Shown piece after piece: positions 1 through 64,000 of a stretch of 64,000 bases of DNA. The translations under genes and the position numbers were made by a program. Below the pieces are notes generated by a model. The model ran no database searches. It saw only the letters and a program-made list of their open reading frames with translations, and was not told where the DNA came from. The DNA is taken from positions 39,360 through 103,359 of the forward strand of contig CAVWCX010000033.1 in the NCBI GenBank assembly GCA_963753595.1, written 5' to 3'. This DNA comes from Candidatus Methanoperedenaceae archaeon (GTDB taxonomy: Archaea; Halobacteriota; Methanosarcinia; Methanosarcinales; Methanoperedenaceae). Each line of letters opens with the position of its first letter. The stretch's first letter is position 1.

Positions 1-2
1 TC

Positions 3-331
3 CGGAAAGGGGACATAATCGTTGCGGGAAAGAATTTCGGATGCGGCTCATCCAGGGAACAGGCTCCCCTTGCCTTGAAACATGCCGGAATCGCATGCAT
101 CGTCGCAGAATCATTCGCCCGGATATTTTTCAGGAATGCAATCAATGTGGGACTGCCGATCATTGAAGCCAGGATCGATTGCAAAGAGGGGGATAATATC
201 GAGATCGACCTTGAGAACGGGATTGTAAAAATAATGAAAAAACATACCCTGCTACAAAACTTCCGGATTTCCTCCGGGAGATACTTGCTGATGGCGGGCT
301 TGTTGAACACCGGAAAAAGGTGAATCCTTGA
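3..331 (+). CDS. leuD: 3-isopropylmalate/homoaconitate dehydratase small subunit, 5'-truncated, one apparent frameshift near 230
   Basis: The frame from nt 3 reads [20 protein letters not shown]...[16 protein letters not shown]. After an A-rich run near 227-242 the typical C-terminus ([15 protein letters not shown]) continues in another frame to TGA at 329-331. Confidence 0.85.
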
Positions 332-1194
332 TATTTCCGGCGGATTATAAAAGCGTGGGCATGACCAGGACAGACCCAACAGGAAGGATCGGCGGCCCGA
401 TATATTTTACTACAGAATACCTGATCGCAGAACTTCCATCAGGGTATGAGATATATAAGGTAAAAAGCGAAGGGGAAGGGCTGTTAAGAAAACTTGTCTC
501 ACTTGAGTTGATAGCTAAAGGAAAACAGATAACGAAATTTAAAGAAAAACTTGATTCCCATGACAGGACAAGGCTTATCGAATCCGCTCTTACGTTATGC
601 AAAGGTGACATAAATACTGTTATTTTTGAAGGCATGGACAGGCATACGACATTTATCCAGGATCCAAGCCTGCATGAGGTAATGGAGATAGAGATAATTG
701 ATATTGCGCCCCCTGAGCCCCCATGGCTTGACTTTGCCATCCAGAGGCTGGTAAGAAGCGGTATACTGGGGGAATTGAATATTCGTTTTTCAACAAAACT
801 AATTGACCTTCGCCAGTTCGAAGGTGAAAAAGTGGTATTTCCATGCCATGCTTCGGAACTCAAAGGAAAATATCTTGATACGGATACCGACATAGAGGAT
901 AATTCCACACTCGTGGGATGCGACATTTCAAAGCAGATCTTTGAGCTTCGCTTTCCTGATCTGACATATAAGCATATCAACATGTGTCCGCTTAAGACAG
1001 AGCTTTACCTTCCAACCAGGCCTTTTATCACAAGATGCTGCCAGAGCAAGAAATCAGGAATGGTGAACCTCAATGGCATTGATGGGGCTGTTGTTCACTG
1101 GGGCGCATCCGAATACGATATCGTGGATGCGATCCGGATGCTGGTAAAAGTTTTGAAAGGAAATCTTGAAAATAATAAAATAGGTTTAAAATGA
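328..1194 (+). CDS. Conserved hypothetical Cys-containing protein between leuD and leuB
   Basis: 288-aa ORF overlapping both neighbours by 4 nt, with Cys motifs FPC, GC, CP and RCC. Confidence 0.75.
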   Translation: MIFPADYKSVGMTRTDPTGRIGGPIYFTTEYLIAELPSGYEIYKVKSEGEGLLRKLVSLELIAKGKQITKFKEKLDSHDRTRLIESALTLCKGDINTVIFEGMDRHTTFIQDPSLHEVMEIEIIDIAPPEPPWLDFAIQRLVRSGILGELNIRFSTKLIDLRQFEGEKVVFPCHASELKGKYLDTDTDIEDNSTLVGCDISKQIFELRFPDLTYKHINMCPLKTELYLPTRPFITRCCQSKKSGMVNLNGIDGAVVHWGASEYDIVDAIRMLVKVLKGNLENNKIGLK

Positions 1195-2168
1195 AGATCG
1201 CTGTAGTTCCCGGTGATGGTATCGGAAAGGAAGTCATGCCTGCGGCACTGTCAGTACTTGATGCATTTGGTCTTGAAATAGAGAAAGTGCCTCTTGAGAT
1301 CGGTTATGGCAAGTGGGAAAAAACAGGAAGCGCCATCACGGATGATGATATTGCGCTCATAAGGGAATGCGATTGCGTACTGTTCGGGCTATTACAACTC
1401 CTCCTGACCCCAATTATAAGAGTGTTCTTGTGCGACTTCGCAAAGAACTTGACCTTTATGCCAATATCCGCCCTTTTAAGCCGCTCAGGAATGTAAACCT
1501 GCCCTGCACAGGAAAATTTGATTTTGTCATTGTGAGGGAAAATACCGAAGGCATGTACTCAGGAGTCGAGGAATTGCATGAGGATGCGGCATACACCACG
1601 AGAATCGTTACAAGGAAAGGAAGCGAGAGGATCGCAAAGCGCTGCTCGCTTGCAAAAAAAAGAAAAGGACACCTGACGATCGTTCATAAAGCAAATGTAT
1701 TGAAATCCGACTCTTTTTTCCGTGATGTCTGTACCGGTGTTGCAAAGAAAAACAATGTATCATATAGTGAAATGCTTGTGGATGCCATGGCGTATGATAT
1801 GATACTGCATCCTGGAAAATACGATGTGATAGTGACCACGAATCTTTTCGGGGATATTCTCAGCGATGAAGCTGCGGCCATTACAGGCGGATTGGGTCTA
1901 TGCCCCAGTGCCAACATCGGGGATAAATATGCACTTTTCGAACCCATCCATGGGAGCGCCCCGGATATTGCAGGAAAAGGGATCGCTAACCCGATAGCTG
2001 CCATACTGAGCGTCAAGATGATGCTTGAATGGGCGGGAAAAACAGAAGAGGCAAAGGTCAATAGATAAAGCTGTTGACAGTGTTCTTACACAGCACATCA
2101 CCACGCCGGATCTTGGGGGCAGATATTCCACACGGGATGTGGGAGAAGCTATTGCCCGATTAGTTTAA
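1191..2168 (+). CDS. leuB: Isocitrate/isopropylmalate dehydrogenase family protein (LeuB/AksF-like), frameshifted
   Basis: Motifs PGDGIGKEV, RENTEG, HKANVL, NLFGDILSD, EPIHGSAPDIAG and C-terminal TPDLGG are spread over three frames, with shifts near 1388 and 2060. Confidence 0.85.
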
Positions 2169-2414
2169 GCTTTAAGTAAATCTTTTTTGGCGGGGATTCT
2201 AAGGCAGGATAATATAGATAGTATTATTACTTAAACGGGAAATTTACATTCGAATATAAGGGGAAATATGGTATGGAATATATTGTCAATTTACAATTAA
2301 AGGCAAGAAAGAAAATCATCGGGTTTATCGACCTGATGGTGCCCCCGTATCGCCAATTGAACCATGACAAGATGAGATTATATAATAAAGCCATGAAAGT
2401 TTTGTGCGGGAAAA

Positions 2415-5400
2415 ATGAAAGAAAAAACGAAAAAACAGCTGCTTGATGAACTTGAGGCTGTAAAAGAACGTCTGATCCGACTTGAAAACGCTGACATTGA
2501 ACGGCAGAAAGTAATTGAAGCCCTTAGTGAATCAGAGGCGAAATATCGTTTATTATTTGATGTGGCTCCTGTCGGGATAGGAATAGCTGACCTTAATGGA
2601 AAAATAATTGATGCCAATAAAAGCATGCAGGAGATGGGCGGCTATTCCCTTGAGGAGTACAGGGCAATTGGTGTTGGAGCCACCTATGCGGATCCTGAAG
2701 AACGAAAGCTTTTACTAAAATCCTTAAGAGAAAAAGGCAATGTGAGGGACTGGGAAAGCAGGTTAAAACGAAAAGATGGATCAGAATATTATGCACTGCT
2801 CAATGCAGATATTATGGAACTTGGGGGGCAAAGTTACTCCTTGCTATCATAAGGGATATTTCGCAAAGTAAACGAAATGAAGTGGCATTAAATGGTGCTC
2901 TTGCAAAAGCGCAGGAAGAAAAAAATAAATCCGAAGCTATCATTTCAGCATTAGGTGATGGTATAATTATCCAGGATACTGATTATAAAATAATATCCAG
3001 AACCAGGTCCAGAATGAAATATATGGGGACAAGACGGGTGAGCTTTGTTATAAAGCATACGAGGGGAGAGATCAGATATGCGAAGATTGCCCGGTTGAAA
3101 GAACCTTCAGGGATGGAAAGATCCACAGGTCGGAAAAACGAGTTGCCACAGATAAGGGAAATCTTTATTTTGAACTTACTTCATCGCCTTTAAGAGATTC
3201 TAACGGGAACATCATAGCAGGAATAAAGGTAGTCAGGGAAATAACAGCACAAAAGCGCCTGGAACATACCCTGCGCGAAAGCGAGGAGAAATATCGCCGG
3301 CTTATCGAGACATTGAAGGAAGGTATCTGGGTACTTGACAAAAATGCGAACACTACTTTTGTAAATCCAAGTATGGCACAGATGCTCGGGTTTACTGTCG
3401 ATGAGATGCTGGGAAAGCATTTGTTTTCATTTATGGATGAAAAGGGGATGGAAATTGCAACGCGCTACCTGGAAAGACGTCAGCAAGGAGTCAAAGAACA
3501 TCATGATTTTGAATTTATCCGAAAAGACGGAACAAGGATATATACAAGTTTAGAAACATCCCTCATTATTGATGAGAACGGAAAATATTCCGGAGCGGTT
3601 GCGGCAATAGCATACATCACCCAGCGAAAGCGTGATGAAAATGAAAAGAACCGGCTTCTTAAAGCTATAGCCAGCAGTACCGACGGCATTACCATATGCG
3701 ATGAAAAAGACAGGTATATCGATGTAAATGCAGCTATGCAAGAATATACGGCTATTCCAGGAAGATTTTATTGGGGAGACCTGGCGGAAAGTCACCCCTT
3801 CTGATTTAATACCTGGAGTTGAAAAAGGTTTAGAAGATACGTTGTATAATAAGGATACGTGGGGTATTCGAAGGAGAATTCCCGGGCTCAGGATAGATGG
3901 CAGGACAGTTCCTACGGAAGTCATGGCCACGAGTATCTGGGATGAGAACGGAAATTACAGTGGACATATATGTATCGTCGGGATATTACTGAGCGAAAAC
4001 GTGCGAAGGAAGCGCTTCGTGAGGGAGAACGATTCCTGGAAAGCATTTTTGCAAGTATCCAGGACGGGATCGGGATAATCGATAGGGATATGAACATTAT
4101 CGGTGTAAACAAGACCGCTGAAAGCTGGTATCCGCATGCTGTGCCGTTTATTGGAAAGAAATGCTATGAAGCATATCACAAAAGAAAAAAGCGATGTGAG
4201 AAATGTCCTGCATGGGAAACACTCAAAACCGGTAAATCAGCTTATAAGTAGTTCCCAAACACGGCCCCGAAGGAAAAGAAATAGGATGGATAGAAATATA
4301 CAGTTACCCTCTAAAAGATACAACAACTGGCAGATGAAAGGGGTAATAGAATATGTGCGGGACATCACCGAACGCAAGCGTATGGAGGAAAAACTAAAGC
4401 AATCCGAAGAGAAATACAGCCTTCTGGTTGAAGATATCCATGACGGAGTGTTTGTTATACAGGATGAAAAAATATCTTTGCTAACAGGGATTGCGGGATA
4501 CTTGGATATAGTATTGAAGAGATTATTGGATCTGATGTGTATAACTTTGATGACAGGGAAGATCTTGAAATGGTCAAGGATCGTTATTACAGGAGGCAGA
4601 AAGGGGAAAAGGTACCCAAAGAATACGAATTCAATGCCCTGCGCAAAAAGGGGGAAAGACTGTAGTCAATATGGATAAGGAGATTGTAACTTATGGTGTC
4701 AGGGTTGCCAGCATGGGCATACTCAGGGATATCACAGAAAAAGCGTCAGGAAGATTCGTTGAGACTTTTTTCAGAAACGGTTAAAAATGCACCCGATGGG
4801 GTCCAGATCGTAGACATGGATGGAAAGATAATTTATTCCAACAAGGCAGTGGAAAAAATATTTGGCTTTACAAATGACGAGCTGATAGGGAAAAATGTGG
4901 GGGAAATGAATGTTGATCCTGAAATTGCAGGAAAAGTAATATTACCGGGAATTTTAGAAACGGGCCGCTGGACCGGGGAACTAATAGTAAGACATAAAGA
5001 TGGGCATAAATTCCCGATATGGCTAAAAACATCCATTGTAAAAGATGAAACAGGCATTCCAATAGCCATGGTGGGTATTATCAGGGACATAACGGAGCGA
5101 AAGAAGGTGGAAAAGGCGCTGCTTGAAAGTGAGATCACGTTATCGGACCTTGTTTGAAACCGCCGCCGATGCCATTTTTATTCTGGAGGCTGAGGGAGAA
5201 AAGGGCGGATATGGAAGCAAATAGAACAGCAGCCAAAATGCATGGATATTCGATGAAGAGCTACTGGCAATGAAAATAGATGACCTTGACCCACGGAATC
5301 ATTCCGCGATTTCCGGGATTTTATAAACCGAATATTAAACGGTGAAACCATAAAAGCAGAATTGGACCATCGAAGGAAAGATGGAACTATTTTCCCGGTT

Positions 5401-6186
5401 GAGATCAGCGCAGGATTATTAGAACTTGGCGGTCATAAATATATCCTTGCTTTTGACAGGGACATCACAGAACGCAAAAATGCTGAAGAAGCCATAAGGA
5501 AATACAATCTGAAACTTGAAGAATCCAATCGCATGAAGGAGCTCTTCACAGATATAATGCATCATGACCTCTTGAATCCCCTGAATGTAGCAAACGGATA
5601 TGTTGAACTTTTCCTTGATGATGAAACTAATCCCCGGAAGAAATCATACCTGGAAACCATCAAACGAAATCTCGTCAAGGGAATGGAGCTAATTGATAAC
5701 GCCACGAAGTTTTCAAAACTTGAGAGTATGGATTATATTGAATTTGAGGATCTGGATTTGAAAATCGTAATCGGGGAGGCAATTGCAAATCTTATTCCTC
5801 TTGCCGTCAGTGCCGGAACGACTATTGAGAACAAACTTAAAGGCAGCATGCCGGCAAGGGCTAATAAAATAATCGAAGATATTTTCATAAACATTATTTC
5901 AAATGCAATAAAGTATGCCCCTGAGGGAAAAAGGATAGTCGTGGATGGTAAAGTCAGCGGAAAATCCTGGTCTATCAGGGTAAAAGATTTCGGGGCAGGA
6001 ATAAAAGATGCGCAAAAGACACTGATCTTTGAGAGATTCCACAGGGAAGAAAAGAAAGGTGTAAAAGGTTCAGGATTAGGTCTTGCAATAGCCGGGAAAA
6101 TCGTTGAACTTCATAAAGGAAGGATAATGGTTGAGGATAATCCTGAAGGTGGGGCTGTTTTTGTTGTGAAGATACCAAAATCATAG
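2415..6186 (+). CDS. Multi-PAS (about 8 PAS/PAC) sensor histidine kinase, fragmented by many frameshifts
   Basis: Successive fragments carry PAC ends (DITERK, RKDG). The intact C-terminal part has HisKA (HDLLNPL) and HATPase (NAIKY, DFGAGI, GSGLGL) motifs. Confidence 0.85.
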
Positions 6187-6232
6187 ATATATTTTATAAA
6201 GACTTATTTCATAAGAACTCATTATCACAGTC

Positions 6233-7150
6233 ATGCTTGCAGTTAAGGCCAAAGAGATATACAAATATTATAAAAGTCAGGATGGAAAAAAGGAAGTCCT
6301 GAAGAACGTTTCCATAGATATCAAAGAGGGGGAGATCTTTGGCATCCTTGGGCCGAACGGGGCTGGTAAAACCACGCTCATATCCATACTTTCAACGTTA
6401 TCGATACCGGATGCCGGAAAAGTGGAAATTTTCGGGATAGATGCATTAAAAGATCCCAACAGCGTAAAATGCATTGTGAATATCAGCAGCGGAAACCCAA
6501 ATTTCCCGTGGAGCCTCACGGTTTATGAAAATCTCAAATATTTTGCATTGCTCTATGGATTGGAAAACAGGGAACGATCCATAAATAATGCAATTGGCAT
6601 GCTCGAACTTGAGAAGTTCAGGAATACCCGGTTTGATTCGCTTTCAACAGGCACCAAGCAGCGTCTTTCCCTTGCAAAAGCTCTCCTTAATGAACCACGC
6701 CTCCTGTTCCTCGATGAACCTACGGTGGGTCTTGACCCTGATATGGCTATCAAGATACGCAAATTAATAAAAAAAATACATGACGAAAAAGGGATAACTA
6801 TTGTCCTGACTACCCATTATATGAAGGAGGCTGAACAGCTGTGCGAACGCATTGCTTTTATCAAGAATGGCGAGGTGATCGCAAATGCCGCACCTGGTGA
6901 GCTAAAGAGGCAAATGAAACTGGGCGAGACTATAACGATAGAGTACAAAGGGAAGTTTGATGATTCCCGGTTAAAGGATATTCCAGGGGTCCTGGATATC
7001 CTGTATGAGAACGGAAAAATAAAGATAGTGGCGGAGAATGTCGAATTTATTATAGATAATGTGATGAAGAAGTTCTGTGATGTTCATATCAAGAATATTG
7101 AGATTGCTCAACCAAATCTTGAGGATGTGTTCCTGAAACTTGCTCATTGA
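6233..7150 (+). CDS. ABC transporter ATP-binding protein (ABC-2/multidrug type)
   Basis: Walker A GPNGAGKTT, signature LSTG, Walker B LFLDEPT and TTH motif. Confidence 0.92.
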   Translation: MLAVKAKEIYKYYKSQDGKKEVLKNVSIDIKEGEIFGILGPNGAGKTTLISILSTLSIPDAGKVEIFGIDALKDPNSVKCIVNISSGNPNFPWSLTVYENLKYFALLYGLENRERSINNAIGMLELEKFRNTRFDSLSTGTKQRLSLAKALLNEPRLLFLDEPTVGLDPDMAIKIRKLIKKIHDEKGITIVLTTHYMKEAEQLCERIAFIKNGEVIANAAPGELKRQMKLGETITIEYKGKFDDSRLKDIPGVLDILYENGKIKIVAENVEFIIDNVMKKFCDVHIKNIEIAQPNLEDVFLKLAH

Positions 7151-7376
7151 ATAAATATATATCTTAACTTATCTTTATGATTTTCCATTATATCGTAAAG
7201 ATAACTTTATGATATTTAATAAATCGACGGTCAAAACGGAGATAATCGCTTTTTTTTCCTATATATAGTATGTGGGATATAGTTGGACTATATGGCAAAC
7301 ACATTAGAAAAATTAATTTGCGTAACAAAATCGAGATTGACATTATTAAAATTAAAAGCAACACGGAGATAAAATA

Positions 7377-7544
7377 ATGCCCCGCTATAATTCATTCCTG
7401 AATATCCCTGAGCGCCAGCCTTTAATTTTTTCTGCGGGATTTTACTGCAACCAATGCGGTGCAAAGATCAAAGTGTGCCGGGTTGCCAATTGCACATATA
7501 TAAATAAGTGCAAAACTGCAAGCGATGGGGAAAACCTGTTATAA
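7377..7544 (+). CDS. Possible 55-aa Cys-rich small protein
   Basis: Manually read ORF MPRYNSF...FYCNQCGAKIKVCRVANCTYINKCK..., preceded by GGAG. No family recognised. Confidence 0.25.
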   Translation: MPRYNSFLNIPERQPLIFSAGFYCNQCGAKIKVCRVANCTYINKCKTASDGENLL

Positions 7545-7646
7545 GTTATCCCATATTCAAAATCTACTGGACAGGGATCGTTATCATTTTAGGACTTTTA
7601 ATTTTCCAAATCATTTATTTAAATAAAAGACATTTTAGCCCCCATC

Positions 7647-8327
7647 ATGAAAAATCTTACTCAAAATCCCAAGCAGGCAACCGGAGAACAGGCGGCACAG
7701 CTTGTAAAAAACAATATGGTAGTGGGACTTGGCACGGGCTCCACAACTGCTTATGCGATAAAAGAACTGGGAAGGCGGGTCGCAGACGGCTTAAATATCC
7801 TTGGTGTTCCCACATCCTACCAGTCAGCATTTTTAGCCGCCGAGAATGGCATCCCGCTGACTACGCTTGATGAGCATCCTGTGCTGGATATTGATATTGA
7901 CGGCGCGGACCAGGTAGCGAATTTCATAGCGATAAAAGGCGGAGGTGCGGCGCATACGCGGGAAAAGATCGTTGCTGAATCCGCACAAAAGTTCGTTGTG
8001 GTCGTAGATGAATCAAAAATGGCTGAGGTATTAAGTCATCCGGTTCCCCTTGAAGTCATACCAAGTGCGCGTAAGCTTGTTGAGAAAAATGTGGCAAAAC
8101 TCGGCGGGAAAACAGAAGTGCGAATGGGCGTTAGTAAGGACGGGCCCGTCATCTCGGATAACGGGAATTTCATACTTGACGCTGATTTCGGACAAATCGA
8201 TGACCCTGTATCATTAAATAAAGAGCTTTCATATTGCACAGGCATCGTGGAACATGGTATATTCACCAATGTTGATGTAATATATATCGGTAAAAAAGAC
8301 GGGACTGTTGAAATAATAGAGGCTTAG
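7647..8327 (+). CDS. rpiA: Ribose-5-phosphate isomerase A
   Basis: [23 protein letters not shown] and SDNGNFILD motifs. Confidence 0.97.
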
Positions 8328-9499
8328 GAACCTTTTATATTATTCCCAAAATCCTCATTCCCAAGGTTCTCGTCTACTTTTGTTCCATTTTTTACCCTGA
8401 CTTCAGGCCATATCCTTACCATTGAATTTACTGTCACTTCATCCCCGATAATAACTCTTGGACCGATAACGGTACCAGTTTCGAGTATGCAGGAATCCTT
8501 TACCTTTGTGGAATTATCGATAATAGCGCTGGAAACCGCAGTATTTGCGCCGATCTCGACATTATTGAAGATATACGAAGACAAAACCCTTGAATTGTTC
8601 CCGATCCTGCAGTTTGAGCCTATCGATGTGTAAGGGCCTATCAGGACATTGTCACCAATAGTCGTGTTTTCCCCGATCACTATAGGGCCTACAATAGCCG
8701 AATTTGAACCCAGTGACACATCATGCCCTATTTCAATCGGCCCTGTTACTCTTGCATCCTTGATATTCAGGCGCCCTGAAATTTTTGTGCCGGGCATCTG
8801 TTCCAGCATCCATCTGCATGCTTCCCTGTAAGCCTGCGGATTCCCGATATCCGTCCACCTGCCGTGCACAAGGAAACCATTGATGTTCTCGCCTTTTTTC
8901 ATGATATCCGGGAAAAGGTCTTTTGCAAAATCATATTTCTTTTCAGGTATCCATTTCATTATTTCAGGATCGCAAACATAAATACCGGTACTTGCAAGAT
9001 TACTGAATATCTCTCCTGGCCCCGGCTTTTCAAAGAACCTGTTGATCCTGTTATTTACATCAAGATCGGCTATACCATAATCGCGCGGGTCATCGATCGG
9101 GAGAAGACCTATTGTAACAAGTGAATCATTTTTTTCATGGAAACGTACAAATTCACGAAGTTCAAGATCCATTACATGATCGCCTCCCACTACCATGAAA
9201 GGCTCGCCTTCAAACAACTCCTCTGCGTTCTTTACTCCGCCTGCTGTTCCCAGTTTTTCTTTTTCATGGACGTATTCGACATGCACGCCGTACATACTCC
9301 CATCGCCAAGCGCGGCTTCAATTTCCCCCCCGAGATAGCCAAGTGTAAGCACGATATCATTAAAACCCTCTATTGCCAGGTGTTCCACAAGATGAACCAG
9401 GGATGGTTTGTTCAACAGTGGGATCATCGGCTTTGGCCGGTCAAAAGTAAGCGGACGAAGTCTTGTTCCTTCGCCTCCGCACATTATACATGTTTTCAT
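8324..9499 (-). CDS. NDP-sugar pyrophosphorylase with left-handed beta-helix (mannose-1-phosphate guanylyltransferase-like)
   Basis: [20 protein letters not shown] and FFEKP motifs, plus C-terminal hexapeptide repeats. Confidence 0.92.
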
Positions 9500-9655
9500 G
9501 AAAGCACCCGGCTAGCTATAGGCATTGGAGTTTATAAATATAACGAAAAAGTAAATGATGAAAAAACATGGCGTCAATAAAGCTTCTGTCTTTATATTAT
9601 TCTAATATCCTGCAACTTTTTACTGATTTTCCCTGAGCTGATTTAATTTAAACAC

Positions 9656-9848
9656 CGCAAAGTTCGCAAAGAACGCAAAGCATAGCTGCAATAATCTTTG
9701 CGAACGTTGCGTTCTGGTATAAAAAAAAAATTAACAACTAACTCTGACGAACTGAAACGAACTCACGCACCGGAGTTCGTTTGTGTTCGTTTTAGTTCGT
9801 TGTTTTTTCAGGTTCATTTATGAACCACAGTTGATGGCCGACTTTGCG
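9656..9848. repeat. Nested palindromic repeat element, copy A
   Basis: CGCAAAG x3 at 9-nt period with inverted CTTTGCG-like copies. An ~130-bp insert carries an ACGAACT/AGTTCGT palindrome. Homologous to 15261-15464. Confidence 0.85.
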
Positions 9849-9884
9849 ATGAGAACTTTATGATTCCATGGATGAAAAAAAAAA

Positions 9885-10454
9885 TTATTTGCAGCCGCAA
9901 CAAGAATTATTATTTCTCAATGAGCTGCATCCGGCGCTTCCATCTTTTTCCGGGTTCTCATTATTTAAGTGTTCCCTGACCACTGTTTCTGCTACTTCCC
10001 GCGCGTGTTCTTTGATTTCATCCTCAGGGAATTCATCTATTCCGAAAGCATCATTGTCAGTGTCGTAAAGCATATCGGCCTGGACTATTACAGGAATAAG
10101 ACCGGGCAGCACGCCTTTCATCATCCTTGAAGAGCAGGATATGAAACAACCCTCAATGGCAATTACTTTATCAGCACGCTTTACCAGGTTTCTCTGCCCC
10201 GTATCCTTCGTGAAGGCGCCGCCAAGACATATCCTGACAGTGTTTTCCCGCGCGAGCTTATGCGCGATCAGGTTTGCGGCTATTCTTGCTATCTCGCCCC
10301 TGGCGCATGCTCCCTCACATGCCATGACCGCTATCTTTGGCGGGTCTGTCGAGTGTTTTTGGGCATAATCCTCACATGCCGGGCAGGATTTTTCAACTTT
10401 TTCGATCTTTATTGTTTCATAATTCATGTTTTGCACTCTTATGGTTGAAACCAT
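9885..10454 (-). CDS. DGC-domain putative zinc-binding protein
   Basis: ACEGAC, RICLG and AIEGC..SC motifs, with a Cys-rich tail SCCGCK. Confidence 0.8.
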   Translation of the reverse strand: MVSTIRVQNMNYETIKIEKVEKSCPACEDYAQKHSTDPPKIAVMACEGACARGEIARIAANLIAHKLARENTVRICLGGAFTKDTGQRNLVKRADKVIAIEGCFISCSSRMMKGVLPGLIPVIVQADMLYDTDNDAFGIDEFPEDEIKEHAREVAETVVREHLNNENPEKDGSAGCSSLRNNNSCCGCK

Positions 10455-10798
10455 TTCCTGAGAATATATAGTATAAATCCGGATATCAAGATAAATTGAA
10501 ATTAGGACAGCGCTTCAATTTGTGTTGGGGGTTTGGTCAATGTGCAACATTCTTTTAATTATATATATACTATTATATATAAATATATAATAATGAGTTG
10601 AATTTGTAAAAGTGTAAAATAATGTAATATGTTATTTCCTGATATTATCCTTTTGACTAAGATTCGGATATATCCGATCACAAATTTGATTATGATTATT
10701 TTACCGAATACTCTCATAGAAGCTTTTTAATATTGAAAACACTATTATAATAAATCGAAAAAGTTATAATATGATATGCTTTTATAAGAGAAAATATT

Positions 10799-11737
10799 AT
10801 GGATTTTGATGAAGAAAGCAAGAATTTGAGAGAAACTTTCTGGATGATGTTTATCTTCGCACTTCTTATTAATTTAATTGCAGGGATAGTTATAAAAATT
10901 TTTGAAGCATTAACCCCTGAAACACTGAAAAGTGTTTGTGTTTTAATAGTATTAATGATGATATTATTAGTATTTACAATTGCAATTATATATTTAATTC
11001 TGAAAAAGAATATCGAAGACAAAGGCGATATTGTAGTGTGTCTCACCCATAATAAGAAAGATAACAATTTTGTTTCATTCAAAAATTATTTTCCATCTAC
11101 AGATCTACATCGAGAAATATTAATTCTGGTGAAAAACGATTTTAATTATAATTCAGATTTGATGGATCTAAAAAATAAATCTATTGATGAAATATTTCAG
11201 TACCTTATTTTATATTTGTTGAATAGAATGCATACTAGATGGGATTTAACATCAAAAATATACTCCTCTGAAAATATAAGAAATAATAAAAAGGCATTTG
11301 AATGTGTCAATCCATTCGATATAGATGGGTTTAAATCAAATAGCTTTGTAAAAGAAGATGAATGGTTGCATAATACAAAAATTTGTCTTTTCAAAAAAGT
11401 CAAAATCGAATTTGGAATTAGAAGTCTGGTTTTTCGTAACAAAGGAATAAAATTGAAAATAAGCTGGCACCCGGCTGCAACCAGCGACCTATTTTTTAAA
11501 ATACTCGATCCTAAATATTTTATGACCTATAAATTTATTGTCTCCTATAAATTAAATGTTTCTCCACAAGCCATATTACCTTTATCCATATCTTCTACTA
11601 CTCCAACATCTAAATTTTATAACTGGTGTAAGGAAGTTATAGAACGTGGAAAAAATGAACTTGATTGGAATTTATATACGGAAAAAATCCGAAGTGAGAG
11701 TATCTTACTGGAATATCCTATAGAAAGCCAAATATAA
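10799..11737 (+). CDS. Low-GC hypothetical protein with two N-terminal TM helices
   Basis: 312-aa ORF, strongly AT-rich, with two N-terminal hydrophobic segments. Confidence 0.7.
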   Translation: MDFDEESKNLRETFWMMFIFALLINLIAGIVIKIFEALTPETLKSVCVLIVLMMILLVFTIAIIYLILKKNIEDKGDIVVCLTHNKKDNNFVSFKNYFPSTDLHREILILVKNDFNYNSDLMDLKNKSIDEIFQYLILYLLNRMHTRWDLTSKIYSSENIRNNKKAFECVNPFDIDGFKSNSFVKEDEWLHNTKICLFKKVKIEFGIRSLVFRNKGIKLKISWHPAATSDLFFKILDPKYFMTYKFIVSYKLNVSPQAILPLSISSTTPTSKFYNWCKEVIERGKNELDWNLYTEKIRSESILLEYPIESQI

Positions 11738-11760
11738 AATGGAATAAGGAGGTATCTTTT

Positions 11761-11876
11761 GGAGACGTTGTTGAATTGTTCTTAGCTTAATAATAAACAA
11801 ACCTGACCAAGACATACGGATTTTTTGAAGACAATTTTAATTTTTGTTGGTAGTTTTGTCAAAGTGTAACACTTCT
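11761..11876 (+). repeat. Dispersed direct repeat separating low-GC cassette genes
   Basis: The left part matches 12721-12790 (AATTGTTCTTAGYTTAATAATAAACAAAC...GGATTTTTTGAA). The right part matches 10518-10553 (AATTT.TGTTGG...TTT.GTCAA.GTG.AACA). Confidence 0.75.
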
Positions 11877-11902
11877 TACTCTTATGAAAATATCTGAGAT
11901 AT

Positions 11903-12553
11903 TTAAGGCTTCTGCCCCTCAATAAATCCCACCATATCAATCAATTTTGCTTTCGTATAGAAGTGGTCGGTCTCCATGCCCGTGATAAAATCAATTGTCT
12001 TAATTCTATGTGTATCAAATTCTTCTTTGTTAGCCTGATAGAAATCTGAAATTTTTCGCAATAATGAATCGTTAAAATTTTTATTGACATCAAATCCTTT
12101 GCAGAAATAACGATCTAAGGCTGGGACATTGCCGAATACTCCGAGCATTGTCTTTGTAACTAACGTAGGAGATGCATTTTTGCCGAGACAACCAGAAATC
12201 TGTTTATAGATTTCACGCAACAATAAAATATTCTCCTCTGAGTAATCTAGATCAATCTCCCAATAAATTTTTGGCATTTTGGCGATAGCAGATATTAGTT
12301 CTTCATAATGCTTTACACTTTTCTGACGTAGAAAATCACCTCTCAGCATTCCCCAACTGGCAAGAAAAAAGCCAATTTGCAAGCAACTTAACTGAATATT
12401 AGTATAGTTGGCGATAGCCTCAATATTTCCATTCTCATAAAATTCACGGAAATAATTATAGCAGTAATCAAAAGATGAATATCTCTTATCGGATGAACGA
12501 TCTTTCAAAAAAGCCTCTATGTTGTCACTGATATTCATTTTTCTCGAAGTCAT
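11903..12553 (-). CDS. Hypothetical protein with FFLASWGMLRG and TLVTKTMLGVFG motifs
   Basis: 216-aa low-GC ORF with motif-like blocks. Function not recognised. Confidence 0.75.
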   Translation of the reverse strand: MTSRKMNISDNIEAFLKDRSSDKRYSSFDYCYNYFREFYENGNIEAIANYTNIQLSCLQIGFFLASWGMLRGDFLRQKSVKHYEELISAIAKMPKIYWEIDLDYSEENILLLREIYKQISGCLGKNASPTLVTKTMLGVFGNVPALDRYFCKGFDVNKNFNDSLLRKISDFYQANKEEFDTHRIKTIDFITGMETDHFYTKAKLIDMVGFIEGQKP

Positions 12554-12720
12554 TCTGCATTATTCACTCTATATGAACTTAAGTTTTTGCTAATAAAATT
12601 CCATCTCGTAATATTGATGGTCATTATTGTATATGATATCAATTATTGTATAATAGCCGAGCCGATGGAAAGATGTTTGAGAGTGTCACGACAAGGAACG
12701 ACCCGAAAAAAAGGTTATAT

Positions 12721-12790
12721 GGAGAGGTTGTCTAATTGTTCTTAGTTTAATAATAAACAAACACGACCTTGATGCAAAGGATTTTTTGAA
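12721..12790 (+). repeat. Second copy of the cassette-flanking direct repeat
   Basis: GGAGAGGTTGTCTAATTGTTCTTAGTTTAATAATAAACAAAC compared with GGAGACGTTGTTGAATTGTTCTTAGCTTAATAATAAACAAAC at 11761. Confidence 0.8.
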
Positions 12791-13110
12791 TAACCCTTAT
12801 ATTTTATTTGTCCCTGGTTTTGGAATTATGATACTACACTAATAATAATCCTTCCGCTTCACTTTCGGCTTTATTCTATATTAGCCAGGGCGCGCCGCAC
12901 AAGCGCGGACGCGCTCAGGAAGATCATCAGAAATCCCTAATAACATAAAGGCATTTTGAATGTAATCATTTTATATGATGGGTGATGAGCGCCGCACTAA
13001 GCACGCCTCCCAATGGGTTCGGGCATTGCCGAATCCGCCTGCGGGTGCGTACTTACTGCGGGAGGCTGAGCGACAGTCCTGCGCCGGATGCTCGGACAGT
13101 CGCGTTTTAA

Positions 13111-13283
13111 GAGCTTGTCTGAATATTTATTTTGGACAGGATTTACAGGATGGACAGGATTAATTTCCATCCTGTAAATCCTGTAATCCTGTCCAAAAAT
13201 GCCTCTGAATACTCACTCATAACCAATTATGTGCATCGAATCGGTGTGAAAACCAAATGTAGGTCAAATTTTCAGACAAGCTC
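13111..13283. mobile_element. 173-bp MITE with TAA target duplication (IS5-like ends)
   Basis: Perfect 13-bp TIR GAGCTTGTCTGAA/TTCAGACAAGCTC (17/18 when extended), with TAA on both sides (13108-13110 and 13284-13286). Internal ACAGGAT x3 / ATCCTGT x3 palindrome. Confidence 0.85.
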
Positions 13284-13741
13284 TAAGTGATTTCTCACGC
13301 TGTCCCTTTTCACTAAAGAGGTGCGCAAAACAACTATCGTCCTTTCGTTCACGCAAAAAGAAATCCGTCACCTGTAGACAATAAAACTCAGGGAGGTGGC
13401 AAAGGAAAATCAGCGCGCTTGGATTGAGCAAGAGGGAATATCATCATGTGAATGTTTAAACTTTAGAACATGTTAAAGATATATACACTAAATATTGATA
13501 TAAATCTGCATTTCCCTAAAAACAGGTAATATTCCCTTGAATCGGGTTTAATTCTCTGAAAATAGGAACTTATAACCGCACAGCCCAAGCGCGAAGTGGC
13601 GCAAAAAAATGTAAGTGAGAATATATAGCACAAGTTATTTTATCCATGTAAACCTATACAATCGACAAAACTCTCTCTCCCAATTGAACCTGTCTGGAAA
13701 TTAAGGAAAATATTTATCCGATAACGACTTTCACTCAGCTC

Positions 13742-14104
13742 ATGCAAATACGCAGATGCTGCCCGGCTGATTGTGCTATCAGGACTGACTGGGAAACAGA
13801 ACTAAAAGAAGAAAAGGATTTTTTAGATGGAACTAATTTCAAAGAAGCAAGCAGCTTATTAAAACTCCTGGGTTCCCCGTTGAGGCTAAAAATTGCATTA
13901 ATGCTGCTTAACAGGGACCACTGCGTATGTGAAATAATATACCAGCTGGATGAAAAACAGAATCTTGTGTCACATAATCTGGGAATACTCAAAAGAAGTA
14001 AAATAATAGATTCGTATTATCGCTCCAAACATAAATATTATAAACTGGATGAGAAAGGGTTTAAATTAATAAAATATATCAAAGAGAACATGATGAAAAA
14101 CTAA
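13742..14104 (+). CDS. ArsR/SmtB family transcriptional regulator
   Basis: LRLKI..LL...HCVCEI.......QNLVSHNL helix-turn-helix, with an N-terminal CCPADC. Confidence 0.9.
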   Translation: MQIRRCCPADCAIRTDWETELKEEKDFLDGTNFKEASSLLKLLGSPLRLKIALMLLNRDHCVCEIIYQLDEKQNLVSHNLGILKRSKIIDSYYRSKHKYYKLDEKGFKLIKYIKENMMKN

Positions 14105-15178
14105 ATGGGTGATATAATGGATGTACAGGTTATAAAAACACAGCACAGCAGGGTAAATGAAACAGATTTTGAGAATCTGGGATTTGGAGAGGTTTTTTCA
14201 GACCACATGTTAAGTATGGATTACAAGAATGGTGAGTGGACATCACCGCAAATTATCCCTTTTGGCAAGATCGGGATATTTCCTTCAATGTGTTCACTGC
14301 ATTATGGACAGGTAGTTTTTGAAGGTTTAAAGGCGTTTAAAACAAAAAAAGGGATCCATGTATTCCGCCCGGGGAAATATCATGAGCGTCTGAATAAGTC
14401 ATGCCAGAGGCTCTGTATCCCTGAGATCGGATATGAGACCTTTATTGAAGCATTAACAGAACTCCTGAAACTTGACCAAAAATGGATCAGTGGAAAAAAG
14501 GGCATCTCACTGTACATCCGTCCATTTATATTTGCTACAGACGATTTTCTCGGGGTCAAAATATCTAAAACCTACAAGTTTATGATAATAACCTCGCCTG
14601 TCGGGGCTTATTATGCAGAAGGTTTTAATCCCATCAGGCTGGTAACATCAGGGAAATATGTCCGCGCAGCTAAAGGGGGGCTGGGTGCTGCCAAAACACC
14701 GGCAAACTATGCTGCAAGCCTGCTGCCTGCCGAAGAGGCAAAACATAATGGTTTCTCGCAGGTTTTATGGCTTGACAGTATCGAAGGGAAATATGTTGAG
14801 GAAAGCGGAGCTATGAACGTATTTTTCCTTATAGGGGATGAACTGGTCACTCCTTCCCTGGAAAGCTGTATACTTGATGGAGTGACACGAAATACAGTGA
14901 TACATCTGGCAAAAGAATCAGGAATCCATGTTACTGAGCGAAGAATATCGATCGATGAAGTAATATCAGCATCTAATGAGGGAAGATTGAAAGAGGTTTT
15001 CGGGACCGGAACTGCGGCTGTTATCTCACCGGTCGGCGCGATCCAGCATAACGATATTCTGATGTCCATAAATGATGGAAAGACCGGCGCATTAGCACAG
15101 AAGTTATATGATGAAATAACCGGCATCCATTATGGAGAAAGAGAAAATGATTTCGGATGGTGTCATTGGATCACATGA
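14105..15178 (+). CDS. ilvE: Branched-chain amino acid aminotransferase (bacterial-type long form)
   Basis: LHYGQ..FEGLKA, LYIRP, AK...NY, EESGAMN, ILDGVTR and GTGTAAVISPV motifs. Confidence 0.95.
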   Translation: MGDIMDVQVIKTQHSRVNETDFENLGFGEVFSDHMLSMDYKNGEWTSPQIIPFGKIGIFPSMCSLHYGQVVFEGLKAFKTKKGIHVFRPGKYHERLNKSCQRLCIPEIGYETFIEALTELLKLDQKWISGKKGISLYIRPFIFATDDFLGVKISKTYKFMIITSPVGAYYAEGFNPIRLVTSGKYVRAAKGGLGAAKTPANYAASLLPAEEAKHNGFSQVLWLDSIEGKYVEESGAMNVFFLIGDELVTPSLESCILDGVTRNTVIHLAKESGIHVTERRISIDEVISASNEGRLKEVFGTGTAAVISPVGAIQHNDILMSINDGKTGALAQKLYDEITGIHYGERENDFGWCHWIT

Positions 15179-15260
15179 AAACACCGTGACGAATTTGTCT
15201 CCTGAAGCGGACTGACAAATCAACCTGTAAAATATCTGAAAAATCGTGGGTGTAAAATCT

Positions 15261-15464
15261 CGCAAAGAGTAACTTTGCGCTCTTTGCGTACTGGTATGAA
15301 AAAAATAAACAACTAACTCTTACGAACTTAAACGAACTCACGCTACCGGAGTTCGTAACATTCGTTTAGTTCGCTATTTTTTTCATGTTCATTTATGAAC
15401 CACAGTTAATGGCCGACTTTGCGGTGCACGATTTTTCACCGCAAAGGGCGCAAAGCACGCAAAG
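15261..15464. repeat. Nested palindromic repeat element, copy B
   Basis: Shares CTGGTAT-A-run-AACAACTAACTCT..ACGAACT...GGAGTTCGT...GTTCATTTATGAACCACAGTT.ATGGCCGACTTTGCG with copy A. Followed by CGCAAAG x3. Confidence 0.85.
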
Positions 15465-15580
15465 GCTCAACACCAGACTTTTTGACAGCCCCGAAAAATC
15501 AAAAGAATTGTAACATAAGATAGTATTTAATAGAATAAACCCTAAAATGTCATTACAGCAATCTATTATAAAAAAATGGA

Positions 15581-16780
15581 GTGAAATATATGGCAGTGGA
15601 ATTAAAAGAAGGCGTTTACTGGGTTGGAGTTGTTGACTGGAATATCAAGCAGTTTCACGGACACGAATATTCAACACACCGTGGCACGACCTATAACGCA
15701 TACCTTATAATCGATGAAAAAGTCGCTCTCGTGGACACGGTCTGGAGTCCTTTTTCACAAGAGATGATACAGAACATTGGGAAGATCATCGATGTAAAGA
15801 AGATCGATTACGTGATCGCAAACCATGCCGAGGTTGACCATTCGGGGGGGCTTCCTGAATTAATGAAACTTATCCCGAATGCTACTGTTGTTGTTTCAGA
15901 AAAAGGAAGGGAAAGTATTCCCAGACATTATCACGAAGATTGGAATTTCAAGGTCGTAAAGACAGGTGACAGCATAAGCCTGGGGAAAAACAATCTCGTT
16001 TTCGTAGCAGCGCCAATGCTTCACTGGCCAGACAGCATGTTCACATATCTTACAGGTAAAAATATCCTTATGCCAAACGATGCTTTCGGCATGCATTTTG
16101 CATCTTCTTCCCGTTTTAATGATGAAGTTGACGAAATAGAAGTGTACCAGGAAGCAATAAAATTCTATGCAAATATCCTCACGCCTTTTAGCGACCTTGT
16201 TATAAGGAAAATAGATGAATTCAAGAAACTGAATATACCTGTGGATATAATAGCGCCAAGCCATGGGATAATATGGAGAAAAGACCCTCTGCAGATAGTG
16301 AATAAATATTATGAATGGGCGCAGGGAAAGAACGATGGCTCAGTCGTGATCATATATGATACAATGTGGAAAGCCACAGAAAAAATGGGGCAGGCTATCG
16401 GTGATGGACTTGAAAAGGAAGGAGTGAAATATAAATTATTCAATATGGCAGTATGCGACAGGAACGATGTGCTTACAGAGGTTTTTAAGACAAAAGGTAT
16501 CATTATCGGTTCACCAGCATTGAATAATGGTCTTTTGCCGACTATTAAGCCAATACTTGAAGACCTTAAGGGATTGAAGTTCAAGAATAAAGTTGGCGCA
16601 GCTTTCGGGTCATACGGCTGGAGCGGCGAAAACGTCAAGCATATTGAGGAAACGCTGGAAAAAGCTAAAATAAAGATCCTCCAGGAAGGTATAAAATTCA
16701 AATGGCAGCCTTCGGCAGAGGAACTTGATAAATGCGTGGAATTCGGAAGGCAGTTCGCGCAAAAAATGAAAGCTGGATAG
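15581..16780 (+). CDS. fprA: Flavodiiron protein (O2/NO reductase, FprA family)
   Basis: GTTYNAY, NHAEVDHSG, LHWPD and APSHG motifs, plus a flavodoxin domain with AFGSYGWSG. Confidence 0.95.
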   Translation: MKYMAVELKEGVYWVGVVDWNIKQFHGHEYSTHRGTTYNAYLIIDEKVALVDTVWSPFSQEMIQNIGKIIDVKKIDYVIANHAEVDHSGGLPELMKLIPNATVVVSEKGRESIPRHYHEDWNFKVVKTGDSISLGKNNLVFVAAPMLHWPDSMFTYLTGKNILMPNDAFGMHFASSSRFNDEVDEIEVYQEAIKFYANILTPFSDLVIRKIDEFKKLNIPVDIIAPSHGIIWRKDPLQIVNKYYEWAQGKNDGSVVIIYDTMWKATEKMGQAIGDGLEKEGVKYKLFNMAVCDRNDVLTEVFKTKGIIIGSPALNNGLLPTIKPILEDLKGLKFKNKVGAAFGSYGWSGENVKHIEETLEKAKIKILQEGIKFKWQPSAEELDKCVEFGRQFAQKMKAG

Positions 16781-16786
16781 AATCGA

Positions 16787-17752
16787 TCATTCAAAAGGGT
16801 TGCCGACACTTGCGAATAATGCCATGATGCGGATACGTCCGGTCATGGTATCATCCACATTGGCGCCCCAGATTATTCTTTTTGTACCTGGCACCTCTTT
16901 TGCCATTAATTCACCAACATGTGCCACTTCTTCAAGCGTCAGGTCCTGCCCGCCGCTGATGTGGATCAGCAGACCATGTGAAGATGCAAGATCAGGAATA
17001 TCCAGAAGAGGAGATGAGACTGCTTTTAATACTGCTTTTTTCACACGATCCGGACCTTCTGATTCCCCGATCCCGAATGAAGAAATGCCTCCCTTTTCAA
17101 GCACCGCTTTTAAGTCTGCAAAATCAAGGTTCATAAGGCTTGGGAGGGTGATGGTTTCTGTAATACTTTTGATGAATGCTCCTATTAATGAATTTGCCAC
17201 AGCAAAAGCCGCCTTAAGAGGCAGGTTACCTGCCACTTGCCTGAGTTTTGTGTTATCTATCAAAACGACAGAATCACATGTTTCGCAAAGAGCAACTATT
17301 GCTTTTTTAGCGTATTCACGTCTTAGTGACTCAATTTCAAAAGGCATTGTAAGGCAGGCTATTGTAAGTGCGCCCATGGAACGTGAAATTTCAGCAACAA
17401 CAGGAGCGCAGCCTGTACCAGTCCCGCCCCCAAGACCTGCAACTATAAATACGATATTTGCTTCTCCGAGTTCATTTCGTATCTCTTGCGAACTCTCACG
17501 AGCACATTCTGCTCCCACTTCCGGGAATCCGCCGCATCCTTTGCCTTTGCTTCGTTCTTTTCCGATAAGGAGTAATTTGTCAGCCTTCTGGAGGATCAGG
17601 TGACTTATATCAGAATTTGCCGCGATGGTTTTTGCACCCGCAATGTTTTTTTCTGACAGGAAGGTTATGATATTGTTCCCGGCCCCACCAAGGCCAATAA
17701 CAGATACCGATGGTTTTGATGCTTTGATTATTTCGGTAAATTCTGAATTCAT
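16787..17752 (-). CDS. ftsZ: FtsZ-family tubulin-like GTPase (short paralog)
   Basis: GLGGAGNN, GGGTGTG signature, PF..E and NLDFAD T7 loop. Confidence 0.9.
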   Translation of the reverse strand: MNSEFTEIIKASKPSVSVIGLGGAGNNIITFLSEKNIAGAKTIAANSDISHLILQKADKLLLIGKERSKGKGCGGFPEVGAECARESSQEIRNELGEANIVFIVAGLGGGTGTGCAPVVAEISRSMGALTIACLTMPFEIESLRREYAKKAIVALCETCDSVVLIDNTKLRQVAGNLPLKAAFAVANSLIGAFIKSITETITLPSLMNLDFADLKAVLEKGGISSFGIGESEGPDRVKKAVLKAVSSPLLDIPDLASSHGLLIHISGGQDLTLEEVAHVGELMAKEVPGTKRIIWGANVDDTMTGRIRIMALFASVGNPFE

Positions 17753-17854
17753 TATAAGCGTTTAATATGGTCTATTTGATATAAATATATTTTCAATATA
17801 ATGACTCAACTTCATGATGAACATATTAAATATGTTCAAGGAAGATATGATATT

Positions 17855-18205
17855 ATGAAACGATTAATTATCATTTTTTTAATATCAATTTATTTCACCG
17901 GCTGTGTGGAACAAAGCCGGGATGAACCGATCATCTATGATAATTCTGTCATCCCCGAATATTCACCTGTTGTGGACATAGCTAAACAGGACCTTTCTGA
18001 ACTATTGAATATTCCTGTTGAAAATATCCAGTTAGTTAAAGCAGAAGCGGTCGAGTGGCCGGATACCAGTCTTGGCTATCCGGAAAAAGGCATGATGTAT
18101 GCTCAGGTAATTACACCCGGCTTTAAGATCATCTTAAAAGCAGGAGATAAAATATACGAATACCACAGCGATTATAAAAGAGTAGCAGGACCCGGAGAAA
18201 TATAA
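17855..18205 (+). CDS. Putative lipoprotein
   Basis: MKRLIIIFLISIYFTGC lipobox-like signal, and WPDTSLGYP..GMMYAQVITPG. Confidence 0.75.
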   Translation: MKRLIIIFLISIYFTGCVEQSRDEPIIYDNSVIPEYSPVVDIAKQDLSELLNIPVENIQLVKAEAVEWPDTSLGYPEKGMMYAQVITPGFKIILKAGDKIYEYHSDYKRVAGPGEI

Positions 18206-18217
18206 TATCTTAATATC

Positions 18218-19027
18218 TCAATAACGAAGATAATTTCCTGTCTTTTTTAAGTATTTTCCAAAAGCCAGACCCGCTACCACTCCGCTTAAGTGTGCGCTTC
18301 TTGCTACCATGTCACCGCTTGAGCCTATGAACAAAAGGTCAAAAAGAGCGAAAAATATCAAAGCATATGTTATCTTCATTCGAATAAAAAAAAACAAACC
18401 AACCTCGATATCCGGCGCAATAACAGCAAGACATGCAAATATCCCGAACAAGGCGCCGCTTGCACCTACAGCAGAAGTATGATGCCCGATAATATAAATG
18501 GACCATAAGGAATAACCCAGAGCTGCTATTACTCCTGAAATGAAATAGACATAAAAGAATCTTTTACCCCCTATTCTGCGTTCAAGTTCAGGTCCAAAGA
18601 AAAACAGGAACATCATATTGAAAAGGAGATGTACTGGTCCTGAATGAAGGAACATATGGGTGACAAGTGTCCATGGCCTTGAGAAAATATAATCGGGTGA
18701 AAGAGCCAGATAATAAGAATATCCGGGAATAATATACTGCAGCACAAAAGAAATTAGAGCAATTATAAGAATTGTCAGGGAATAATTACTTTTAATCGCA
18801 GATATAATATTATTTAATGAATGGAAGAAAGGATTTGGTTTTCGTCTAACTACAGAATCCCTCTTATAAAATATCCTGCTATCGCTTGATCTGGATTTAT
18901 ATTCTAAAAGCCCTGGACAATTATGTGATTCAGGGAGCCGGTGATTATAACAATAGGAATTGCCGCAGAATTTGCATGTGAACGGCATAGGGTCCCTGAA
19001 ACCGCAAAAATAACATTCTTTTGTCAT
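18218..19027 (-). CDS. Rhomboid intramembrane serine protease with N-terminal AN1 zinc finger
   Basis: CKFCG..YC..HRLPESHNC zinc finger, HLLFNM, catalytic GASG and AHLSG. Confidence 0.93.
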   Translation of the reverse strand: MTKECYFCGFRDPMPFTCKFCGNSYCYNHRLPESHNCPGLLEYKSRSSDSRIFYKRDSVVRRKPNPFFHSLNNIISAIKSNYSLTILIIALISFVLQYIIPGYSYYLALSPDYIFSRPWTLVTHMFLHSGPVHLLFNMMFLFFFGPELERRIGGKRFFYVYFISGVIAALGYSLWSIYIIGHHTSAVGASGALFGIFACLAVIAPDIEVGLFFFIRMKITYALIFFALFDLLFIGSSGDMVARSAHLSGVVAGLAFGKYLKKTGNYLRY

Positions 19028-19063
19028 AATTATCTATTTTTTCGACGCTGATCATTCATAATA

Positions 19064-19774
19064 TCACCCAGGGTTATTAATTTGTTTGGATATTACTTCT
19101 TTTTCAAATCTTCCCTGGAAGAATACATATACCTCAATTGTTTTACCTTTCTGGTACTGCCTCATCATCCGGTCATACATCTGCTTGCTGTTTCTCAGAT
19201 CATTTTCTTTGAAATATCTCTCTATTTCCTTGATAAAACCAAGTTTTTGCCTGAGAAATCCTGATTCGTAGTCCCTTACGGATTTCAGTATCTCTTCGCA
19301 CATCTTTTCGCTTATTTCATTGTGATACGATCCGTGCAGATCCAGACCGCCTATTTGCCTGAATTCTATATTTCCTTCTTCATCAGGCTCCCTGTGAAGC
19401 ATATAAGGGTATATTTTGCATATCAAGGGACGGACTTCATAATGAAGGCATCTTCCGCCAATATAGAATATGCAATCCCCGTTCGGTTTTGTTTTCAGAG
19501 CATAACCCATTACATAAAATCTTCCAAGATTGTCACAGATATCAAAATATGGCGCAGGCCTGAGAAATTCCCGCCCGCAGTTTTCGATTATCCTTTGTGC
19601 ATCATCATCGAGCAGGAAGACATGATCGTTAAATTCACTCGTACAGCATTTACCGCAGAAATCGCAAACAAATCCCACTTCACGGATTATTTTAAAATAA
19701 TCTTCATCAGAAAATGAACTGATACTCTCTATTTCTTTTTCAATATCGACTGCGTTCATTATTGATTTAATCAA
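19064..19774 (-). CDS. YkgJ-family CxxCxxCC cysteine-cluster protein
   Basis: FVCDFCGKCC, CIF and C..YEVRPLICKIYPY motifs. Confidence 0.88.
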   Translation of the reverse strand: MIKSIMNAVDIEKEIESISSFSDEDYFKIIREVGFVCDFCGKCCTSEFNDHVFLLDDDAQRIIENCGREFLRPAPYFDICDNLGRFYVMGYALKTKPNGDCIFYIGGRCLHYEVRPLICKIYPYMLHREPDEEGNIEFRQIGGLDLHGSYHNEISEKMCEEILKSVRDYESGFLRQKLGFIKEIERYFKENDLRNSKQMYDRMMRQYQKGKTIEVYVFFQGRFEKEVISKQINNPG

Positions 19775-19910
19775 CTCTTCATGATAAATAGTTATAACAT
19801 ATAAAATAATGATGAAAAAAATGATAAGTTATATAAAGCATTGCGTTAAAAGTAACTTGTCAAAAACGGGATTAAGTGAAGGATAGATCGATTATGAGAG
19901 GTATCATTGA

Positions 19911-20864
19911 ATGTCTCTAAGCAAAAAAAAATATTCACTATTTAAAAATAAATACCTATTGATTTTAGCGATTCTGTTATCGTTATTTATCGGTGTAGCT
20001 ACTGCCCAGGAAGATGTTTCATGTTATCATTGCCACACTAAAGTGGTGACTGAATTCAGGAACAATATTCATTATGATAAAGGCTTTAACTGCGCAAGTT
20101 GCCATGGTGGAACAGAAAAATCCAATTCCAGTTTGATCTCCAATTCTGTAATGTCAGGAGATTTTGTGGGCAGGCCAACAAGAAATCATATAACAGACAT
20201 TTGCTCTAAATGTCATATAAAGGAAACTGAAGATTATAAGACAAGCATTCACTGGGATGCGATCCAAAAAGGCCATCCTGAGGCTGCAACATGCACGGAT
20301 TGCCATGGGATACATGAGATCCGCGCAATAAAAGATCCCAATTCATCATCTAATCATCAAAACAGTCCTGCTACATGCGCCAGGTGCCATTCAAACAAGG
20401 AAATGATGAGCGCATGGTATTACGGTATTAAGGCAGACCGATTCGATACTTATAAAGAATCATTCCATTGGAGGGCGCTTGATAAAGGCTATACCCTGGT
20501 CGCTACATGTGCTGATTGCCATGAAAATCATAAAACAAAATCACATAAGGATCCTGCTTCCAGCACATATACTGAAAATCTCCCAAAGACTTGTGGAAAA
20601 GCAAACTGCCATGAAGGTGTGAATTTTGATGCTAATGTGGCAACAGGGCTTGTCCATGACAAAGAATCTTTGCATACTGGCGAGCTGAAGTGGAATAAAA
20701 CAGGCATGGAACCTCAGATGAAGGAATATTTCCTGGGTCCATTTGATCTTGCATACTGGATAGCAATATTTTTCAAGATATTGACAACTACCGTAATAGG
20801 TTTCTTTACAGGAATGGTCATTCTTGATTTCCTTTCTAGACTCAGGATCCAGAGGAGATTTTAG
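19911..20864 (+). CDS. Multiheme cytochrome c (6 CxxCH + 1 CX4CH) with signal peptide and C-terminal TM
   Basis: CYHCH, CASCH, CSKCH, CTDCH, CARCH, CADCH and CGKANCH. Confidence 0.93.
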   Translation: MSLSKKKYSLFKNKYLLILAILLSLFIGVATAQEDVSCYHCHTKVVTEFRNNIHYDKGFNCASCHGGTEKSNSSLISNSVMSGDFVGRPTRNHITDICSKCHIKETEDYKTSIHWDAIQKGHPEAATCTDCHGIHEIRAIKDPNSSSNHQNSPATCARCHSNKEMMSAWYYGIKADRFDTYKESFHWRALDKGYTLVATCADCHENHKTKSHKDPASSTYTENLPKTCGKANCHEGVNFDANVATGLVHDKESLHTGELKWNKTGMEPQMKEYFLGPFDLAYWIAIFFKILTTTVIGFFTGMVILDFLSRLRIQRRF

Positions 20865-20867
20865 AAT

Positions 20868-21626
20868 ATGTCCAGGCAAAAATTAATTGAAGTTACAGAT
20901 TCCAAAAAAAAAGGAGATAGAAATATGGGTGAAATTTTTTTTAAAAGGTTTACTTTCAATCAACTCGCACAACATTGGATAATGATCGGGACGTTCATGC
21001 TTTTAGTAATAAGCGGGATGCCCCTGAAATTCCCTGATGCGTGGTGGTCTCCGGTAATTATCAATCTACTTGGGGGATTTTCAATGAGGACACAGATACA
21101 TCATGCTGCAGGTATAGGGATGGTTGTCCTTGGGGTATATCACGTCGTGTATCATGTTTTTGTTGACAAGGAATCATTGCTTGATAGAAAAGTATGGCCG
21201 ACTATAAAGGATGCAAAGGATTTCTGGCAGACAATAATGTTCTACTTTGGAAAAGCCCCGGCGCCTAAATATGGAAGATATAGCTGGAAGGAGAAATTTG
21301 ATTACTGGGGCGCATTCTGGGGAATGGTGATGCTTTGCGTAACCGGGTTAATAATGTTATACCCATTCAAGGCTATGGAGGTAATTCCTTATGCTTATGT
21401 GCATCTTTCCACTATCGTCCATACAGATGAGGCATTACTGGCTACTCTGTTCATCTTTATTGTCCATTGGTGGAATGTTCATTACAGCCCTGAAGTATTC
21501 CCCATGTCAAAAGCATGGCTTACAGGCAACCTTTCAGAGGAACAGATGAAACATGAGCATACTCTTGAGTACGAAGAGGCCATGAGACAAATGAATGAAA
21601 AAGGCGAGAGCTCTTTTTCCAAATAA
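20868..21626 (+). CDS. Cytochrome b membrane subunit (FdnI/hydrogenase b-type)
   Basis: Four TM helices with His residues (QHW, IHH, VHTDEA, VHWW) and GRYSWKEKFDYW. Confidence 0.9.
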   Translation: MSRQKLIEVTDSKKKGDRNMGEIFFKRFTFNQLAQHWIMIGTFMLLVISGMPLKFPDAWWSPVIINLLGGFSMRTQIHHAAGIGMVVLGVYHVVYHVFVDKESLLDRKVWPTIKDAKDFWQTIMFYFGKAPAPKYGRYSWKEKFDYWGAFWGMVMLCVTGLIMLYPFKAMEVIPYAYVHLSTIVHTDEALLATLFIFIVHWWNVHYSPEVFPMSKAWLTGNLSEEQMKHEHTLEYEEAMRQMNEKGESSFSK

Positions 21627-21640
21627 TTTGTATTAATATT

Positions 21641-21674
21641 TGCCAGCCGGGCTGGCAGATAGTTTTCTTTTTTT
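21641..21674 (+). terminator. Hairpin plus T-tract after the cytochrome b gene
   Basis: TGCCAGCC-G-GGCTGGCA followed by TTTTCTTTTTTT. Confidence 0.6.
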
Positions 21675-22037
21675 AATGGTTATCAATTAATTTGCTTTCA
21701 TCGGTTCCCCAATGCAATTCAGGTATGGTTTATTCATCAAAGTTGTGAAGCGTGAGGACACACACTAAATGTCCATCAAAGCTCCATGTAAAGAATCGTC
21801 AAATGAGAGGATATGGTTATGAGACAGCAATTGGTGCAAAGAATAATTAGATGCTGCAAAACACTTCGGATTCTTCCCACACTCACATAAATCCATATAA
21901 TTTATACGATCAGGCTCAGCTCATGATTATGGGCAACTTTACCAAATGTTCGATTTCCAGAATACTTGAAATTAATAAAAAGAGAGAAAGTCATACCATG
22001 GGATTTTTTTCTCTATGATATGACATTCATTAACTAG

Positions 22038-23132
22038 TTATTTTGTTGTTTTGATTGCCTTTCCTGTGGCATGGCAGTCCGAACAGAATTTCGGCTGGTG
22101 ACAATCGCTGCAGACTTTACCTATTAGAACCTGTGACTTATGAGTATTCAACCAATCGGCTGGATGGTCGCTCTTATGACAATTGGCACATAGGTTTTCC
22201 TTTATCCTGGGTGCATGTTGTACATCAGAATGACAGTTATAACAGGCGATCTTATTATTTGTTACATGATTTGTATGTACAAAATTGAAATCGTCATATT
22301 TCTCTATCCTTTCCGATTTATAATGGCACGAATTGCATTTGTCTTTAGGAACAATGTCATTTGCACCCTTTGATATATCTGTATGGCATGTAAGGCAATC
22401 CCCTCCGCGGTTAAGATGGCTTGTATGATCAAAGTTTGTATAATTCCTGGGCGTTTCTTTTGGAGGACCGTGGCATGATGGACACCCCGAAATAGAATTA
22501 TTTTCAGGAACATCCCTGAAATGGCAGGTAAAACAGGTTGAAGTTGTAACTACGATATGCCCTTTTTCCTTCTGTTCCATATTTGGATGACATTGGACAC
22601 ATGTTGGATCTGATACAGATTGATGTTCTTTCATTCCAATAACAAGCATTGAATGACAGCTTGTACACGTTAGACCTATACCTCTGTTTTGTTTTAACAA
22701 ATGGTTCTTATGACTGAAGTTTACTCCTGTGAATGGAACATCCGTTGAAAAAATACGATCTTGATGACATATAAGGCAGTTTTTATCCATGACCTTAGCA
22801 TATAAATTGCCAGAATATTCCTCAACGGTTGTCTCATAACTATAAAATTGCATAAGACCATTTATTTTCCCTTTTATATGACCTATTACACCCGGTTCAT
22901 AATGACATTCTACACATTTTACTGTTGTGTGTGATGAGGATCTCCATGAATCATAATATGGTCTCATTATATGGCAATTCTTACCGCAAAAAGCCGGATT
23001 TTCAGTGATCTCTAACATTTTCACTGAAATTACCAAAGTAATCGAAAGCAAGACGATCAATACAATGATAATAGGAAGTTTATATTTGGAAATCCTGTGC
23101 TTAATAACATCTATAAGTGATATTTTATCCAT
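22038..23132 (-). CDS. Membrane-anchored multiheme cytochrome c with NapC/NirT-like N-terminus (12 CxxCH + 1 CX3CH)
   Basis: N-terminal TM, then FCGKNCHIM..YY.SW..SSH..V.CVECH and 11 further CxxCH motifs. Confidence 0.93.
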   Translation of the reverse strand: MDKISLIDVIKHRISKYKLPIIIVLIVLLSITLVISVKMLEITENPAFCGKNCHIMRPYYDSWRSSSHTTVKCVECHYEPGVIGHIKGKINGLMQFYSYETTVEEYSGNLYAKVMDKNCLICHQDRIFSTDVPFTGVNFSHKNHLLKQNRGIGLTCTSCHSMLVIGMKEHQSVSDPTCVQCHPNMEQKEKGHIVVTTSTCFTCHFRDVPENNSISGCPSCHGPPKETPRNYTNFDHTSHLNRGGDCLTCHTDISKGANDIVPKDKCNSCHYKSERIEKYDDFNFVHTNHVTNNKIACYNCHSDVQHAPRIKENLCANCHKSDHPADWLNTHKSQVLIGKVCSDCHQPKFCSDCHATGKAIKTTK

Positions 23133-23144
23133 TTGAGAATCCCC

Positions 23145-24119
23145 TCACTGTTTTTTAATAAGATATAATATAGCGAATATTCCCATGACCGGAACTATTC
23201 CTATTCCAGGGACAGAAGGAACTGTTTGTTCAGCTTCAACTGATTTACCCTGGGCTTTATTGGCCGAATCTATCCCTACCTGGATTTGAGTGTCAAAATC
23301 ATTTAGATTAAAACTATGCCATAATGATGGGACATCATTCATCACTGATATTGCTTTATCAAGGTCATTTTGAGCCGAAGTTACATCTTTTCCTTTTGCC
23401 TTTGCTTCAGAGATAGAACTCCTCGCTATCCTGATTTCTTCCTTTAATTCATCCGCTTTCTCAAGCGCAATTTTTGCATCCCTGGGGACATTCGCAGATG
23501 CAATCTGGTCTTTTTGATTATGACAAACACTGCATAGTGTAGTAATTTCAGATGCCTTCAATACTTTAAAGCTGTGAGGTTGATGACAATTGACACATGA
23601 TGGAGCACGTTTTTCAGCACTTAATCTTTGATAGTGCATAGTATTTTTAAAATGCTCTAATTCCGTTGAATGGCATTTTCCACATGTTTCAGGAATATTC
23701 TTATAATAAATCGGACTTTCCGGATCAGTAATATTCTTCATGGGAGAATGAGCTCCTGCTTCAGTATTTACATCCGGATTGCCGCCATGACATGCATCAC
23801 AGGTCACATAATAACTTGAATGACCTGAATCAAACCACTGCTGGAAATTATCAGAAGCTTTTTTCCTTATAATGTCTTCATGACATTCAAGTGAACATGA
23901 TATATTCCTATCTGTATGATTGGATCTGATGTCGTTGAATCTTATTTGCTCATCCGTAAAAGGCGATAAACTCTTATGACAATTTATGCACGAATTATTA
24001 AAGGCCTCTAAATTGGCCGCACCGGAGGGAGCAACCAGGAAAAAGAAGGCAATTAATACTAAACAAGCAAATCTAAAACTATACATGTAAGAATTTGGTT
24101 TTTTATCTTTTGAAGACAT
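23145..24119 (-). CDS. Multiheme cytochrome c (5 CxxCH + CSLECH) with coiled coil and PGF-CTERM-like anchor
   Basis: CINCH, CDACH, CGKCH, CVNCH and CSVCH. C-terminus VPGIG-hydrophobic-KKQ. Paralog of 26852-27835. Confidence 0.92.
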   Translation of the reverse strand: MSSKDKKPNSYMYSFRFACLVLIAFFFLVAPSGAANLEAFNNSCINCHKSLSPFTDEQIRFNDIRSNHTDRNISCSLECHEDIIRKKASDNFQQWFDSGHSSYYVTCDACHGGNPDVNTEAGAHSPMKNITDPESPIYYKNIPETCGKCHSTELEHFKNTMHYQRLSAEKRAPSCVNCHQPHSFKVLKASEITTLCSVCHNQKDQIASANVPRDAKIALEKADELKEEIRIARSSISEAKAKGKDVTSAQNDLDKAISVMNDVPSLWHSFNLNDFDTQIQVGIDSANKAQGKSVEAEQTVPSVPGIGIVPVMGIFAILYLIKKQ

Positions 24120-24359
24120 TTTTCCTTTTCACCGTTCGTTATTTATGATTTAATATACTATATTTTAAATGCCAGAACTATGTACCCGTTTTTTTATTCT
24201 GTCTATGATGTGATGATTCCCTACAATAAAAAGTTTGCTATTAATTTCACTAATGCATCCGGTATAAAAAATAGGTTTTGTGATATATATTTATAAAAAA
24301 TATGGGGACACAGAGTTCTTTTTTTATAAGTCTCTGTGCCACCTACAGGCTTTAATACT

Positions 24360-25538
24360 TCAGTTATGCTCAGGTGCTTCTTCGTCCATATCTTTCCACG
24401 GAGGCAGGATAGAAGTAACAACCAACAGGATAATGAACGGAAGTATAAATATTATTATTGCAGGTAAAACTCCTTCCTGACTAAAGAAAACAGGAACATA
24501 AGTGAGTGTTCCAACCAGACTTTTTGATATTTCCTGGCCTCCTATCACTACATTCCATCTCATTGCAAATACGCCTATTACGACAAAAATGGATGAAACA
24601 GAAATCATTATCAATTTCAGCGTATCTCGGTTCTTGATCAAACTGACCATGAGCAATAGAATAAATGGTATTAAAATCCCAAGCGTCAGTTGAACACCCC
24701 AGAAAGTAAAGGCAATTTTATCCGAAAGGAGCCTGTTAATAATATCGATATCTTCACGTGATGCGTATTTCATGCTTATTATCTCAAGCAATTCTAGTGT
24801 CACATCAAGGATCAGGAAAATCCAGAGGTAATGTGCAAGTGAATGGAGACATTTATGGTCAATAGCATGTTTTCTTATTTTCATTGCCGCTATATACAGT
24901 AATATTAAAAGTGCTATCCCTGATACTATAGCCGACATAAGGAATATAATGGGCATCAGTGGAGTTGACCACCATGGATTTGCCTTGATACCGCCAAATA
25001 TGAAGCCCACATACCCGTGCAGGAATGCTGCTGACGGAATACCGATTATTGCAAGTTTCTTAGCAAATTTTTCATCATCATGCAATGCTTTTTCTGAAAT
25101 ATCAAATGAAAACAGCGCAAGGGTTGAATATAATAATTCTTTCCATCCATGTGAACTTAGAGCTTTTTTGACAATATCTTCCCTGAATGAAAGCCATATC
25201 TCAAGCACTACAATGGTAAGATAGAATGAAAATATGTAGCCAAAACCCGACATCGCGGATGTTAGATGAGGCGTGAACATTATCTCAATACCGCGCTCAG
25301 GACGTCCCAGATGAACAAGTAAAGGCATCATTGCAACTAGCAGGAATGACAATGCTGTAAGGAGAGCAAATCTTGCTACAGGTTTGATCTCTTTTTTTCC
25401 AAAAACATGGTATAATGATGATGCAATGAAAGCGCCCGCCACAAGACCCGTAATATAAGGATACAATACGATTAATATACTCCATTGTATTTCAGATTCA
25501 TTGGGATAAACATAACCCCATATCAGATTCTCTAACAT
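24360..25538 (-). CDS. nrfD: NrfD/PsrC-family quinol-interacting membrane subunit
   Basis: YPYITGLVAG, HLGRPER, HGYVGFIF and RWNVVIGGQ motifs, with many TM helices. Confidence 0.92.
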   Translation of the reverse strand: MLENLIWGYVYPNESEIQWSILIVLYPYITGLVAGAFIASSLYHVFGKKEIKPVARFALLTALSFLLVAMMPLLVHLGRPERGIEIMFTPHLTSAMSGFGYIFSFYLTIVVLEIWLSFREDIVKKALSSHGWKELLYSTLALFSFDISEKALHDDEKFAKKLAIIGIPSAAFLHGYVGFIFGGIKANPWWSTPLMPIIFLMSAIVSGIALLILLYIAAMKIRKHAIDHKCLHSLAHYLWIFLILDVTLELLEIISMKYASREDIDIINRLLSDKIAFTFWGVQLTLGILIPFILLLMVSLIKNRDTLKLIMISVSSIFVVIGVFAMRWNVVIGGQEISKSLVGTLTYVPVFFSQEGVLPAIIIFILPFIILLVVTSILPPWKDMDEEAPEHN

Positions 25539-26338
25539 TATTTCACTTCCCGGTCTAAACCGATGTAGAACACCTTGGGTTTTGTACCAAGATCGGGTTT
25601 AAGAAGATTGATCCTTTCTTCGTCAATTATTTTATTCACTTCACTATTTTTATCCTTCAGGTCTCCGAATTTCCGTGCCCCTGTAGGACAGGCCTGAACA
25701 CATGCAGGCAATAAACCTTTAGTGATCCTGTGATAACACCATGTGCATTTATCTGCTGTCCCCTTCTCAGTATTAAAGTATCTTGCACCATAAGGACATC
25801 CCTGTATACAATATCTGCAACCTATGCAATACTCATAATCCACGAGGATAACACCATCTTTTGTCTCATACGTTGCGCCTACCGGACAAACCTGTACGCA
25901 GGGAGCATTGTCACAATGATTGCATAATTTTGGCACATAATATGCCTTTTTGAGCTCTTCTTCAGGTATGTCATCCTCAAATCCTTCGATCCCACCATCC
26001 GGTGAATCAATGACAACTTCTTCCTCTCTTGTTTCCAATGATGTTTTTTTTACCCGGTATCTTTCAATCCAGGTTCTGTAAACTTCTTCACCATCTTCCT
26101 TAAAAGGTACGTGATTTTCCCTTTTACATGCATATGCACACCTTCCGCAACCTATGCATTTGCGTGTGTCCACAACATAACCCCAGAAGTGTTCCTCCCA
26201 ATCATATCCGCCTTTAGCAGGAGAGTTTTCCGCTGCAATGCTGTTTGTAATAAGGGATTCTACAATTGTAGTCCCGGCAGTCGCGCCTATAATAACTCTA
26301 CATCCGATCTTTGTAAATTCTCGCCTTGATATATCCAT
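25538..26338 (-). CDS. nrfC: Tat-exported 4Fe-4S ferredoxin subunit (NrfC/PsrB-like)
   Basis: SRREF Tat motif, with CIGCGRC, CNHCDNAPCVQVCP, CIGCRYC..GCP and KCTWC..PACV..CP. Confidence 0.92.
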   Translation of the reverse strand: MDISRREFTKIGCRVIIGATAGTTIVESLITNSIAAENSPAKGGYDWEEHFWGYVVDTRKCIGCGRCAYACKRENHVPFKEDGEEVYRTWIERYRVKKTSLETREEEVVIDSPDGGIEGFEDDIPEEELKKAYYVPKLCNHCDNAPCVQVCPVGATYETKDGVILVDYEYCIGCRYCIQGCPYGARYFNTEKGTADKCTWCYHRITKGLLPACVQACPTGARKFGDLKDKNSEVNKIIDEERINLLKPDLGTKPKVFYIGLDREVK

Positions 26339-26353
26339 AATTATGCCTCCTTT

Positions 26354-26803
26354 TTATACAAACCACGGCTTATGGGGATTATGACAATACACACATCTTA
26401 GATCCTGGCCATGTGTCTCTGGATCGATCTGCGGGAACTGTTCTGGTCTTGCTATTCTCTTGAAGTGGCATTTACCGCAATATTCTCGAGTATCATTAGC
26501 AGGTGTTAAAGTTACTCTTGTATTAAGAACATGTTTTTCCGCCGGGCCATGACATGTTTCACAATTTACGGTCTTATGCCTGTCCTTCACCCAGACCGAA
26601 TATATTATTTTATGGCAATTCTCTTCACCGCAACTTGTCGAACCGGCATAATTTACAGTAAGGTTCCTGAGTTCATTTACAGAATCTCCCCTGTACCATC
26701 CATATTGTCCGAATGATTCAGGGACAACTAAGGACCTTACGAGAATAAAAGCAATTATTATAAGAGCTAATAATGTGAACGCTCTTTTTAAATGTGGCTG
26801 CAT
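26354..26803 (-). CDS. Small membrane-anchored multiheme cytochrome c (3 CxxCH + CX4CH)
   Basis: CGEENCH, CETCH, CGKCH and CVYCH, with an N-terminal TM. Confidence 0.9.
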   Translation of the reverse strand: MQPHLKRAFTLLALIIIAFILVRSLVVPESFGQYGWYRGDSVNELRNLTVNYAGSTSCGEENCHKIIYSVWVKDRHKTVNCETCHGPAEKHVLNTRVTLTPANDTREYCGKCHFKRIARPEQFPQIDPETHGQDLRCVYCHNPHKPWFV

Positions 26804-26851
26804 TGCTTATCACCTTTCTTTAATTGGAAATCGTTTCATAATTGCTGGCCT

Positions 26852-27835
26852 TTATTTCTTCCTCAGAATATAGAACACAGCTATTAGTGAAATTAATCCC
26901 ATCAAAGATATGAATCCAGGCACTTCCTGTGATGTTGTTTTGGTTGGTTCAGGAGTGGGATTAAGAAGATTTTGTGCATTTTTTACGTCCAGATTTGCAG
27001 AATCTATTTGTGCCTCAAAATGCGTAAGATTGAATTCATGCCACATTGGAGCAAGATCTGCAAGCGTTTTTAAGGCATTATCTGTGTATTTTTCTGCCTG
27101 TCCTACATCCGTTCCGTTCTTTTTTGCCCAGAAAATATCCTCCCTCGCATTATCTATATTGAATTTTAATTTATTTACTCTTCTTAGCAAATCCTCAGCC
27201 TTAAGCGGTATATCGTAAGGAGCTACTTTCTTATAAACAGAATGACAGTTTCCGCAGGAATTCCTGAAATCTTCAGGATTCGGTTTCCCAAAAATATGCG
27301 GATTATGGCAAGTTGTGCATGTTGGGGCAAGTTTTAATGATTCAAGCTTCTGATAATGCGTACTGTTCTCAAAATTATCAAGTTCCCCGGGATGGCATTT
27401 GCCGCAGGTCTTTGGAACATTGGTATAATAAACAGGGCTTTGCGGATCTGTATTGTTCTTGAAATTAACGTGTGCTTTTTCTTTGGTTGCCTGTTTTATA
27501 TCTCCGCCATGGCATGCTTCACATGTAACTCCTTTTACAGCATGAAGCGATTCCTGCCATTGCTGGTAATTGGCGGTCGCAAGCTGTCTGATCCTGTCTT
27601 CATGGCATTCAAGCGAACATCCGGCATTTCTTTCAAGATGCTGGATCCTTATCTGGTTGAACCGCATTTGCTCTTCGATAAAAGGGGTCAACGTTTTATG
27701 GCAATCGATACATGAGTTTTCAGATGCATTTACTTCAGGAAGAAATACTAAAATTCCTGCTAAAAATAATAATACAATTAAGATTTTATTAAATAATACT
27801 ATTCGCATTTTATTCATACCTTCCGTTTTGTCCAA
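26852..27835 (-). CDS. Multiheme cytochrome c (5 CxxCH + CSLECH) with PGF-CTERM anchor
   Basis: CIDCH, CEACH, CGKCH, CTTCH and CGNCH. Thr/Pro linker followed by VPGF-hydrophobic-RKK. Confidence 0.93.
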   Translation of the reverse strand: MDKTEGMNKMRIVLFNKILIVLLFLAGILVFLPEVNASENSCIDCHKTLTPFIEEQMRFNQIRIQHLERNAGCSLECHEDRIRQLATANYQQWQESLHAVKGVTCEACHGGDIKQATKEKAHVNFKNNTDPQSPVYYTNVPKTCGKCHPGELDNFENSTHYQKLESLKLAPTCTTCHNPHIFGKPNPEDFRNSCGNCHSVYKKVAPYDIPLKAEDLLRRVNKLKFNIDNAREDIFWAKKNGTDVGQAEKYTDNALKTLADLAPMWHEFNLTHFEAQIDSANLDVKNAQNLLNPTPEPTKTTSQEVPGFISLMGLISLIAVFYILRKK

Positions 27836-28093
27836 CTACTTTTTAATTTATACCGTTTTAATTTATATCGTTTTAAATCTATCGTTTTTTCTAATTTCAC
27901 CTAACCCGTTATTTCGGTATTTATATCTTTTGGTTTTAACCGAAATCATGGATTTTTAATATTACACAAATATGTATAGTAGGCTTTTTTCAAAAACTTA
28001 CTGCAAAGAACGCAAAGGTTATGATAATCGTCCTAAAAAAAAATCAAAACTGGAACTTGAATATCATTATAAATATCCAAATCCAATATATTT

Positions 28094-29122
28094 TTAAAGT
28101 TTCCCTTTCTTCCTGAGAAGCTCAGCATTCAGGACACTTGCACCTGCTGCGCCTCTTATAGTATTGTGGCCCATACAGATGTATCGTATGCCGGGGCGTA
28201 TTCGTCCCACCGAAACTGTCATGCCGCCTCCGATATTCCGGTCCATGCGCGGCTGTGGCCTGTCTTTTTCTTCCTTTACTTCGATCACTGGTGTAGGTTC
28301 TGTTGGCAATTCGGATAATCCGGGATCAAAATCCAGGAAAGCCTGTTTAACTTCATCAATTGAGGGATCATCTGCCATTTCCACCCACACAGCCTCAGTA
28401 TGGCCATCCATGACCATAACACGATTGCAGCTTGCGCTTACCTTGAATGGTGCATCAATTATCTCGCTGCCGTTAAATTCCCCCAGGAGTTTCTTTGTCT
28501 CGGTTTCGACCTTTTCCTCTTCCTGGCCGATATAAGGAATAACATTATCAAGGATCGCCATTGATGGAACCCCATCATAACCAGCACCTGATATCGCCTG
28601 CATGGATGCAAGATATATTTTTTCAATATTGAATTTCGCAAGCGGTTTCAGTGTAACAGCCATCATTATAGTCGTACAATTGGGATTTGTGACAACATAT
28701 CCGTCCCATTTGCGCTTATCCTGCTGGACATCGATCAGACCCAGATGCTGTGGATTTACTTCAGGGATGACCAGAGGAATATCTTTCTCCATCCGTAACG
28801 CGCTGGCATTACTTGCAACCACAAAACCCGCTTTTGCAAATTCAGGTTCAACAGTTTTGGCAAGGTCAGTAGGAAGAGCAGAAAAAACAATGTCTGCATC
28901 GACTTTCTTCGGATCAACAGGCACAACTGTCATATCACCGACGTCTTCGGGGATTTTACTGTCAAGCCTCCAGCTGGCGGCATTGCCATATTTTTTCCCC
29001 GCGCTTTTGTCGGAAGCCGCAAGAGAAGTTAATTCAAACCATGGATGTTTGCTCAACAGCTCTATAAATCGCTGGCCTACATTGCCTGTTGCTCCCAAAA
29101 CTCCTGCTTTTATTTTTTGCAT
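28094..29122 (-). CDS. asd: Aspartate-semialdehyde dehydrogenase
   Basis: [23 protein letters not shown] and HNTIRGAAG motifs. Confidence 0.97.
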
Positions 29123-29178
29123 AGCTTTCCAGTTTTATTATTGTTTTTATTATTATTTCTTATTTATATCTTATTCAT

Positions 29179-29352
29179 TTATTCCATCGAAATAGCACTA
29201 TTCGGACAGGCATCAACACAACTGCCGCACTCAGTGCACTCTTCCTTGTCTACTTTTGCCTTATCATTTTTCAGTTCGATCGCCGTTGCAGGGCATTCAT
29301 CTACGCATATTCCACAACCGGTACATTCTTCATTGTTAACTTTTGCTGCCAT
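29179..29352 (-). CDS. fdx: 2x[4Fe-4S] ferredoxin, 57 aa (absent from the ORF track)
   Basis: Manual translation: [66 protein letters not shown] upstream. Confidence 0.95.
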
Positions 29353-29498
29353 TTATGTCACCTTTTGCCTACCATTGAATACGTGAAATATAAACATAAC
29401 GGTTTAACTCAAATTAAATTGGTTTTACTTTTATAACAGTCCCAGATATTTGACTAAAATGAAAGTTAAATATACACCAAAGTCTTTTTAAGAGGTCT

Positions 29499-30644
29499 AT
29501 GCTAGCCCGCAGAACAGGTTATTTTGTCGAGTCGGTCATTCGTGACATGACGCGCCTTTCATTAAAACATAATGCAATTAATCTTGCACAGGGGTTTCCT
29601 GACTTTCCTGCCCCGCTTACGCTAAAACAAGCAGCATCCAATGCAATCCTTGAAGATTATAACCAGTATTCTATCACATGGGGTGCAAAAGACCTGCGGG
29701 ACGAGATATCACGTAAAGCAAGTGAATACAATCATATCGAAGCGGATCCTGATAGTGAGATCACCATGACTTGCGGCTCGACCGAAGCCATGATGGCATC
29801 AATGCTTGCTTTGATAAATGAAGGTGACGAAGCTGTAATATTTGAACCATTCTATGAGAACTATGGGCCGGATGCCGCTGTTTCAGGAGCTGTTCCAAGA
29901 TTTGTGCCACTTAATGATGATAACAGCATCAATGAAGATGCGCTTTATTCCGCATTCAATAGAAAGACGCGGGTTATAATCCTCAATACACCAAACAATC
30001 CCTGCGGAAAGGTTTTCACAAAAGGCGAGATGAAAATGATCGCTGACCTTTGTGTTGACAATGATGTCATTGCGGTTACCGATGAAATATATGAATATAT
30101 CCTGTACGATAATAGAAAGCATATCAGCATCGCTTCCCTTGACGATATGAAAGACAGGACAATAACGATAAGCGGATTCTCAAAGACGTACAGCGTCACA
30201 GGATGGCGTATCGGCTATGCACTTGCCCAAAAGGAACTGACATCTGCAATAAGAAAGGTGCATGATTTCCTCACGGTCGGAGCGCCTGCTCCGCTCCAGC
30301 ACGCATGCGTAACAGCACTGAAATATCCTGATTCTTATTATAAAGAGCTTGCAAGTATGTATGACGGAAAACGAAAGTTCCTCCATAGCGCTTTAATAAA
30401 AGCAGGATTCAAGTGCGATATGCCCGAAGGTGCATATTACATATTAGCTGACATACCCGAAGGCGTAAATATGGATGACATGGCTTTTGCAAAATACATG
30501 GTAAAGGAAATTGGTGTAGCTGCAGTTCCCGGAAGCAGTTTCTACAAGAGCGAAACAGGAAAACATAAACTACGCTTTACTTTTTCCAAAAAGGATGAGA
30601 CATTGCAAGAGGCAGCAAAAAGGCTTGCAGACTTGAATGTATAA
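29499..30644 (+). CDS. PLP-dependent aminotransferase class I/II
   Basis: INLAQGFPD, NTPNNPCG, DEIYE and SKTYSVTGWRIG motifs. Confidence 0.93.
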   Translation: MLARRTGYFVESVIRDMTRLSLKHNAINLAQGFPDFPAPLTLKQAASNAILEDYNQYSITWGAKDLRDEISRKASEYNHIEADPDSEITMTCGSTEAMMASMLALINEGDEAVIFEPFYENYGPDAAVSGAVPRFVPLNDDNSINEDALYSAFNRKTRVIILNTPNNPCGKVFTKGEMKMIADLCVDNDVIAVTDEIYEYILYDNRKHISIASLDDMKDRTITISGFSKTYSVTGWRIGYALAQKELTSAIRKVHDFLTVGAPAPLQHACVTALKYPDSYYKELASMYDGKRKFLHSALIKAGFKCDMPEGAYYILADIPEGVNMDDMAFAKYMVKEIGVAAVPGSSFYKSETGKHKLRFTFSKKDETLQEAAKRLADLNV

Positions 30645-30695
30645 AAAAACTTTTCGCAGCTTATTTATTTAAACACGAAAATCAAGTGATACATA

Positions 30696-31307
30696 ATGAA
30701 ACATGTAATCATCGACTATGGACTCGGTAACCTTCGAAGTATCGAGAAAGCCCTTCAATACGTTGGCGCAGAGGTTGAAATATCAAAAGATGCACACGTA
30801 ATAGATAAAGCCGATGCTCTCGTACTTCCTGGTGTAGGTGCATTTCGCGATGCTATGATGCATTTTTCAACGCTTGAACGCGTCGTGAAAGACGCAGTCG
30901 ATGAGGGAAAGCCGCTTCTTGGGATCTGTCTTGGAATGCAGATGCTGGCATCGGAAAGCGAAGAAGGAGGAATTCATCAGGGCATTGATATTATTCCGGC
31001 ACGCGTAACTCGTTTTCCCGCTTCTGAATTAAAAGTCCCGCACATGGGATGGAATTCTCTTATGATCAAGAAGGACATCCCCCTGCTAAAAGGGATTGAT
31101 AATGGTTCATTTGTCTATTTTGTGCATTCCTTCCATGTAAGTACTGATGAAAAGTATGAAGTTGCCATGTGTGACTATGGGCTTTCCTTCCCGGCAATTA
31201 TTGCCAATGAAGCGGGAAATGTGATCGGAACCCAGTTCCACCCTGAAAAAAGCGGTGAAACGGGACTTCGGATGCTTCGTAATTTTGTGGAGAATTATGG
31301 ACCTTGA
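30696..31307 (+). CDS. hisH: Imidazole glycerol phosphate synthase glutaminase subunit
   Basis: IDYGLGNLRS, LPGVGAF, GICLGMQ, PHMGWN and QFHPEKS motifs. Confidence 0.97.
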   Translation: MKHVIIDYGLGNLRSIEKALQYVGAEVEISKDAHVIDKADALVLPGVGAFRDAMMHFSTLERVVKDAVDEGKPLLGICLGMQMLASESEEGGIHQGIDIIPARVTRFPASELKVPHMGWNSLMIKKDIPLLKGIDNGSFVYFVHSFHVSTDEKYEVAMCDYGLSFPAIIANEAGNVIGTQFHPEKSGETGLRMLRNFVENYGP

Positions 31308-32631
31308 AGGATACGCAAAACGCGCTCTTGTGCGTGGAGATAAGTCATTAAAAGAGAAGCTTGCACAAAGGATCCTTGAAATAAAAAATATCTCACAAAA
31401 GCATGCCGAAGAAATAGCAAATGCAGTGATAGTCGAGGCCAAAGCTACCCTTGACCCGAAAGATGAAATCTTAAAACCAATATGTTCTGGCGTAACAATG
31501 GGAGATTTCGGTGTTGGCTCACGCGGTATGGGAGATTTCTATACGCATGAGAAGATAGCGGAAGTGATCGGAAAGACTTCTGCTGTTGTTGATTCCTCTC
31601 ATCTTGACGATTCCGGGGTTGTCCGGGCCGGTGGGCAGTATCTTGTTGTCACGATCGATGGGATGCATTCGCGCCTTTCGGATTTTCCTTTCCTCGCAGG
31701 ATTCCATGTCGCCCGTGCGGCGCTTCGTGATATATATGTTATGGGCGCGCGTCCTGTGGCGATGCTTTCAGACATACATGTGGCAGATGACGGGGACGTG
31801 GCAAAGATCTTTGACCATATCGCCGGGATTACTACTGTTTCAGAACTGACAGGCATTCCTCTTATTACAGGCAGCACGCTAAGGATAGGAGGGGACATGG
31901 TGATCGGAGAACGGATGACCGGCGGGGTTGGCGCGGTCGGTACGGCAGAGAACCTCACTGCACGCATCCAGGCAAAACCTGGAGATATCATTATTATGAC
32001 AGAAGGGGCGGGGGGAGGTACCATTTCTACGACTGCGCTTTATTACAGGATGCATGAGCTTGTGGATGAAACTATAAACCTCAAGTTCATAGACGCCTGC
32101 GAGGCACTCTTTGATGCAGGATTGGTTGAAAAAATACATGCGATGACTGATGTAACAAACGGCGGGGTGCGCGGGGATGCAAAAGAGATAGCAAGAACAG
32201 CGCATGTCAAACTCATATTCGAGGAAGAGAAATTACGTGCCCTTGTGAATAAAAAAGTACTTTCGATGCTTGACAAGCTTGAGATAGATTATCTTGGGGT
32301 TTCGCTTGATGCTCTTTTAATAATTGCACCGCCTGAGTATGCTGATAATATCCTGGAATGTATTCGGCGAAAAGGTGTTGCTATTGATATTGTCGGAAAA
32401 GTGGTAGGTGGGGAAGGTGCGGAATTGATAATCGAAGGTGAATCACGGGATTTCACACCTCGCTTCCGGGAATCTGCATATACGCCAATAAAGAAGCTGG
32501 TTGGTGAGAAGACACCAAAGAATTTTGATGTGATGAAGACAGCAGTGGACGAGGCTGCGGCAAAGGCCATTGCGAAGAAGAAACGTGTTGTGGAAATGCT
32601 GGGCAGTAAGAATACTGACGTAAATTATTAA
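31297..32631 (+). CDS. AIR synthase/HypE/ThiL-related protein
   Basis: DDSGV, DIYVMGARP and HAMTDVTNGG PurM-fold motifs. The ATG overlaps the end of hisH. Confidence 0.85.
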   Translation: MDLEGYAKRALVRGDKSLKEKLAQRILEIKNISQKHAEEIANAVIVEAKATLDPKDEILKPICSGVTMGDFGVGSRGMGDFYTHEKIAEVIGKTSAVVDSSHLDDSGVVRAGGQYLVVTIDGMHSRLSDFPFLAGFHVARAALRDIYVMGARPVAMLSDIHVADDGDVAKIFDHIAGITTVSELTGIPLITGSTLRIGGDMVIGERMTGGVGAVGTAENLTARIQAKPGDIIIMTEGAGGGTISTTALYYRMHELVDETINLKFIDACEALFDAGLVEKIHAMTDVTNGGVRGDAKEIARTAHVKLIFEEEKLRALVNKKVLSMLDKLEIDYLGVSLDALLIIAPPEYADNILECIRRKGVAIDIVGKVVGGEGAELIIEGESRDFTPRFRESAYTPIKKLVGEKTPKNFDVMKTAVDEAAAKAIAKKKRVVEMLGSKNTDVNY

Positions 32632-32664
32632 AAGTATTAATATAAATTAAATATGTTTTTTTGG

Positions 32665-34632
32665 TTAAAGCACGAACAATGTGAACAGCAGATAACCAAT
32701 AGTCATCATAATAACCGAATGCTTAAGGCCCGACAGGGCACTTCCTTCACCCATGACACCTGCGATCAAACCGGATGAAAGACCCTGGATAAGAGCGCCA
32801 TGGAAGAAAATAAGATTATACATATTCAATTTCTCACGGTTAAGGCTAAGTGGAACAGCCCCGCTGCCTCCGACTGCCATCTTTTCTCCTGCTTTTACCA
32901 TCTCGGTAAGGAAAGTAGTAGAAATAATATAAATGATCCCTACGAAAACCATGAATGAAATATAAATAATTACTACATAAATGAACATATTGGTTTTACG
33001 TTCAGTCTTCAATTCCTGTTCTGCTGCAACGTCTCTTGCAGCCACATTCAATACTTCACCAATATCTCCGCTTGATTCATTTGCCTTTGTCAATAAATTG
33101 ACAGACCTGGAAATAAAGTGTGTCCTGAACCGGTTGGCGAACCGGATGAGCGATTCATTAACAGGAAGTCCCCATTCGACATCATTATTGATCTTCTTTA
33201 TCTCTTTACTCAATCCAATATCAGAACGCGTCATCAATTTTATTGAATCGCGAAGAGTCATACCCGTCTCATTCGTACTTGCCAGTTTTTTTAAGAAATC
33301 AGGAATTTGTTCCTGTATCTTATCTTCCTTTCTTTTCTTATACTCATGGAATAACATCAAAGGGATAATAAGAATATAAATTGCGAAAACGACTTTATCA
33401 TCAATATAATCCATAAAGTTGGGTGATCTCATCCCATAATATATGTTAATAATTAAATATATAAATGTAATTGGAAAACTCACAGCCAAAGCCAATATCG
33501 GTTTTTCCCTCAGTGGTTTCAGCGGATCGCGGATCATTTCATTAAATTTCAGGGAATTTCTTGACTTGATAAATCCAAGAAATGTCGGCTTTTCTTCAGT
33601 TTCAGGAACAATTATCTCACCAACATGGCTCTGGGTAGGAAGAAGAGGCGCCTCACCAGTATTTCCTGGTGTAATAATATTGACCATTACCACAAATATC
33701 ATCGAACCTACGGGTATTACTGCGTATATTATCGCATAGATCATCATATCGCTGCCGGAACCCATAACAGACATCATGACACCAAGAATGATCATAAATA
33801 AAGGTCCTGCAACAAAAGCTGTTACATATGATTCAGCTACCAATCCCAGGGTTTCAAGGAATCCTTTCTGGTCTACCTTTGCCTTAACAAGGTACTGTTC
33901 CGATTTATCCCTGAAATAAGTAGGAATATCTCCGCCGCTGTCAATAACTGTCAGAAGATTATGCATCAGGTCCCTGAAATTTGACGATGGTGTGGAATCA
34001 CAAATGTTTTGGAGAGCAGTTCGCAGGTCATTTCCAAAATAATCCATATCCCTGACTATAGCATCTATTTCCTTTGATACCTCGCCATATGTGCTTGAAC
34101 ACCTGCTCAAGGAACGAAATATTTCTATTAAATTCATCCCTCCCCTGCTTAATGCATACAAATAAGTAACAGCATAAGGCAGGTTTTTGTCAATATCTCC
34201 CTTTCGTTCTCCGGCCCTGAAACCCGGATACACAAGAAAGAGCAGATAGGTGATCATCCCAAACAACCCGCCCAGGAATAGAACGATAAAAATTGAAATC
34301 GATATTGTTTTATATTGCAGCATCCATGCGGTTTCCTGAGTGAATGTCAGGTGAGTGATCCTCTCGGGGAGACCCACAATGGCTACAATAACATATGCAA
34401 TTATCAAACCCATGATAGCTCCAAAAAGACCTGTTACTACCGAATAAAATACTGCGTTTGATAAATACATTTCATATGACATCGGAATGCGCGCCTGCCT
34501 TAATGCCATTCGCATATCATGGAACTGTTCTTTTTTCGCTTTTATCTTGTCGCCAAGCAAGACAAATGGCAGTTTCTTTATTTTTAAGAACATCAATTCT
34601 GCGGATCTGTTTATATTTTCCATTTCCCTCAT
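32665..34632 (-). CDS. Type II secretion F / TadC (FlaJ/PilC-like) membrane platform protein
   Basis: Two T2SSF-like domains (LPYAVTYLY..., IPDFLKKLAS...) and multiple TM helices. Coupled to the ATPase gene. Confidence 0.9.
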   Translation of the reverse strand: MREMENINRSAELMFLKIKKLPFVLLGDKIKAKKEQFHDMRMALRQARIPMSYEMYLSNAVFYSVVTGLFGAIMGLIIAYVIVAIVGLPERITHLTFTQETAWMLQYKTISISIFIVLFLGGLFGMITYLLFLVYPGFRAGERKGDIDKNLPYAVTYLYALSRGGMNLIEIFRSLSRCSSTYGEVSKEIDAIVRDMDYFGNDLRTALQNICDSTPSSNFRDLMHNLLTVIDSGGDIPTYFRDKSEQYLVKAKVDQKGFLETLGLVAESYVTAFVAGPLFMIILGVMMSVMGSGSDMMIYAIIYAVIPVGSMIFVVMVNIITPGNTGEAPLLPTQSHVGEIIVPETEEKPTFLGFIKSRNSLKFNEMIRDPLKPLREKPILALAVSFPITFIYLIINIYYGMRSPNFMDYIDDKVVFAIYILIIPLMLFHEYKKRKEDKIQEQIPDFLKKLASTNETGMTLRDSIKLMTRSDIGLSKEIKKINNDVEWGLPVNESLIRFANRFRTHFISRSVNLLTKANESSGDIGEVLNVAARDVAAEQELKTERKTNMFIYVVIIYISFMVFVGIIYIISTTFLTEMVKAGEKMAVGGSGAVPLSLNREKLNMYNLIFFHGALIQGLSSGLIAGVMGEGSALSGLKHSVIMMTIGYLLFTLFVL

Positions 34633-37085
34633 CCTGATATCAATAATTTCTTGAGTACTTTGTCTGGAGTGACCTGGTAATCATGGATAATAGTAGCTAT
34701 CGCATTGAAATCAGATATTTTGTTATTGACCATGAACTCGAGGATTTTTTGCCGGTTCATTAATTCTTTTTTCATATCCATAATATTCCAGCCTCTGCGG
34801 ATCATTATTTCATTTAGCGCTTTTGAGTCCCCCACCCGGTTGAATTTATCAGTCAGTGCATCCCATGCAAAAATATCATTCGTCCGGATGTTCCTTGTTG
34901 TCGGGTCAATATCAGTGATCTCAACAAGTTTCATATTGCGCCGTGCCCTTTTTCCTTTTACGAAAGTTTGTGACTGAATACTGATAATATTGAGTGCCTG
35001 TATCATGGTCCTGGGGACACTGATAGGTGGATTCTCAAGCCGATGGATGGCACTTGAAACCGAATCGGCATGCATAGTGGAAAATGTTGTATGGCCGGTG
35101 CTCATTGCCTGGAAAAGTGTCAGAGCTTCCTTACCCCTGACTTCACCCACAAGAAGGAATTCCGGCCTCTGCCGAAGTGCGGCTTTTAGCAGGTCATACA
35201 TATCGATAGTCCCTTTCCCATCAGCTGTAAAGGAATCTCTTGTTACGCCTGGTATCCAGTTAGGATGCGGCAATTTTAATTCCCGTGTATCTTCAAGCGT
35301 GATGATCTTGGCCTGCCAGGGAATGAACAATGAAACCGCGTTAAGTGAAGAAGTCTTTCCTGAAGCTGTGCCGCCAGCATATATAAGACTCTTATTGTTC
35401 TCAATGCAAAGCCACAGATAGGCCATTTCCTCGGCTGAGAAAGTATTCCAGTTAATCAGGTCGACTGGTGTTATCGGGACTTCACTGAACTTTCGGATAG
35501 TAAAAGTAGCTCCATGAGTTGTAATATTTTTCCCTAGTGTCATCTGGATGCGTGAGCCGTCAGGCATAGTTGCGTCTATCATTGGTTCTGCGACTGAAAT
35601 ATGCTTTCCGCACCGCTGGGCAAGCCGTATAACATAAGAATCCAATTCGTCTTCGCTGTAAACTATATTTGTCGCCAGGTTGGTGTATTTCTTATGATAT
35701 AAATAAATAGGAACACCAAAACCATTCGCTGAAACATCTTCAATTCTGTCATCATGCATGAGAGGATCGATTTTTCCAAATTTTATAAAATCCCTTCGCG
35801 TATAATATAATATTTTTTCAGTTGTTAAAGGGCTTACATCTATTGAATATTCTTTGACTAGTTTCCTGACTTTATCCGTAAGGGTTTTAATTTTATCTTC
35901 ATCATTTTTAATATCTTCAAAAAGAAGAACATCTTTTAACCTATCTTTTATTTCCTTGAGGAATAGCTCCTCAAAATCAGAAAGTTTTGGTTCAACTACG
36001 TAATACACGTTTGAATTCTTTTCAGGATTAAACAAAATTACAACTAAAGCATACGGTTCATTAACCCAGTAGCGTTCCAGTTCATTGTACCCGGCAATAC
36101 CCTCAAACGTTACAAGCGGTCCATGACCAGAAGGATCGTATAATTCCTTATCGCCTTCTTCCTTAGTCAGTATTAGTTTAATTTTTCCCATCAGGGTTTT
36201 AGGTTTTTCCACATCATCCGGGGATTGCATTTCCCTGAGTTTCTTTACCCGGGTTTCAATATCTGTTACTAATTTATCTTCAAAAATATCATAAACAGCC
36301 TGCTTTTCAGGTGTCATCTTTTCTTTTATGAGATCTTTTGTTGTATCAACACCAAGGCGCTGCATAATGGCGCTCATTTCTTCAGATGGCTGTTTTTCTT
36401 CACGGGCTGGTTTTCCCGCTTTTTTCCCACTTTCAGGCTTTTTACTTTCTGTTTTATTTTCAGAAGGTTTTTCTGGCTTTTTTTCTTTTATAGCCTTCTT
36501 ATCAATTGATGAAGAACTTTTTTCTTTATCGTGTCCTGATACTTTATCTGGTTCAGTTTTCGTTTTTATTTCAGTCTTATGTTCATTCATGCCTGGCTTT
36601 TTCAGGGGATTCTCAATATTTGGACTTTCCAGGGGAGGTTTTGTTTCTTTTTCATTGGTTGATTCACCTGGTTTTTTTATGGATCCTGCTTTAGGCTCTT
36701 CCTTAAAGTCGTCTTCAGGCTCTGTTTTAGAATCTATCTTAGGCTCTATTTTAAGCTCTATCTTAGGCTCTATCTTAGGCTCTATCTTAGGCTCTATCTT
36801 AGGCTCTGGTTTAGATTTTTCGTCTGATTTCAGATCTTCGCGTTTTTCCCCGGAAGGTTCTTTTTCGGGTTGTATAACATTTATTTTGTTTTTTTCCTCA
36901 TGATGTCCAGGCTTTTCAACCGGATTTTCAGGTTTTAAAACAAGTTCCGGAGTTTGATTTTTTTCTTCTGGTAATACCTTATCTTTTTTAATTGCCCTTC
37001 GCTTTTTTCCCTTTCTATTTCCCAATAGCTCTGGGCTTAACTTCACATTTTCTTCTAATTCCGACTTATTTTCCATTTGAGCCAT
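34629..37085 (-). CDS. Type IV pilus/archaellum-type secretion ATPase (PilB/FlaI/VirB11) with long charged N-terminal extension
   Basis: Walker A GGTASGKT, LEDTREL, ALRQRPE..VGEVRG and AMSTGH..STMHA. Confidence 0.93.
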   Translation of the reverse strand: MAQMENKSELEENVKLSPELLGNRKGKKRRAIKKDKVLPEEKNQTPELVLKPENPVEKPGHHEEKNKINVIQPEKEPSGEKREDLKSDEKSKPEPKIEPKIEPKIEPKIELKIEPKIDSKTEPEDDFKEEPKAGSIKKPGESTNEKETKPPLESPNIENPLKKPGMNEHKTEIKTKTEPDKVSGHDKEKSSSSIDKKAIKEKKPEKPSENKTESKKPESGKKAGKPAREEKQPSEEMSAIMQRLGVDTTKDLIKEKMTPEKQAVYDIFEDKLVTDIETRVKKLREMQSPDDVEKPKTLMGKIKLILTKEEGDKELYDPSGHGPLVTFEGIAGYNELERYWVNEPYALVVILFNPEKNSNVYYVVEPKLSDFEELFLKEIKDRLKDVLLFEDIKNDEDKIKTLTDKVRKLVKEYSIDVSPLTTEKILYYTRRDFIKFGKIDPLMHDDRIEDVSANGFGVPIYLYHKKYTNLATNIVYSEDELDSYVIRLAQRCGKHISVAEPMIDATMPDGSRIQMTLGKNITTHGATFTIRKFSEVPITPVDLINWNTFSAEEMAYLWLCIENNKSLIYAGGTASGKTSSLNAVSLFIPWQAKIITLEDTRELKLPHPNWIPGVTRDSFTADGKGTIDMYDLLKAALRQRPEFLLVGEVRGKEALTLFQAMSTGHTTFSTMHADSVSSAIHRLENPPISVPRTMIQALNIISIQSQTFVKGKRARRNMKLVEITDIDPTTRNIRTNDIFAWDALTDKFNRVGDSKALNEIMIRRGWNIMDMKKELMNRQKILEFMVNNKISDFNAIATIIHDYQVTPDKVLKKLLISG
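36733..36804. repeat. Six 12-bp tandem repeats encoding (EPKI)n in the ATPase N-terminus
   Basis: TCTATCTTAGGC x6, one copy variant (TCTATTTTAAGC). Confidence 0.9.
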
Positions 37086-37147
37086 TTTTCATTGCCTTTT
37101 TAGATTTTTTTTTTCAATTGTATGGTTCGTTTAATAATCTATCACTA

Positions 37148-37351
37148 TTATATATTTATTTTTTTGAAGTCCTCTATATCTTTTGATAAGCGGGTAAGCT
37201 CTTCATCTGTGATAGAAATCCTGCCCTTCAATTCATGAAGTTCTTTTTCCAATTGTTTCATCCTGACAGACATCAAATAAATGAAAATAAATGCAAAAAA
37301 AAGTATTATAATTAGAGTAATTGTTAGAATTTCCATTCTATTTTCCTCCAA
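37148..37351 (-). CDS. Small membrane protein with coiled coil
   Basis: One TM followed by an amphipathic tail. Lies between minD and the ATPase gene. Confidence 0.7.
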   Translation of the reverse strand: MEENRMEILTITLIIILFFAFIFIYLMSVRMKQLEKELHELKGRISITDEELTRLSKDIEDFKKINI

Positions 37352-38126
37352 AAATAGACTTTACGAGACGATCAACGAACCCTTCCTTATCTTTTTCCAC
37401 TTTTGTTTCAATATATTTCTCTCCTGAAAGCTGGGCAGCAAGCCTCTTGTATGCTATGGATGCAGGAGAATTCGGGTATTTCACGACTATTGGCGTCTTA
37501 AAAGCAGCTGAAAGTCTTACATTTGCATCCTCTGGTATCATTTCAAGTATCTTTACACCAAGAAGTTCGGATACTTTATTTCGGTTTATTTCCGTTTTCT
37601 CAAGTGTTGAACGATTTAAAATAGCACCTTCCACACTCCTACCCAGCATTTCAGTTAGGGCTTTTGTTTTCAATGCATCCGCCATTGAAGCAAGTTCAGG
37701 ATTCACGACCAGAATAACCTGGTCTGCAACAGCAAGCGGAATGACACCGTCCCTGCTAATGCCGGCAGGAGCATCTATCAACAGGAAATCCATTCCATCA
37801 ACAAGAGTGGACATTACATCTTTCAATATATCAGGATTTGATTTCTGGAATCCTTTCAATGATAAGCCGCTGGGCACTACTTTAAGTCCGCCAGGGCCAT
37901 CATAAATAGCCTCTTTTATAGTAGCGCTTCCGCTCATTACTTCATGCAGCGTTATTTTGCTTCTTTCAAGACCGATCAAGAGACCAAGGTTTGCCATGCC
38001 GATATCGGCATCGAGGACCACTGTCTTTTTTCCCGTAAGAGCCAGAGCTGTTCCAAGATTGAGCGTGGTAGTGGTTTTTCCTGTGCCGCCCTTTCCTGAA
38101 GCTATAGTATAAACGTGTGCTGTCAT
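37338..38126 (-). CDS. minD: MinD/ParA family ATPase
   Basis: SGKGGTGKTT, DADIGMANL, IDAPAG and IPED motifs. Confidence 0.93.
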   Translation of the reverse strand: MTAHVYTIASGKGGTGKTTTTLNLGTALALTGKKTVVLDADIGMANLGLLIGLERSKITLHEVMSGSATIKEAIYDGPGGLKVVPSGLSLKGFQKSNPDILKDVMSTLVDGMDFLLIDAPAGISRDGVIPLAVADQVILVVNPELASMADALKTKALTEMLGRSVEGAILNRSTLEKTEINRNKVSELLGVKILEMIPEDANVRLSAAFKTPIVVKYPNSPASIAYKRLAAQLSGEKYIETKVEKDKEGFVDRLVKSIFGGK

Positions 38127-38244
38127 TACAATTCCTTCCAGATTTATGATATATTCATGTATATGATATACATTATAATGCTCATAAGGGGTTAATAAAC
38201 CTAACCTAGATTTATTAAAAAGTACATGATTATCCAGTTTCGCA

Positions 38245-38294
38245 CTAAGCGCAATCTTTTAACCCATTCATGATCGCCATAATCGAATCAATAT
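38245..38294 (-). pseudogene. Displaced original 3' end of the dus gene (left attachment junction)
   Basis: The minus strand reads IDSIMAIMNGLKDCA*, paralleling the current dus end IDSIMSIMQDILNNSY*. Both share GAATCAATAT. Confidence 0.8.
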
Positions 38295-38354
38295 GTTGTA
38301 AATGATGCACAATATTAAATACTATGGATGTGTATAATGGTTTAAGGTAAAATC

Positions 38355-39428
38355 ATGAAGTTAAGCAAATATCTTGAGTTTAAAGCCGCGCAAGGAATAG
38401 AGGGTGGGACACTGAATAACTACGAATATGTATTGGGATACTTGAACAAATGGAAGGATTTAGAGCAGATCACCAAAGACAACCTAATTTCTTTTTTCAA
38501 TAAGAACGAATGGAAAGAAAAAGCAGATTCTACAAAAAATTTACATGCGATCATAATAAAAACATACTTTAAGGACACTGGAAAGCTTGAGGTGGTGGAC
38601 TGGATAAAAATGAAGTCCTTAAGAGAAACAATCAGCCCAGAGCAAACATTAACCCCAGATGATATTAACAAGCTATTAGAAGTCGCAGATAACCCTTATG
38701 ATAAGGCACTTATAGCATTCCTCTATGATGCAGGATGCAGGATAAGCGAAGCACAGCGCATCAAGTGGAAAGACTTACAGGATACAACGGATGGCATTAT
38801 CGTATCTATCCCCACCAAGAAGACCTCGGCCGGCTACAGAAAGGTTATTTTGCCTTTTTCCTCCCAATACCTCAAGAACCTCAAAATTTATTCCTATGGC
38901 GAAGATAATGATTTTATTTTTAGATGGAATTATCGAGCCCATGCTCAGCGTCTCCAGAACATAAGAGAGAAATCAGGAATACAAAAGCCGTTTACCTGCC
39001 ATAAGCTGAGACATGCAGCAGCAACAGAGCTTGTATTGCAGGGAGTCCAGGAAGGAATTATTAAAAAGAAGATGGGGTGGAGTCCTTCAAGTCCGATGAT
39101 AGCCAGGTACACGCACCCCAATGATGATGCAGTGATCCAAGCAACCTTAAAAATACATGGTAAAGAACGAGATGTTAGGAAGCCTATAAACATAATCCAG
39201 CCTGAAAAACCATCGCTCACAGATGCTTATGGTCAATTTTTCAAGATTCAAGAGGAAAACCAACAAACGAAAGAACAATTAGAAAATCTAATTGTAATAA
39301 ATAAAAAACACATGAACGAGAACAGCGAGCTTAAAACACAAATGGAGAAGCAAGCGGAAGATATGGAGACCATGAAACGCCAGATGGAGCTTATCACGGC
39401 AGCAATGGCAGCGAAGCAATTATTTTAA
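38355..39428 (+). CDS. Tyrosine integrase with C-terminal coiled coil
   Basis: Catalytic set LYDAGCRISE, HKLRH, MGW and ARY. Confidence 0.93.
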   Translation: MKLSKYLEFKAAQGIEGGTLNNYEYVLGYLNKWKDLEQITKDNLISFFNKNEWKEKADSTKNLHAIIIKTYFKDTGKLEVVDWIKMKSLRETISPEQTLTPDDINKLLEVADNPYDKALIAFLYDAGCRISEAQRIKWKDLQDTTDGIIVSIPTKKTSAGYRKVILPFSSQYLKNLKIYSYGEDNDFIFRWNYRAHAQRLQNIREKSGIQKPFTCHKLRHAAATELVLQGVQEGIIKKKMGWSPSSPMIARYTHPNDDAVIQATLKIHGKERDVRKPINIIQPEKPSLTDAYGQFFKIQEENQQTKEQLENLIVINKKHMNENSELKTQMEKQAEDMETMKRQMELITAAMAAKQLF

Positions 39429-39584
39429 GATGAACTGGAATAAGTGACTAGGTTGAGAATTCAAAGGATGTGTGCAAGCCATATATTGTGTTTTCTCTGT
39501 TATAAGCTCTAATATACCTTATTTTTTCTTTCTGAACAAGCCCCCGTGTTATTGCCAGAAAAAGACGTTCATTTCATTTTTATA

Positions 39585-39608
39585 ATTAGTATAACATGTT
39601 ATACTAAT
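39585..39608. promoter_or_regulatory. Perfect 24-bp palindrome, candidate operator upstream of the RHH-to-MCM operon
   Basis: ATTAGTATAACATGTTATACTAAT is its own reverse complement. Confidence 0.6.
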
Positions 39609-39680
39609 ATAACAAATATAATTTGTTTATGCTCTTTTTATATTTGACTAAATTCCTATGTAGGCATAGGTGAATATGCC

Positions 39681-39881
39681 ATGAAACAAGTCAATATCCA
39701 AATTTCAGAAAAAACCCTAGATCGGGTCAAAAAAATTGCGAAAAATGAAGAGTTACCATATACCTCCCTTATTCGCAATTGGGTAGTACAGAAAACAAGA
39801 GAATATGCACCCGCTGAAACCCTGGCAAGAGAACCAGCGGAATGCAGCCACATCAATCAAGGAAAGATGCAGCATGAGTAA
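39681..39881 (+). CDS. Ribbon-helix-helix (CopG-like) DNA-binding protein
   Basis: MKQVNIQISEKTLDRVKKIAKNEELPYTSLIRNWV, with a GGTGA RBS. Confidence 0.8.
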   Translation: MKQVNIQISEKTLDRVKKIAKNEELPYTSLIRNWVVQKTREYAPAETLAREPAECSHINQGKMQHE

Positions 39882-40029
39882 ATACAAATCATCTTTTATT
39901 AACTTTGCTAAGACACGGATGGAAACGCAGGGTGATGAAATCCGCGAATGGGCAACGTCAGACAATCCCCTGTTATCACAAATTTGTAGGGAGGTAATGG
40001 AGGCGGCAGGGCAAGGGGAGCAAAAATGA
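39874..40029 (+). CDS. Small hypothetical protein
   Basis: MSKYKSS...WATSDNPLLSQICREVMEAA. Overlaps both neighbours. Confidence 0.55.
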   Translation: MSKYKSSFINFAKTRMETQGDEIREWATSDNPLLSQICREVMEAAGQGEQK

Positions 40030-40364
40030 AAGGGAAAGCTCCGCCCGTTACCAGCGGGCAGAACTCGAATATAGATTCTAATGTTAAGATTGTACCTTCT
40101 GCTAATAAAGACGTAAGGAGGATTTTTTTACAAGCATTGAGGACCCGGGCATATTCCAAAAATAAGATTATCCCATTCCCGGAGGTAAAACGGATTCTGT
40201 CGTGGTGGAGAGTACAAAAACAAGAACGCGACGAGCTACTTTATGATTTAAAGGATGAAGGGTTTTTGGAAATCATACCTTTTCATGGTATCAGGATAAA
40301 ACCAGCAGCCGATATAAAAAAAGCAGAGGGTGGGGAAAGGGAAGAGAAAAAGGAGGAAAGATGA
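40026..40364 (+). CDS. Hypothetical protein, possible winged helix
   Basis: Coupled ORF (ATGA overlaps) with IPFPEVKRIL...LKDEGFLEIIPFHGIRI. Confidence 0.65.
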   Translation: MKGKAPPVTSGQNSNIDSNVKIVPSANKDVRRIFLQALRTRAYSKNKIIPFPEVKRILSWWRVQKQERDELLYDLKDEGFLEIIPFHGIRIKPAADIKKAEGGEREEKKEER

Positions 40365-40729
40365 GAACAGAAAGGCTAAGGGGATTATTTTTACAATTCT
40401 TGAGGGAAAACGAGCTAGAGAATGCGCTTATATGCAATAGTTCTATCACAATCGCTCAGGACGAATCACTGAAATATGAGCGTATTGACAAATACAACGT
40501 GCTTTTTTTGACATCCGAAGATCTCAAAAAATTGCTTGCGTTCTGTGATAAGCATGGCATAAGCATATGGTTTGGCGCAGATAAGCTTTGTATCGGTTTC
40601 AATTACAAAGGAAACATGCGACTTTCAGCTTATGATTCTGTCTTGCCGGTGAGATCTGCAGCTGTTCCCAGGGAAGACAGAAAAGACGATCAACTGAGAG
40701 CGGCGTACTCAACCGCCCTTACCGTCTAG
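40361..40729 (+). CDS. Hypothetical protein
   Basis: 122-aa ORF with an AGGAGG RBS and ATGA overlap. Confidence 0.65.
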   Translation: MRTERLRGLFLQFLRENELENALICNSSITIAQDESLKYERIDKYNVLFLTSEDLKKLLAFCDKHGISIWFGADKLCIGFNYKGNMRLSAYDSVLPVRSAAVPREDRKDDQLRAAYSTALTV

Positions 40730-40746
40730 TTTTTTTATGAGGGATT

Positions 40747-41283
40747 ATGAAAAATATAATAGTTGTGATCAATGCCAGCAGCATTCTTGAAGAAATACAA
40801 GCTGGGAATGAATTTGGCCGTAGAAAGTGGGAGAACAATTGCCACAGCATAAAGGCTTCCTACAAACAGAAGACGAGCCGGATGGAAAAGAACGGCAAGG
40901 CGTATGAATATACGAAATGGTACAGGGAAAAAGATACGGGTGGGCTTGAATGTGTCGGGAAAGATGAACCGGACTGGAAGAAGATCCTTCCAAAAGAACC
41001 TGAAATGAGACAGATCGCTGCAAAGACGTATGAAGGTCATCTGATAATGGAACAGAAAGATTATGAGGCTCATATTGGCCTGTTCCTGGATTATCTTGTA
41101 TTCAGGCTTGAAGACTGCAAGAACCTGTTACATCCGCTATACAAGAATCCTGAGAAGGCACTCAAAGGCGATTCTGTCCACGGGGGTGGGGTGAGCTCGG
41201 CAGGATCGCAGAGATCCGGAGGGACAGAAAATGAAGATGACACGTACCAGGATGAGTTGGATACAGAAGAGCGATTTCTATGA
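40747..41283 (+). CDS. Hypothetical protein
   Basis: 178-aa ORF coupled to MCM, containing KNGKAYEYTKWYRE...CVGK. Confidence 0.7.
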   Translation: MKNIIVVINASSILEEIQAGNEFGRRKWENNCHSIKASYKQKTSRMEKNGKAYEYTKWYREKDTGGLECVGKDEPDWKKILPKEPEMRQIAAKTYEGHLIMEQKDYEAHIGLFLDYLVFRLEDCKNLLHPLYKNPEKALKGDSVHGGGVSSAGSQRSGGTENEDDTYQDELDTEERFL

Positions 41284-43544
41284 AGGGGAAGAAATCTGCG
41301 TTTAACGGTGAAGATAGTGTATTATATTCTCTTGGAGCAAGCGGAGTCACGGAAAAGACACTTATTGAATCGTCCCGCGCCTGGGAAAAGATAAGCACCG
41401 CGCACGACAAAAGCATTTCCACTGCTAAAAGGATGTTTTACAATGCTGTTGATAGGGAGTTTCTTTTTAAGGATAGCAGCACACCTTCATCATACGGATT
41501 CACCAAAGCGGGATATGAACGCTATCTTTTGTTAAAAAAGCGTGACAGCGTGCTTAAAGGGGCTTCACGAACATTTGAAGATTTTTTAAGGCTGTATTAT
41601 TGGGATGTTCTTTTGGATACTGTGAATAACCGCGCTAAATATTTAGAAATAAAATTTAGTGATATTGAGTTGGGGCTTGGTAATAAGTTTGCTGAGACAT
41701 TGATCGATTCCCCGGACCAAACTCTCCAGGAACTGGATAATATATTCAATGATATGGTTTTACCTACAGATGACGATTACCGCCCTTCATTGAGTATTGT
41801 TGGCCTGGGGAAAACTAACATAGTTACCGTTGAAGGTGCAAGGGACGAGAAATTATTACGAAAATTAATAGAAGTAGATGGCCGAGTGATGACGCAGTTT
41901 GAGGTAAAACCCCGGTTTATGCAAGTGGCATATCAATGCCGGCGATGCGGCCATATCACGATTGTCCCCCAGACAGCTGGGAAGATTATAGAGCCATTTG
42001 AGTGTGATAATGATGTGTGTGGACGTAGAGGGCCGTTTATTCCCGAATTCTCAGAATCTACACGGATCAACTCACAGGAAATAATTTTAGAGAACGAACG
42101 TGGGCAGGTTCATTTATCCGTTATTCTGGACGATCCTTTATGTACTTCAAATTATGAAGTTCGGGATGCTAAGCTCGTTCGTATCGTAGGGGTGTTGGAT
42201 TTTAGGAGAGTGGATACTAAAGGAGGTGTTGAGTATAATTTTGTTCTCAGGGCCAAAAGCATAAGATTGGCAGAGGATAATAATGTTGAGCCGCCCACGA
42301 CAGAAGAGATTGGGCTTTTTGAAACATGGGCAAAGAACCCGGCAGATCTCAGGGCTCGCCTTATACAAAGCGTGGCTCCCCATATACATGGTCGCGAAAC
42401 TGAAAAGGATGCTTTGTGTTTGAGCTTGTTCTCGGACTGGACATGGAAACTTCCAGCAAAAAAAATGCTAGTCAGAAGCAGCCTGCATATATTAATTATA
42501 GGTGATCCTGGAACTGCAAAATCGGAGATGTTAAAAGATCTCGCAAAGATCGCGCCCAAAGCGATCGAGGGGCAGGGAGAGAATGCTACTGGAAGGGGAT
42601 TAAGCAATTCTGCAACACAAGAGAATGGGATCTGGGTTATAAAAGCGGGCCTGTTTGCTAAAGCAGATGGTGGGATAGTTGTCCTGGATGAACTGGATAA
42701 AGTTAAAAAAGACGATCTTGTTGCTTTGAACAGCATCCTCGTTTCTCAGAAACAGATCGCGGATAAGGCGGGACTGCATGTAGAATTTGATACGCGTTGT
42801 GCGGCTGTTTGTGGTGCTAACCCCCTGAACGGCCACATTGATGAATACGAACCTATCATTAAACAATTGGGATTGAACAGCTTCCTTTTCCAAAGGTTTG
42901 ATCTCGTATTTGTAATTAGAGACAAGCCGGATACAATAGAAGATGGACTGATATATGATAAAATACATGCGGCTTGCAACAAAGCCTCCCTTGGTGATTC
43001 TGTTTTGAATCGAGTTATCCCTCTTGAACTGATTAAAAAATATATTTTATACGCACGCACAAAACCAGAACCTACCATCGCCCCTGATGCAAACGACATT
43101 TTGAAAAGTTATTATCTTAATATCAGGTTAGGGATTGGGATTAAGAAGGAAGAGATTTTAAATTACCCTGCTATATCCGCCAGGACTGCGGCTGCCCTCA
43201 ATAAACTCGCTAAAGTTATAGCACGCAGAGAACTCGCCGCCGAAGCTACTGTGGAACATGTTCAATATGCTATCTCATTATATAGAGAAAGTATCAAAAG
43301 TGTGGGTATGGGGAAAGAAGAGGATATGAATGCACTTGACCTCGGTGGGACAGGATCCCAGTATAAGAGGATCGAAGATATCAGAGGTGTGTGCATTAGG
43401 CACAAATCCGAAGGCGGGGTGACTATATCACAAATATCCAAGTGGACTGGATATCCTGAAGGCGCTGTGGCTAATATTGTTTCTCGCTGGAAAACCAGCG
43501 GAGAACTAATCGAAACAAGCCAGGATAGGTATAGAATAGTTTGA
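41280..43544 (+). CDS. mcm: Element-encoded MCM replicative helicase with N-terminal extension
   Basis: Zn finger CRRC..CDNDVC, Walker A GDPGTAKS, Walker B VVLDELDK, ANP, Arg finger QRFDL and ISART. Confidence 0.95.
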   Translation: MKGKKSAFNGEDSVLYSLGASGVTEKTLIESSRAWEKISTAHDKSISTAKRMFYNAVDREFLFKDSSTPSSYGFTKAGYERYLLLKKRDSVLKGASRTFEDFLRLYYWDVLLDTVNNRAKYLEIKFSDIELGLGNKFAETLIDSPDQTLQELDNIFNDMVLPTDDDYRPSLSIVGLGKTNIVTVEGARDEKLLRKLIEVDGRVMTQFEVKPRFMQVAYQCRRCGHITIVPQTAGKIIEPFECDNDVCGRRGPFIPEFSESTRINSQEIILENERGQVHLSVILDDPLCTSNYEVRDAKLVRIVGVLDFRRVDTKGGVEYNFVLRAKSIRLAEDNNVEPPTTEEIGLFETWAKNPADLRARLIQSVAPHIHGRETEKDALCLSLFSDWTWKLPAKKMLVRSSLHILIIGDPGTAKSEMLKDLAKIAPKAIEGQGENATGRGLSNSATQENGIWVIKAGLFAKADGGIVVLDELDKVKKDDLVALNSILVSQKQIADKAGLHVEFDTRCAAVCGANPLNGHIDEYEPIIKQLGLNSFLFQRFDLVFVIRDKPDTIEDGLIYDKIHAACNKASLGDSVLNRVIPLELIKKYILYARTKPEPTIAPDANDILKSYYLNIRLGIGIKKEEILNYPAISARTAAALNKLAKVIARRELAAEATVEHVQYAISLYRESIKSVGMGKEEDMNALDLGGTGSQYKRIEDIRGVCIRHKSEGGVTISQISKWTGYPEGAVANIVSRWKTSGELIETSQDRYRIV

Positions 43545-43687
43545 TAGATATTGATTTATTAAAAATCGTTATCTAATAACTTTTTATTTATATAAATATA
43601 TAATATGTGTTTTGATTTTCGTTTGTTTTTAATTTTTCGCTATGCATAGAGCTTAAAAACTGTTTTGTTGAGATTACACAATACCGT

Positions 43688-43834
43688 TATCTATGAACTT
43701 AAAACAGTCTGAAGATGTGAGATTGATAAAAACCGATATCTATAAACTTAAAACAGTCTATCGATGTGAGATTGATAAAAACCGATATCTATAAACTTAA
43801 AACAGTCTATCGATGTGAGATTGATAAAAACCAT
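43688..43834. repeat. Three 49-bp tandem repeats (iteron-like, candidate origin)
   Basis: Unit TATCTATAAACTTAAAACAGTCTATCGATGTGAGATTGATAAAAACCGA starts at 43688, 43737 and 43786. Degenerate copies and AT-rich DNA flank it. Confidence 0.9.
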
Positions 43835-44365
43835 TATCCTTTAACTCGAAAAAAAATAAGATGAGATTAGATGATATTGATGATAACAGCTATCTATAGA
43901 CTGAAATTACCGCACTGTGTAAAAAAAACCGAAATCATTTTTGTTTTTCAATCTTTTAGAAATCTAAAATTTCAAAAACAACTCCACCCCCCTAAAAACA
44001 CACAAAACATCAAAAAGCAGATGTAGTAGGTAATATCACACAAATAGACAGAATGAGATTGATGAGATTAACCCATCGCTAAATATTGATATTTTACAGT
44101 TCGCTATACAGCGGGTTTTTTTGTAAGAAATCAATAACAGGTTATAGTATCAAGTTTAATCCCATACCAATAGGCTGTTTAATGTTTACTGATAATTGTA
44201 TTTAAGAATATCACTTTAAAGAACACTCTCTGTATGATAAGATCGCATGGACAGAAAAATATCCCGTTCTTATTCATGTCATTGTTCATGAACAATAACT
44301 ATAAATATAATAACATCATAATAGATGTTTGCCTTCCTCGGAGGGTATTAAAGGAGTAATAAAAA

Positions 44366-44800
44366 TTGGTAGAATCTAAAAGACAAAAAATCGAAAAGTT
44401 GTTGACTGAGGGCAAAAGCCCAGAAGATATCGCAAAAGAAACAGACTGCACGGTGAGATATGCCTATGAGATCAAGGCATTGAATGAGCAACCCAAACCC
44501 AATGAGCCGACTGTAAAAAATCATCTTGTTGGAATCGAAGGTACTTTAAAGAAACTTTCCGGTGATATTAATCTAATACGGAAATTTGAGCAAGATCCGA
44601 TAATAGTCTGCCCATGCTGCAATGATCCGATAGATCTATCAATTGCAGTGATCTGTGAAGAGTGTAGGGTTCTGCTTTGTATAGGCTGCATTGAGAATCA
44701 TAAGCAGCCCGATACTGCAAGTACTTGGAATCCATTTGAAGATAAATCGTTATGTCAAAAATTCCAAGAACAAATACAGTCAACAATAAGAGGGAAATGA
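44366..44800 (+). CDS. HTH plus zinc-finger protein
   Basis: N-terminal LLTEGKSPEDIAKETDCTVRYAY HTH and CPCC..CEEC...CIGC..H. A 16-bp palindrome ATTGTTCATGAACAAT lies at 44281-44296. Confidence 0.75.
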   Translation: MVESKRQKIEKLLTEGKSPEDIAKETDCTVRYAYEIKALNEQPKPNEPTVKNHLVGIEGTLKKLSGDINLIRKFEQDPIIVCPCCNDPIDLSIAVICEECRVLLCIGCIENHKQPDTASTWNPFEDKSLCQKFQEQIQSTIRGK

Positions 44801-44801
44801 A

Positions 44802-44972
44802 TTGAAGATAGAAATGCATGATGCTTTTAGGCCAATACTCGAATCGATGATTGACGGTGTAGGGATAAAGAGTATTTCTGAAGCTCTAAACCTGCATCTT
44901 TTAAGGACCTTGAAGTCTGTAAAATCAAAGAGAATACAGCAGAAAATAGGAGCTAAAGCAGAACCAACATAA
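44802..44972 (+). CDS. Possible small RHH-like protein (absent from the ORF track)
   Basis: TTG start directly after the previous stop: LKIEMHDAFRPILESMIDGVGIKSISEALNLHLLRTLK... Confidence 0.4.
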   Translation: MKIEMHDAFRPILESMIDGVGIKSISEALNLHLLRTLKSVKSKRIQQKIGAKAEPT

Positions 44973-45340
44973 TCGAAGACTAATGCACCATCTTATAAAT
45001 ATTTGAGGTACTAAATTATATTGAATTCAGCACTATATCATGATTCAATTTTTAAGGGGGTATGGGTTTTTCTCCCTCTCTTTTTTTTGATTATGCTATT
45101 TGCCTTCAAAAATTCATTAAATTTGGTATAGTTGGCCTCTTTACCTATCACTATCGGTTGCCTCAAACCATTTGGTATTCAACCTTTAAAAAATAAGATT
45201 TGGTGTATGCATATAGAATGGTTCCGGTATGGCTTGCGTATAACGATTTAGAAAAAGTAAGCTTACTTTATCCCATAGAGCTGGTATAGGTTGCCAATAG
45301 CGAAAAGCATTTGAGAGGAAATGACAGTTAATAAATAAAT

Positions 45341-47191
45341 ATGAAAGAAAGATCACAGCAAATAGATGAAGTGGATGAGGCTATCATTAAGTGTATCCAA
45401 GCACAGCCTCAGAAACTAAATGATATCATTACAATCACCAGATTAAATTATGAAACGGGGAGAAAACGATTAGAAAAACTGAAAAGGTACGGCCACATCG
45501 CAAGCCCTAATTTTGGCTTTTATGCGATCACAAAACCAGGCTTAAATCTGCTAGAAGTCAGATCGCAAGGAGTGGTTACTCCCGATCTCAGAGATGATAA
45601 GATCGAAGAACTAATCAAGCTTCTGCCCACAGCACCACACCAGGCATTTTTTAGGCTGCTTGTAAGTGGAATTATAGCTAAATATTGCTTATTTGATCAT
45701 TTCAACGATGGCTATCCTTCTTTCATTATCGGAGGTAAAACAAAAGCCTTCAAGACATCAATAGCGAAGCTGATATGCCTTTTATTTGGGTTCGATAATG
45801 GCCTTATACATAAGTTGTTCTCTGCTACTGCTGGTGAGTTTGGGATAAGGAGAGTATCGGCAGGAAATGGACAATTCAGACCTGGAGCATCACAGTATTT
45901 CAATGAGCCTTTCATATGTCTGGATGAGCTTGATAAGACCACATCAAACGATCTGAAAAGGGTATTGCTGAATTATGCAGATGGCGCCAGAGAGTTTCCT
46001 ATCGAGGGCGAACAGGTCATTAATCATTGCACCACATTGATCACGCTAAACACTAACGGTGATGTGGATGCAATAAAGTCTTTGGGAATCCACGAGGCTT
46101 ACATTAGAAGGTCCGTTGTTTTGAACACAGAGCAGCTACTTGGTCAGTTAAAGGATGTTGATCTTATGGCAAAGGCTGTATTCGATTATATGAACACAAA
46201 GACCGCGCCCAGGATAAGATTGGAGACATTAAACTCACGCCTTACCAGATTATCAGAATCCGATTATATGCTTATGCGAAGCCTATTGATGGGGAATATC
46301 GCAGAAGGATATGAGAATCTTGTTGATACGCAGCCCCTGGAGCTGCTTAGCCTGGGTAGAGCTGTGTTGTTAAAAGGGGACATTCGAGAAGCGATATTTC
46401 AGACAACTTATGATAGGTTGTGCTGCCTTGAAACCCTGGGAATACCAAAAGAGGGGTGGCGTAAGAGGATGCAGGTTGAATGGGCGAAGTATCGAGCTAT
46501 TGAGCAGCCCGGCATCATGGAGAAGCTGAACGAGGCTTCGATAAAAGAGGCAGAGAGGGCAACAACCTTAGAGGAAAGAAGAGCAGAACTTCAAAAACAA
46601 AGGGAAGAAAAGACAAATGAAAGACTTGAATTTATAGCGAAAAGGGAGAAGGTAGCTGGCAGGCTAGGAGAAGCAATAGAAGGTTTAAAAACAATCTCAA
46701 AGAATCAATCGTTTGAGCCTCAAGCAAAAACACTTCTAGAGCAGTCCAGATATCTTAGGAGCAGGATTGAAAAGGCAAACAATCAGGAAGAGTTTATGAC
46801 TTATGTTAGACCTTTCAATGATCTTTGGGCAAGAGGAAAGGAAATACTTAATAGCTACAATTCCCGGGATACAAGTCAGAAAATCAAAGATGCCTCAGAA
46901 ACCGATGGAAGGCCCCTTGAATTCTATTACGGTCAAATTAACCGCCCCACCCCTTTTGAAGTCAGCGAAGGCAATCATAAAAATGCTAATGGGTGGCGTA
47001 TAAAGTTTAATTCACAAATACTGGAAATAATCAAAGGCAGTCAACGCTGGGCATTTCTAGCAGAGACAGGATCCTTTAAACTGGGGACTAAGTATGCCTT
47101 ACACATAACGTCAATAGTCCGCAGTCCAGATCCACGAATCATCTTAGAAGTTGGAGATGCCAAAGATCAGTCAGAAGCAGCCATGATATAA
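45341..47191 (+). CDS. Winged-helix plus P-loop (AAA+-like) ATPase plus coiled-coil protein
   Basis: N-terminal wHTH (RLEKLKRYGHI...YAITKPG), deviant Walker A GGKTKAFKTS, Walker B ICLDELDK, sensor-like ITLNT and YIRRS. Confidence 0.8.
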   Translation: MKERSQQIDEVDEAIIKCIQAQPQKLNDIITITRLNYETGRKRLEKLKRYGHIASPNFGFYAITKPGLNLLEVRSQGVVTPDLRDDKIEELIKLLPTAPHQAFFRLLVSGIIAKYCLFDHFNDGYPSFIIGGKTKAFKTSIAKLICLLFGFDNGLIHKLFSATAGEFGIRRVSAGNGQFRPGASQYFNEPFICLDELDKTTSNDLKRVLLNYADGAREFPIEGEQVINHCTTLITLNTNGDVDAIKSLGIHEAYIRRSVVLNTEQLLGQLKDVDLMAKAVFDYMNTKTAPRIRLETLNSRLTRLSESDYMLMRSLLMGNIAEGYENLVDTQPLELLSLGRAVLLKGDIREAIFQTTYDRLCCLETLGIPKEGWRKRMQVEWAKYRAIEQPGIMEKLNEASIKEAERATTLEERRAELQKQREEKTNERLEFIAKREKVAGRLGEAIEGLKTISKNQSFEPQAKTLLEQSRYLRSRIEKANNQEEFMTYVRPFNDLWARGKEILNSYNSRDTSQKIKDASETDGRPLEFYYGQINRPTPFEVSEGNHKNANGWRIKFNSQILEIIKGSQRWAFLAETGSFKLGTKYALHITSIVRSPDPRIILEVGDAKDQSEAAMI

Positions 47192-47240
47192 ATTCTGTCT
47201 AGGTCCCGATCACAGGCCTGGCCTGCCTGGGGGACTGAAA

Positions 47241-47378
47241 TCAATGGGATTTTATTAATATACCATCATCAGCTTCTATGATTTCAACGTAATCCTTAAG
47301 ATGATATTTTCCCCTCAATTCTTTCGGTATTGTTAACCTTCCCTCTTCCGTGATTGGTCTTATGATCTTTTCTGCCAT
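47241..47378 (-). CDS. AbrB/MazE/SpoVT-family DNA-binding protein, 45 aa (absent from the ORF track)
   Basis: MAEKIIRPITEEGRLTIPKELRGKYHLKDYVEIIEADDGILIKSH. Confidence 0.85.
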   Translation of the reverse strand: MAEKIIRPITEEGRLTIPKELRGKYHLKDYVEIIEADDGILIKSH

Positions 47379-47473
47379 ATCTCGTTATAGTGAATGTTAT
47401 AGGCAATAAGCCTTTTTGTCAAATTGACGAAAACCTTTTTATAGACATATAGCCATATCGTCTAATAGGCGAA

Positions 47474-47761
47474 ATGCCTTTAGGTGAAAATATGGAAATA
47501 AACACAAACGATAAACGCGAAATGGATGAGTTGGTATCAATAGAAATCAAAATATCACGGAGACAAGCTGAACTTATGGCTCTTTATTCTAAAATTGCTC
47601 GGAAAACTCCGGATCGACTATATCATCGCATTATGTCAAAAGGAATCGCTGAGATTATCGGGGCAATAAAAGCATTACCATTTAGTAACATCGATGCGTT
47701 CAAAGAGGTCATGACCGGAATTCCTGAACACTACCCAACCCTAGATGAGGAATCTAAATGA
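47474..47761 (+). CDS. Hypothetical protein, possibly RHH-like
   Basis: ORF abutting the second recombinase. AGGTGA RBS precedes an internal ATG. Confidence 0.6.
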   Translation: MPLGENMEINTNDKREMDELVSIEIKISRRQAELMALYSKIARKTPDRLYHRIMSKGIAEIIGAIKALPFSNIDAFKEVMTGIPEHYPTLDEESK

Positions 47762-48945
47762 TTATAGGCCAGGACATTAAAGATTTCTCGGAAGATTGCA
47801 GGTCAAGGGGATTAACACAACATACTATAGCGACTTATAAATCAAACGTCGCTACTTTCCTTAATTATGTAGACAATCCCCTGAATGTTGATATTTCTAC
47901 TCTCCGCAAATTTCTGGACCATCTCAAAGAAATGGAGTTCAAAAGAGGTAAGAGCATTAAAAAAGGGGTTCATCCTAAAACAATCAAGGCTTATTTTTCA
48001 GCCATTAGCACTTATTATGATTTTCTTGTTTTTAATCGGCAGCTCGAGATTAGCCCCATCCCATCATTTACCAAGCGATATTTATCCAGGATAAAACAGC
48101 AATATAATGGAGAGAATACCAGGCAGCTCATCACCATCGATCAGATGAAACAGCTCATCAACCTTGATATGCCCATTCAGGATAGAGCGATCCTGATGGT
48201 CCTGGTAAAGACAGGGATCAGAAGAGGTGAATTACTCTCCATTGATTCAGGCGATCTAAACCTTGAGAAAAAAGAAATCATTCTCAAACCCAAAGCAAAA
48301 AGAACAAATCGGTTAGTTATTTTTGATGATGAAACCGCCCGGGTTTTGCAGTTGTTTCTTGATTGGAGAAAAACCAGGACAAAAACCGATGCACTCTTTA
48401 TTTCACCCCTTGGTTTAAGATTGAATAAGGAGGTCCCCAATGAGATCTTAGCCAGGCATGGCAGCATATTAGGCTTACATGATCCAAATGGCGCCCTTAA
48501 TCAGAAATTAACACCACACTGCATGAGACACAGCTTTACAACATATTTAAGACGTGAAGGAATGCCAAGGGAGATGATCCAGGAACTCAGAGGAGACCGG
48601 CGCAAGGATGCAATAGATATCTATGACCACATTGACCTATCAGAGTTAAAGGATCGTTATTTTAAATGCATTCCCCGGCTTTTGAATACAGAACCAAAGC
48701 TTCATGCACATGATTTGGATCCACAGAAGACTAGAAGCCAGAATCTAGGGGGACATCCAAAGGAGGCAACCCAAAACAGAACAAAAGCAATCCTCTCTTT
48801 ATTGGACACTGAAAGATTAACAATCGGTCAAATTGCCAAGATTTTGAAAGAAAAGAATACTCTGGTTAAAAAAGCAGTATATAGAAACTTGAAAAATGGA
48901 AATATCCAGAAAGATGATTTAGGCAGATATTATAAAAAAAGGTAA
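47758..48945 (+). CDS. Second tyrosine recombinase (RGD variant) with C-terminal HTH
   Basis: KTGIRRGEL, TPHCMRH and LRGD..DIYDH, plus C-terminal LTIGQIAKIL...VKKAVYR. Confidence 0.93.
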   Translation: MIIGQDIKDFSEDCRSRGLTQHTIATYKSNVATFLNYVDNPLNVDISTLRKFLDHLKEMEFKRGKSIKKGVHPKTIKAYFSAISTYYDFLVFNRQLEISPIPSFTKRYLSRIKQQYNGENTRQLITIDQMKQLINLDMPIQDRAILMVLVKTGIRRGELLSIDSGDLNLEKKEIILKPKAKRTNRLVIFDDETARVLQLFLDWRKTRTKTDALFISPLGLRLNKEVPNEILARHGSILGLHDPNGALNQKLTPHCMRHSFTTYLRREGMPREMIQELRGDRRKDAIDIYDHIDLSELKDRYFKCIPRLLNTEPKLHAHDLDPQKTRSQNLGGHPKEATQNRTKAILSLLDTERLTIGQIAKILKEKNTLVKKAVYRNLKNGNIQKDDLGRYYKKR

Positions 48946-48999
48946 AAAGGTAGAGGTCAGATAGCAGCCAAAGCTTCATAAAATGAGTTAGAATCGCAA

Positions 49000-49150
49000 G
49001 GACAGAAAAGAGGGGGAGGGGGTTTTCTGTCCTCTCCTTCAGCAGAGATCTCCCAGATATCGTGAATTTTACAGGACAGAAAAGTTATGATCTGGTTTCT
49101 GTCTACCCTGTTAACTGTTAAGCTGGCCAAGGATCGTTGGGGGATAGAAA
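49000..49150. repeat. GGACAGAA/TTCTGTCC motif array 0
   Basis: GGACAGAAAA at 49000 and 49074, TTTTCTGTCC ending 49032, TTTCTGTCT ending 49104, and GGATAGAAAA at 49142. Confidence 0.75.
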
Positions 49151-49274
49151 AGAGGAGTGGATAATCCTTGTTTTATTAAACCACAAGTGCGATATTAAAA
49201 CCCCCTCAGGACGCAATATTAGGCAGATCGCACATAGAATAGGTTATAAGTTTACATAACATATTATGCTAATT

Positions 49275-49418
49275 ATGAGTGAAAAAACTGCTGTTAAACA
49301 ACCTAAGAAGATCGGAGGGAGTCTTATGCTGGCCTTGACTGGATATGTCAGGACAGACCAGTTTTACAAAGTCGAGTGCTCTGATAAGAAAATTATCATT
49401 TCCCCCATAGAACTCTAA
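49275..49418 (+). CDS. Small AbrB-like protein, 47 aa (absent from the ORF track)
   Basis: MSEKTAVKQPKKIGGSLMLALTGYVRTDQFYKVECSDKKIIISPIEL. KIGGS and KKIII match the AbrB domain at 50154-50441. Confidence 0.65.
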   Translation: MSEKTAVKQPKKIGGSLMLALTGYVRTDQFYKVECSDKKIIISPIEL

Positions 49419-49447
49419 AATACTGTTCGTATTGTTACGATTGTTTT

Positions 49448-49480
49448 AAACCCTTCTCAGGATGCGATATGAGGCACGAT
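49448..49480 (+). repeat. 33-bp direct repeat, copy 1
   Basis: AAACCCTTCTCAGGATGCGATATGAGGCACGAT, identical at 50693-50725. A degenerate copy lies at ~49198-49228. Confidence 0.92.
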
Positions 49481-49520
49481 TTTTGCACCCATGGGAACAT
49501 ATAAAAATATTATACTGCTT

Positions 49521-49704
49521 TTCTGTCCTTCCGGAGATCTCTGCAGCTGATATCCTGGAGGACAGAAATTTTATGATTTTAATTTCCTGTCCTGAGCATT
49601 CCGGGATATCCAGCAGGATCTCGGAAAGGCCCGGCGGACAGAATAGTCTATTTAATATTCTGTCCTTCCTGGCAAGAGCAGCTGGGATCAGGACCCGGAC
49701 AGAA
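49521..49704. repeat. TTCTGTCC-N-GGACAGAA array 1 (three units)
   Basis: GC-rich spacers of 31, 43 and 31 bp, separated by AT-rich linkers. Confidence 0.88.
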
Positions 49705-49911
49705 ACAAATAATACATGATGCAACTCCTTTTATTTATATAGCAAACCTTTATTTTAATTTAAGAGGCACAAACTAAAGAGGGGTGGAGTGATCCATCCT
49801 GTGATATTTCCAGTTTTCGGCAAGCATAGGACAGAAAACGCCATAACCAATCGTCATGGATAAGTTTTATATCTATTCAGTATATATTAAGTATATACAG
49901 AGGTTAAAACC

Positions 49912-50157
49912 TTGCAGGACATCCACAGACTCCCCATTCATTTCAAGAAACATGCCGCATTGAGGCTTTTGCAGAGATTTGAGTTAAGCCTGGACGAAGT
50001 AAAGCACTGTATCAGGACAGCAAAAATCATCAAAGCGGTTGAAAAAGAGGGGAACACAGGGATCATGCAAAGTTGCCTCGGAGACTCGAAAATAAAATTC
50101 GTATTCACGATAAGAGAAAAAGCATTATGGATAATAACAGTGGAGGAATGCAAATGA
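49912..50157 (+). CDS. Putative toxin, DUF4258/RelE-like
   Basis: IHFKKHAALRLLQR..SLDEV...IKFVF......WIITV pattern. Overlaps the antitoxin start. Confidence 0.75.
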   Translation: MQDIHRLPIHFKKHAALRLLQRFELSLDEVKHCIRTAKIIKAVEKEGNTGIMQSCLGDSKIKFVFTIREKALWIITVEECK

Positions 50158-50441
50158 GTAAATGCCCTATATGCAGCACGCCCATGCACAAAGAACAAAG
50201 AGAGATCCAGAAAGGTATCTTTGCCCAGGTTGAAGTTTGCCCTAAATGTGAAGATGAGTGGATCGATGAAAAAGAGTATGAAACTTTATATCAACTGTTC
50301 ACTCGAAAAACATTCAAGATAGGTGGCAGCATTGCAGTCAGGATCCCAAAAGAGCTTGCAACCCTCATAGGATTGAAAGAAGGCAGTGAAGTTAAGGTAG
50401 CTGTCAAGGATAAGAAATTAGTGATAGAGCCAGCAACATAA
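50154..50441 (+). CDS. Putative antitoxin: YgiT/MqsA-type zinc finger fused to an AbrB/MazE domain
   Basis: MSKCPIC...VCPKCEDEW followed by FKIGGSIAVRIPKELA..IGLKEGSEV. Confidence 0.82.
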   Translation: MSKCPICSTPMHKEQREIQKGIFAQVEVCPKCEDEWIDEKEYETLYQLFTRKTFKIGGSIAVRIPKELATLIGLKEGSEVKVAVKDKKLVIEPAT

Positions 50442-50444
50442 GTA

Positions 50445-50609
50445 TTCTGTCCCTCCTGGTCTGTGAGATCTATGGCGCCATGTGGACAGAATCATTAATT
50501 TGATTTATGTCCTGATCCGGATCTAAGATCTCAGCTGCAGCACGGACAGAAATTAAATTATTTTCTGTCTTCCCGGGGAGATCCTGCAGATCTTCCGGCA
50601 TGGACAGAA
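50445..50609. repeat. TTCTGTCC-N31-GGACAGAA array 2 (three units)
   Basis: Spacers 50453-50483, 50513-50543 and 50571-50601 are all exactly 31 bp. Confidence 0.9.
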
Positions 50610-50692
50610 AAAGAATAATACATAAGGCAAAGCATTTTTTTAAAAATATTGGGGTGTCAGTATTTTAATAAAAAACATGCAGCAACGGTTTA

Positions 50693-50725
50693 AAACCCTT
50701 CTCAGGATGCGATATGAGGCACGAT
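50693..50725 (+). repeat. 33-bp direct repeat, copy 2
   Basis: Identical to 49448-49480. Confidence 0.92.
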
Positions 50726-51051
50726 CTATATGATGGTAAGGTAGTTTGTAGCTACATAATAGAGGGAAAAACCCGGATCTAGGAAAGAGTTGACAATTTC
50801 TTCTTAGATATGGCCGGATTTCTCAGACTAGGCCAGCCCGGAGGATCCGCGAAGATCCGGGAAAGTTGGTCTAGGTAATTTTTACTGGTTTGTATTCATG
50901 CGAACTATCCAGAACATATAAAACTAATTTATATTTTTACAAAGTAAACTCATGGTTTTAGTTATATAATAGTGAATGGATATTTAAAACAAGGATTTAT
51001 AGTGCTTCGATTGCATTTCACCATAAAATAAACAATTTTGCATAATCGTTA

Positions 51052-52017
51052 TCAATAGGAATTATTTAAAATATCCTGCATTATAGACATGATAGAATCA
51101 ATATCATGGGTCTTGTTTATTTTCACACGAACCTGTTTTACATTTTCCATACCTTTTGTGAACCATTGGGCATTGCGCTTCAGATCATTGAAGGTAAGCA
51201 TAGAAAAATTGCAGCATAGTTCTGTGTACTCAAAAAAATCAGCCAATCTTTCTCGTTGATCCTGGGAAGGCAATATTTCCCCGGTTTTCAGGAAATAAGA
51301 GATCTTCTTAAAAATAAACGGATTGCCTATCGCTGCCCGCCCGATCATAAGCCCGTCGCACCCGGTATATTCAAGCACTTTTTGCGAGGTTTTTTCATCA
51401 GATATATCCCCGTTCGCTACGACCGGGATAGATACCTCACTTTTAATGCCTTTGATGGAAACAAGATCGGATTTCCCCGAATAACCCTGCTTTTGCGTCC
51501 TGCCATGGACTGTAATCGCATCAGCACCAGCTTTTTCGATAATTTTTGCGATTTTTAATGTTTCATCAAAGTTATCTAATATTCTTATTTTAGCTGTGAG
51601 CGGTACATCCAGGGAATCCGAAAGAGTTTGTATGATATCCCCTATTAGTTCAGGTTTTTTTAATAGTTCTGATCCGCATCCGTTTTTTATAACGCCCTGT
51701 GCCGGACAGCCAAAATTTATGTCAATGAGTTGTGGCCCGTATTTATCCTGCAAAAATATCGCGGATGCAGCAAGATTTGCTGGAACCGAACCCATTAATT
51801 GAATTCCCATTGGTCTTTCATCCGCACAGGTAAATCCCCTTTCTATGCTTTTGCGGCTTTGCCTCACTACCGCTTCAGAAGATGTCATCTCGGAATAAAC
51901 TAAAGATGAACCGTACTTCCTGCATAGCAGCCTGGATGGGAGGTTAGTAACACCTGACATCGGCGCAAGAACCAGATTTCCGTCAAGTTTCAATTTTCCA
52001 ATGGTCAAAGAACTCAT
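51052..52017 (-). CDS. dusB: tRNA-dihydrouridine synthase (DusB/Nifr3 type); last ~14 codons appear element-supplied
   Basis: LAPMSGVT, DINFGCP, GSELL, TVHGRT, ANGDI and MIGRAAIGNP motifs. Confidence 0.95.
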   Translation of the reverse strand: MSSLTIGKLKLDGNLVLAPMSGVTNLPSRLLCRKYGSSLVYSEMTSSEAVVRQSRKSIERGFTCADERPMGIQLMGSVPANLAASAIFLQDKYGPQLIDINFGCPAQGVIKNGCGSELLKKPELIGDIIQTLSDSLDVPLTAKIRILDNFDETLKIAKIIEKAGADAITVHGRTQKQGYSGKSDLVSIKGIKSEVSIPVVANGDISDEKTSQKVLEYTGCDGLMIGRAAIGNPFIFKKISYFLKTGEILPSQDQRERLADFFEYTELCCNFSMLTFNDLKRNAQWFTKGMENVKQVRVKINKTHDIDSIMSIMQDILNNSY

Positions 52018-52080
52018 ACGTTTTTCAATCCATCATACAGGGATTTCCACATAAATACATACCCACCATATTTCAAAATC

Positions 52081-52127
52081 TTTAAATATAATGAACATAA
52101 TTGTACATCAATGTACTAAAATGTACA
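52081..52127 (+). promoter_or_regulatory. TATA box and three TRP-box-like sites upstream of trpCBA
   Basis: TTTAAATA at 52081, then TGTACA (52102), TGTACT (52112) and TGTACA (52122) at 10-bp spacing. TGTACA is the TrpY box known from Methanothermobacter. Confidence 0.8.
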
Positions 52128-52152
52128 ATTTGAACGGATATGCTTATTAGAA

Positions 52153-52926
52153 ATGTTACTTATGCACCAGATAATCGATGAAATAATTGCATCAACAAGA
52201 AACAGGAGCCCTCCTGCTTCAAATACGATGAGAATAAACCCAAGAGATTTCAAGAAGAGCATCAGGGAAAAAAAACAACAAGATCTCATTCCGGTGATAT
52301 CAGAAGTAAAACCATCATCTCCTACCCGCTTTATCAGGAATGTTACACCTCTTGAAGCAGCCGGGATTGCAACTCAGATGGAATCTGCCGGCGCAGCAGC
52401 GATATCGGTACTTACAGAGCCGGATTTCTTTAAAGGCAGTATCCAGAACCTGATATCTGTCAGGGAGAATGTTAAAATACCGGTACTGAGAAAAGATTTT
52501 ATTATTAATAAGAACCAGATCCATGAAGTCGAAAGCGATTTGATCCTTTTGATCGCAGGAATTTTGTGCGATGAACTGGATGATTTCGTAAATGAAGCAA
52601 TATCCTCAGGCAGGGAGCCTCTTGTTGAAGTGCATAACAGTGGTGAACTTGAAAATGCACTCACAACGCGGGCAAATATGATCGGGATCAATAACAGGAA
52701 TCTTACTACGATGAAAGTTGATATTACAACGACAGAAGACCTTGCGCCTCTTATCAGTAACAGGATGATAATAAGTGAAAGCGGGATATCATCACCAGAT
52801 GATGCAGTCCGCATGATAGACGCGGGCGCTGATGCTATACTTGTCGGTACATCCATCATGCTGGGAAATGTTTACGAAAAGACTTACGAATTAGTACATG
52901 CATTGAACACTAAAAAGGATCATTGA
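52153..52926 (+). CDS. trpC: Indole-3-glycerol phosphate synthase
   Basis: ISEVKPSSP, ISVLTEP.FF.GS, LRKDF, GINNRNL and SESGI motifs. Confidence 0.96.
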   Translation: MLLMHQIIDEIIASTRNRSPPASNTMRINPRDFKKSIREKKQQDLIPVISEVKPSSPTRFIRNVTPLEAAGIATQMESAGAAAISVLTEPDFFKGSIQNLISVRENVKIPVLRKDFIINKNQIHEVESDLILLIAGILCDELDDFVNEAISSGREPLVEVHNSGELENALTTRANMIGINNRNLTTMKVDITTTEDLAPLISNRMIISESGISSPDDAVRMIDAGADAILVGTSIMLGNVYEKTYELVHALNTKKDH

Positions 52927-52970
52927 GAAAAGAATAATTGAAAAGATAATTAAGAAGGATAAATACGAAT

Positions 52971-54155
52971 ATGACACTTAAGCTTGAGTCCAAATTTGGT
53001 AAATACGGCGGCCAGTTTGTACCTGAAGTACTGATGCCGGCACTTGTTGAGCTTACTGAATACTATGAAAAATATAAAGATGATGCTGTTTTTAATGATG
53101 AACTGGATTATTATCTCAGGGATTTTGCAGGCCGCCCGTCCCCGTTATATTATGCAAGACGTTTGAGCAAAGAATACGGTGTAAAGATCTACTTGAAAAG
53201 AGAAGACCTCGTCCACGGCGGCGCCCATAAATTGAATAATACGCTTGGCCAGGGGCTGCTGGCTAAATACATGGGGAAAAAAAGGATAATCGCTGAGACC
53301 GGAGCGGGCCAGCATGGCACAGCATGTGCGATGGCAGGCGCGGCATTTGATATAAAGACCGAGGTTTACATGGGCGCCAGGGATACTGTGCGCCAGCGCA
53401 TGAATGTTTACAGGATGGAATTGATGGGAACAAAGGTCATTCCTGTAAGAAGCGGTTCACAGACATTAAAAGATGCAATTAATGAAGCAATGCGCGACTG
53501 GGTGGCAAATGTAGAGACTACGCATTACATGATAGGCTCGGTTGTCGGACCGCATCCATTCCCGACCATGGTGCGGGATTTCCAGAGCGTCATAGGGAAA
53601 GAGGTACGCACGCAGATACTGGAAAAGGAGGGCAGGTTCCCTGACTCCATAGTGGCATGCACGGGTGGGGGCAGCAACGCCATGGGTATATTTCATCCCT
53701 TCATTGAAGAAGATGTTGACCTTTTTGCAGTAGAAGCAGGAGGAAGCGGCATGAAAACTACAGAAAAAGAAGCTCTTCATTCAGCAACTCTTTGCACAGG
53801 CGAGGACGGCATCCTGCACGGCATGCGCACAAAGGTGCTCCAGAACAAATACGGACAGATACTTGAATCAAGCTCGATCGCAGCAGGTCTTGATTATGCT
53901 GGCGTTGGTCCTGAACTTGCGTACCTTGCTGACATCGGACGTCTCAAACCATGTAATTCAATGGACAGCGAGGCACTTGATGCATTCCATGACCTGTGCA
54001 GGTTTGAAGGGATCATCCCTGCACTTGAGTCATCTCATGCAGTAGCGTATGTCAAGAAAGCTGCGGCATCAGGAGAGCTTGGGGATATTGTCGTTATCAA
54101 TATTTCAGGACGAGGCGATAAAGATCTTGAGACCGTTATGGGGATGAGAAAATGA
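52971..54155 (+). CDS. trpB: Tryptophan synthase beta chain
   Basis: [28 protein letters not shown] and NISGRGDKD motifs. Confidence 0.98.
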
Positions 54156-54943
54156 GGATAGAAGAAAAATTCAAACAGCTTAAATCGAAAAAAGAGGGAA
54201 CGCTGATCGCATACATCTGCGCTGGAGATCCTAACCCGCAAAACACGAAAGAGTATGTCACAGCCCTTGTCCGGGGCGGAGCCGATATCATTGAACTCGG
54301 GCTTCCATTCTCAGACCCGGTCGCTGATGGCCCCACGATCCAGATGGGCATCCAGAGAGCACTTGATGGCGGTATGACACCTGATATTTATTTCAGGATG
54401 ATCGCTTCGCTAAAACTGCATATTCCCCTGGTCGTGATGACCTATTATAATCTCATATTCAAACGCGGCCTCCAAAAATTCACAAAAGATTGCGCTGCAT
54501 CCGGGATATCCGGAATGATCGTGCCGGATCTCCCGCCTGAAGAATCAGATGAACTCCAGCGGGTATGCAAAGAGAATGAAATAGACCTCATTTATCTTGT
54601 GGCTCCAACTACTACTGAAGAAAGAATGGACCGGATACTTAAAGAAGGGACAGGTTTTATCTATCTGGTGGCACGGCTTGGTGTTACAGGGGTGCGGTCA
54701 GATGTTTCTGGTTCTACGCGGGAGCTTATTGAACGGGTAAAGACCACCACACCCAAAGCTGTGGGATTCGGGATATCGAATGGCAAGCAAGCTGCTGAGA
54801 TAATCCGAGCCGGGGCTGATGGTGTGATCGTCGGGTCGGCATTCGTTGATATTATCGCAAAAGGTGAAGATGTGCCTGCGAGGCTTCAGGCGCTGGCGCG
54901 GGAGTTGAAGGAGGGAATTAAGGGTCAGCATCTTTTGAAATAA
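54152..54943 (+). CDS. trpA: Tryptophan synthase alpha chain
   Basis: [31 protein letters not shown] and DGVIVGSA motifs. Confidence 0.97.
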
Positions 54944-55046
54944 ATATTAACCTAATCGTTGTTAGGAAATATTTTATATCACCATAATCAAAATTGTATT
55001 CTTATCGAAAGCAATCTTAATCATATCCCACAACAATAAAAAAACA

Positions 55047-55616
55047 ATGTTCGAAGAAATCAAAGAATCGGTCAGGGATATTTTAAGACCCCTTGCAAAA
55101 AAGATCACAGAAATAAATCCGAACACATTGACCCTTTTTGGACTTCTGTTAAGTTTTGTATCAGCATATTTTTTCGCAAAGCAGGAACTTTACCTGGCAG
55201 GGACTTTTCTCCTTGCAGGCGGTTTTTTTGATGCGCTGGATGGAATGGTTGCGCGCGAAAATAACAGGATGACAAAGTTCGGAGGTTTTCTTGATTCTGT
55301 ATGCGACAGGTTCGCAGATTCTGCCATTATAATCGGGGCGATGTATGGGGGATTGACCGGGTTGGATTTCATTCAAGGCTGGTTGATAGGTACACTTGCG
55401 ATTTTCGGTTCGTTGATGGTCAGTTATACCCGCGCCCGCGCAGAGGCAGCCGGAGCGAGCGCATCTATTGGTTTTGGAGACCGTCCGGTTAGAATGATTT
55501 TAATTATCTTTGGCGCTTTCATTGGTCTGGTAAATTGGGCTATTCTCTGTGTAGCAGTTATATCATTCATAACAGTTTTCCAGAGGATAGCATTCGTAAG
55601 AAGAGGACTGAAATAA
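55047..55616 (+). CDS. CDP-alcohol phosphatidyltransferase (likely archaetidylinositol phosphate synthase)
   Basis: DALDG.VAR......GGFLDS..DR motif and SYTRARAE. Adjacent to ino1. Confidence 0.9.
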   Translation: MFEEIKESVRDILRPLAKKITEINPNTLTLFGLLLSFVSAYFFAKQELYLAGTFLLAGGFFDALDGMVARENNRMTKFGGFLDSVCDRFADSAIIIGAMYGGLTGLDFIQGWLIGTLAIFGSLMVSYTRARAEAAGASASIGFGDRPVRMILIIFGAFIGLVNWAILCVAVISFITVFQRIAFVRRGLK

Positions 55617-55668
55617 CAAATTTTAAGTTGTATAAGGATATCAATAAGCCTGTATAAGAGGAAATTTA

Positions 55669-56733
55669 ATGGCAGGCATACGTATCGCGGTCGCTGGAGT
55701 AGGAAATTGCGCTTCATCTTTAATTCAAGGACTTGAATATTACAAAAACATAAAACATTCCGATGAACTTGTTCCCGGATTAATGCATAATTCACTTGGA
55801 GGTTATCTGATCTCAGATATTAAACCGGTCGCAGCTTTTGACATTGATATGCGTAAAGTTGGAACAGACCTTTCCGAAGCCATATTTTCTGAGCCGAATT
55901 GCACAAAAAAGTTTTCCGATGTGCCTGGGTTTAATGTCGAGGTCATGAAGGGAGAGGTGCTTGACGGTGTTGCTCCCCACATGAAAGATTATTTCAGGGT
56001 TGACGATAAACAAAAACCGGTAGATGTGGCATCTGTGTTAAAAAAATCAAAAGCAGATATATTGATAAATTATTTGCCTGTGGGTTCTGAAGAAGCTGTC
56101 AAATATTATGCTTCGCAGGCACTTGAAGCAGGCTGCGGTTTCATAAACTGCATCCCGGTCTTTATCGCTTCAAATAAGCAATGGGCTGACAAATTCAGGA
56201 AAGCAAAGCTTCCGATCATCGGGGACGATATTAAAAGCCTCGTGGGCGCAACGATCGTTCATCGTGCGCTGACCCAGATGATAGTTGACAGGGGCGCAAG
56301 GATCGATAGCACCTACCAGTTAAATATCGGCGGGAACACGGATTTCAGGAATATGACCGACCAGGCAAGGCTAAAATCCAAGAAGATCTCAAAAACAGAA
56401 TCTGTTGCCTCCCAGATTCCTTATGATGCATATGTTTACGCAGGCCCCAACGGCTGCATAGAATGCCTGAATGATAATAAGATTTGCCACCTTAAAATTG
56501 ATTTCAAACTCTTTGGGGAGGTACCGGCTTATATTGACCTTAAGCTCTCTGTGGAAGACAGCCCGAACAGCGCAGGTGTTGTCGTAGATGCTATCCGCGT
56601 AGCAAAAATCGCTCTTGACAGGAAGATCGGCGGACCAATACTGCCAGCATCGGCATATTTTATGAAGCATCCGCCCGAGCAGATGCGGGATGTCGAGGCG
56701 CGGGAGAAGCTGGAAGAATTTATTAAGGGCTAA
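55669..56733 (+). CDS. ino1: myo-inositol-1-phosphate synthase
   Basis: GVGNCASS, NYLPVGS, GDDIKS, QLNIGGNTDF, KKISKT and EDSPNSAG motifs. Confidence 0.96.
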   Translation: MAGIRIAVAGVGNCASSLIQGLEYYKNIKHSDELVPGLMHNSLGGYLISDIKPVAAFDIDMRKVGTDLSEAIFSEPNCTKKFSDVPGFNVEVMKGEVLDGVAPHMKDYFRVDDKQKPVDVASVLKKSKADILINYLPVGSEEAVKYYASQALEAGCGFINCIPVFIASNKQWADKFRKAKLPIIGDDIKSLVGATIVHRALTQMIVDRGARIDSTYQLNIGGNTDFRNMTDQARLKSKKISKTESVASQIPYDAYVYAGPNGCIECLNDNKICHLKIDFKLFGEVPAYIDLKLSVEDSPNSAGVVVDAIRVAKIALDRKIGGPILPASAYFMKHPPEQMRDVEAREKLEEFIKG

Positions 56734-56737
56734 AAAG

Positions 56738-57763
56738 TTATTTGGTTAAAACCACAGGTTGCCCTGATGGGATGACCCAGATGACGTTTTGACTTCCTTT
56801 TAACGTGTCATACAATGCCAGTTTGGCATTGAAATCGAGCTGTTCCTGGGGAACGTTCTTTAATATGTCTGCCTGGTTCTTTTGCGCTTTTGCTATGGTT
56901 TCTATTGCTTCTGCCCGATTCTTGGCCGCATTTAACTCACCCTCGGATTTTGCCTGTATCGCCTGTTTTTCCGCAAGAGCATCCAGGGCGATCTTGGTAA
57001 ATGTTGGTCTTAGCAGGGATACGGAGTTTACTTTAATTCCGAATTGCTCTTCGATCTTTGACTCTTTTAATTTCTGTAATAATTCGTCATTAATAGAAGT
57101 AATCTGGGTTGTTATCTTGTCAGATGACTGGGATTGAAGATAATTAAAGACAAGACTATCATACGCTTTTTGCAGCTGCTCCTGGGGATACGTATTTTTA
57201 ACTCCGAATTGTATCATATCCACAATTTCAAAAGACATTACAGCGCCTGTATCAACTACCTTATCGTCTGTGGTTTTTATATCGAAACCGATCGCTCCTG
57301 ATTGAGCGTCCCCTTTAAACCTGGATTCAAGTTCCAGATAATCAGCCGGGAAATATATGTTATTATTTACAACGCTGTATTTTTCAACTTCCGTAAGTAA
57401 AGGAGTCCTTGTATGCCACCCCACTTCTGTCACAGGGACCTTATTTCCATTTACCTCAGTTATTATTGCCCCTGTTCCTGTTTCAATACGGTAACTTCCA
57501 AGAAGGGCAAGAATTACAATGATAAAAAGTAAAAATATTACCACACCAATTATTATTGATATACTTCCTTCTCCTTTGTCGTTGTTAATGATTTTCATTT
57601 TTTTTATTCCTGATTTCTCTTCATTTTCTTTTGCGATTATGTTAATTCCTGTTATAATTGCGATGATAAGTGGGATTATTGCCAGTCTGCTGTGTTCTAT
57701 TGCCATACCTGCGGTCAATAATACCATTACTAAGAAAAGGACGAGGTTAGTGTTAATTTTCAT
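56738..57763 (-). CDS. SPFH/Band 7 domain membrane protein
   Basis: N-terminal TM segments, FGIKVNSVSL and an Ala/Glu-rich coiled coil. C-terminal VIWVIPSG. Confidence 0.75.
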   Translation of the reverse strand: MKINTNLVLFLVMVLLTAGMAIEHSRLAIIPLIIAIITGINIIAKENEEKSGIKKMKIINNDKGEGSISIIIGVVIFLLFIIVILALLGSYRIETGTGAIITEVNGNKVPVTEVGWHTRTPLLTEVEKYSVVNNNIYFPADYLELESRFKGDAQSGAIGFDIKTTDDKVVDTGAVMSFEIVDMIQFGVKNTYPQEQLQKAYDSLVFNYLQSQSSDKITTQITSINDELLQKLKESKIEEQFGIKVNSVSLLRPTFTKIALDALAEKQAIQAKSEGELNAAKNRAEAIETIAKAQKNQADILKNVPQEQLDFNAKLALYDTLKGSQNVIWVIPSGQPVVLTK

Positions 57764-57809
57764 ATTTATTTCCCCTTTGATTCATAGATATATAATCGAC
57801 TATATATAT

Positions 57810-59132
57810 TTAATTCCCGACAACTCTCATTTTCCCAACCCTGACCGTGGGAGTTATGACATTCCCCACTTTCCTTATATCTTTCCCGATCCCGTCTATA
57901 TTCCTGAGGAGCTCAAAGATATTCCCTGATATCATCATGGATTTAATGGGTGATCCGACCTGGCCATTCTTTATCTCAAATGAATTCCTCGCCTCAACTG
58001 AAAAATCCCCTGAAATTGGATTTGCAGTATGGGCCCCAATAACGGAATTAACAATAACGCCGTCATTTGTCTCTGCAATGATATCGGATGAAGGATGTTC
58101 AATTATCAGGTTACGAATGCCTATTGACGGTGTGGACGTGTACGATCCCCGGATAGCATTGCCTGTGCTTTCGCGCTTCTCTTTCCCCGCAGCATAGCAG
58201 TCATAAATGAATGACGATAAGATACCGTTTTTAATAACAGGAGTTATCCGGGACGGTGTCCCTTCTTCATCGCATAATGAGGTCCCGATACCTCCCTCAA
58301 AAATCCCGTCATCGATAATGGATAGTTGATCCGAAGCTATCGAAGTATCCATTTTCCCTATCAAAGATGATCTTCCTTTCTGGATATTATCCGCATTTAC
58401 CGAGGTCACGATGGTATTTTCAAGGAGGTCTGCAATAACCATAGGTTCCAGAAGGACAGTGCAATCCCGGGTTTGTATGCTTATGCCATTTTGTGACCGC
58501 AATGCAAGGGATGCGGCCATTTCCCCGATTTTATAGAAATCCATATCCAGTTTTCGTGACATATCAAATTCGGAAGCGGTTGAAATAGGTGTATCTTTAG
58601 TGATAACATCCATTGAAGCCTGTACGATGGTATCTTCTTCCTCTACCTCAACGCCGTTTGAGTTCAGGATAAGCTTGGTTGAACTTCCGCATGCAAAATG
58701 CCCGGATGTGGGAACAATAGTCTGGATAGACTTTGCGCCATTTATCAGTTCGGAAGTAATATCAATGCATGACTCAATTTCGATATCTGCAATTTTCTTA
58801 TCAAAAATCCCTTTTACTTCTGGCAGTTTCTTTTTCCCGGGAAGTCCTGACCATTCAGGGTCGCTCCCTCTTACCCGCGCTGATTTTACAGCAAGGAGGG
58901 AAGCTTCTTTTATTCGCAAAACATCGTTAGTACTGGAAAAACCCACAGCCCCTTTCACGATCGCCCTTATCCCGATTCCTGAAATAAGACTTTCTTTTGC
59001 AAGATCAATTACGTCCCTGTGAATATCGATCGAAATAGACCTGCCTTTTACGCAATAAATCTCAACTTCATCCGCTCCTTCTTTTTGTGCAAACTCAAGA
59101 GCTTTATGAGCATTATCAAAAATATCATTCAT
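57810..59132 (-). CDS. TldD/PmbA family protein (PmbA-like)
   Basis: GIGIRA, DEEG.P, TGNA.R, HTANPISGDFS and ISGN motifs. Confidence 0.92.
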   Translation of the reverse strand: MNDIFDNAHKALEFAQKEGADEVEIYCVKGRSISIDIHRDVIDLAKESLISGIGIRAIVKGAVGFSSTNDVLRIKEASLLAVKSARVRGSDPEWSGLPGKKKLPEVKGIFDKKIADIEIESCIDITSELINGAKSIQTIVPTSGHFACGSSTKLILNSNGVEVEEEDTIVQASMDVITKDTPISTASEFDMSRKLDMDFYKIGEMAASLALRSQNGISIQTRDCTVLLEPMVIADLLENTIVTSVNADNIQKGRSSLIGKMDTSIASDQLSIIDDGIFEGGIGTSLCDEEGTPSRITPVIKNGILSSFIYDCYAAGKEKRESTGNAIRGSYTSTPSIGIRNLIIEHPSSDIIAETNDGVIVNSVIGAHTANPISGDFSVEARNSFEIKNGQVGSPIKSMMISGNIFELLRNIDGIGKDIRKVGNVITPTVRVGKMRVVGN

Positions 59133-59210
59133 GGAATCGTTAATTTAAACTTTAAGCAAGTTAAAGCTTTGCCAAATTATTTTTTGGCAGAACCTATGGG
59201 TTTTTTAAAA

Positions 59211-59278
59211 ACCACAGAACGCACAGAGGACACAGAGAAAAAACGACCTGCTCTGTGAACTCTGGGTTCTCTGTGGTT
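59211..59278. repeat. CACAGAG triple-repeat palindrome
   Basis: ACCACAGAACGCACAGAGGACACAGAG...CTCTGTGAACTCTGGGTTCTCTGTGGT. Confidence 0.85.
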
Positions 59279-59479
59279 GATTTTCTTTATAATTTAAAAT
59301 GTCAAATTACGGCAACATGCACCGAAATAGCCGACCGTTGATGGCACCCGCAACGAAAATAAATGCTTGTTTTCGCCTTGTATGTATTGTGCTTTACCTC
59401 CTTGATGCAACAAATTTGTTGAATATTAAGGTAAAGTTTGGGTAAAATCCTATAAATTAATAAAACATGACTCTTTTTC

Positions 59480-59863
59480 ATGGATAGGTTATTAGGGTGG
59501 ATGATTAATGATAATTATCTTTTTAGAATTCTTGAGGTAATTATTTTTATACTTATTTTGTCAGCAATTTATCTTTCTATTCAAAACATATTAACATGGA
59601 AATTCTTGAAAAAGGAAGATTCAGGTGAAATATTTTCAAATCGAGGACGTTTTTATAAAATGTTAGTCTTTTTAGTCTTTACAGGGTTTTTTTTGCTTAT
59701 CCGTAAATTTCTCGAAGGGCCTGGGGAAAATTCACCAACATATCATTTTTTTCAACCCATAGCACTTTTAGGATTAGGTCTCTTTAATTTTGAATTGTAT
59801 AAAATGTTCAAAAAATTAAAAGGTAAGCAGAAATCTGATATCTGGCAATTTACCTTTTTGTAA
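59480..59863 (+). CDS. Hypothetical membrane protein (3 TM)
   Basis: Hydrophobic segments in a low-GC ORF. Confidence 0.6.
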   Translation: MDRLLGWMINDNYLFRILEVIIFILILSAIYLSIQNILTWKFLKKEDSGEIFSNRGRFYKMLVFLVFTGFFLLIRKFLEGPGENSPTYHFFQPIALLGLGLFNFELYKMFKKLKGKQKSDIWQFTFL

Positions 59864-60007
59864 AAAAAACATTTTACATGGAGAGACTTGATAAAATATG
59901 AGTCCTATTTAACTGACAATTATGCTTGATTTAATAAAGGTTGAACAATTCAATAACAAGGTGATAATGCCCAAAGAAGATTTTGAAAAATCTCCAGAAA
60001 TAACACT

Positions 60008-61636
60008 ATGCGCGTTCTGATAATTGACGGGTATGTGGATGAACCTGCATGCCTTGGCGTTCCGCCGTATATGGCTCCTTATCCTCGTTATATAGCGGGC
60101 GCTCTCATTGAAAAAGGAGTTCAAAAGGAAGATATAATCTATCGCACCATAGACCAGATCAGAATGCGCAGGGAGCCTCTGCGGTTTGATCTTTATGTCA
60201 TTATAGCAGGAATGACAGTTCCAGGGAAATATCTGAGAGCATCACCAATCACCCTTAAAGAGATCAGCGAATTATCTCACCTTGAGGGTACAAAGATAAT
60301 CGGTGGACCGATCAGGTTAGGATTTGGCGAGGAAGGCGGCTCATCTGCAAAAGATTTTTCAGTTCCCGGAATTACGCTTGCAAAGAAAGACATAGAAGCG
60401 TTCGTTTTCGATCTTATGGATCACAATGACCCTGCATCGGTCAGGCACAGGATGCGCACTACAGGCGAGATAGGCAGATGGGCAGATTTGGGCGCCTTCA
60501 TCATCACCCAGCATCCTGATTATCCGTATGTTATGTGCGAGCTTGAGACTTACAGGGGATGTCCCCGCCATTCACACTGTTCTTTCTGCACAGAACCATT
60601 CTACGGAAAACCGGATTTTCGGGAAATTAACGATGTTGTAAGAGAGGTATCAGCTCTCTATGAGAACGGGGCGCGGTATTTCAGGCTGGGAAGACAGCCC
60701 GACCTATTCATGTACCGGTCAAAAAAGGGTGTTCCTGACCCGGACGCTCTGGAAGAACTCTATAGCAGGATACGCAAAGCTGCGCCTGGTCTAAAGGTGC
60801 TGCATATGGATAACGCCAATCCCATAACGATATCCAGGTTTCCCGAAGAATCACGAAAGATCGCTGAAATAATCGTAAAATACCATACATCGGGAGATGT
60901 CGCCGCACTTGGAATGGAAAGCGCAGACCCTGACGTGATAAGTGCAAATGACCTGAAAGCAACGCCTGATGAAGTATTTGAAGCGATAAAACTCTTAAAT
61001 GAAATTGGAGCTGCACGCGGGAGAAGCGGTCTTCCTGAACTATTGCCAGGGATAAATTTTGTTCATGGCCTGAAAGGTGAAACAAAAAAGACATTTGATC
61101 TTAACTTTGAATTCCTGAAAAAAGTGCTGGATAGCGGCCTTATGGTCCGGAGAGTTAATATCAGGCAGGTCATGGCCTTTGCAGGAACCCCGATGCATGG
61201 GCATGATGAAGCTGTATGGATGAATAAGGAGTTATTCCTTCGCTACAAAGAAAAGGTCAGGAACGAGATCGATCTTCCCATGCTTCGCTGCGTGATCCCT
61301 GCCGGGACGATACTTAAAGATGTAAGGACTGAAATTTTTGATAAAATCACATTCGGAAGGCAAATTGGCACATATCCCCTGCTTGTGGGAATTCCCCTGA
61401 AACTTGACCTTGTGCGCTCCTTTGATATACTCGTCACGGACCACGGGCACAGGTCAATAACAGGAATACCTGTGCCTATCGATATTAACCGTCTTCCAAT
61501 TAAATTACTGAATATGCTTCCTGGAATAGATAATAAACAGGTTGCCCAGGTGATGCGGGAAAGACCTTTCAAAGATAAAGAGGATATTATGAAAAGGACA
61601 TCGATCCGGGGAGAGATACTGGATCATATGGAATAA
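60008..61636 (+). CDS. Radical SAM protein with C-terminal helix-hairpin-helix
   Basis: ETYRGCPRHSHCSFCTEP cluster motif, GMESAD and C-terminal LPGID...ERPF. Confidence 0.88.
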   Translation: MRVLIIDGYVDEPACLGVPPYMAPYPRYIAGALIEKGVQKEDIIYRTIDQIRMRREPLRFDLYVIIAGMTVPGKYLRASPITLKEISELSHLEGTKIIGGPIRLGFGEEGGSSAKDFSVPGITLAKKDIEAFVFDLMDHNDPASVRHRMRTTGEIGRWADLGAFIITQHPDYPYVMCELETYRGCPRHSHCSFCTEPFYGKPDFREINDVVREVSALYENGARYFRLGRQPDLFMYRSKKGVPDPDALEELYSRIRKAAPGLKVLHMDNANPITISRFPEESRKIAEIIVKYHTSGDVAALGMESADPDVISANDLKATPDEVFEAIKLLNEIGAARGRSGLPELLPGINFVHGLKGETKKTFDLNFEFLKKVLDSGLMVRRVNIRQVMAFAGTPMHGHDEAVWMNKELFLRYKEKVRNEIDLPMLRCVIPAGTILKDVRTEIFDKITFGRQIGTYPLLVGIPLKLDLVRSFDILVTDHGHRSITGIPVPIDINRLPIKLLNMLPGIDNKQVAQVMRERPFKDKEDIMKRTSIRGEILDHME

Positions 61637-61859
61637 GAGTGGAAATCAATTTCTAACGCCTGTTCCAAAAAAATGACATCCATAGAAATTTAAAACTGAA
61701 ATTGATCATGTAATATAAAAGTACCCCACAAAGCTTATATATGATGATGTTGATTTATTAGCTATCAGTTGTCTAAATAGGTAATTTATAGAGTTTGGGG
61801 TTTTCCCCTCTGTGTTTGCTTTTTTTGGTAGATTGGTTAAAAATAACAGAGGTAATAAT

Positions 61860-62072
61860 TTGTTAACAGAAGAAGATAGAATTTCTCCAGTCTCGCAGGG
61901 CGCTATCCACGATGTCAAGATCGATAGCATTGCAAGAGAAGGAGATGGAATAGCACATATACAGGGTTTAGTGATTTTTGTGCCGGGCACGAAAATCGGA
62001 GACCAGGTAACGATCAAGATCGAACGGGTAATGCAAAGATTTGCAATCGCAGCACTTACCGGAAAGAATTAA
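61860..62072 (+). CDS. Single TRAM-domain RNA chaperone
   Basis: PV..G....VKIDSIAREGDGIA.IQG.VIFVPGT..GD.V.IKI. TTG start after GAGGT. Confidence 0.9.
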   Translation: MLTEEDRISPVSQGAIHDVKIDSIAREGDGIAHIQGLVIFVPGTKIGDQVTIKIERVMQRFAIAALTGKN

Positions 62073-62099
62073 AATAACAAAAACAACGGAGATATATAT

Positions 62100-62306
62100 A
62101 TGAGCAACGATAGAAAAAGCGACAGCCGCAGCAGCGGCGGATTTAGAGCAACAGGTCCAAGAGATATGCACATGGGCCCGAGAGAAATGTTCAAAACAAC
62201 CTGTGCAGACTGTAAACAGGAAACAGAAGTACCCTTCAAACCATCCGGCGACAGACCGGTATATTGCAGGGAATGCTACCAGAACCACAGACCAAAGAGA
62301 TTTTAA
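62100..62306 (+). CDS. CxxC-x17-CxxC zinc-ribbon protein
   Basis: REMFKTTCADCKQETEVPFKPSGDRPVYCRECY. Confidence 0.92.
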   Translation: MSNDRKSDSRSSGGFRATGPRDMHMGPREMFKTTCADCKQETEVPFKPSGDRPVYCRECYQNHRPKRF

Positions 62307-62314
62307 TTAACATC

Positions 62315-62342
62315 GGGCGCTGATAGCCGCCCACTTTTTTTA
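62315..62342 (+). terminator. Hairpin plus T-tract
   Basis: GGGCG.CT...AG.CGCCC followed by a T run. Confidence 0.55.
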
Positions 62343-62349
62343 GTATTTA

Positions 62350-62412
62350 TTATTTATTAGCCGGAGGCTTAAACCTGCATTCTTTCAAATATCGTTTGAA
62401 AAACCATTGTAA
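62350..62412 (-). pseudogene. Severed 3' end of the Fic gene
   Basis: Reads LQWFFKRYLKECRFKPPANK*, in frame with ...QEDIFL once the IS is removed. Confidence 0.85.
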
Positions 62413-63710
62413 GGGATTGCCGAAAAATAACTTATCTAAATTAATTCCCTTCCTCTTTTGGGGAAAGAGAATAATTCCATTTTGGGTGTAAAGAATGGTA
62501 TTCTATCTTCAATCTTGCCATATCTTCATCAGAGAATTTAACTCCTTTATTATATTCCTTTTCATCTAATAGCGATGCCACAGTAAGACCTTTGTTTGTC
62601 TTTGTGCCACTGATCAGTTCAATAATTGTTTCAAAACTAACGAGCGGTTTCCCCTTCCAATTCATTGTAATGAATGAGAACATGCGATGTTCTATCTTGT
62701 TCCATTTGCTTGTCCCAGGAGGGTAATGGCATACGGTAATAGGTATTTTTATTTGGTTCACCAATTCTTGTAAATGAAATTTCCAGCCTTTATTGCGACT
62801 TCCATTGCTCCCCCCACCATCTGCACATATCATCAGACCTTTTGCATCTGGATAATTATTTCTTCCAAACATAAGCCACCATTGCCTTATGCTTTCAACG
62901 GCAAATTCGGACGTATCATAACTCATTCCCACATTTACCATTCCTTCATTTCTCTTAAGATCATAAATCCCATATGGTGTCGCCCTTCCAATCCCAAGTG
63001 AAGGAAAATCATACACATTTACTTCTTTTGCCTTGCCTTTTTTCTCCCATGTTCTTCCAGGATTTTTGAATTCTCCTACATTTTCTTTCTTTTTTGCATC
63101 AACTGATATTACGGGATACTCCTGATTTATAAATTCTTTAGCTTTTTCGTTTATATACCTGAACTGGGCATCTCTTTCGGGAACTGAAGAACCTTCGATG
63201 TTTTTCTTATTGGCCTGAAGCGAGTAATCGTTTTCCTTCAATAAACGTCCTACTGTATCTGGATCGATTTTATGTTTTAGCTTTTTCAATTCATCAGCGA
63301 TCTTGTAGGTTGATTTGTTTGTCCATTTCAGCAGGCTCATTGGGTCGCCTGAGGTGTTTTCATCCATTATTTTTTCAAGATCTCCAATTATTTCGGGATC
63401 TTTTATTTCTACCTTTTTTCTTCCTCCTCCAAGTGCTCGAAGTCTTTCTGGAGGTTTAAGTTTCTCTGACGTTTTGAGTTCCTCTATCCCTTTATGGATA
63501 GTCGAATGGGACATGCCTGTTAATTCTTCAACTTTTGAGACTCCACCCCACCCAATTTCAAGTGCTATGGCTCCTGCAAAACGTCTTGCTTGAACTTCAT
63601 CCGCTCCTGATAGGGCTTTTAGCCACCATGTGTACTCCTTGTTAGTATCCATGCCACTATATATGATGGCTTAGATTATATAATTTACTAATTTATTTTT
63701 AGGTATTGCC
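62413..63710 (-). mobile_element. ISAzo13-family insertion sequence, 1298 bp
   Basis: Imperfect TIRs GGGATTGCCGAAAAATAACTTA and (reverse complement) GGCAATACCTAAAAATAAATTA. TAA duplication at 62410-62412 and 63711-63713. Confidence 0.88.
62441..63652 (-). CDS. ISAzo13-family DDE transposase
   Basis: GGGRK, GDPMS.L.WT.KS, RDAQF.YIN, ISVDAKKKE, ADGGGSNG and HYPPGTSKWNKIEHR motifs. Confidence 0.93.
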   Translation of the reverse strand: MDTNKEYTWWLKALSGADEVQARRFAGAIALEIGWGGVSKVEELTGMSHSTIHKGIEELKTSEKLKPPERLRALGGGRKKVEIKDPEIIGDLEKIMDENTSGDPMSLLKWTNKSTYKIADELKKLKHKIDPDTVGRLLKENDYSLQANKKNIEGSSVPERDAQFRYINEKAKEFINQEYPVISVDAKKKENVGEFKNPGRTWEKKGKAKEVNVYDFPSLGIGRATPYGIYDLKRNEGMVNVGMSYDTSEFAVESIRQWWLMFGRNNYPDAKGLMICADGGGSNGSRNKGWKFHLQELVNQIKIPITVCHYPPGTSKWNKIEHRMFSFITMNWKGKPLVSFETIIELISGTKTNKGLTVASLLDEKEYNKGVKFSDEDMARLKIEYHSLHPKWNYSLSPKEEGN

Positions 63711-64000
63711 TAAGAATATATCCTCTTGTTTTTTTGTCTGAGACCTTTCAAGAGCCCTGTAATAACCTGCTCTTTTTTCATAAGGTATGTTCAGCATTGG
63801 AAAATCATTTTTGTGAAAAATAAAGTTCATCATCAATCTGCTGATTCTTCCATTCCCGTCTGCGAAAGGATGGATGGTTACAAGTTTGAGGTGAACCAGC
63901 GCTGCGAGTTGTACCGGATGCATTTTATCTTTGTTCCGGTCATACCATTTGAAAAATTCCATGAGCAACGGATAGACTTCTGCCGGAAATGGCGGTATGA
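63711..64000 (-). pseudogene. fic: Fic-domain protein, IS-interrupted near its 3' end, 5' part outside the window
   Basis: Canonical Fic motif HPFADGNGRISR. Confidence 0.9.

Follow-up and report, generated by a model that had tools for sequence, protein, structure and literature searches.

The 3′ end of a tRNA-dihydrouridine synthase gene (dus) in a Methanosarcinales metagenome-assembled genome, probably of Candidatus Methanoperedens, is occupied by an insertion with exact borders, and the same site is empty in close relatives. The insertion is very probably a cryptic, plasmid-like integrative element of ~12.8 kb that recombined site-specifically into the host gene. Features in and around it are listed in Table 1, with positions counted in the window, the 64,000-nucleotide stretch of contig CAVWCX010000033.1 that was analysed.

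Table 1 Features of the integrated element and its flanks in the window.
Feature	Positions	Strand	Remarks
Host MinD/ParA-family P-loop ATPase gene	37338–38126	−	Pfam CbiA/ParA/AAA_31
Relic of original dus 3′ end (IMAIMNGLKDCA and stop)	38245–38284	−	Host DNA severed from its gene
Core copy, integrase-proximal junction (attR-type)	38282–38294		10 nt exact; 13-nt core with one mismatch
Integrated element, ~12.8 kb between cores	38295–51091		Absent from G004 and X1 contigs
Integrase promoter region with attP P′ arm	38295–38354	+	Kept in G004 and L070 elements
int1, tyrosine integrase, 357 aa, candidate dus-specific recombinase	38355–39428	+	PF00589, E 1.4e-23
Small RHH/CopG-like protein, perhaps a regulator or an excision factor	39681–39881	+
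Further palindromic units	40636, 41172 (starts)		Degenerate copy at 47193–47239
MCM-family replicative helicase, C-terminal HTH	41280–43544	+	Pfam MCM (3.6e-48), MCM_lid, MCM_OB
Five iterons of ~35 nt, 49-nt period, putative replication origin	43669–43906
616-aa protein, P-loop-like motif by eye	45341–47191	+	89% identical in G046 element
int2, XerA-like tyrosine recombinase, C-terminal extension	47758–48945	+	PF00589 and SAM-like domains
Cluster of palindromic units TTCTGTCY-N-RGACAGAA, 47–57 nt	49025–50609		Starts 49025, 49521, 49658, 50445, 50563
DUF4258 / MazE(AbrB)-zinc-ribbon pair, putative toxin–antitoxin cassette	49912–50441	+	Palindromic units on both sides
attP P arm	50905–51091		Kept in G004 element, e.g. 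TATAGTGCTTCGATTGCAT
Element-supplied replacement dus end (IMSIMQDILNNSY and stop)	51052–51094	−
Core copy, dus-proximal junction (attL-type), 13-nt form	51092–51104
Chimeric live dus, 321 aa	51052–52017	−	Host codons 1–308, element codons 309–321

Borders of the element and the empty site

The window has exactly two copies of the 10-bp sequence GAATCAATAT, at 38285–38294 and 51095–51104, and 12,800 bp lie between them. This bears out the core duplication at a spacing of 12,810 bp reported in the initial annotation. Taken alone this is weak evidence, as 12 of 100 shuffled sequences gave at least two matches to the 10-mer. The borders are beyond chance because they are matched by the empty site of the closest relative (genome G004), because the two flanks of the window, when joined, are collinear with that empty locus, and because the joint recurs in three of four public runs. 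In G004, Dus is 87–88% identical, ends in IDSIMAIMNGLKDCV and a stop, and is followed directly by a MinD/ParA gene 93.5% identical to the window copy.

The joint, leading from 38281 to 51092 and skipping 12,810 nt, was found in one contig each of runs X1, X3 and X4, which belong to three studies, and was not found in X2, the fourth run compared. These contigs come from other samples and show presence/absence polymorphism, not excision. The X1 contig carries 12 differences over 596 nt (~98% identity), and depth in X1 is zero over 38551–50958; because so similar a strain is without the element, the insertion is judged to be recent. Both the predicted element-free relative, with dus ending in IMNGLKDC[AV] and a stop beside minD, and the predicted empty attB sequences were thus found. 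The circular attP junction was not seen in the contigs of the four runs, and none of the public runs contains the source population (best share of words 0.14). A junction-pattern search of 284 genomes of the order returned only one with an occupied dus.

Empty sites in nature read GATTCTAT, and the identity of attB and attP is therefore 13 nt rather than 10. In the sense of dus, this core is ATATTGATTCTAT.

A chimeric dus gene with a relic of its original end

The live open reading frame is identified as Dus by Pfam PF01207 (E 1e-75), whose match runs over the full length (residues 17–307); the NCBIfam DusB model gives 291.8 bits against a cut-off of 293.3, and an alignment to 1vhn spans residues 11–312. 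Its C terminus reads HDIDSIMSIMQDILNNSY and a stop, and the last 13 codons together with the TGA stop are derived from the element, as had been proposed. On the far side of the element, the minus strand to the left of the left core copy translates to (H)IDSIMAIMNGLKDCA and a stop. This relic, collinear with the dus end of G004 and joined to dus in the X1, X3 and X4 contigs, is indeed the original end of the gene, and the MinD/ParA gene is, by comparison with G004, the original downstream neighbour of dus.

In the 16 bases that follow the core, the two tails agree at 11. Among 27 relatives, the dus tail after IDSxxxxM varies in sequence and, by up to ~20 residues, in length, and the residues following IDSIMxIM vary freely within the genus; one natural tail (genome G008) ends in IIGILKDILRS and a stop. 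The 13-nt core is exact in dus of 5 of the 27 relatives; in 14 of the 27, no more than one of its 13 positions differs.

Integration would proceed by recombination of attP with the host attB, catalysed by Int1. The central 13 nt of attP are the same as the codons for D-I-D-S-I in dus, where the gene has its last well-conserved motif. The 12 codons and stop of the original end would be severed and left as a relic by the MinD/ParA gene, and a surrogate end from the element, 13 codons long and with its own stop, would be fused in their place, so that an intact 321-aa Dus reading frame persists. The chimeric protein is predicted to work. In its free form the element would be replicated by the MCM helicase from the iteron origin and stabilized by the toxin–antitoxin pair, and it may still be capable of excision.

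Int1, its relatives and the attP scaffold

The int1 product belongs to the tyrosine recombinase superfamily (Phage_integrase, 84 bits against a cut-off of 27.1), in agreement with the initial annotation of an integrase-bearing element in the 3′ end of dus. Residues R129, K156, H216, R219, W242 and Y252 are invariant across 30 homologues, and we take their catalytic roles from motif order. Int1, rather than Int2, is the likely agent of dus integration, on the grounds of its position and of a parallel in two metagenome contigs (L070 and L071). These encode an integrase 90% identical to Int1, with the same element-side junction upstream of it and a dus-tail relic that reads IDSILGVMRGLDDSASGSLPVDSYCPEE and a stop. 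The relic is the dus tail of another species, and the host context and cargo differ from those in the window; targeting of the 3′ end of dus therefore recurs. The two contigs are identical in the stretch compared and count as one further instance, and its dus-proximal end lies off the contigs.

A check of whether integrase homologues sit beside dus was positive for this 90% identical integrase, but most relatives of Int1 lie elsewhere: of 29 further integrase loci in the genus (L032–L060), none has a dus tail within 1.5 kb, and the 73–78% identical siblings lie in hsdR. In the sibling element of G004 the attP scaffold is homologous, the core is another one, and hsdR is the gene that is split. 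The attP regions of the two elements align without gaps over ~330 nt, with conserved arms and with direct repeats at the same position. The G004 element leaves its target unrestored, the N-terminal fragment of hsdR ending in AAYHQY+HTYIA and a stop.

Related integrases with conserved arms and a changed core use different chromosomal sites in phages lambda and HK022. At the sequence level, the dus and hsdR elements parallel this retargeting, here in archaea and with targets in coding sequence.

Gene content of the element

All large open reading frames of the element are intact. The small RHH/CopG-like protein gives a weak Pfam CopG_antitoxin match (E 2.2e-5), below the cut-off, and is 81% conserved in a related element in genome G046. 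The NCBIfam MCM model scores 313.9 bits on the helicase, under its cut-off of 940, and the MCM/iteron module is predicted to drive replication of the free element. No Pfam, NCBIfam or PHROG family was found for the 616-aa protein. Int2 is XerA-like only, with 151.7 bits for NF040815 against a cut-off of 220; assignment as an IntI-type integron integrase was rejected, since TIGR02249 gave 35.9 bits against a cut-off of 265 and matched only the C-terminal 47 residues. The DUF4258/MazE pair is 98% identical in G046 and 80% identical in G021, in differing contexts. Pfam and PHROG searches recognized no excisionase, capsid or transfer gene among the open reading frames of the element.

Alternative explanations

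A chance repeat, a rearrangement that is not site-specific or an assembly chimera could be entertained given the recurrence of the 10-mer in shuffled sequence and an assembly of 37 contigs, but is hardly credible: the borders match the G004 empty site and three environmental contigs to the base, and the same junction is seen again elsewhere with the 90% identical integrase. That the element is a decaying, immobile remnant, now a fixed genomic island, is unlikely. The mismatch in the relic core, the failure to find the attP joint in public contigs (the source population is not in those runs), the lack of recognizable excisionase, capsid and transfer genes and the clutter of repeats between 49.0 and 50.7 kb would fit decay, whereas the intact large reading frames, the catalytic residues of the integrase, the 10 nt still perfectly identical at both ends and the recent insertion indicated by the ~98% identical strain speak for a functional element. 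A provirus, for example one resembling pleolipoviruses, is less probable still. The nearest integrases in the phage and virus collection searched are those of Archaeoglobi pleomorphic viruses (25–26% identity, 91–98% query coverage), the element is similar in size to a pleolipovirus record, and Atlas leads for the 616-aa protein, weak with scores of at most 0.84, point to viral clusters. Against this, the 10 unassigned open reading frames include no VP3-like, VP4-like or other PHROG family, a viral contig collection yielded no relatives (0 of 92 candidate stretches) and no junction matches, and replication would rely on MCM and iterons rather than on the Rep of the pleolipovirus record. The plasmid-like integrative element is the reading retained.

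Why the replacement end resembles the original is a separate matter. The initial annotation took the silent differences between the two tails as a sign of selection on the element to restore Dus. Such selection is not demonstrable, because only five codons can be compared, with two silent changes and one replacement, and because the extreme tail varies genus-wide; a captured tail or a constraint on the core site explains the pattern equally well. We give roughly even chances to the view that the resemblance reflects history, the dus 3′ end having been captured from another Methanoperedens lineage, or a core-type half-site of the integrase, instead of selection for Dus function. The natural dus end of G008, IDSIIGILKDILRS and a stop, shares its K/Q-D-I-L type with the IDSIMSIMQDILNNSY and stop of the element, and the DNA is moderately similar. 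The diversity of tails among the 27 relatives past IDSxxxxM, the altered relic-type stop codon in the X1 strain (38246 T>G) and the unrestored hsdR target of the G004 sibling point the same way. The surrogate end, on the other hand, looks like one that restores its gene: it stays in frame, carries the IMxIM residues and soon reaches a stop. Capture and selection can both hold.

Relation to known integrative elements

In the passages of Krupovic et al. [quoted passage not shown] The novelty implied in the initial annotation was therefore overstated, and the present element extends a known archaeal pattern of reconstituted 3′-distal insertions, being flanked by short direct repeats, with an integrase gene inside and with the site unoccupied in a close relative. 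Like the NitEve-E2 type as described there, it encodes a tyrosine integrase, has a short (~13 bp) att site and lies in a protein-coding gene at the 3′ end; in both, the original end is swapped for element sequence with a new stop. The Thaumarchaeota cases were likewise checked against the empty site of a close relative, and some of those elements also carry MCM as replication protein. The present element differs in replacing 13 codons, against 8 nt in a case given in that account, in its host, a member of the Methanosarcinales in a different phylum, and in having, unlike the cases presented there, another junction, independent of the first, whose integrase is 90% identical. The genes listed in the main text of that paper do not include dus.

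In bacteria, dusA-associated islands target the 5′ end of dusA, carry diverse cargo and have their integrase in common (Farrugia et al. 2015, PMC4482086); according to a section heading of that paper, integration may restore DusA function. These islands resemble the present element in that a tyrosine integrase targets a tRNA-dihydrouridine synthase gene. An insertion of their 5′-end type was ruled out, as the element enters the archaeal gene, which is DusB-like, 13 codons from its stop, and the shared target looks like convergence when the islands are compared by their published description.

Among non-suicidal archaeal integrases of catalogued viruses, those closest to Int1 are of pleolipoviral type (BK065156.1 and BK065158.1, 25–26% identity). 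The SNJ2 system, as outlined by Wang et al. (2018, PMC5861418), targets a tRNA-Met gene through a core of 14 bp and depends on Orf2 and Orf3; in systems of this type, integration requires two small accessory proteins co-transcribed with the integrase. As with SNJ2-type and Archaeoglobi virus integrases in such descriptions, Int1 sits at the att-adjacent end of the element and is followed by small open reading frames (39681–40364); the element differs from SNJ2 as outlined in its lack of pleolipovirus structural genes, its protein-gene target and the low identity of its integrase. With SSV-type (‘suicidal’) integrases, attP lies within the gene for the integrase, and integration splits that gene (described in PMC7253208). 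Int1 was rejected as a member of this type, int1 being intact (357 aa) with the core 60 nt upstream of its start.

For one of the Methanoperedens-type archaea, which lack a genetic system, the locus provides base-precise attB and attP sites together with an integrase that is intact. Int1 could be tried as an integration tool, its 13-nt target being exact in 5 and near in 14 of 27 dus genes. Bacterial islands have a hotspot at the 5′ end of dus; in archaea, the 3′ end of the gene serves as a target too.

Palindromic units at module boundaries

Seven palindromic units were counted in the window, against none in shuffled sequences, and all seven found genome-wide lie inside the element. Blocks of homology between this element and that of G046 stop at these units. 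It is conceivable, if rather doubtful, that a single conserved Int/attP scaffold lineage exists in Methanoperedens whose core is rewritten to copy host codons, and whose replication, integrase and toxin–antitoxin modules are exchanged at the 47-nt TTCTGTCY-N31-RGACAGAA units, which would then be module-boundary sites of a kind not described so far. Its dus branch would bring a surrogate end with which the gene survives, and the 73–78% sibling would copy the Y-H-Q-Y codons of hsdR, split the gene and perhaps disarm a defence. The hsdR-splitting sibling and the module-bounding units offer testable leads on the retargeting and reshuffling of elements.

Hairpins of attC sites are imperfect palindromes with R′′/R′ ends of the form RYYYAAC/GTTRRRY. 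The present units were rejected as attC sites, as their ends are TTCTGTCY/RGACAGAA and their interiors have no extra folding stability (mean z −0.27, 44 units). The 47-nt inverted-repeat units, placed at module boundaries, are packed with hexamer palindromes that resemble restriction sites.

Insertion of the element into dus

The element lies in the 3' end of the host gene for tRNA-dihydrouridine synthase (dus), between two copies of the 10-bp core GAATCAATAT. Taken alone, this repeat is weak evidence of insertion, because two or more matches to it occur in 12 of 100 shuffles. Three other lines of evidence establish that the 12.8-kb segment is an insertion. In G004, the closest of 27 relatives whose dus loci were compared (L002–L028; Dus 87–88% identical), dus ends in IDSIMAIMNGLKDCV before its stop codon, and a MinD/ParA gene sharing 93.5% identity with the one in the window follows within ~120 nt. 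The window flanks 51095–51400 and 38284–37990, when joined by coordinates, are collinear with G004 across dus, the spacer and minD. Among Logan contigs of four public sequencing runs (X1–X4) placed on 37000–52500, the joint 38281 to 51092, skipping 12,810 nt, is carried by one contig each in X1, X3 and X4 (three studies) and is absent from X2. The X1 joint contig is 596 nt long with 12 differences; this run covers both flanks at ~98% identity and has zero depth across 38551–50958; its strain is essentially conspecific with that of the window and lacks the element. The core duplication flanking an integrative element, proposed in the initial annotation, is thus upheld, as are the element-free relative with dus adjoining minD and the empty host site (attB) that it had predicted. 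Genes downstream of dus differ in the other 25 relatives, so the dus–minD synteny is confined to the lineage of G004 and the window's own genome, G000. An 818-aa PilB3-like type IV secretion/pilus ATPase adjoins the MinD/ParA gene, as ordinary host context.

The empty sites in G004 and the X1, X3 and X4 contigs rule out a chance repeat. They read GATTCTAT, compared with GATTCGAT in the relic (the cut-off original dus end), and the identity between attB and the element's circular site (attP) is therefore 13 nt, ATATTGATTCTAT in the dus sense; the core copy at the relic has one mismatch to it. Integration in tandem or as a composite at this site was rejected, there being no third same-orientation core copy inside the element; matches with two mismatches are at chance level (seven or more in 44 of 100 shuffles). 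A tRNA gene as target was also rejected, as the window contains none; one is present at 2 of 18 integrase-homologue loci. The back-joint of the circular form is not listed among the X1–X4 contigs, where element parts without cover count as no evidence; the best share of the source stretch in any run is 0.14.

Features of the element and its flanks, in window coordinates
Feature	Position	Strand	Remarks
PilB3-like ATPase	34629–37085		818 aa
MinD/ParA gene	37338–38126
Core, 10 bp	38285–38294, 51095–51104		two copies
Core, 13 nt	51092–51104		attB/attP identity
Core copy at relic	38282–38294		one mismatch to 13-nt core
int1, tyrosine integrase	38355–39428		PF00589
CopG/RHH-like ORF (weak) and four small ORFs	after int1		small ORFs of no assigned family
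MCM helicase	41280–43544
Five iterons	43669–43906		49-nt period; after MCM gene
144-aa and 616-aa proteins	after iterons		no known family
int2, XerA-like second recombinase	47758–48945
DUF4258/MazE-type pair	49912–50441		putative toxin–antitoxin
Palindromic units	40636–40682, 41172–41229, 49025–49081, 49521–49567, 49658–49704, 50445–50491, 50563–50609		TTCTGTCY-N-RGACAGAA
Degenerate unit	47193–47239
38-nt direct repeat	49443–49480, 50688–50725		97% identical; weaker copy 49192–49229
Small ORF	49266–49418		50 aa; between palindromic units
Live dus ORF	51052–52017	-	321-aa Dus; PF01207 E 1e-75

The two dus tails

The live Dus scores 291.8 bits against the NCBIfam DusB model, slightly below the cut-off of 293.3, and its alignment with PDB chain 1vhn covers residues 11–312. 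Its C terminus, HDIDSIMSIMQDILNNSY before the stop, includes the surrogate, the last 13 codons and stop codon supplied by the element. Beyond the left core copy, the relic on the minus strand reads (H)IDSIMAIMNGLKDCA before its stop. Past the core, 11 of the next 16 bases are identical between the two tails, which are comparable over five codons only; two of the changes there are silent and one is a replacement.

These silent differences had been taken to imply selection on the element to restore Dus, a reading that is not supported as it stands, given that only five codons are available, that the surrogate has a likeness elsewhere in the genus, that tails past IDSxxxxM vary freely across the genus and that the stop differs in X1. 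The Q-D-I-L tail of the surrogate resembles the natural K-D-I-L tail of another genus genome, G008, which suggests that the element captured its dus end from a different lineage. Restoration of Dus is plausible rather than demonstrated, since the surrogate stays in frame and retains both the IMxIM residues and a stop. The element-free X1 strain has T>G at 38246 (plus strand), a change in the stop codon of its relic-type tail that would add a few residues to Dus; the extreme C terminus therefore varies even within the species.

Recurrence of dus as a target

Of 49 genus genomes, 39 encode tyrosine recombinases that match int1 with an E value of 1e-10 or lower. The proposed check for integrase homologues next to dus gave a dus-tail relic in metagenome contigs and none at the genus loci: no dus tail lies near the integrase at any of 29 loci (L032–L060), the window itself aside. 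In G023 the integrase is on the same contig as dus, 24 kb away; tblastn there found int1 and dus only, and no dus relic was found at the integrase locus. Of 284 genomes of the order, only that of the window matches the junction pattern. In viral_contigs this pattern has no match, and none of the 92 candidate stretches obtained there with the integrase alignment is a relative.

Metagenome contigs L070 and L071, identical in the stretch compared and counted as one instance, encode an integrase 90% identical to int1. Upstream of it, the element-side sequence is the same up to ...ATAT|GTTGT, past which lies the relic IDSILGVMRGLDDSASGSLPVDSYCPEE and its stop, a dus tail type of other species of the genus (compare G017). 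The host context, with an IS-like transposase and an M20 peptidase, differs from that of the window, as does the cargo. This junction and its relic indicate that, in at least two hosts, the closest integrase clade of int1 targets the 3' end of dus, and dus is in part a recurrent target. The core position corresponds to the conserved DIDS motif, and among the dus genes of the 27 relatives the 13-nt core is exact in 5 and matches at 12 or more positions in 14. In L071, a 535-aa transposase-like ORF (2304–3911) adjoins this same relic, marking the host locus as rearranged. Integrases P0002–P0009 are 75–89% identical to int1; ORFs upstream of the 60% integrases (L074–L076) were unrecognised on reading by eye.

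Archaeal attachment sites within protein genes have been reviewed (PMC8371274). In Thaumarchaeota, 14 of 68 elements are reported to occupy the 3'-distal part of a protein gene; one of them has an att of 13 bp and a new stop contributed by the element, and MCM-bearing cryptic elements are described. The targets that this paper names in its main text do not include dus (PMC6563490). Bacterial dusA islands target the 5' end of the gene, according to the account in PMC4482086, whereas the window element occupies the 3' end. The literature searched, largely the main texts of open-access papers, contained no archaeal dus-targeting integrase and no Methanoperedens integrative elements of this type.

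A sibling element at hsdR

A 73% identical integrase (G004, also L073) and a 78% identical one (L072) adjoin an hsdR fragment, the latter abutting the same hsdR motif as that of G004. In G004 (C36, ~74745–96168; L061, L089), a 21.4-kb segment with the 11-bp repeat TATTGATGATA at both ends splits hsdR, encoding the type I restriction R subunit, at the Y-H-Q-Y codons. The N-terminal part, with the HSDR_N domain, ends ...KKLAAYHQY+HTYIA before a stop, and the C-terminal part restarts at YHQYYAVNKAV; this element does not restore its target. As reconstructed, the attP regions of the G004 and window elements form a gapless alignment of ~330 nt, with well-conserved arms, two direct repeats at the same position and a diverged centre of ~25 nt. 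The pattern suggests that the core was retargeted on an attP scaffold common to both.

Gene content and palindromic units

R129, K156, H216, R219, W242 and Y252 of int1 are invariant among 30 homologues, and the nearest catalogued virus integrases are 25–26% identical to it. No structural or transfer genes were recognised among the element ORFs. A virus identity was rejected: ten of these ORFs matched no PHROGs family, Rfam gave no match in 37000–52500 at E up to 0.1, and Atlas scores for the 616-aa protein were 0.84 or lower. The content is consistent with a cryptic integrated element of the MCM type, effectively a plasmid that has integrated, in a host that probably belongs to Candidatus Methanoperedens.

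Palindromic units of the form TTCTGTCY-N31(-42)-RGACAGAA, mostly 47 nt long, number seven in the window and none in shuffles, and all seven units of the 2.89-Mb genome lie inside the element. Of the 49 genus genomes, 12 carry them, in clusters confined to one or two contigs per genome; loci with units besides the window are L058 and L090–L094. A long hairpin or attC model was rejected for the interiors, which in 44 units show no added fold stability (mean z -0.27). These interiors hold 91 hexamer palindromes, including AGATCT, CTGCAG, CAGCTG and GGCGCC, against 22.6 ± 4.6 in shuffles, a roughly fourfold enrichment. An obligate partnership with int2 was likewise rejected, since homologues of int2 in 14 of the 49 genomes include only 7 of the 12 with units, and G017 has ten units while lacking any int2 homologue with an E value of 1e-40 or lower.

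The units are placed at the boundaries of gene modules shuffled between related elements. In G046 these modules recur in a different arrangement, accompanied by other integrases and by an MCM of only 36% identity, and two of its homology blocks with the window end at units (41232 and 47239). The toxin–antitoxin cassette between units is 98% identical in G046 and 80% identical in G021, where it is inverted. The leading guess is that the units are putative module-boundary recombination sites.

A 38-nt direct repeat surrounds the toxin–antitoxin region; one copy lies in a stretch of 290 nucleotides (50537–50826) that the window has in excess of G046, and contigs from other metagenomes break at 49443/49479. 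The 50-aa ORF contains an AbrB/SpoVT-like stretch, KIGGSLMLALTG, read by eye, and may be a lone antitoxin-like cassette.

What the first reader, a model, noticed from the sequence alone, without database searches (positions are those of the whole stretch)
49000..50609. Undescribed arrays of TTCTGTCC-N31-GGACAGAA units with fixed-length, variable spacers
About 16 copies of one 8-10-bp motif alternate in orientation across three clusters downstream of the second recombinase. Five spacers are exactly 31 bp (49529-49559, 49666-49696, 50453-50483, 50513-50543, 50571-50601) yet differ in sequence. Two others are 41 and 43 bp. These lengths correspond to about 3 and 4 helical turns. GC-rich spacers alternate with short, mostly AT-rich linkers, and some units can fold into long hairpins. 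It is not CRISPR-like. Hypotheses are a phased protein-binding array (centromere or recombination accessory site), ssDNA hairpin recombination substrates, or a processed small-RNA array.
Basis: partly seen in the sequence, partly recalled or inferred. Interest (0 to 1): 0.85.

Follow-up and report, generated by a model that had tools for sequence, protein, structure and literature searches.

The report
Fixed-length inverted-repeat units punctuating archaeal plasmid
Small integrating plasmids of methane-oxidising Methanoperedens archaea carry DNA units of 47 or about 57 bases with identical inverted ends at their gene boundaries, at the points where related plasmids have swapped gene modules, but what recognises them is still unknown.

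Summary
The window holds 11 units of TTCTGTCC-N-GGACAGAA. Seven have N=31; the rest have 37, 41, 42 and 43. All 11 lie inside one ~12.8 kb integrated element (about 38295-51060) inserted in the 3' end of a dus gene. The pattern is absent from the rest of the 2.9 Mb genome. It recurs in 11 of 48 congeners (named matching records are titled Candidatus Methanoperedens) and in about 14 metagenome contigs. Spacers are 31 nt in 119 units and 40-43 nt in 26.

The two 8-mers vary independently: 65 one-sided changes against 4 compensated. The middles do not fold better than shuffles. So I read them as two half-sites on duplex DNA held at one helical phase, not as hairpins or an RNA array.

Units sit at gene ends, and one type lies in frame inside a conserved gene. 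Homology between related elements breaks at units (16 of 83 alignment ends, 3.3 expected), including an MCM module swap right at a unit edge.

The binding protein and the function are not identified. Tyrosine integrases are the only universal neighbours, but their closest homologues lack units. The units do not fit attC, REP, MITE or CRISPR. I found no description in print.

The parts
40636..40682 (.). Unit, 31-nt spacer (TTCTGTCT...AGACAGAA; inner pair changed on both sides). It lies in the 3' part of ORF 40361-40729.
41172..41229 (.). Unit, 42-nt spacer ('D type', G-run plus GAGCTC). It is read in frame inside ORF 40747-41283, just upstream of MCM. Homology to the close relative in G008 ends within about 6 nt of its 3' edge.
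47193..47239 (.). Unit, 31-nt spacer ('B type'). It lies between the stop of ORF 45341-47191 (+) and the stop of the AbrB-like ORF 47241-47378 (-). G008 has two units at this place (53-nt indel).
49000..49032 (.). Outward-facing pair GGACAGAA-N17(G-rich)-TTCTGTCC, 54 nt after the stop of the second integrase.
49025..49081 (.). Unit, 41-nt spacer.
49097..49149 (.). Degenerate unit, 37-nt spacer (TTCTGTCT...GGATAGAA).
49521..49567 (.). Unit, 31-nt spacer ('A type'). First unit of a three-unit cluster.
49585..49643 (.). Unit, 43-nt spacer ('C type', with a GGGATATCC palindrome). Middle unit of the cluster. The same three-unit order recurs in other elements.
49658..49704 (.). Unit, 31-nt spacer ('B type', inverted). 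Third unit of the cluster.
50445..50491 (.). Unit, 31-nt spacer. It starts 3 nt after the stop of the Zn-ribbon/AbrB antitoxin ORF.
50505..50551 (.). Unit, 31-nt spacer (TTATGTCC...GGACAGAA).
50563..50609 (.). Unit, 31-nt spacer (TTCTGTCT...GGACAGAA).
44249..44256 (-). Orphan half-site. A second orphan is at 49829-49836.
38249..38294 (.). attL of the carrier element. It is a direct repeat of attR (51061-51106, in the 3' end of dus) and is not a unit.
51061..51106 (.). attR of the carrier element.
38355..39428 (+). Tyrosine integrase 1 (Xer-like), next to attL.
41280..43544 (+). MCM helicase of the element.
47758..48945 (+). Tyrosine integrase 2 (Xer-like, not IntI), with a C-terminal extension of about 80 aa.
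49912..50441 (+). Toxin-antitoxin-like pair (DUF4258 plus Zn-ribbon/AbrB-MazE) flanked by unit clusters. The same pair is flanked by units in a different element (L033).

Best explanation
The units are cis-acting sites read on duplex DNA. Each has two independent 9-bp half-sites (W-TTCTGTC-Y) in inverted orientation. A G+C-rich spacer of 31 bp, or of 41-43 bp (one helical turn more), holds them at one helical phase. They punctuate gene and module boundaries of a family of tyrosine-integrase-bearing integrative plasmids of Candidatus Methanoperedens, which replicate with either an MCM or a PrimPol module. They are the places where these elements gain, lose, invert and exchange modules.

Shown: confinement to the elements; conservation of the ends and of the length across deeply diverged elements; independent variation of the two ends; position at gene ends and in one gene's linker; coincidence with homology breakpoints and unit-precise indels.

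Inferred: a dimeric or higher-order protein bridges the two half-sites, probably with the spacer bent or wrapped. Recombination at the conserved ends, by an element integrase or by short-homology recombination, produces the mosaicism. The binding protein is not identified.
For: 1. Specificity. The own genome holds 11 relaxed units, all in the element. The 10 relaxed hits elsewhere have scattered spacer lengths, none of them 31. Sixteen exact 8-mers fall in the 12.8 kb element where about 0.5 would be expected from the rest of the genome.

2. Conservation. Eleven of 48 congeners carry the pattern, 0 of 4 genomes of other genera in the family, and 1 chance-like hit in 343 other genomes of the class. 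Spacer lengths are 31 nt in 66 of 83 units and in 53 more in metagenome contigs. Forty to 43 nt occurs 26 times in total, and nothing falls between 32 and 36.

3. Duplex reading. Of 1104 end-pair positions in 138 distinct units, 65 changed on one side only and 4 were compensated, which is what independence predicts. Mirror pairing in spacers is 4.0 of 15 against 4.8 in the control. Folding z is -0.27. The alignment fold has a covariation term of +2.1. C-type units occur in both orientations after + strand genes.

4. In-situ selection. The D-type unit sits at the same codon in the o178 family in 6 elements whose MCMs are about 36-38% identical. In 5 of the 6 a conserved Cys-rich tail follows it. 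The 8-mers are kept at synonymous sites: both are intact in 3 of these 6 units and carry one change in 3, and the codons TCT GTC are kept in all 6.

5. Junctions. Sixteen of 83 ends of long alignments lie within 15 nt of a unit; the null mean is 3.3 and the maximum 9 in 1000 trials. Window and G008 are about 96% identical up to the D unit and unrelated after it, and MCM is only 36% identical. A 53-nt indel equals one unit plus its linker. Toxin-antitoxin cassettes are flanked by units in different contexts, and one cassette is inverted relative to the integrase.

6. Integrases are the only family found in 10 of 10 unit-bearing element sets. By my reading, 12 of 15 integrase genes that could be judged have a unit within 80 nt of their stop.
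Against: No binding protein is identified. The seven closest homologues of integrase 2 (51-70% identity) have no units and no other recurrent inverted-repeat units within 1.5 kb. Integrase 1's own att site has no TTCTGTC. Integrases of two very different clades (20-25% identity) sit next to the same units. No small DNA-binding protein is shared across elements. Thirty-one bp is too short for the two ends of one unit to synapse without sharp bending. Alignment ends may pile up at units partly because units are conserved islands in diverged DNA. The 10-bp step could simply reflect different sub-families. Spacers are strongly enriched in palindromic hexamers (165 against 42 expected), which this model does not explain. 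No read-level evidence of ongoing recombination was obtainable.
Confidence: 0.4

Rival explanations
1. The units are operator or roadblock sites, working like the stoperators of mycobacteriophage L5 (recalled, not checked here). A repressor or chromatin protein binds them and blocks or insulates transcription between modules of the integrated element. Recombination at units would then be a by-product of shared sequence.
For: There are many copies confined to the element, at gene ends and between cistrons. The half-sites behave as duplex binding sites. An inverted pair would act in both directions. The C-type spacer carries its own palindrome around GATATC in 12 of 14 C units by my count. That looks like a second operator.
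Against: No repressor is shared by the elements. In L028 one unit ends 1 nt before the MCM start, and the D unit lies inside a translated gene, so a constitutive block would silence replication genes. Nothing explains the fixed ruler.
Confidence: 0.2
2. The units act at the RNA level. An 8-bp stem closing a 31-nt loop at mRNA 3' ends or between cistrons would act as a stabiliser, a processing site or a terminator, as REP elements do in bacterial operons.
For: First units of clusters start 0-20 nt after stop codons of long ORFs in at least 14 cases. Clusters fold better than dinucleotide shuffles (z -5.8 and -5.4). The dyad would work for convergent genes.
Against: There is no covariation or wobble bias in the stem: 65 one-sided against 4 compensated changes, with G-T on the given strand 24 times and on the other strand 21 times. 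Middles are no more stable than shuffles. The consensus fold has positive covariation. No unit matches the hairpin-plus-T-run scan. Units are absent from host genes, which is odd for a signal read by host machinery. Rfam gives nothing.
Confidence: 0.15
3. The units are selfish non-autonomous elements of the REPIN or MITE kind. They spread among co-resident plasmids and serve no function for the carrier.
For: They have inverted ends and sub-families, and they form mosaic clusters in alternating orientation. Copy number differs between close relatives.
Against: There are no target-site duplications. No copies lie in the host chromosome. There are no near-identical recent copies within the element: units in the window are 65-77% alike. 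Orthologous copies keep both 8-mers, with at most one change per 8-mer, over deep divergence. No transposase was seen in the elements; the genome was not searched for RAYT-type genes.
Confidence: 0.12
4. The units are replication or partition sites, that is, origin-recognition-box-like initiator sites or a centromere.
For: Inverted half-sites flank A+T-rich linkers. G-runs lie next to two sites (41172 unit and 49000 pair). The D unit is next to MCM.
Against: Units are dispersed over at least 6 loci of a 12.8 kb element. A separate 49-bp iteron array downstream of MCM is a better origin candidate. Units also occur in a PrimPol-type element without MCM. No ParA or ParB gene lies inside the element; the MinD-like gene is left of attL.
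Confidence: 0.05

Closest known systems
Integron attC sites with IntI
   Same: Conserved inverted ends flank a variable middle. The sites lie at the 3' ends of small cassettes, including toxin-antitoxin cassettes, near a tyrosine recombinase gene, and they lie at junctions of gene exchange.
   Different: The middle has no hairpin pairing. The integrases are Xer-like, not IntI: the integron-integrase model scores 36-56 bits against a cut-off of 265. Length is fixed. Units occur in tandem multiples, in both orientations, all over the element and inside an ORF. The paper on archaeal integrons (bioRxiv 10.1101/2022.02.06.479319; passages read) requires the single-stranded fold and the IntI-specific domain, and it does not mention Methanoperedens.
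REP / BIME / REPIN elements of bacteria (recalled)
   Same: They are dyad units with sub-types, combined in mosaic clusters of alternating orientation at gene ends.
   Different: The units here are not genome-wide (0 outside the element), do not form stable hairpins, and show no covarying stems.
Stoperators of mycobacteriophage L5 and similar element-wide operator families (recalled)
   Same: Many copies of one short conserved site are confined to a mobile element, near gene boundaries.
   Different: As I recall them, stoperators are single asymmetric sites with an orientation bias and a known repressor. Here the sites come in inverted pairs at a fixed 31- or 41-43-bp spacing, and no repressor is known.
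Shufflon sfx sites with Rci, and res sites of Tn3-family resolvases (recalled)
   Same: Several short inverted repeats lie next to a recombinase gene. The three-unit cluster with spacers 31 / 41-43 / 31 recalls three res subsites with different spacers. One cassette is inverted between two elements.
   Different: There is no read-level evidence of inversion. Spacers are far longer than in res. No serine recombinase was seen.
Short recombination motifs bordering variable regions in Sulfolobus conjugative plasmids (recalled; no paper found)
   Same: It is a dispersed short motif in archaeal plasmids at which variants arise.
   Different: As I recall it, that motif is a single direct repeat, not a ruler-spaced inverted pair.

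Membership tests
Integron attC | Folds as a single strand into a hairpin with paired R''/R' and L''/L' boxes. | tested here: not met
   Only the terminal 8-mers are complementary. Spacer mirror pairing is 4.0 of 15 against 4.8 in the control. Folding z is -0.27. There is no covariation.
Integron attC | Adjacent IntI integrase with the IntI-specific extra domain. | tested here: not met
   TIGR02249 scores 55.9 and 35.9 bits against a cut-off of 265. The best model is archaeal XerA-type, itself below its cut-off.
Integron attC | One site after each cassette in a co-oriented array. | tested here: inconclusive
   Units do follow cassettes. They also occur in runs of 2-4, in both orientations and inside ORFs.
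REP/BIME/REPIN | Many copies scattered through intergenic regions of the chromosome. | tested here: not met
   No unit lies outside the element in 2.89 Mb.
REP/BIME/REPIN | Imperfect palindrome forming a stable stem-loop. | tested here: not met
REP/BIME/REPIN | Cognate RAYT (Y1 transposase) in the genome. | not tested
   None seen in the element. The genome was not searched.
MITE | Terminal inverted repeats plus target-site duplication. | tested here: not met
   Flanking direct repeats of 2-6 nt are no more frequent than in shuffled pairings.
CRISPR array | Identical direct repeats, unique spacers, cas genes or a leader. | tested here: not met
   The motif alternates in orientation. Linkers vary from 4 to 23 nt. 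'Spacers' form families shared between genomes. No cas domain was found in the element's ORFs scanned. The only CRISPR-DR hit is a sub-threshold match outside the units.
Intrinsic terminator | G+C-rich short-loop hairpin followed by a T-run. | tested here: not met
   None of the 8 terminator-like sites in 38200-51100 is a unit, and 8 is no more than in shuffles.
att site of the element's integrase | Direct repeat at both element-host junctions. | tested here: not met
   Empty sites in 5 congeners place the junctions at 38249-38294 and 51061-51106, and these contain no TTCTGTC.
Xer/dif-type core site | Inverted arms around a fixed central region of 6-8 bp, with a chromosomal copy. | tested here: not met
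   Outward-facing pairs have gaps of 4-23 nt. No convincing chromosomal site with these arms exists.
Stoperator-like operator family | Cognate repressor encoded by the element. | tested here: inconclusive
   No small DNA-binding protein is shared across elements by iterative search. Fast-evolving proteins could escape it.

The most novel reading that the evidence does not exclude
The units are the recombination sites of a so far undescribed gene-module exchange system of archaeal plasmids. They would be duplex, dyad, ruler-defined sites of 47 or about 57 bp at which Xer-like integrases, perhaps with a DNA-bending host protein, insert, delete, invert and swap cassettes and even protein-domain modules. 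In role this would be an archaeal counterpart of integrons and shufflons, with a different site architecture.
Probability: 0.15. Interest if true: 0.85.

Novelty: new variant of a known kind. Interest (0 to 1): 0.6.

Why it matters
Methanoperedens archaea oxidise methane anaerobically, and little is known about how their small mobile elements evolve. These units give a sequence handle on that. They mark where modules such as the replicative helicase, integrases and toxin-antitoxin pairs are exchanged, and one unit is kept inside a gene at the joint between two protein parts. If a protein can be shown to bind or cut them, they would define a new site architecture for cassette exchange in archaea and a possible genetic tool for a group that has none. 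If instead they turn out to be operators or RNA elements, they would still be the first element-wide cis-signal described for these plasmids.

Tried and rejected
Hairpin or attC-like folding of single units: rejected.

Conserved RNA structure of three-unit clusters: rejected. The consensus fold gives only the invariant end stems, with a covariation term of +2.1. In the window the A-type unit does pair with the C-type unit next to it, but this is not conserved elsewhere.

Rfam: 0 matches at gathering scores in the whole window. At E up to 5 in 40000-51100 there are 5 weak hits, none on a unit.

Target-site duplications: none.

CRISPR: my crude array finder found no array in the own genome. The assembly is a draft, so this is weak.

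Stop-codon avoidance in spacers: TAA and TAG are depleted but TGA is not, so there is no coding signal. The three units of one cluster are read in three different frames of the accidental ORF 49462-49719.

Restriction-site link: the enriched hexamers are only mildly under-represented genome-wide, with observed/expected ratios of 0.6-1.0.

Integrase specificity: the closest homologues of integrase 2 lack units, and they lack any alternative recurrent inverted-repeat unit.

A shared small DNA-binding protein: not found.

Orientation of sub-families relative to genes: only 12 cases could be judged, and they were mixed.

Gene-junction classes from crude ORF calls: noisy. Masking the units biases distances to 3' ends, so I do not rely on those figures.

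Circular contigs: none found.

Known plasmids and phages: no match. Virus protein families: no hit for the element's unknown ORFs.

Viral contigs: 6 single matches, which I read as chance. About 140 would be expected by chance for 16 fixed bases in 596 Gb (my estimate). Only the Methanoperedens-titled records, and one 4.5 kb contig binned elsewhere, look like this family.

RNA evidence: no RNA holder was listed. The runs laid were contigs only. A run that is merely guessed to be RNA covers the toxin-antitoxin pair and the unit at 50445 but not 49294-49730. I draw no conclusion from this.

Literature: searches found no description of these units. One search returned only primer-like occurrences of the 8-mers among the 15 of 4,574 papers listed.

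Full report
What is there. The 8-mer TTCTGTCC and its reverse complement occur 17 times in the window, where 2.1 would be expected (maximum 7 in 100 shuffles). The full pattern TTCTGTCC-N25-50-GGACAGAA occurs 5 times against 0 expected. Allowing one mismatch per 8-mer, the window holds 11 units. They are at 40636 (31-nt spacer), 41172 (42), 47193 (31), 49025 (41), 49097 (37), 49521 (31), 49585 (43), 49658 (31), 50445 (31), 50505 (31) and 50563 (31). Three units lie upstream of the reported region. Spacers average 60% G+C in a genome of 40.5%. Linkers and flanks are A+T-rich.

The carrier. Two flanks of the window are adjacent in five congeners (G040, G006, G037, G046, G008), overlapping by about 44-46 nt. 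Everything between about 38295 and 51060 is therefore an insertion into the 3' end of a dihydrouridine synthase gene. Its att repeats are at 38249-38294 and 51061-51106. The element encodes a Xer-like tyrosine integrase next to attL, a CopG-like protein, three unknown proteins and an MCM helicase. A 49-bp iteron array follows, then a 616-aa protein without family, an AbrB-like protein, a second Xer-like integrase and a DUF4258 plus Zn-ribbon/AbrB pair. It matches no plasmid or phage in the collections searched, and its unknown ORFs hit no virus family. The att repeats contain no TTCTGTC, so the units are not the integration site.

Specificity and spread. In the own 2.89 Mb assembly the exact pattern is found only in this element. 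Ten relaxed matches elsewhere have spacers of 25-50 nt and none has 31. In the family, 11 of 48 congeners carry the pattern and 0 of 4 genomes of the other three genera do. With N fixed at 31, 10 of 48 congeners match, and only 1 of 343 other genomes of the class does, with an A+T-rich spacer that looks like chance. Named records with the same loci are titled Candidatus Methanoperedens. A two-unit pattern found 20 metagenome stretches, of which about 14 are this family. Across window, genomes and metagenomes, spacers are 31 nt in 66 + 53 units and 40-43 nt in 14 + 12 units. I also saw three of 29 nt, two of 30, one of 37, and one of 25 in a true element. None falls between 32 and 36.

How the units are built. 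The half-site consensus is W-TTCTGTC-Y, followed by a weak nnCnnG. That consensus is partly fixed by my search rule. The two ends vary independently. Among 1104 paired positions in 138 distinct units, 1033 are consensus, 65 changed on one side only, 4 changed on both sides to a Watson-Crick pair, and 2 changed on both sides to a non-pair. All four compensated cases are the inner pair, and four is what independent change predicts. One-sided changes give G-T on one strand as often as on the other (24 against 21). Spacers do not pair in mirror register (4.0 of 15 against 4.8 between units). They fold no better than shuffled spacers (mean z -0.27). Some clusters fold better than clusters with shuffled spacers (6 of 34 below z -2), because neighbouring units can be inverted relatives. 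An alignment fold of seven three-unit clusters recovers only the invariant end stems and a small invariant hairpin, with positive covariation energy. I conclude that the ends are read as two half-sites on duplex DNA. The two length classes differ by one helical turn, which fits that reading but does not prove it.

Spacers are not free sequence. They fall into sub-families that recur across genomes: A with CCGGAGATCT and CTGCAG/CAGCTG; B with GGTCCCGATC and GGCC; C with 41-43 nt and a palindrome around GATATC; D with 41-42 nt, a G-run and GAGCTC. They are very rich in palindromic hexamers: 165 against 42.5 expected, with AGATCT 29, CTGCAG 24, TCCGGA 20 and GATATC 17. The copies are related by descent, so these counts are not independent. 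Genome-wide these hexamers are only mildly avoided. I have no good explanation for the enrichment. A three-unit order of 31, C-type, then an inverted B-type recurs in at least five elements.

Where they sit. First units of clusters begin 0-20 nt after the stop codon of a long ORF in at least 14 cases. In the window this is 1 nt after the 616-aa ORF and 3 nt after the antitoxin ORF. Units also lie between cistrons: in L028 one unit ends 1 nt before the MCM start. The D-type unit lies inside the o178 gene. In six elements it is read in the same frame, beginning Ser-Val. In five of the six it is followed by a conserved Cys-rich tail; the window's copy has a different tail. The MCMs of five of these elements are only about 36-38% identical to the window's. 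Even so, the 8-mers are kept at synonymous sites: both are intact in 3 of the 6 units and carry one change in 3, and the codons TCT GTC are kept in all 6. This shows selection on the DNA or RNA signal in place, which a decaying selfish insert would not show. No unit matches a hairpin-plus-T-run terminator scan.

Rearrangements at units. The close relative in G008 is about 85-96% identical to the window in three blocks. One block ends within about 6 nt of the 3' edge of the D unit. Beyond it the DNA is unrelated and the MCM is only 36% identical. A second block ends at the unit at 47193-47239, with about 28 further aligned bases. There G008 has two units and a different, inverted integrase gene, and the 53-nt difference equals one unit plus its 6-nt linker. 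G008 has two units after integrase 1 where the window has none, and one unit where the window has three at 50445-50609. The toxin-antitoxin pair of the window recurs at 78% identity in L033, again between units but in another context. An MqsA-like two-gene cassette is found in three elements next to three different units. In one of them it is inverted relative to the integrase, and the integrase-proximal B-type spacer is inverted too. Over all long alignments between loci, 16 of 83 ends lie within 15 nt of a unit, against a null mean of 3.3 and a maximum of 9 in 1000 trials. This is partly expected if units are conserved islands, so I treat the individual cases above as the stronger evidence.

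Who might read them. Tyrosine integrases are the only gene family present in 10 of 10 unit-bearing element sets. MCM and o178 are in 7 and o122 in 6. One element has a PrimPol instead of MCM. By my reading, 12 of 15 integrase genes that could be judged have a unit within 80 nt of their stop, several within 3 nt.

Against an integrase-specific site, there are 19 places in the genus with a homologue of integrase 2. Units lie within 1.5 kb in only 4 of them: the own genome, G019, G006, and a degenerate unit in G007. A fifth, in G002, is doubtful. The seven closest homologues (51-70% identity) have none, and they have no other recurrent inverted-repeat unit. Both integrases are Xer-like and not IntI. 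No small DNA-binding protein is shared. The genome has no dif-like site with these arms. The recognising protein therefore remains unknown.

Verdict. The most likely reading (0.4) is a duplex-DNA, two-half-site, fixed-phase recognition site that punctuates modules of a family of Methanoperedens integrative plasmids and serves as their recombination junction. Rivals are operator or roadblock sites (0.2), RNA 3'-end or intercistronic elements (0.15), selfish REPIN/MITE-like elements (0.12) and origin or centromere sites (0.05). The units are not members of the attC, REP, MITE, CRISPR, terminator or att families, each of which fails at least one tested defining feature. I found no description in the literature I could search. 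RNA data were not usable.

Noticed in passing
window 43563-43851: A tandem array of 49-bp iterons (3 full copies at 43669-43851, with related 20-nt boxes at 43563 and 44744) lies just downstream of the MCM gene. It is a likely replication origin of the element.
   Followed up: no
window 49192-49229, 49443-49480, 50688-50725: There are three direct copies of a 38-nt sequence; the last two are 97% alike. The outer two bracket the segment holding two unit clusters and the toxin-antitoxin pair. The G008 relative has only one copy and lacks 50537-50826.
   Followed up: partly
window 38249-38294 and 51061-51106: These are the att repeats of the element, in the 3' end of the dus gene. Five congeners have empty sites.
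   Followed up: yes
window 50913-51031; also window 10550-10633 and G000:C37:18032-18147: The element's right-terminal ~120 nt recurs elsewhere in the same genome and in several congeners. This suggests further related elements that share an arm but carry no units.
   Followed up: no
loci L043, L048, L069, L083, L085, L096, L104, L109 and others: Iamia and Microthrixaceae (Acidimicrobiia) genomes carry many 47-nt perfect hairpins with the same TTCTGTCC...GGACAGAA ends and covarying middles. This is a REP-like family that shares the ends and the length with the archaeal units, but unlike them folds fully. It may be coincidence, because I searched for exactly this pattern.
   Followed up: no
L174 1691-2117: One metagenome contig has a tight tandem array of nine units with the same ends, 25- or 31-nt near-identical middles and 5-nt linkers. 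It looks like an unrelated repeat family.
   Followed up: no
window 45341-47191: This 616-aa ORF matches no Pfam, NCBIfam or PHROG family. By eye it has an N-terminal winged-helix-like stretch and Walker A/B-like motifs. It is 89% identical in G008.
   Followed up: partly
window 40747-41283 compared with L027, L028, L164, L170, L178: The o178 family has a conserved Cys-rich C-terminal motif after the unit-encoded linker. The window's copy lacks it and instead overlaps the MCM start.
   Followed up: partly
window 47233-47267 compared with L026 3979-4013: The last ~9 codons of the AbrB-like gene in the window and of an integrase gene in G008 are homologous DNA next to the unit. Two different genes share one 3' end.
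   Followed up: partly
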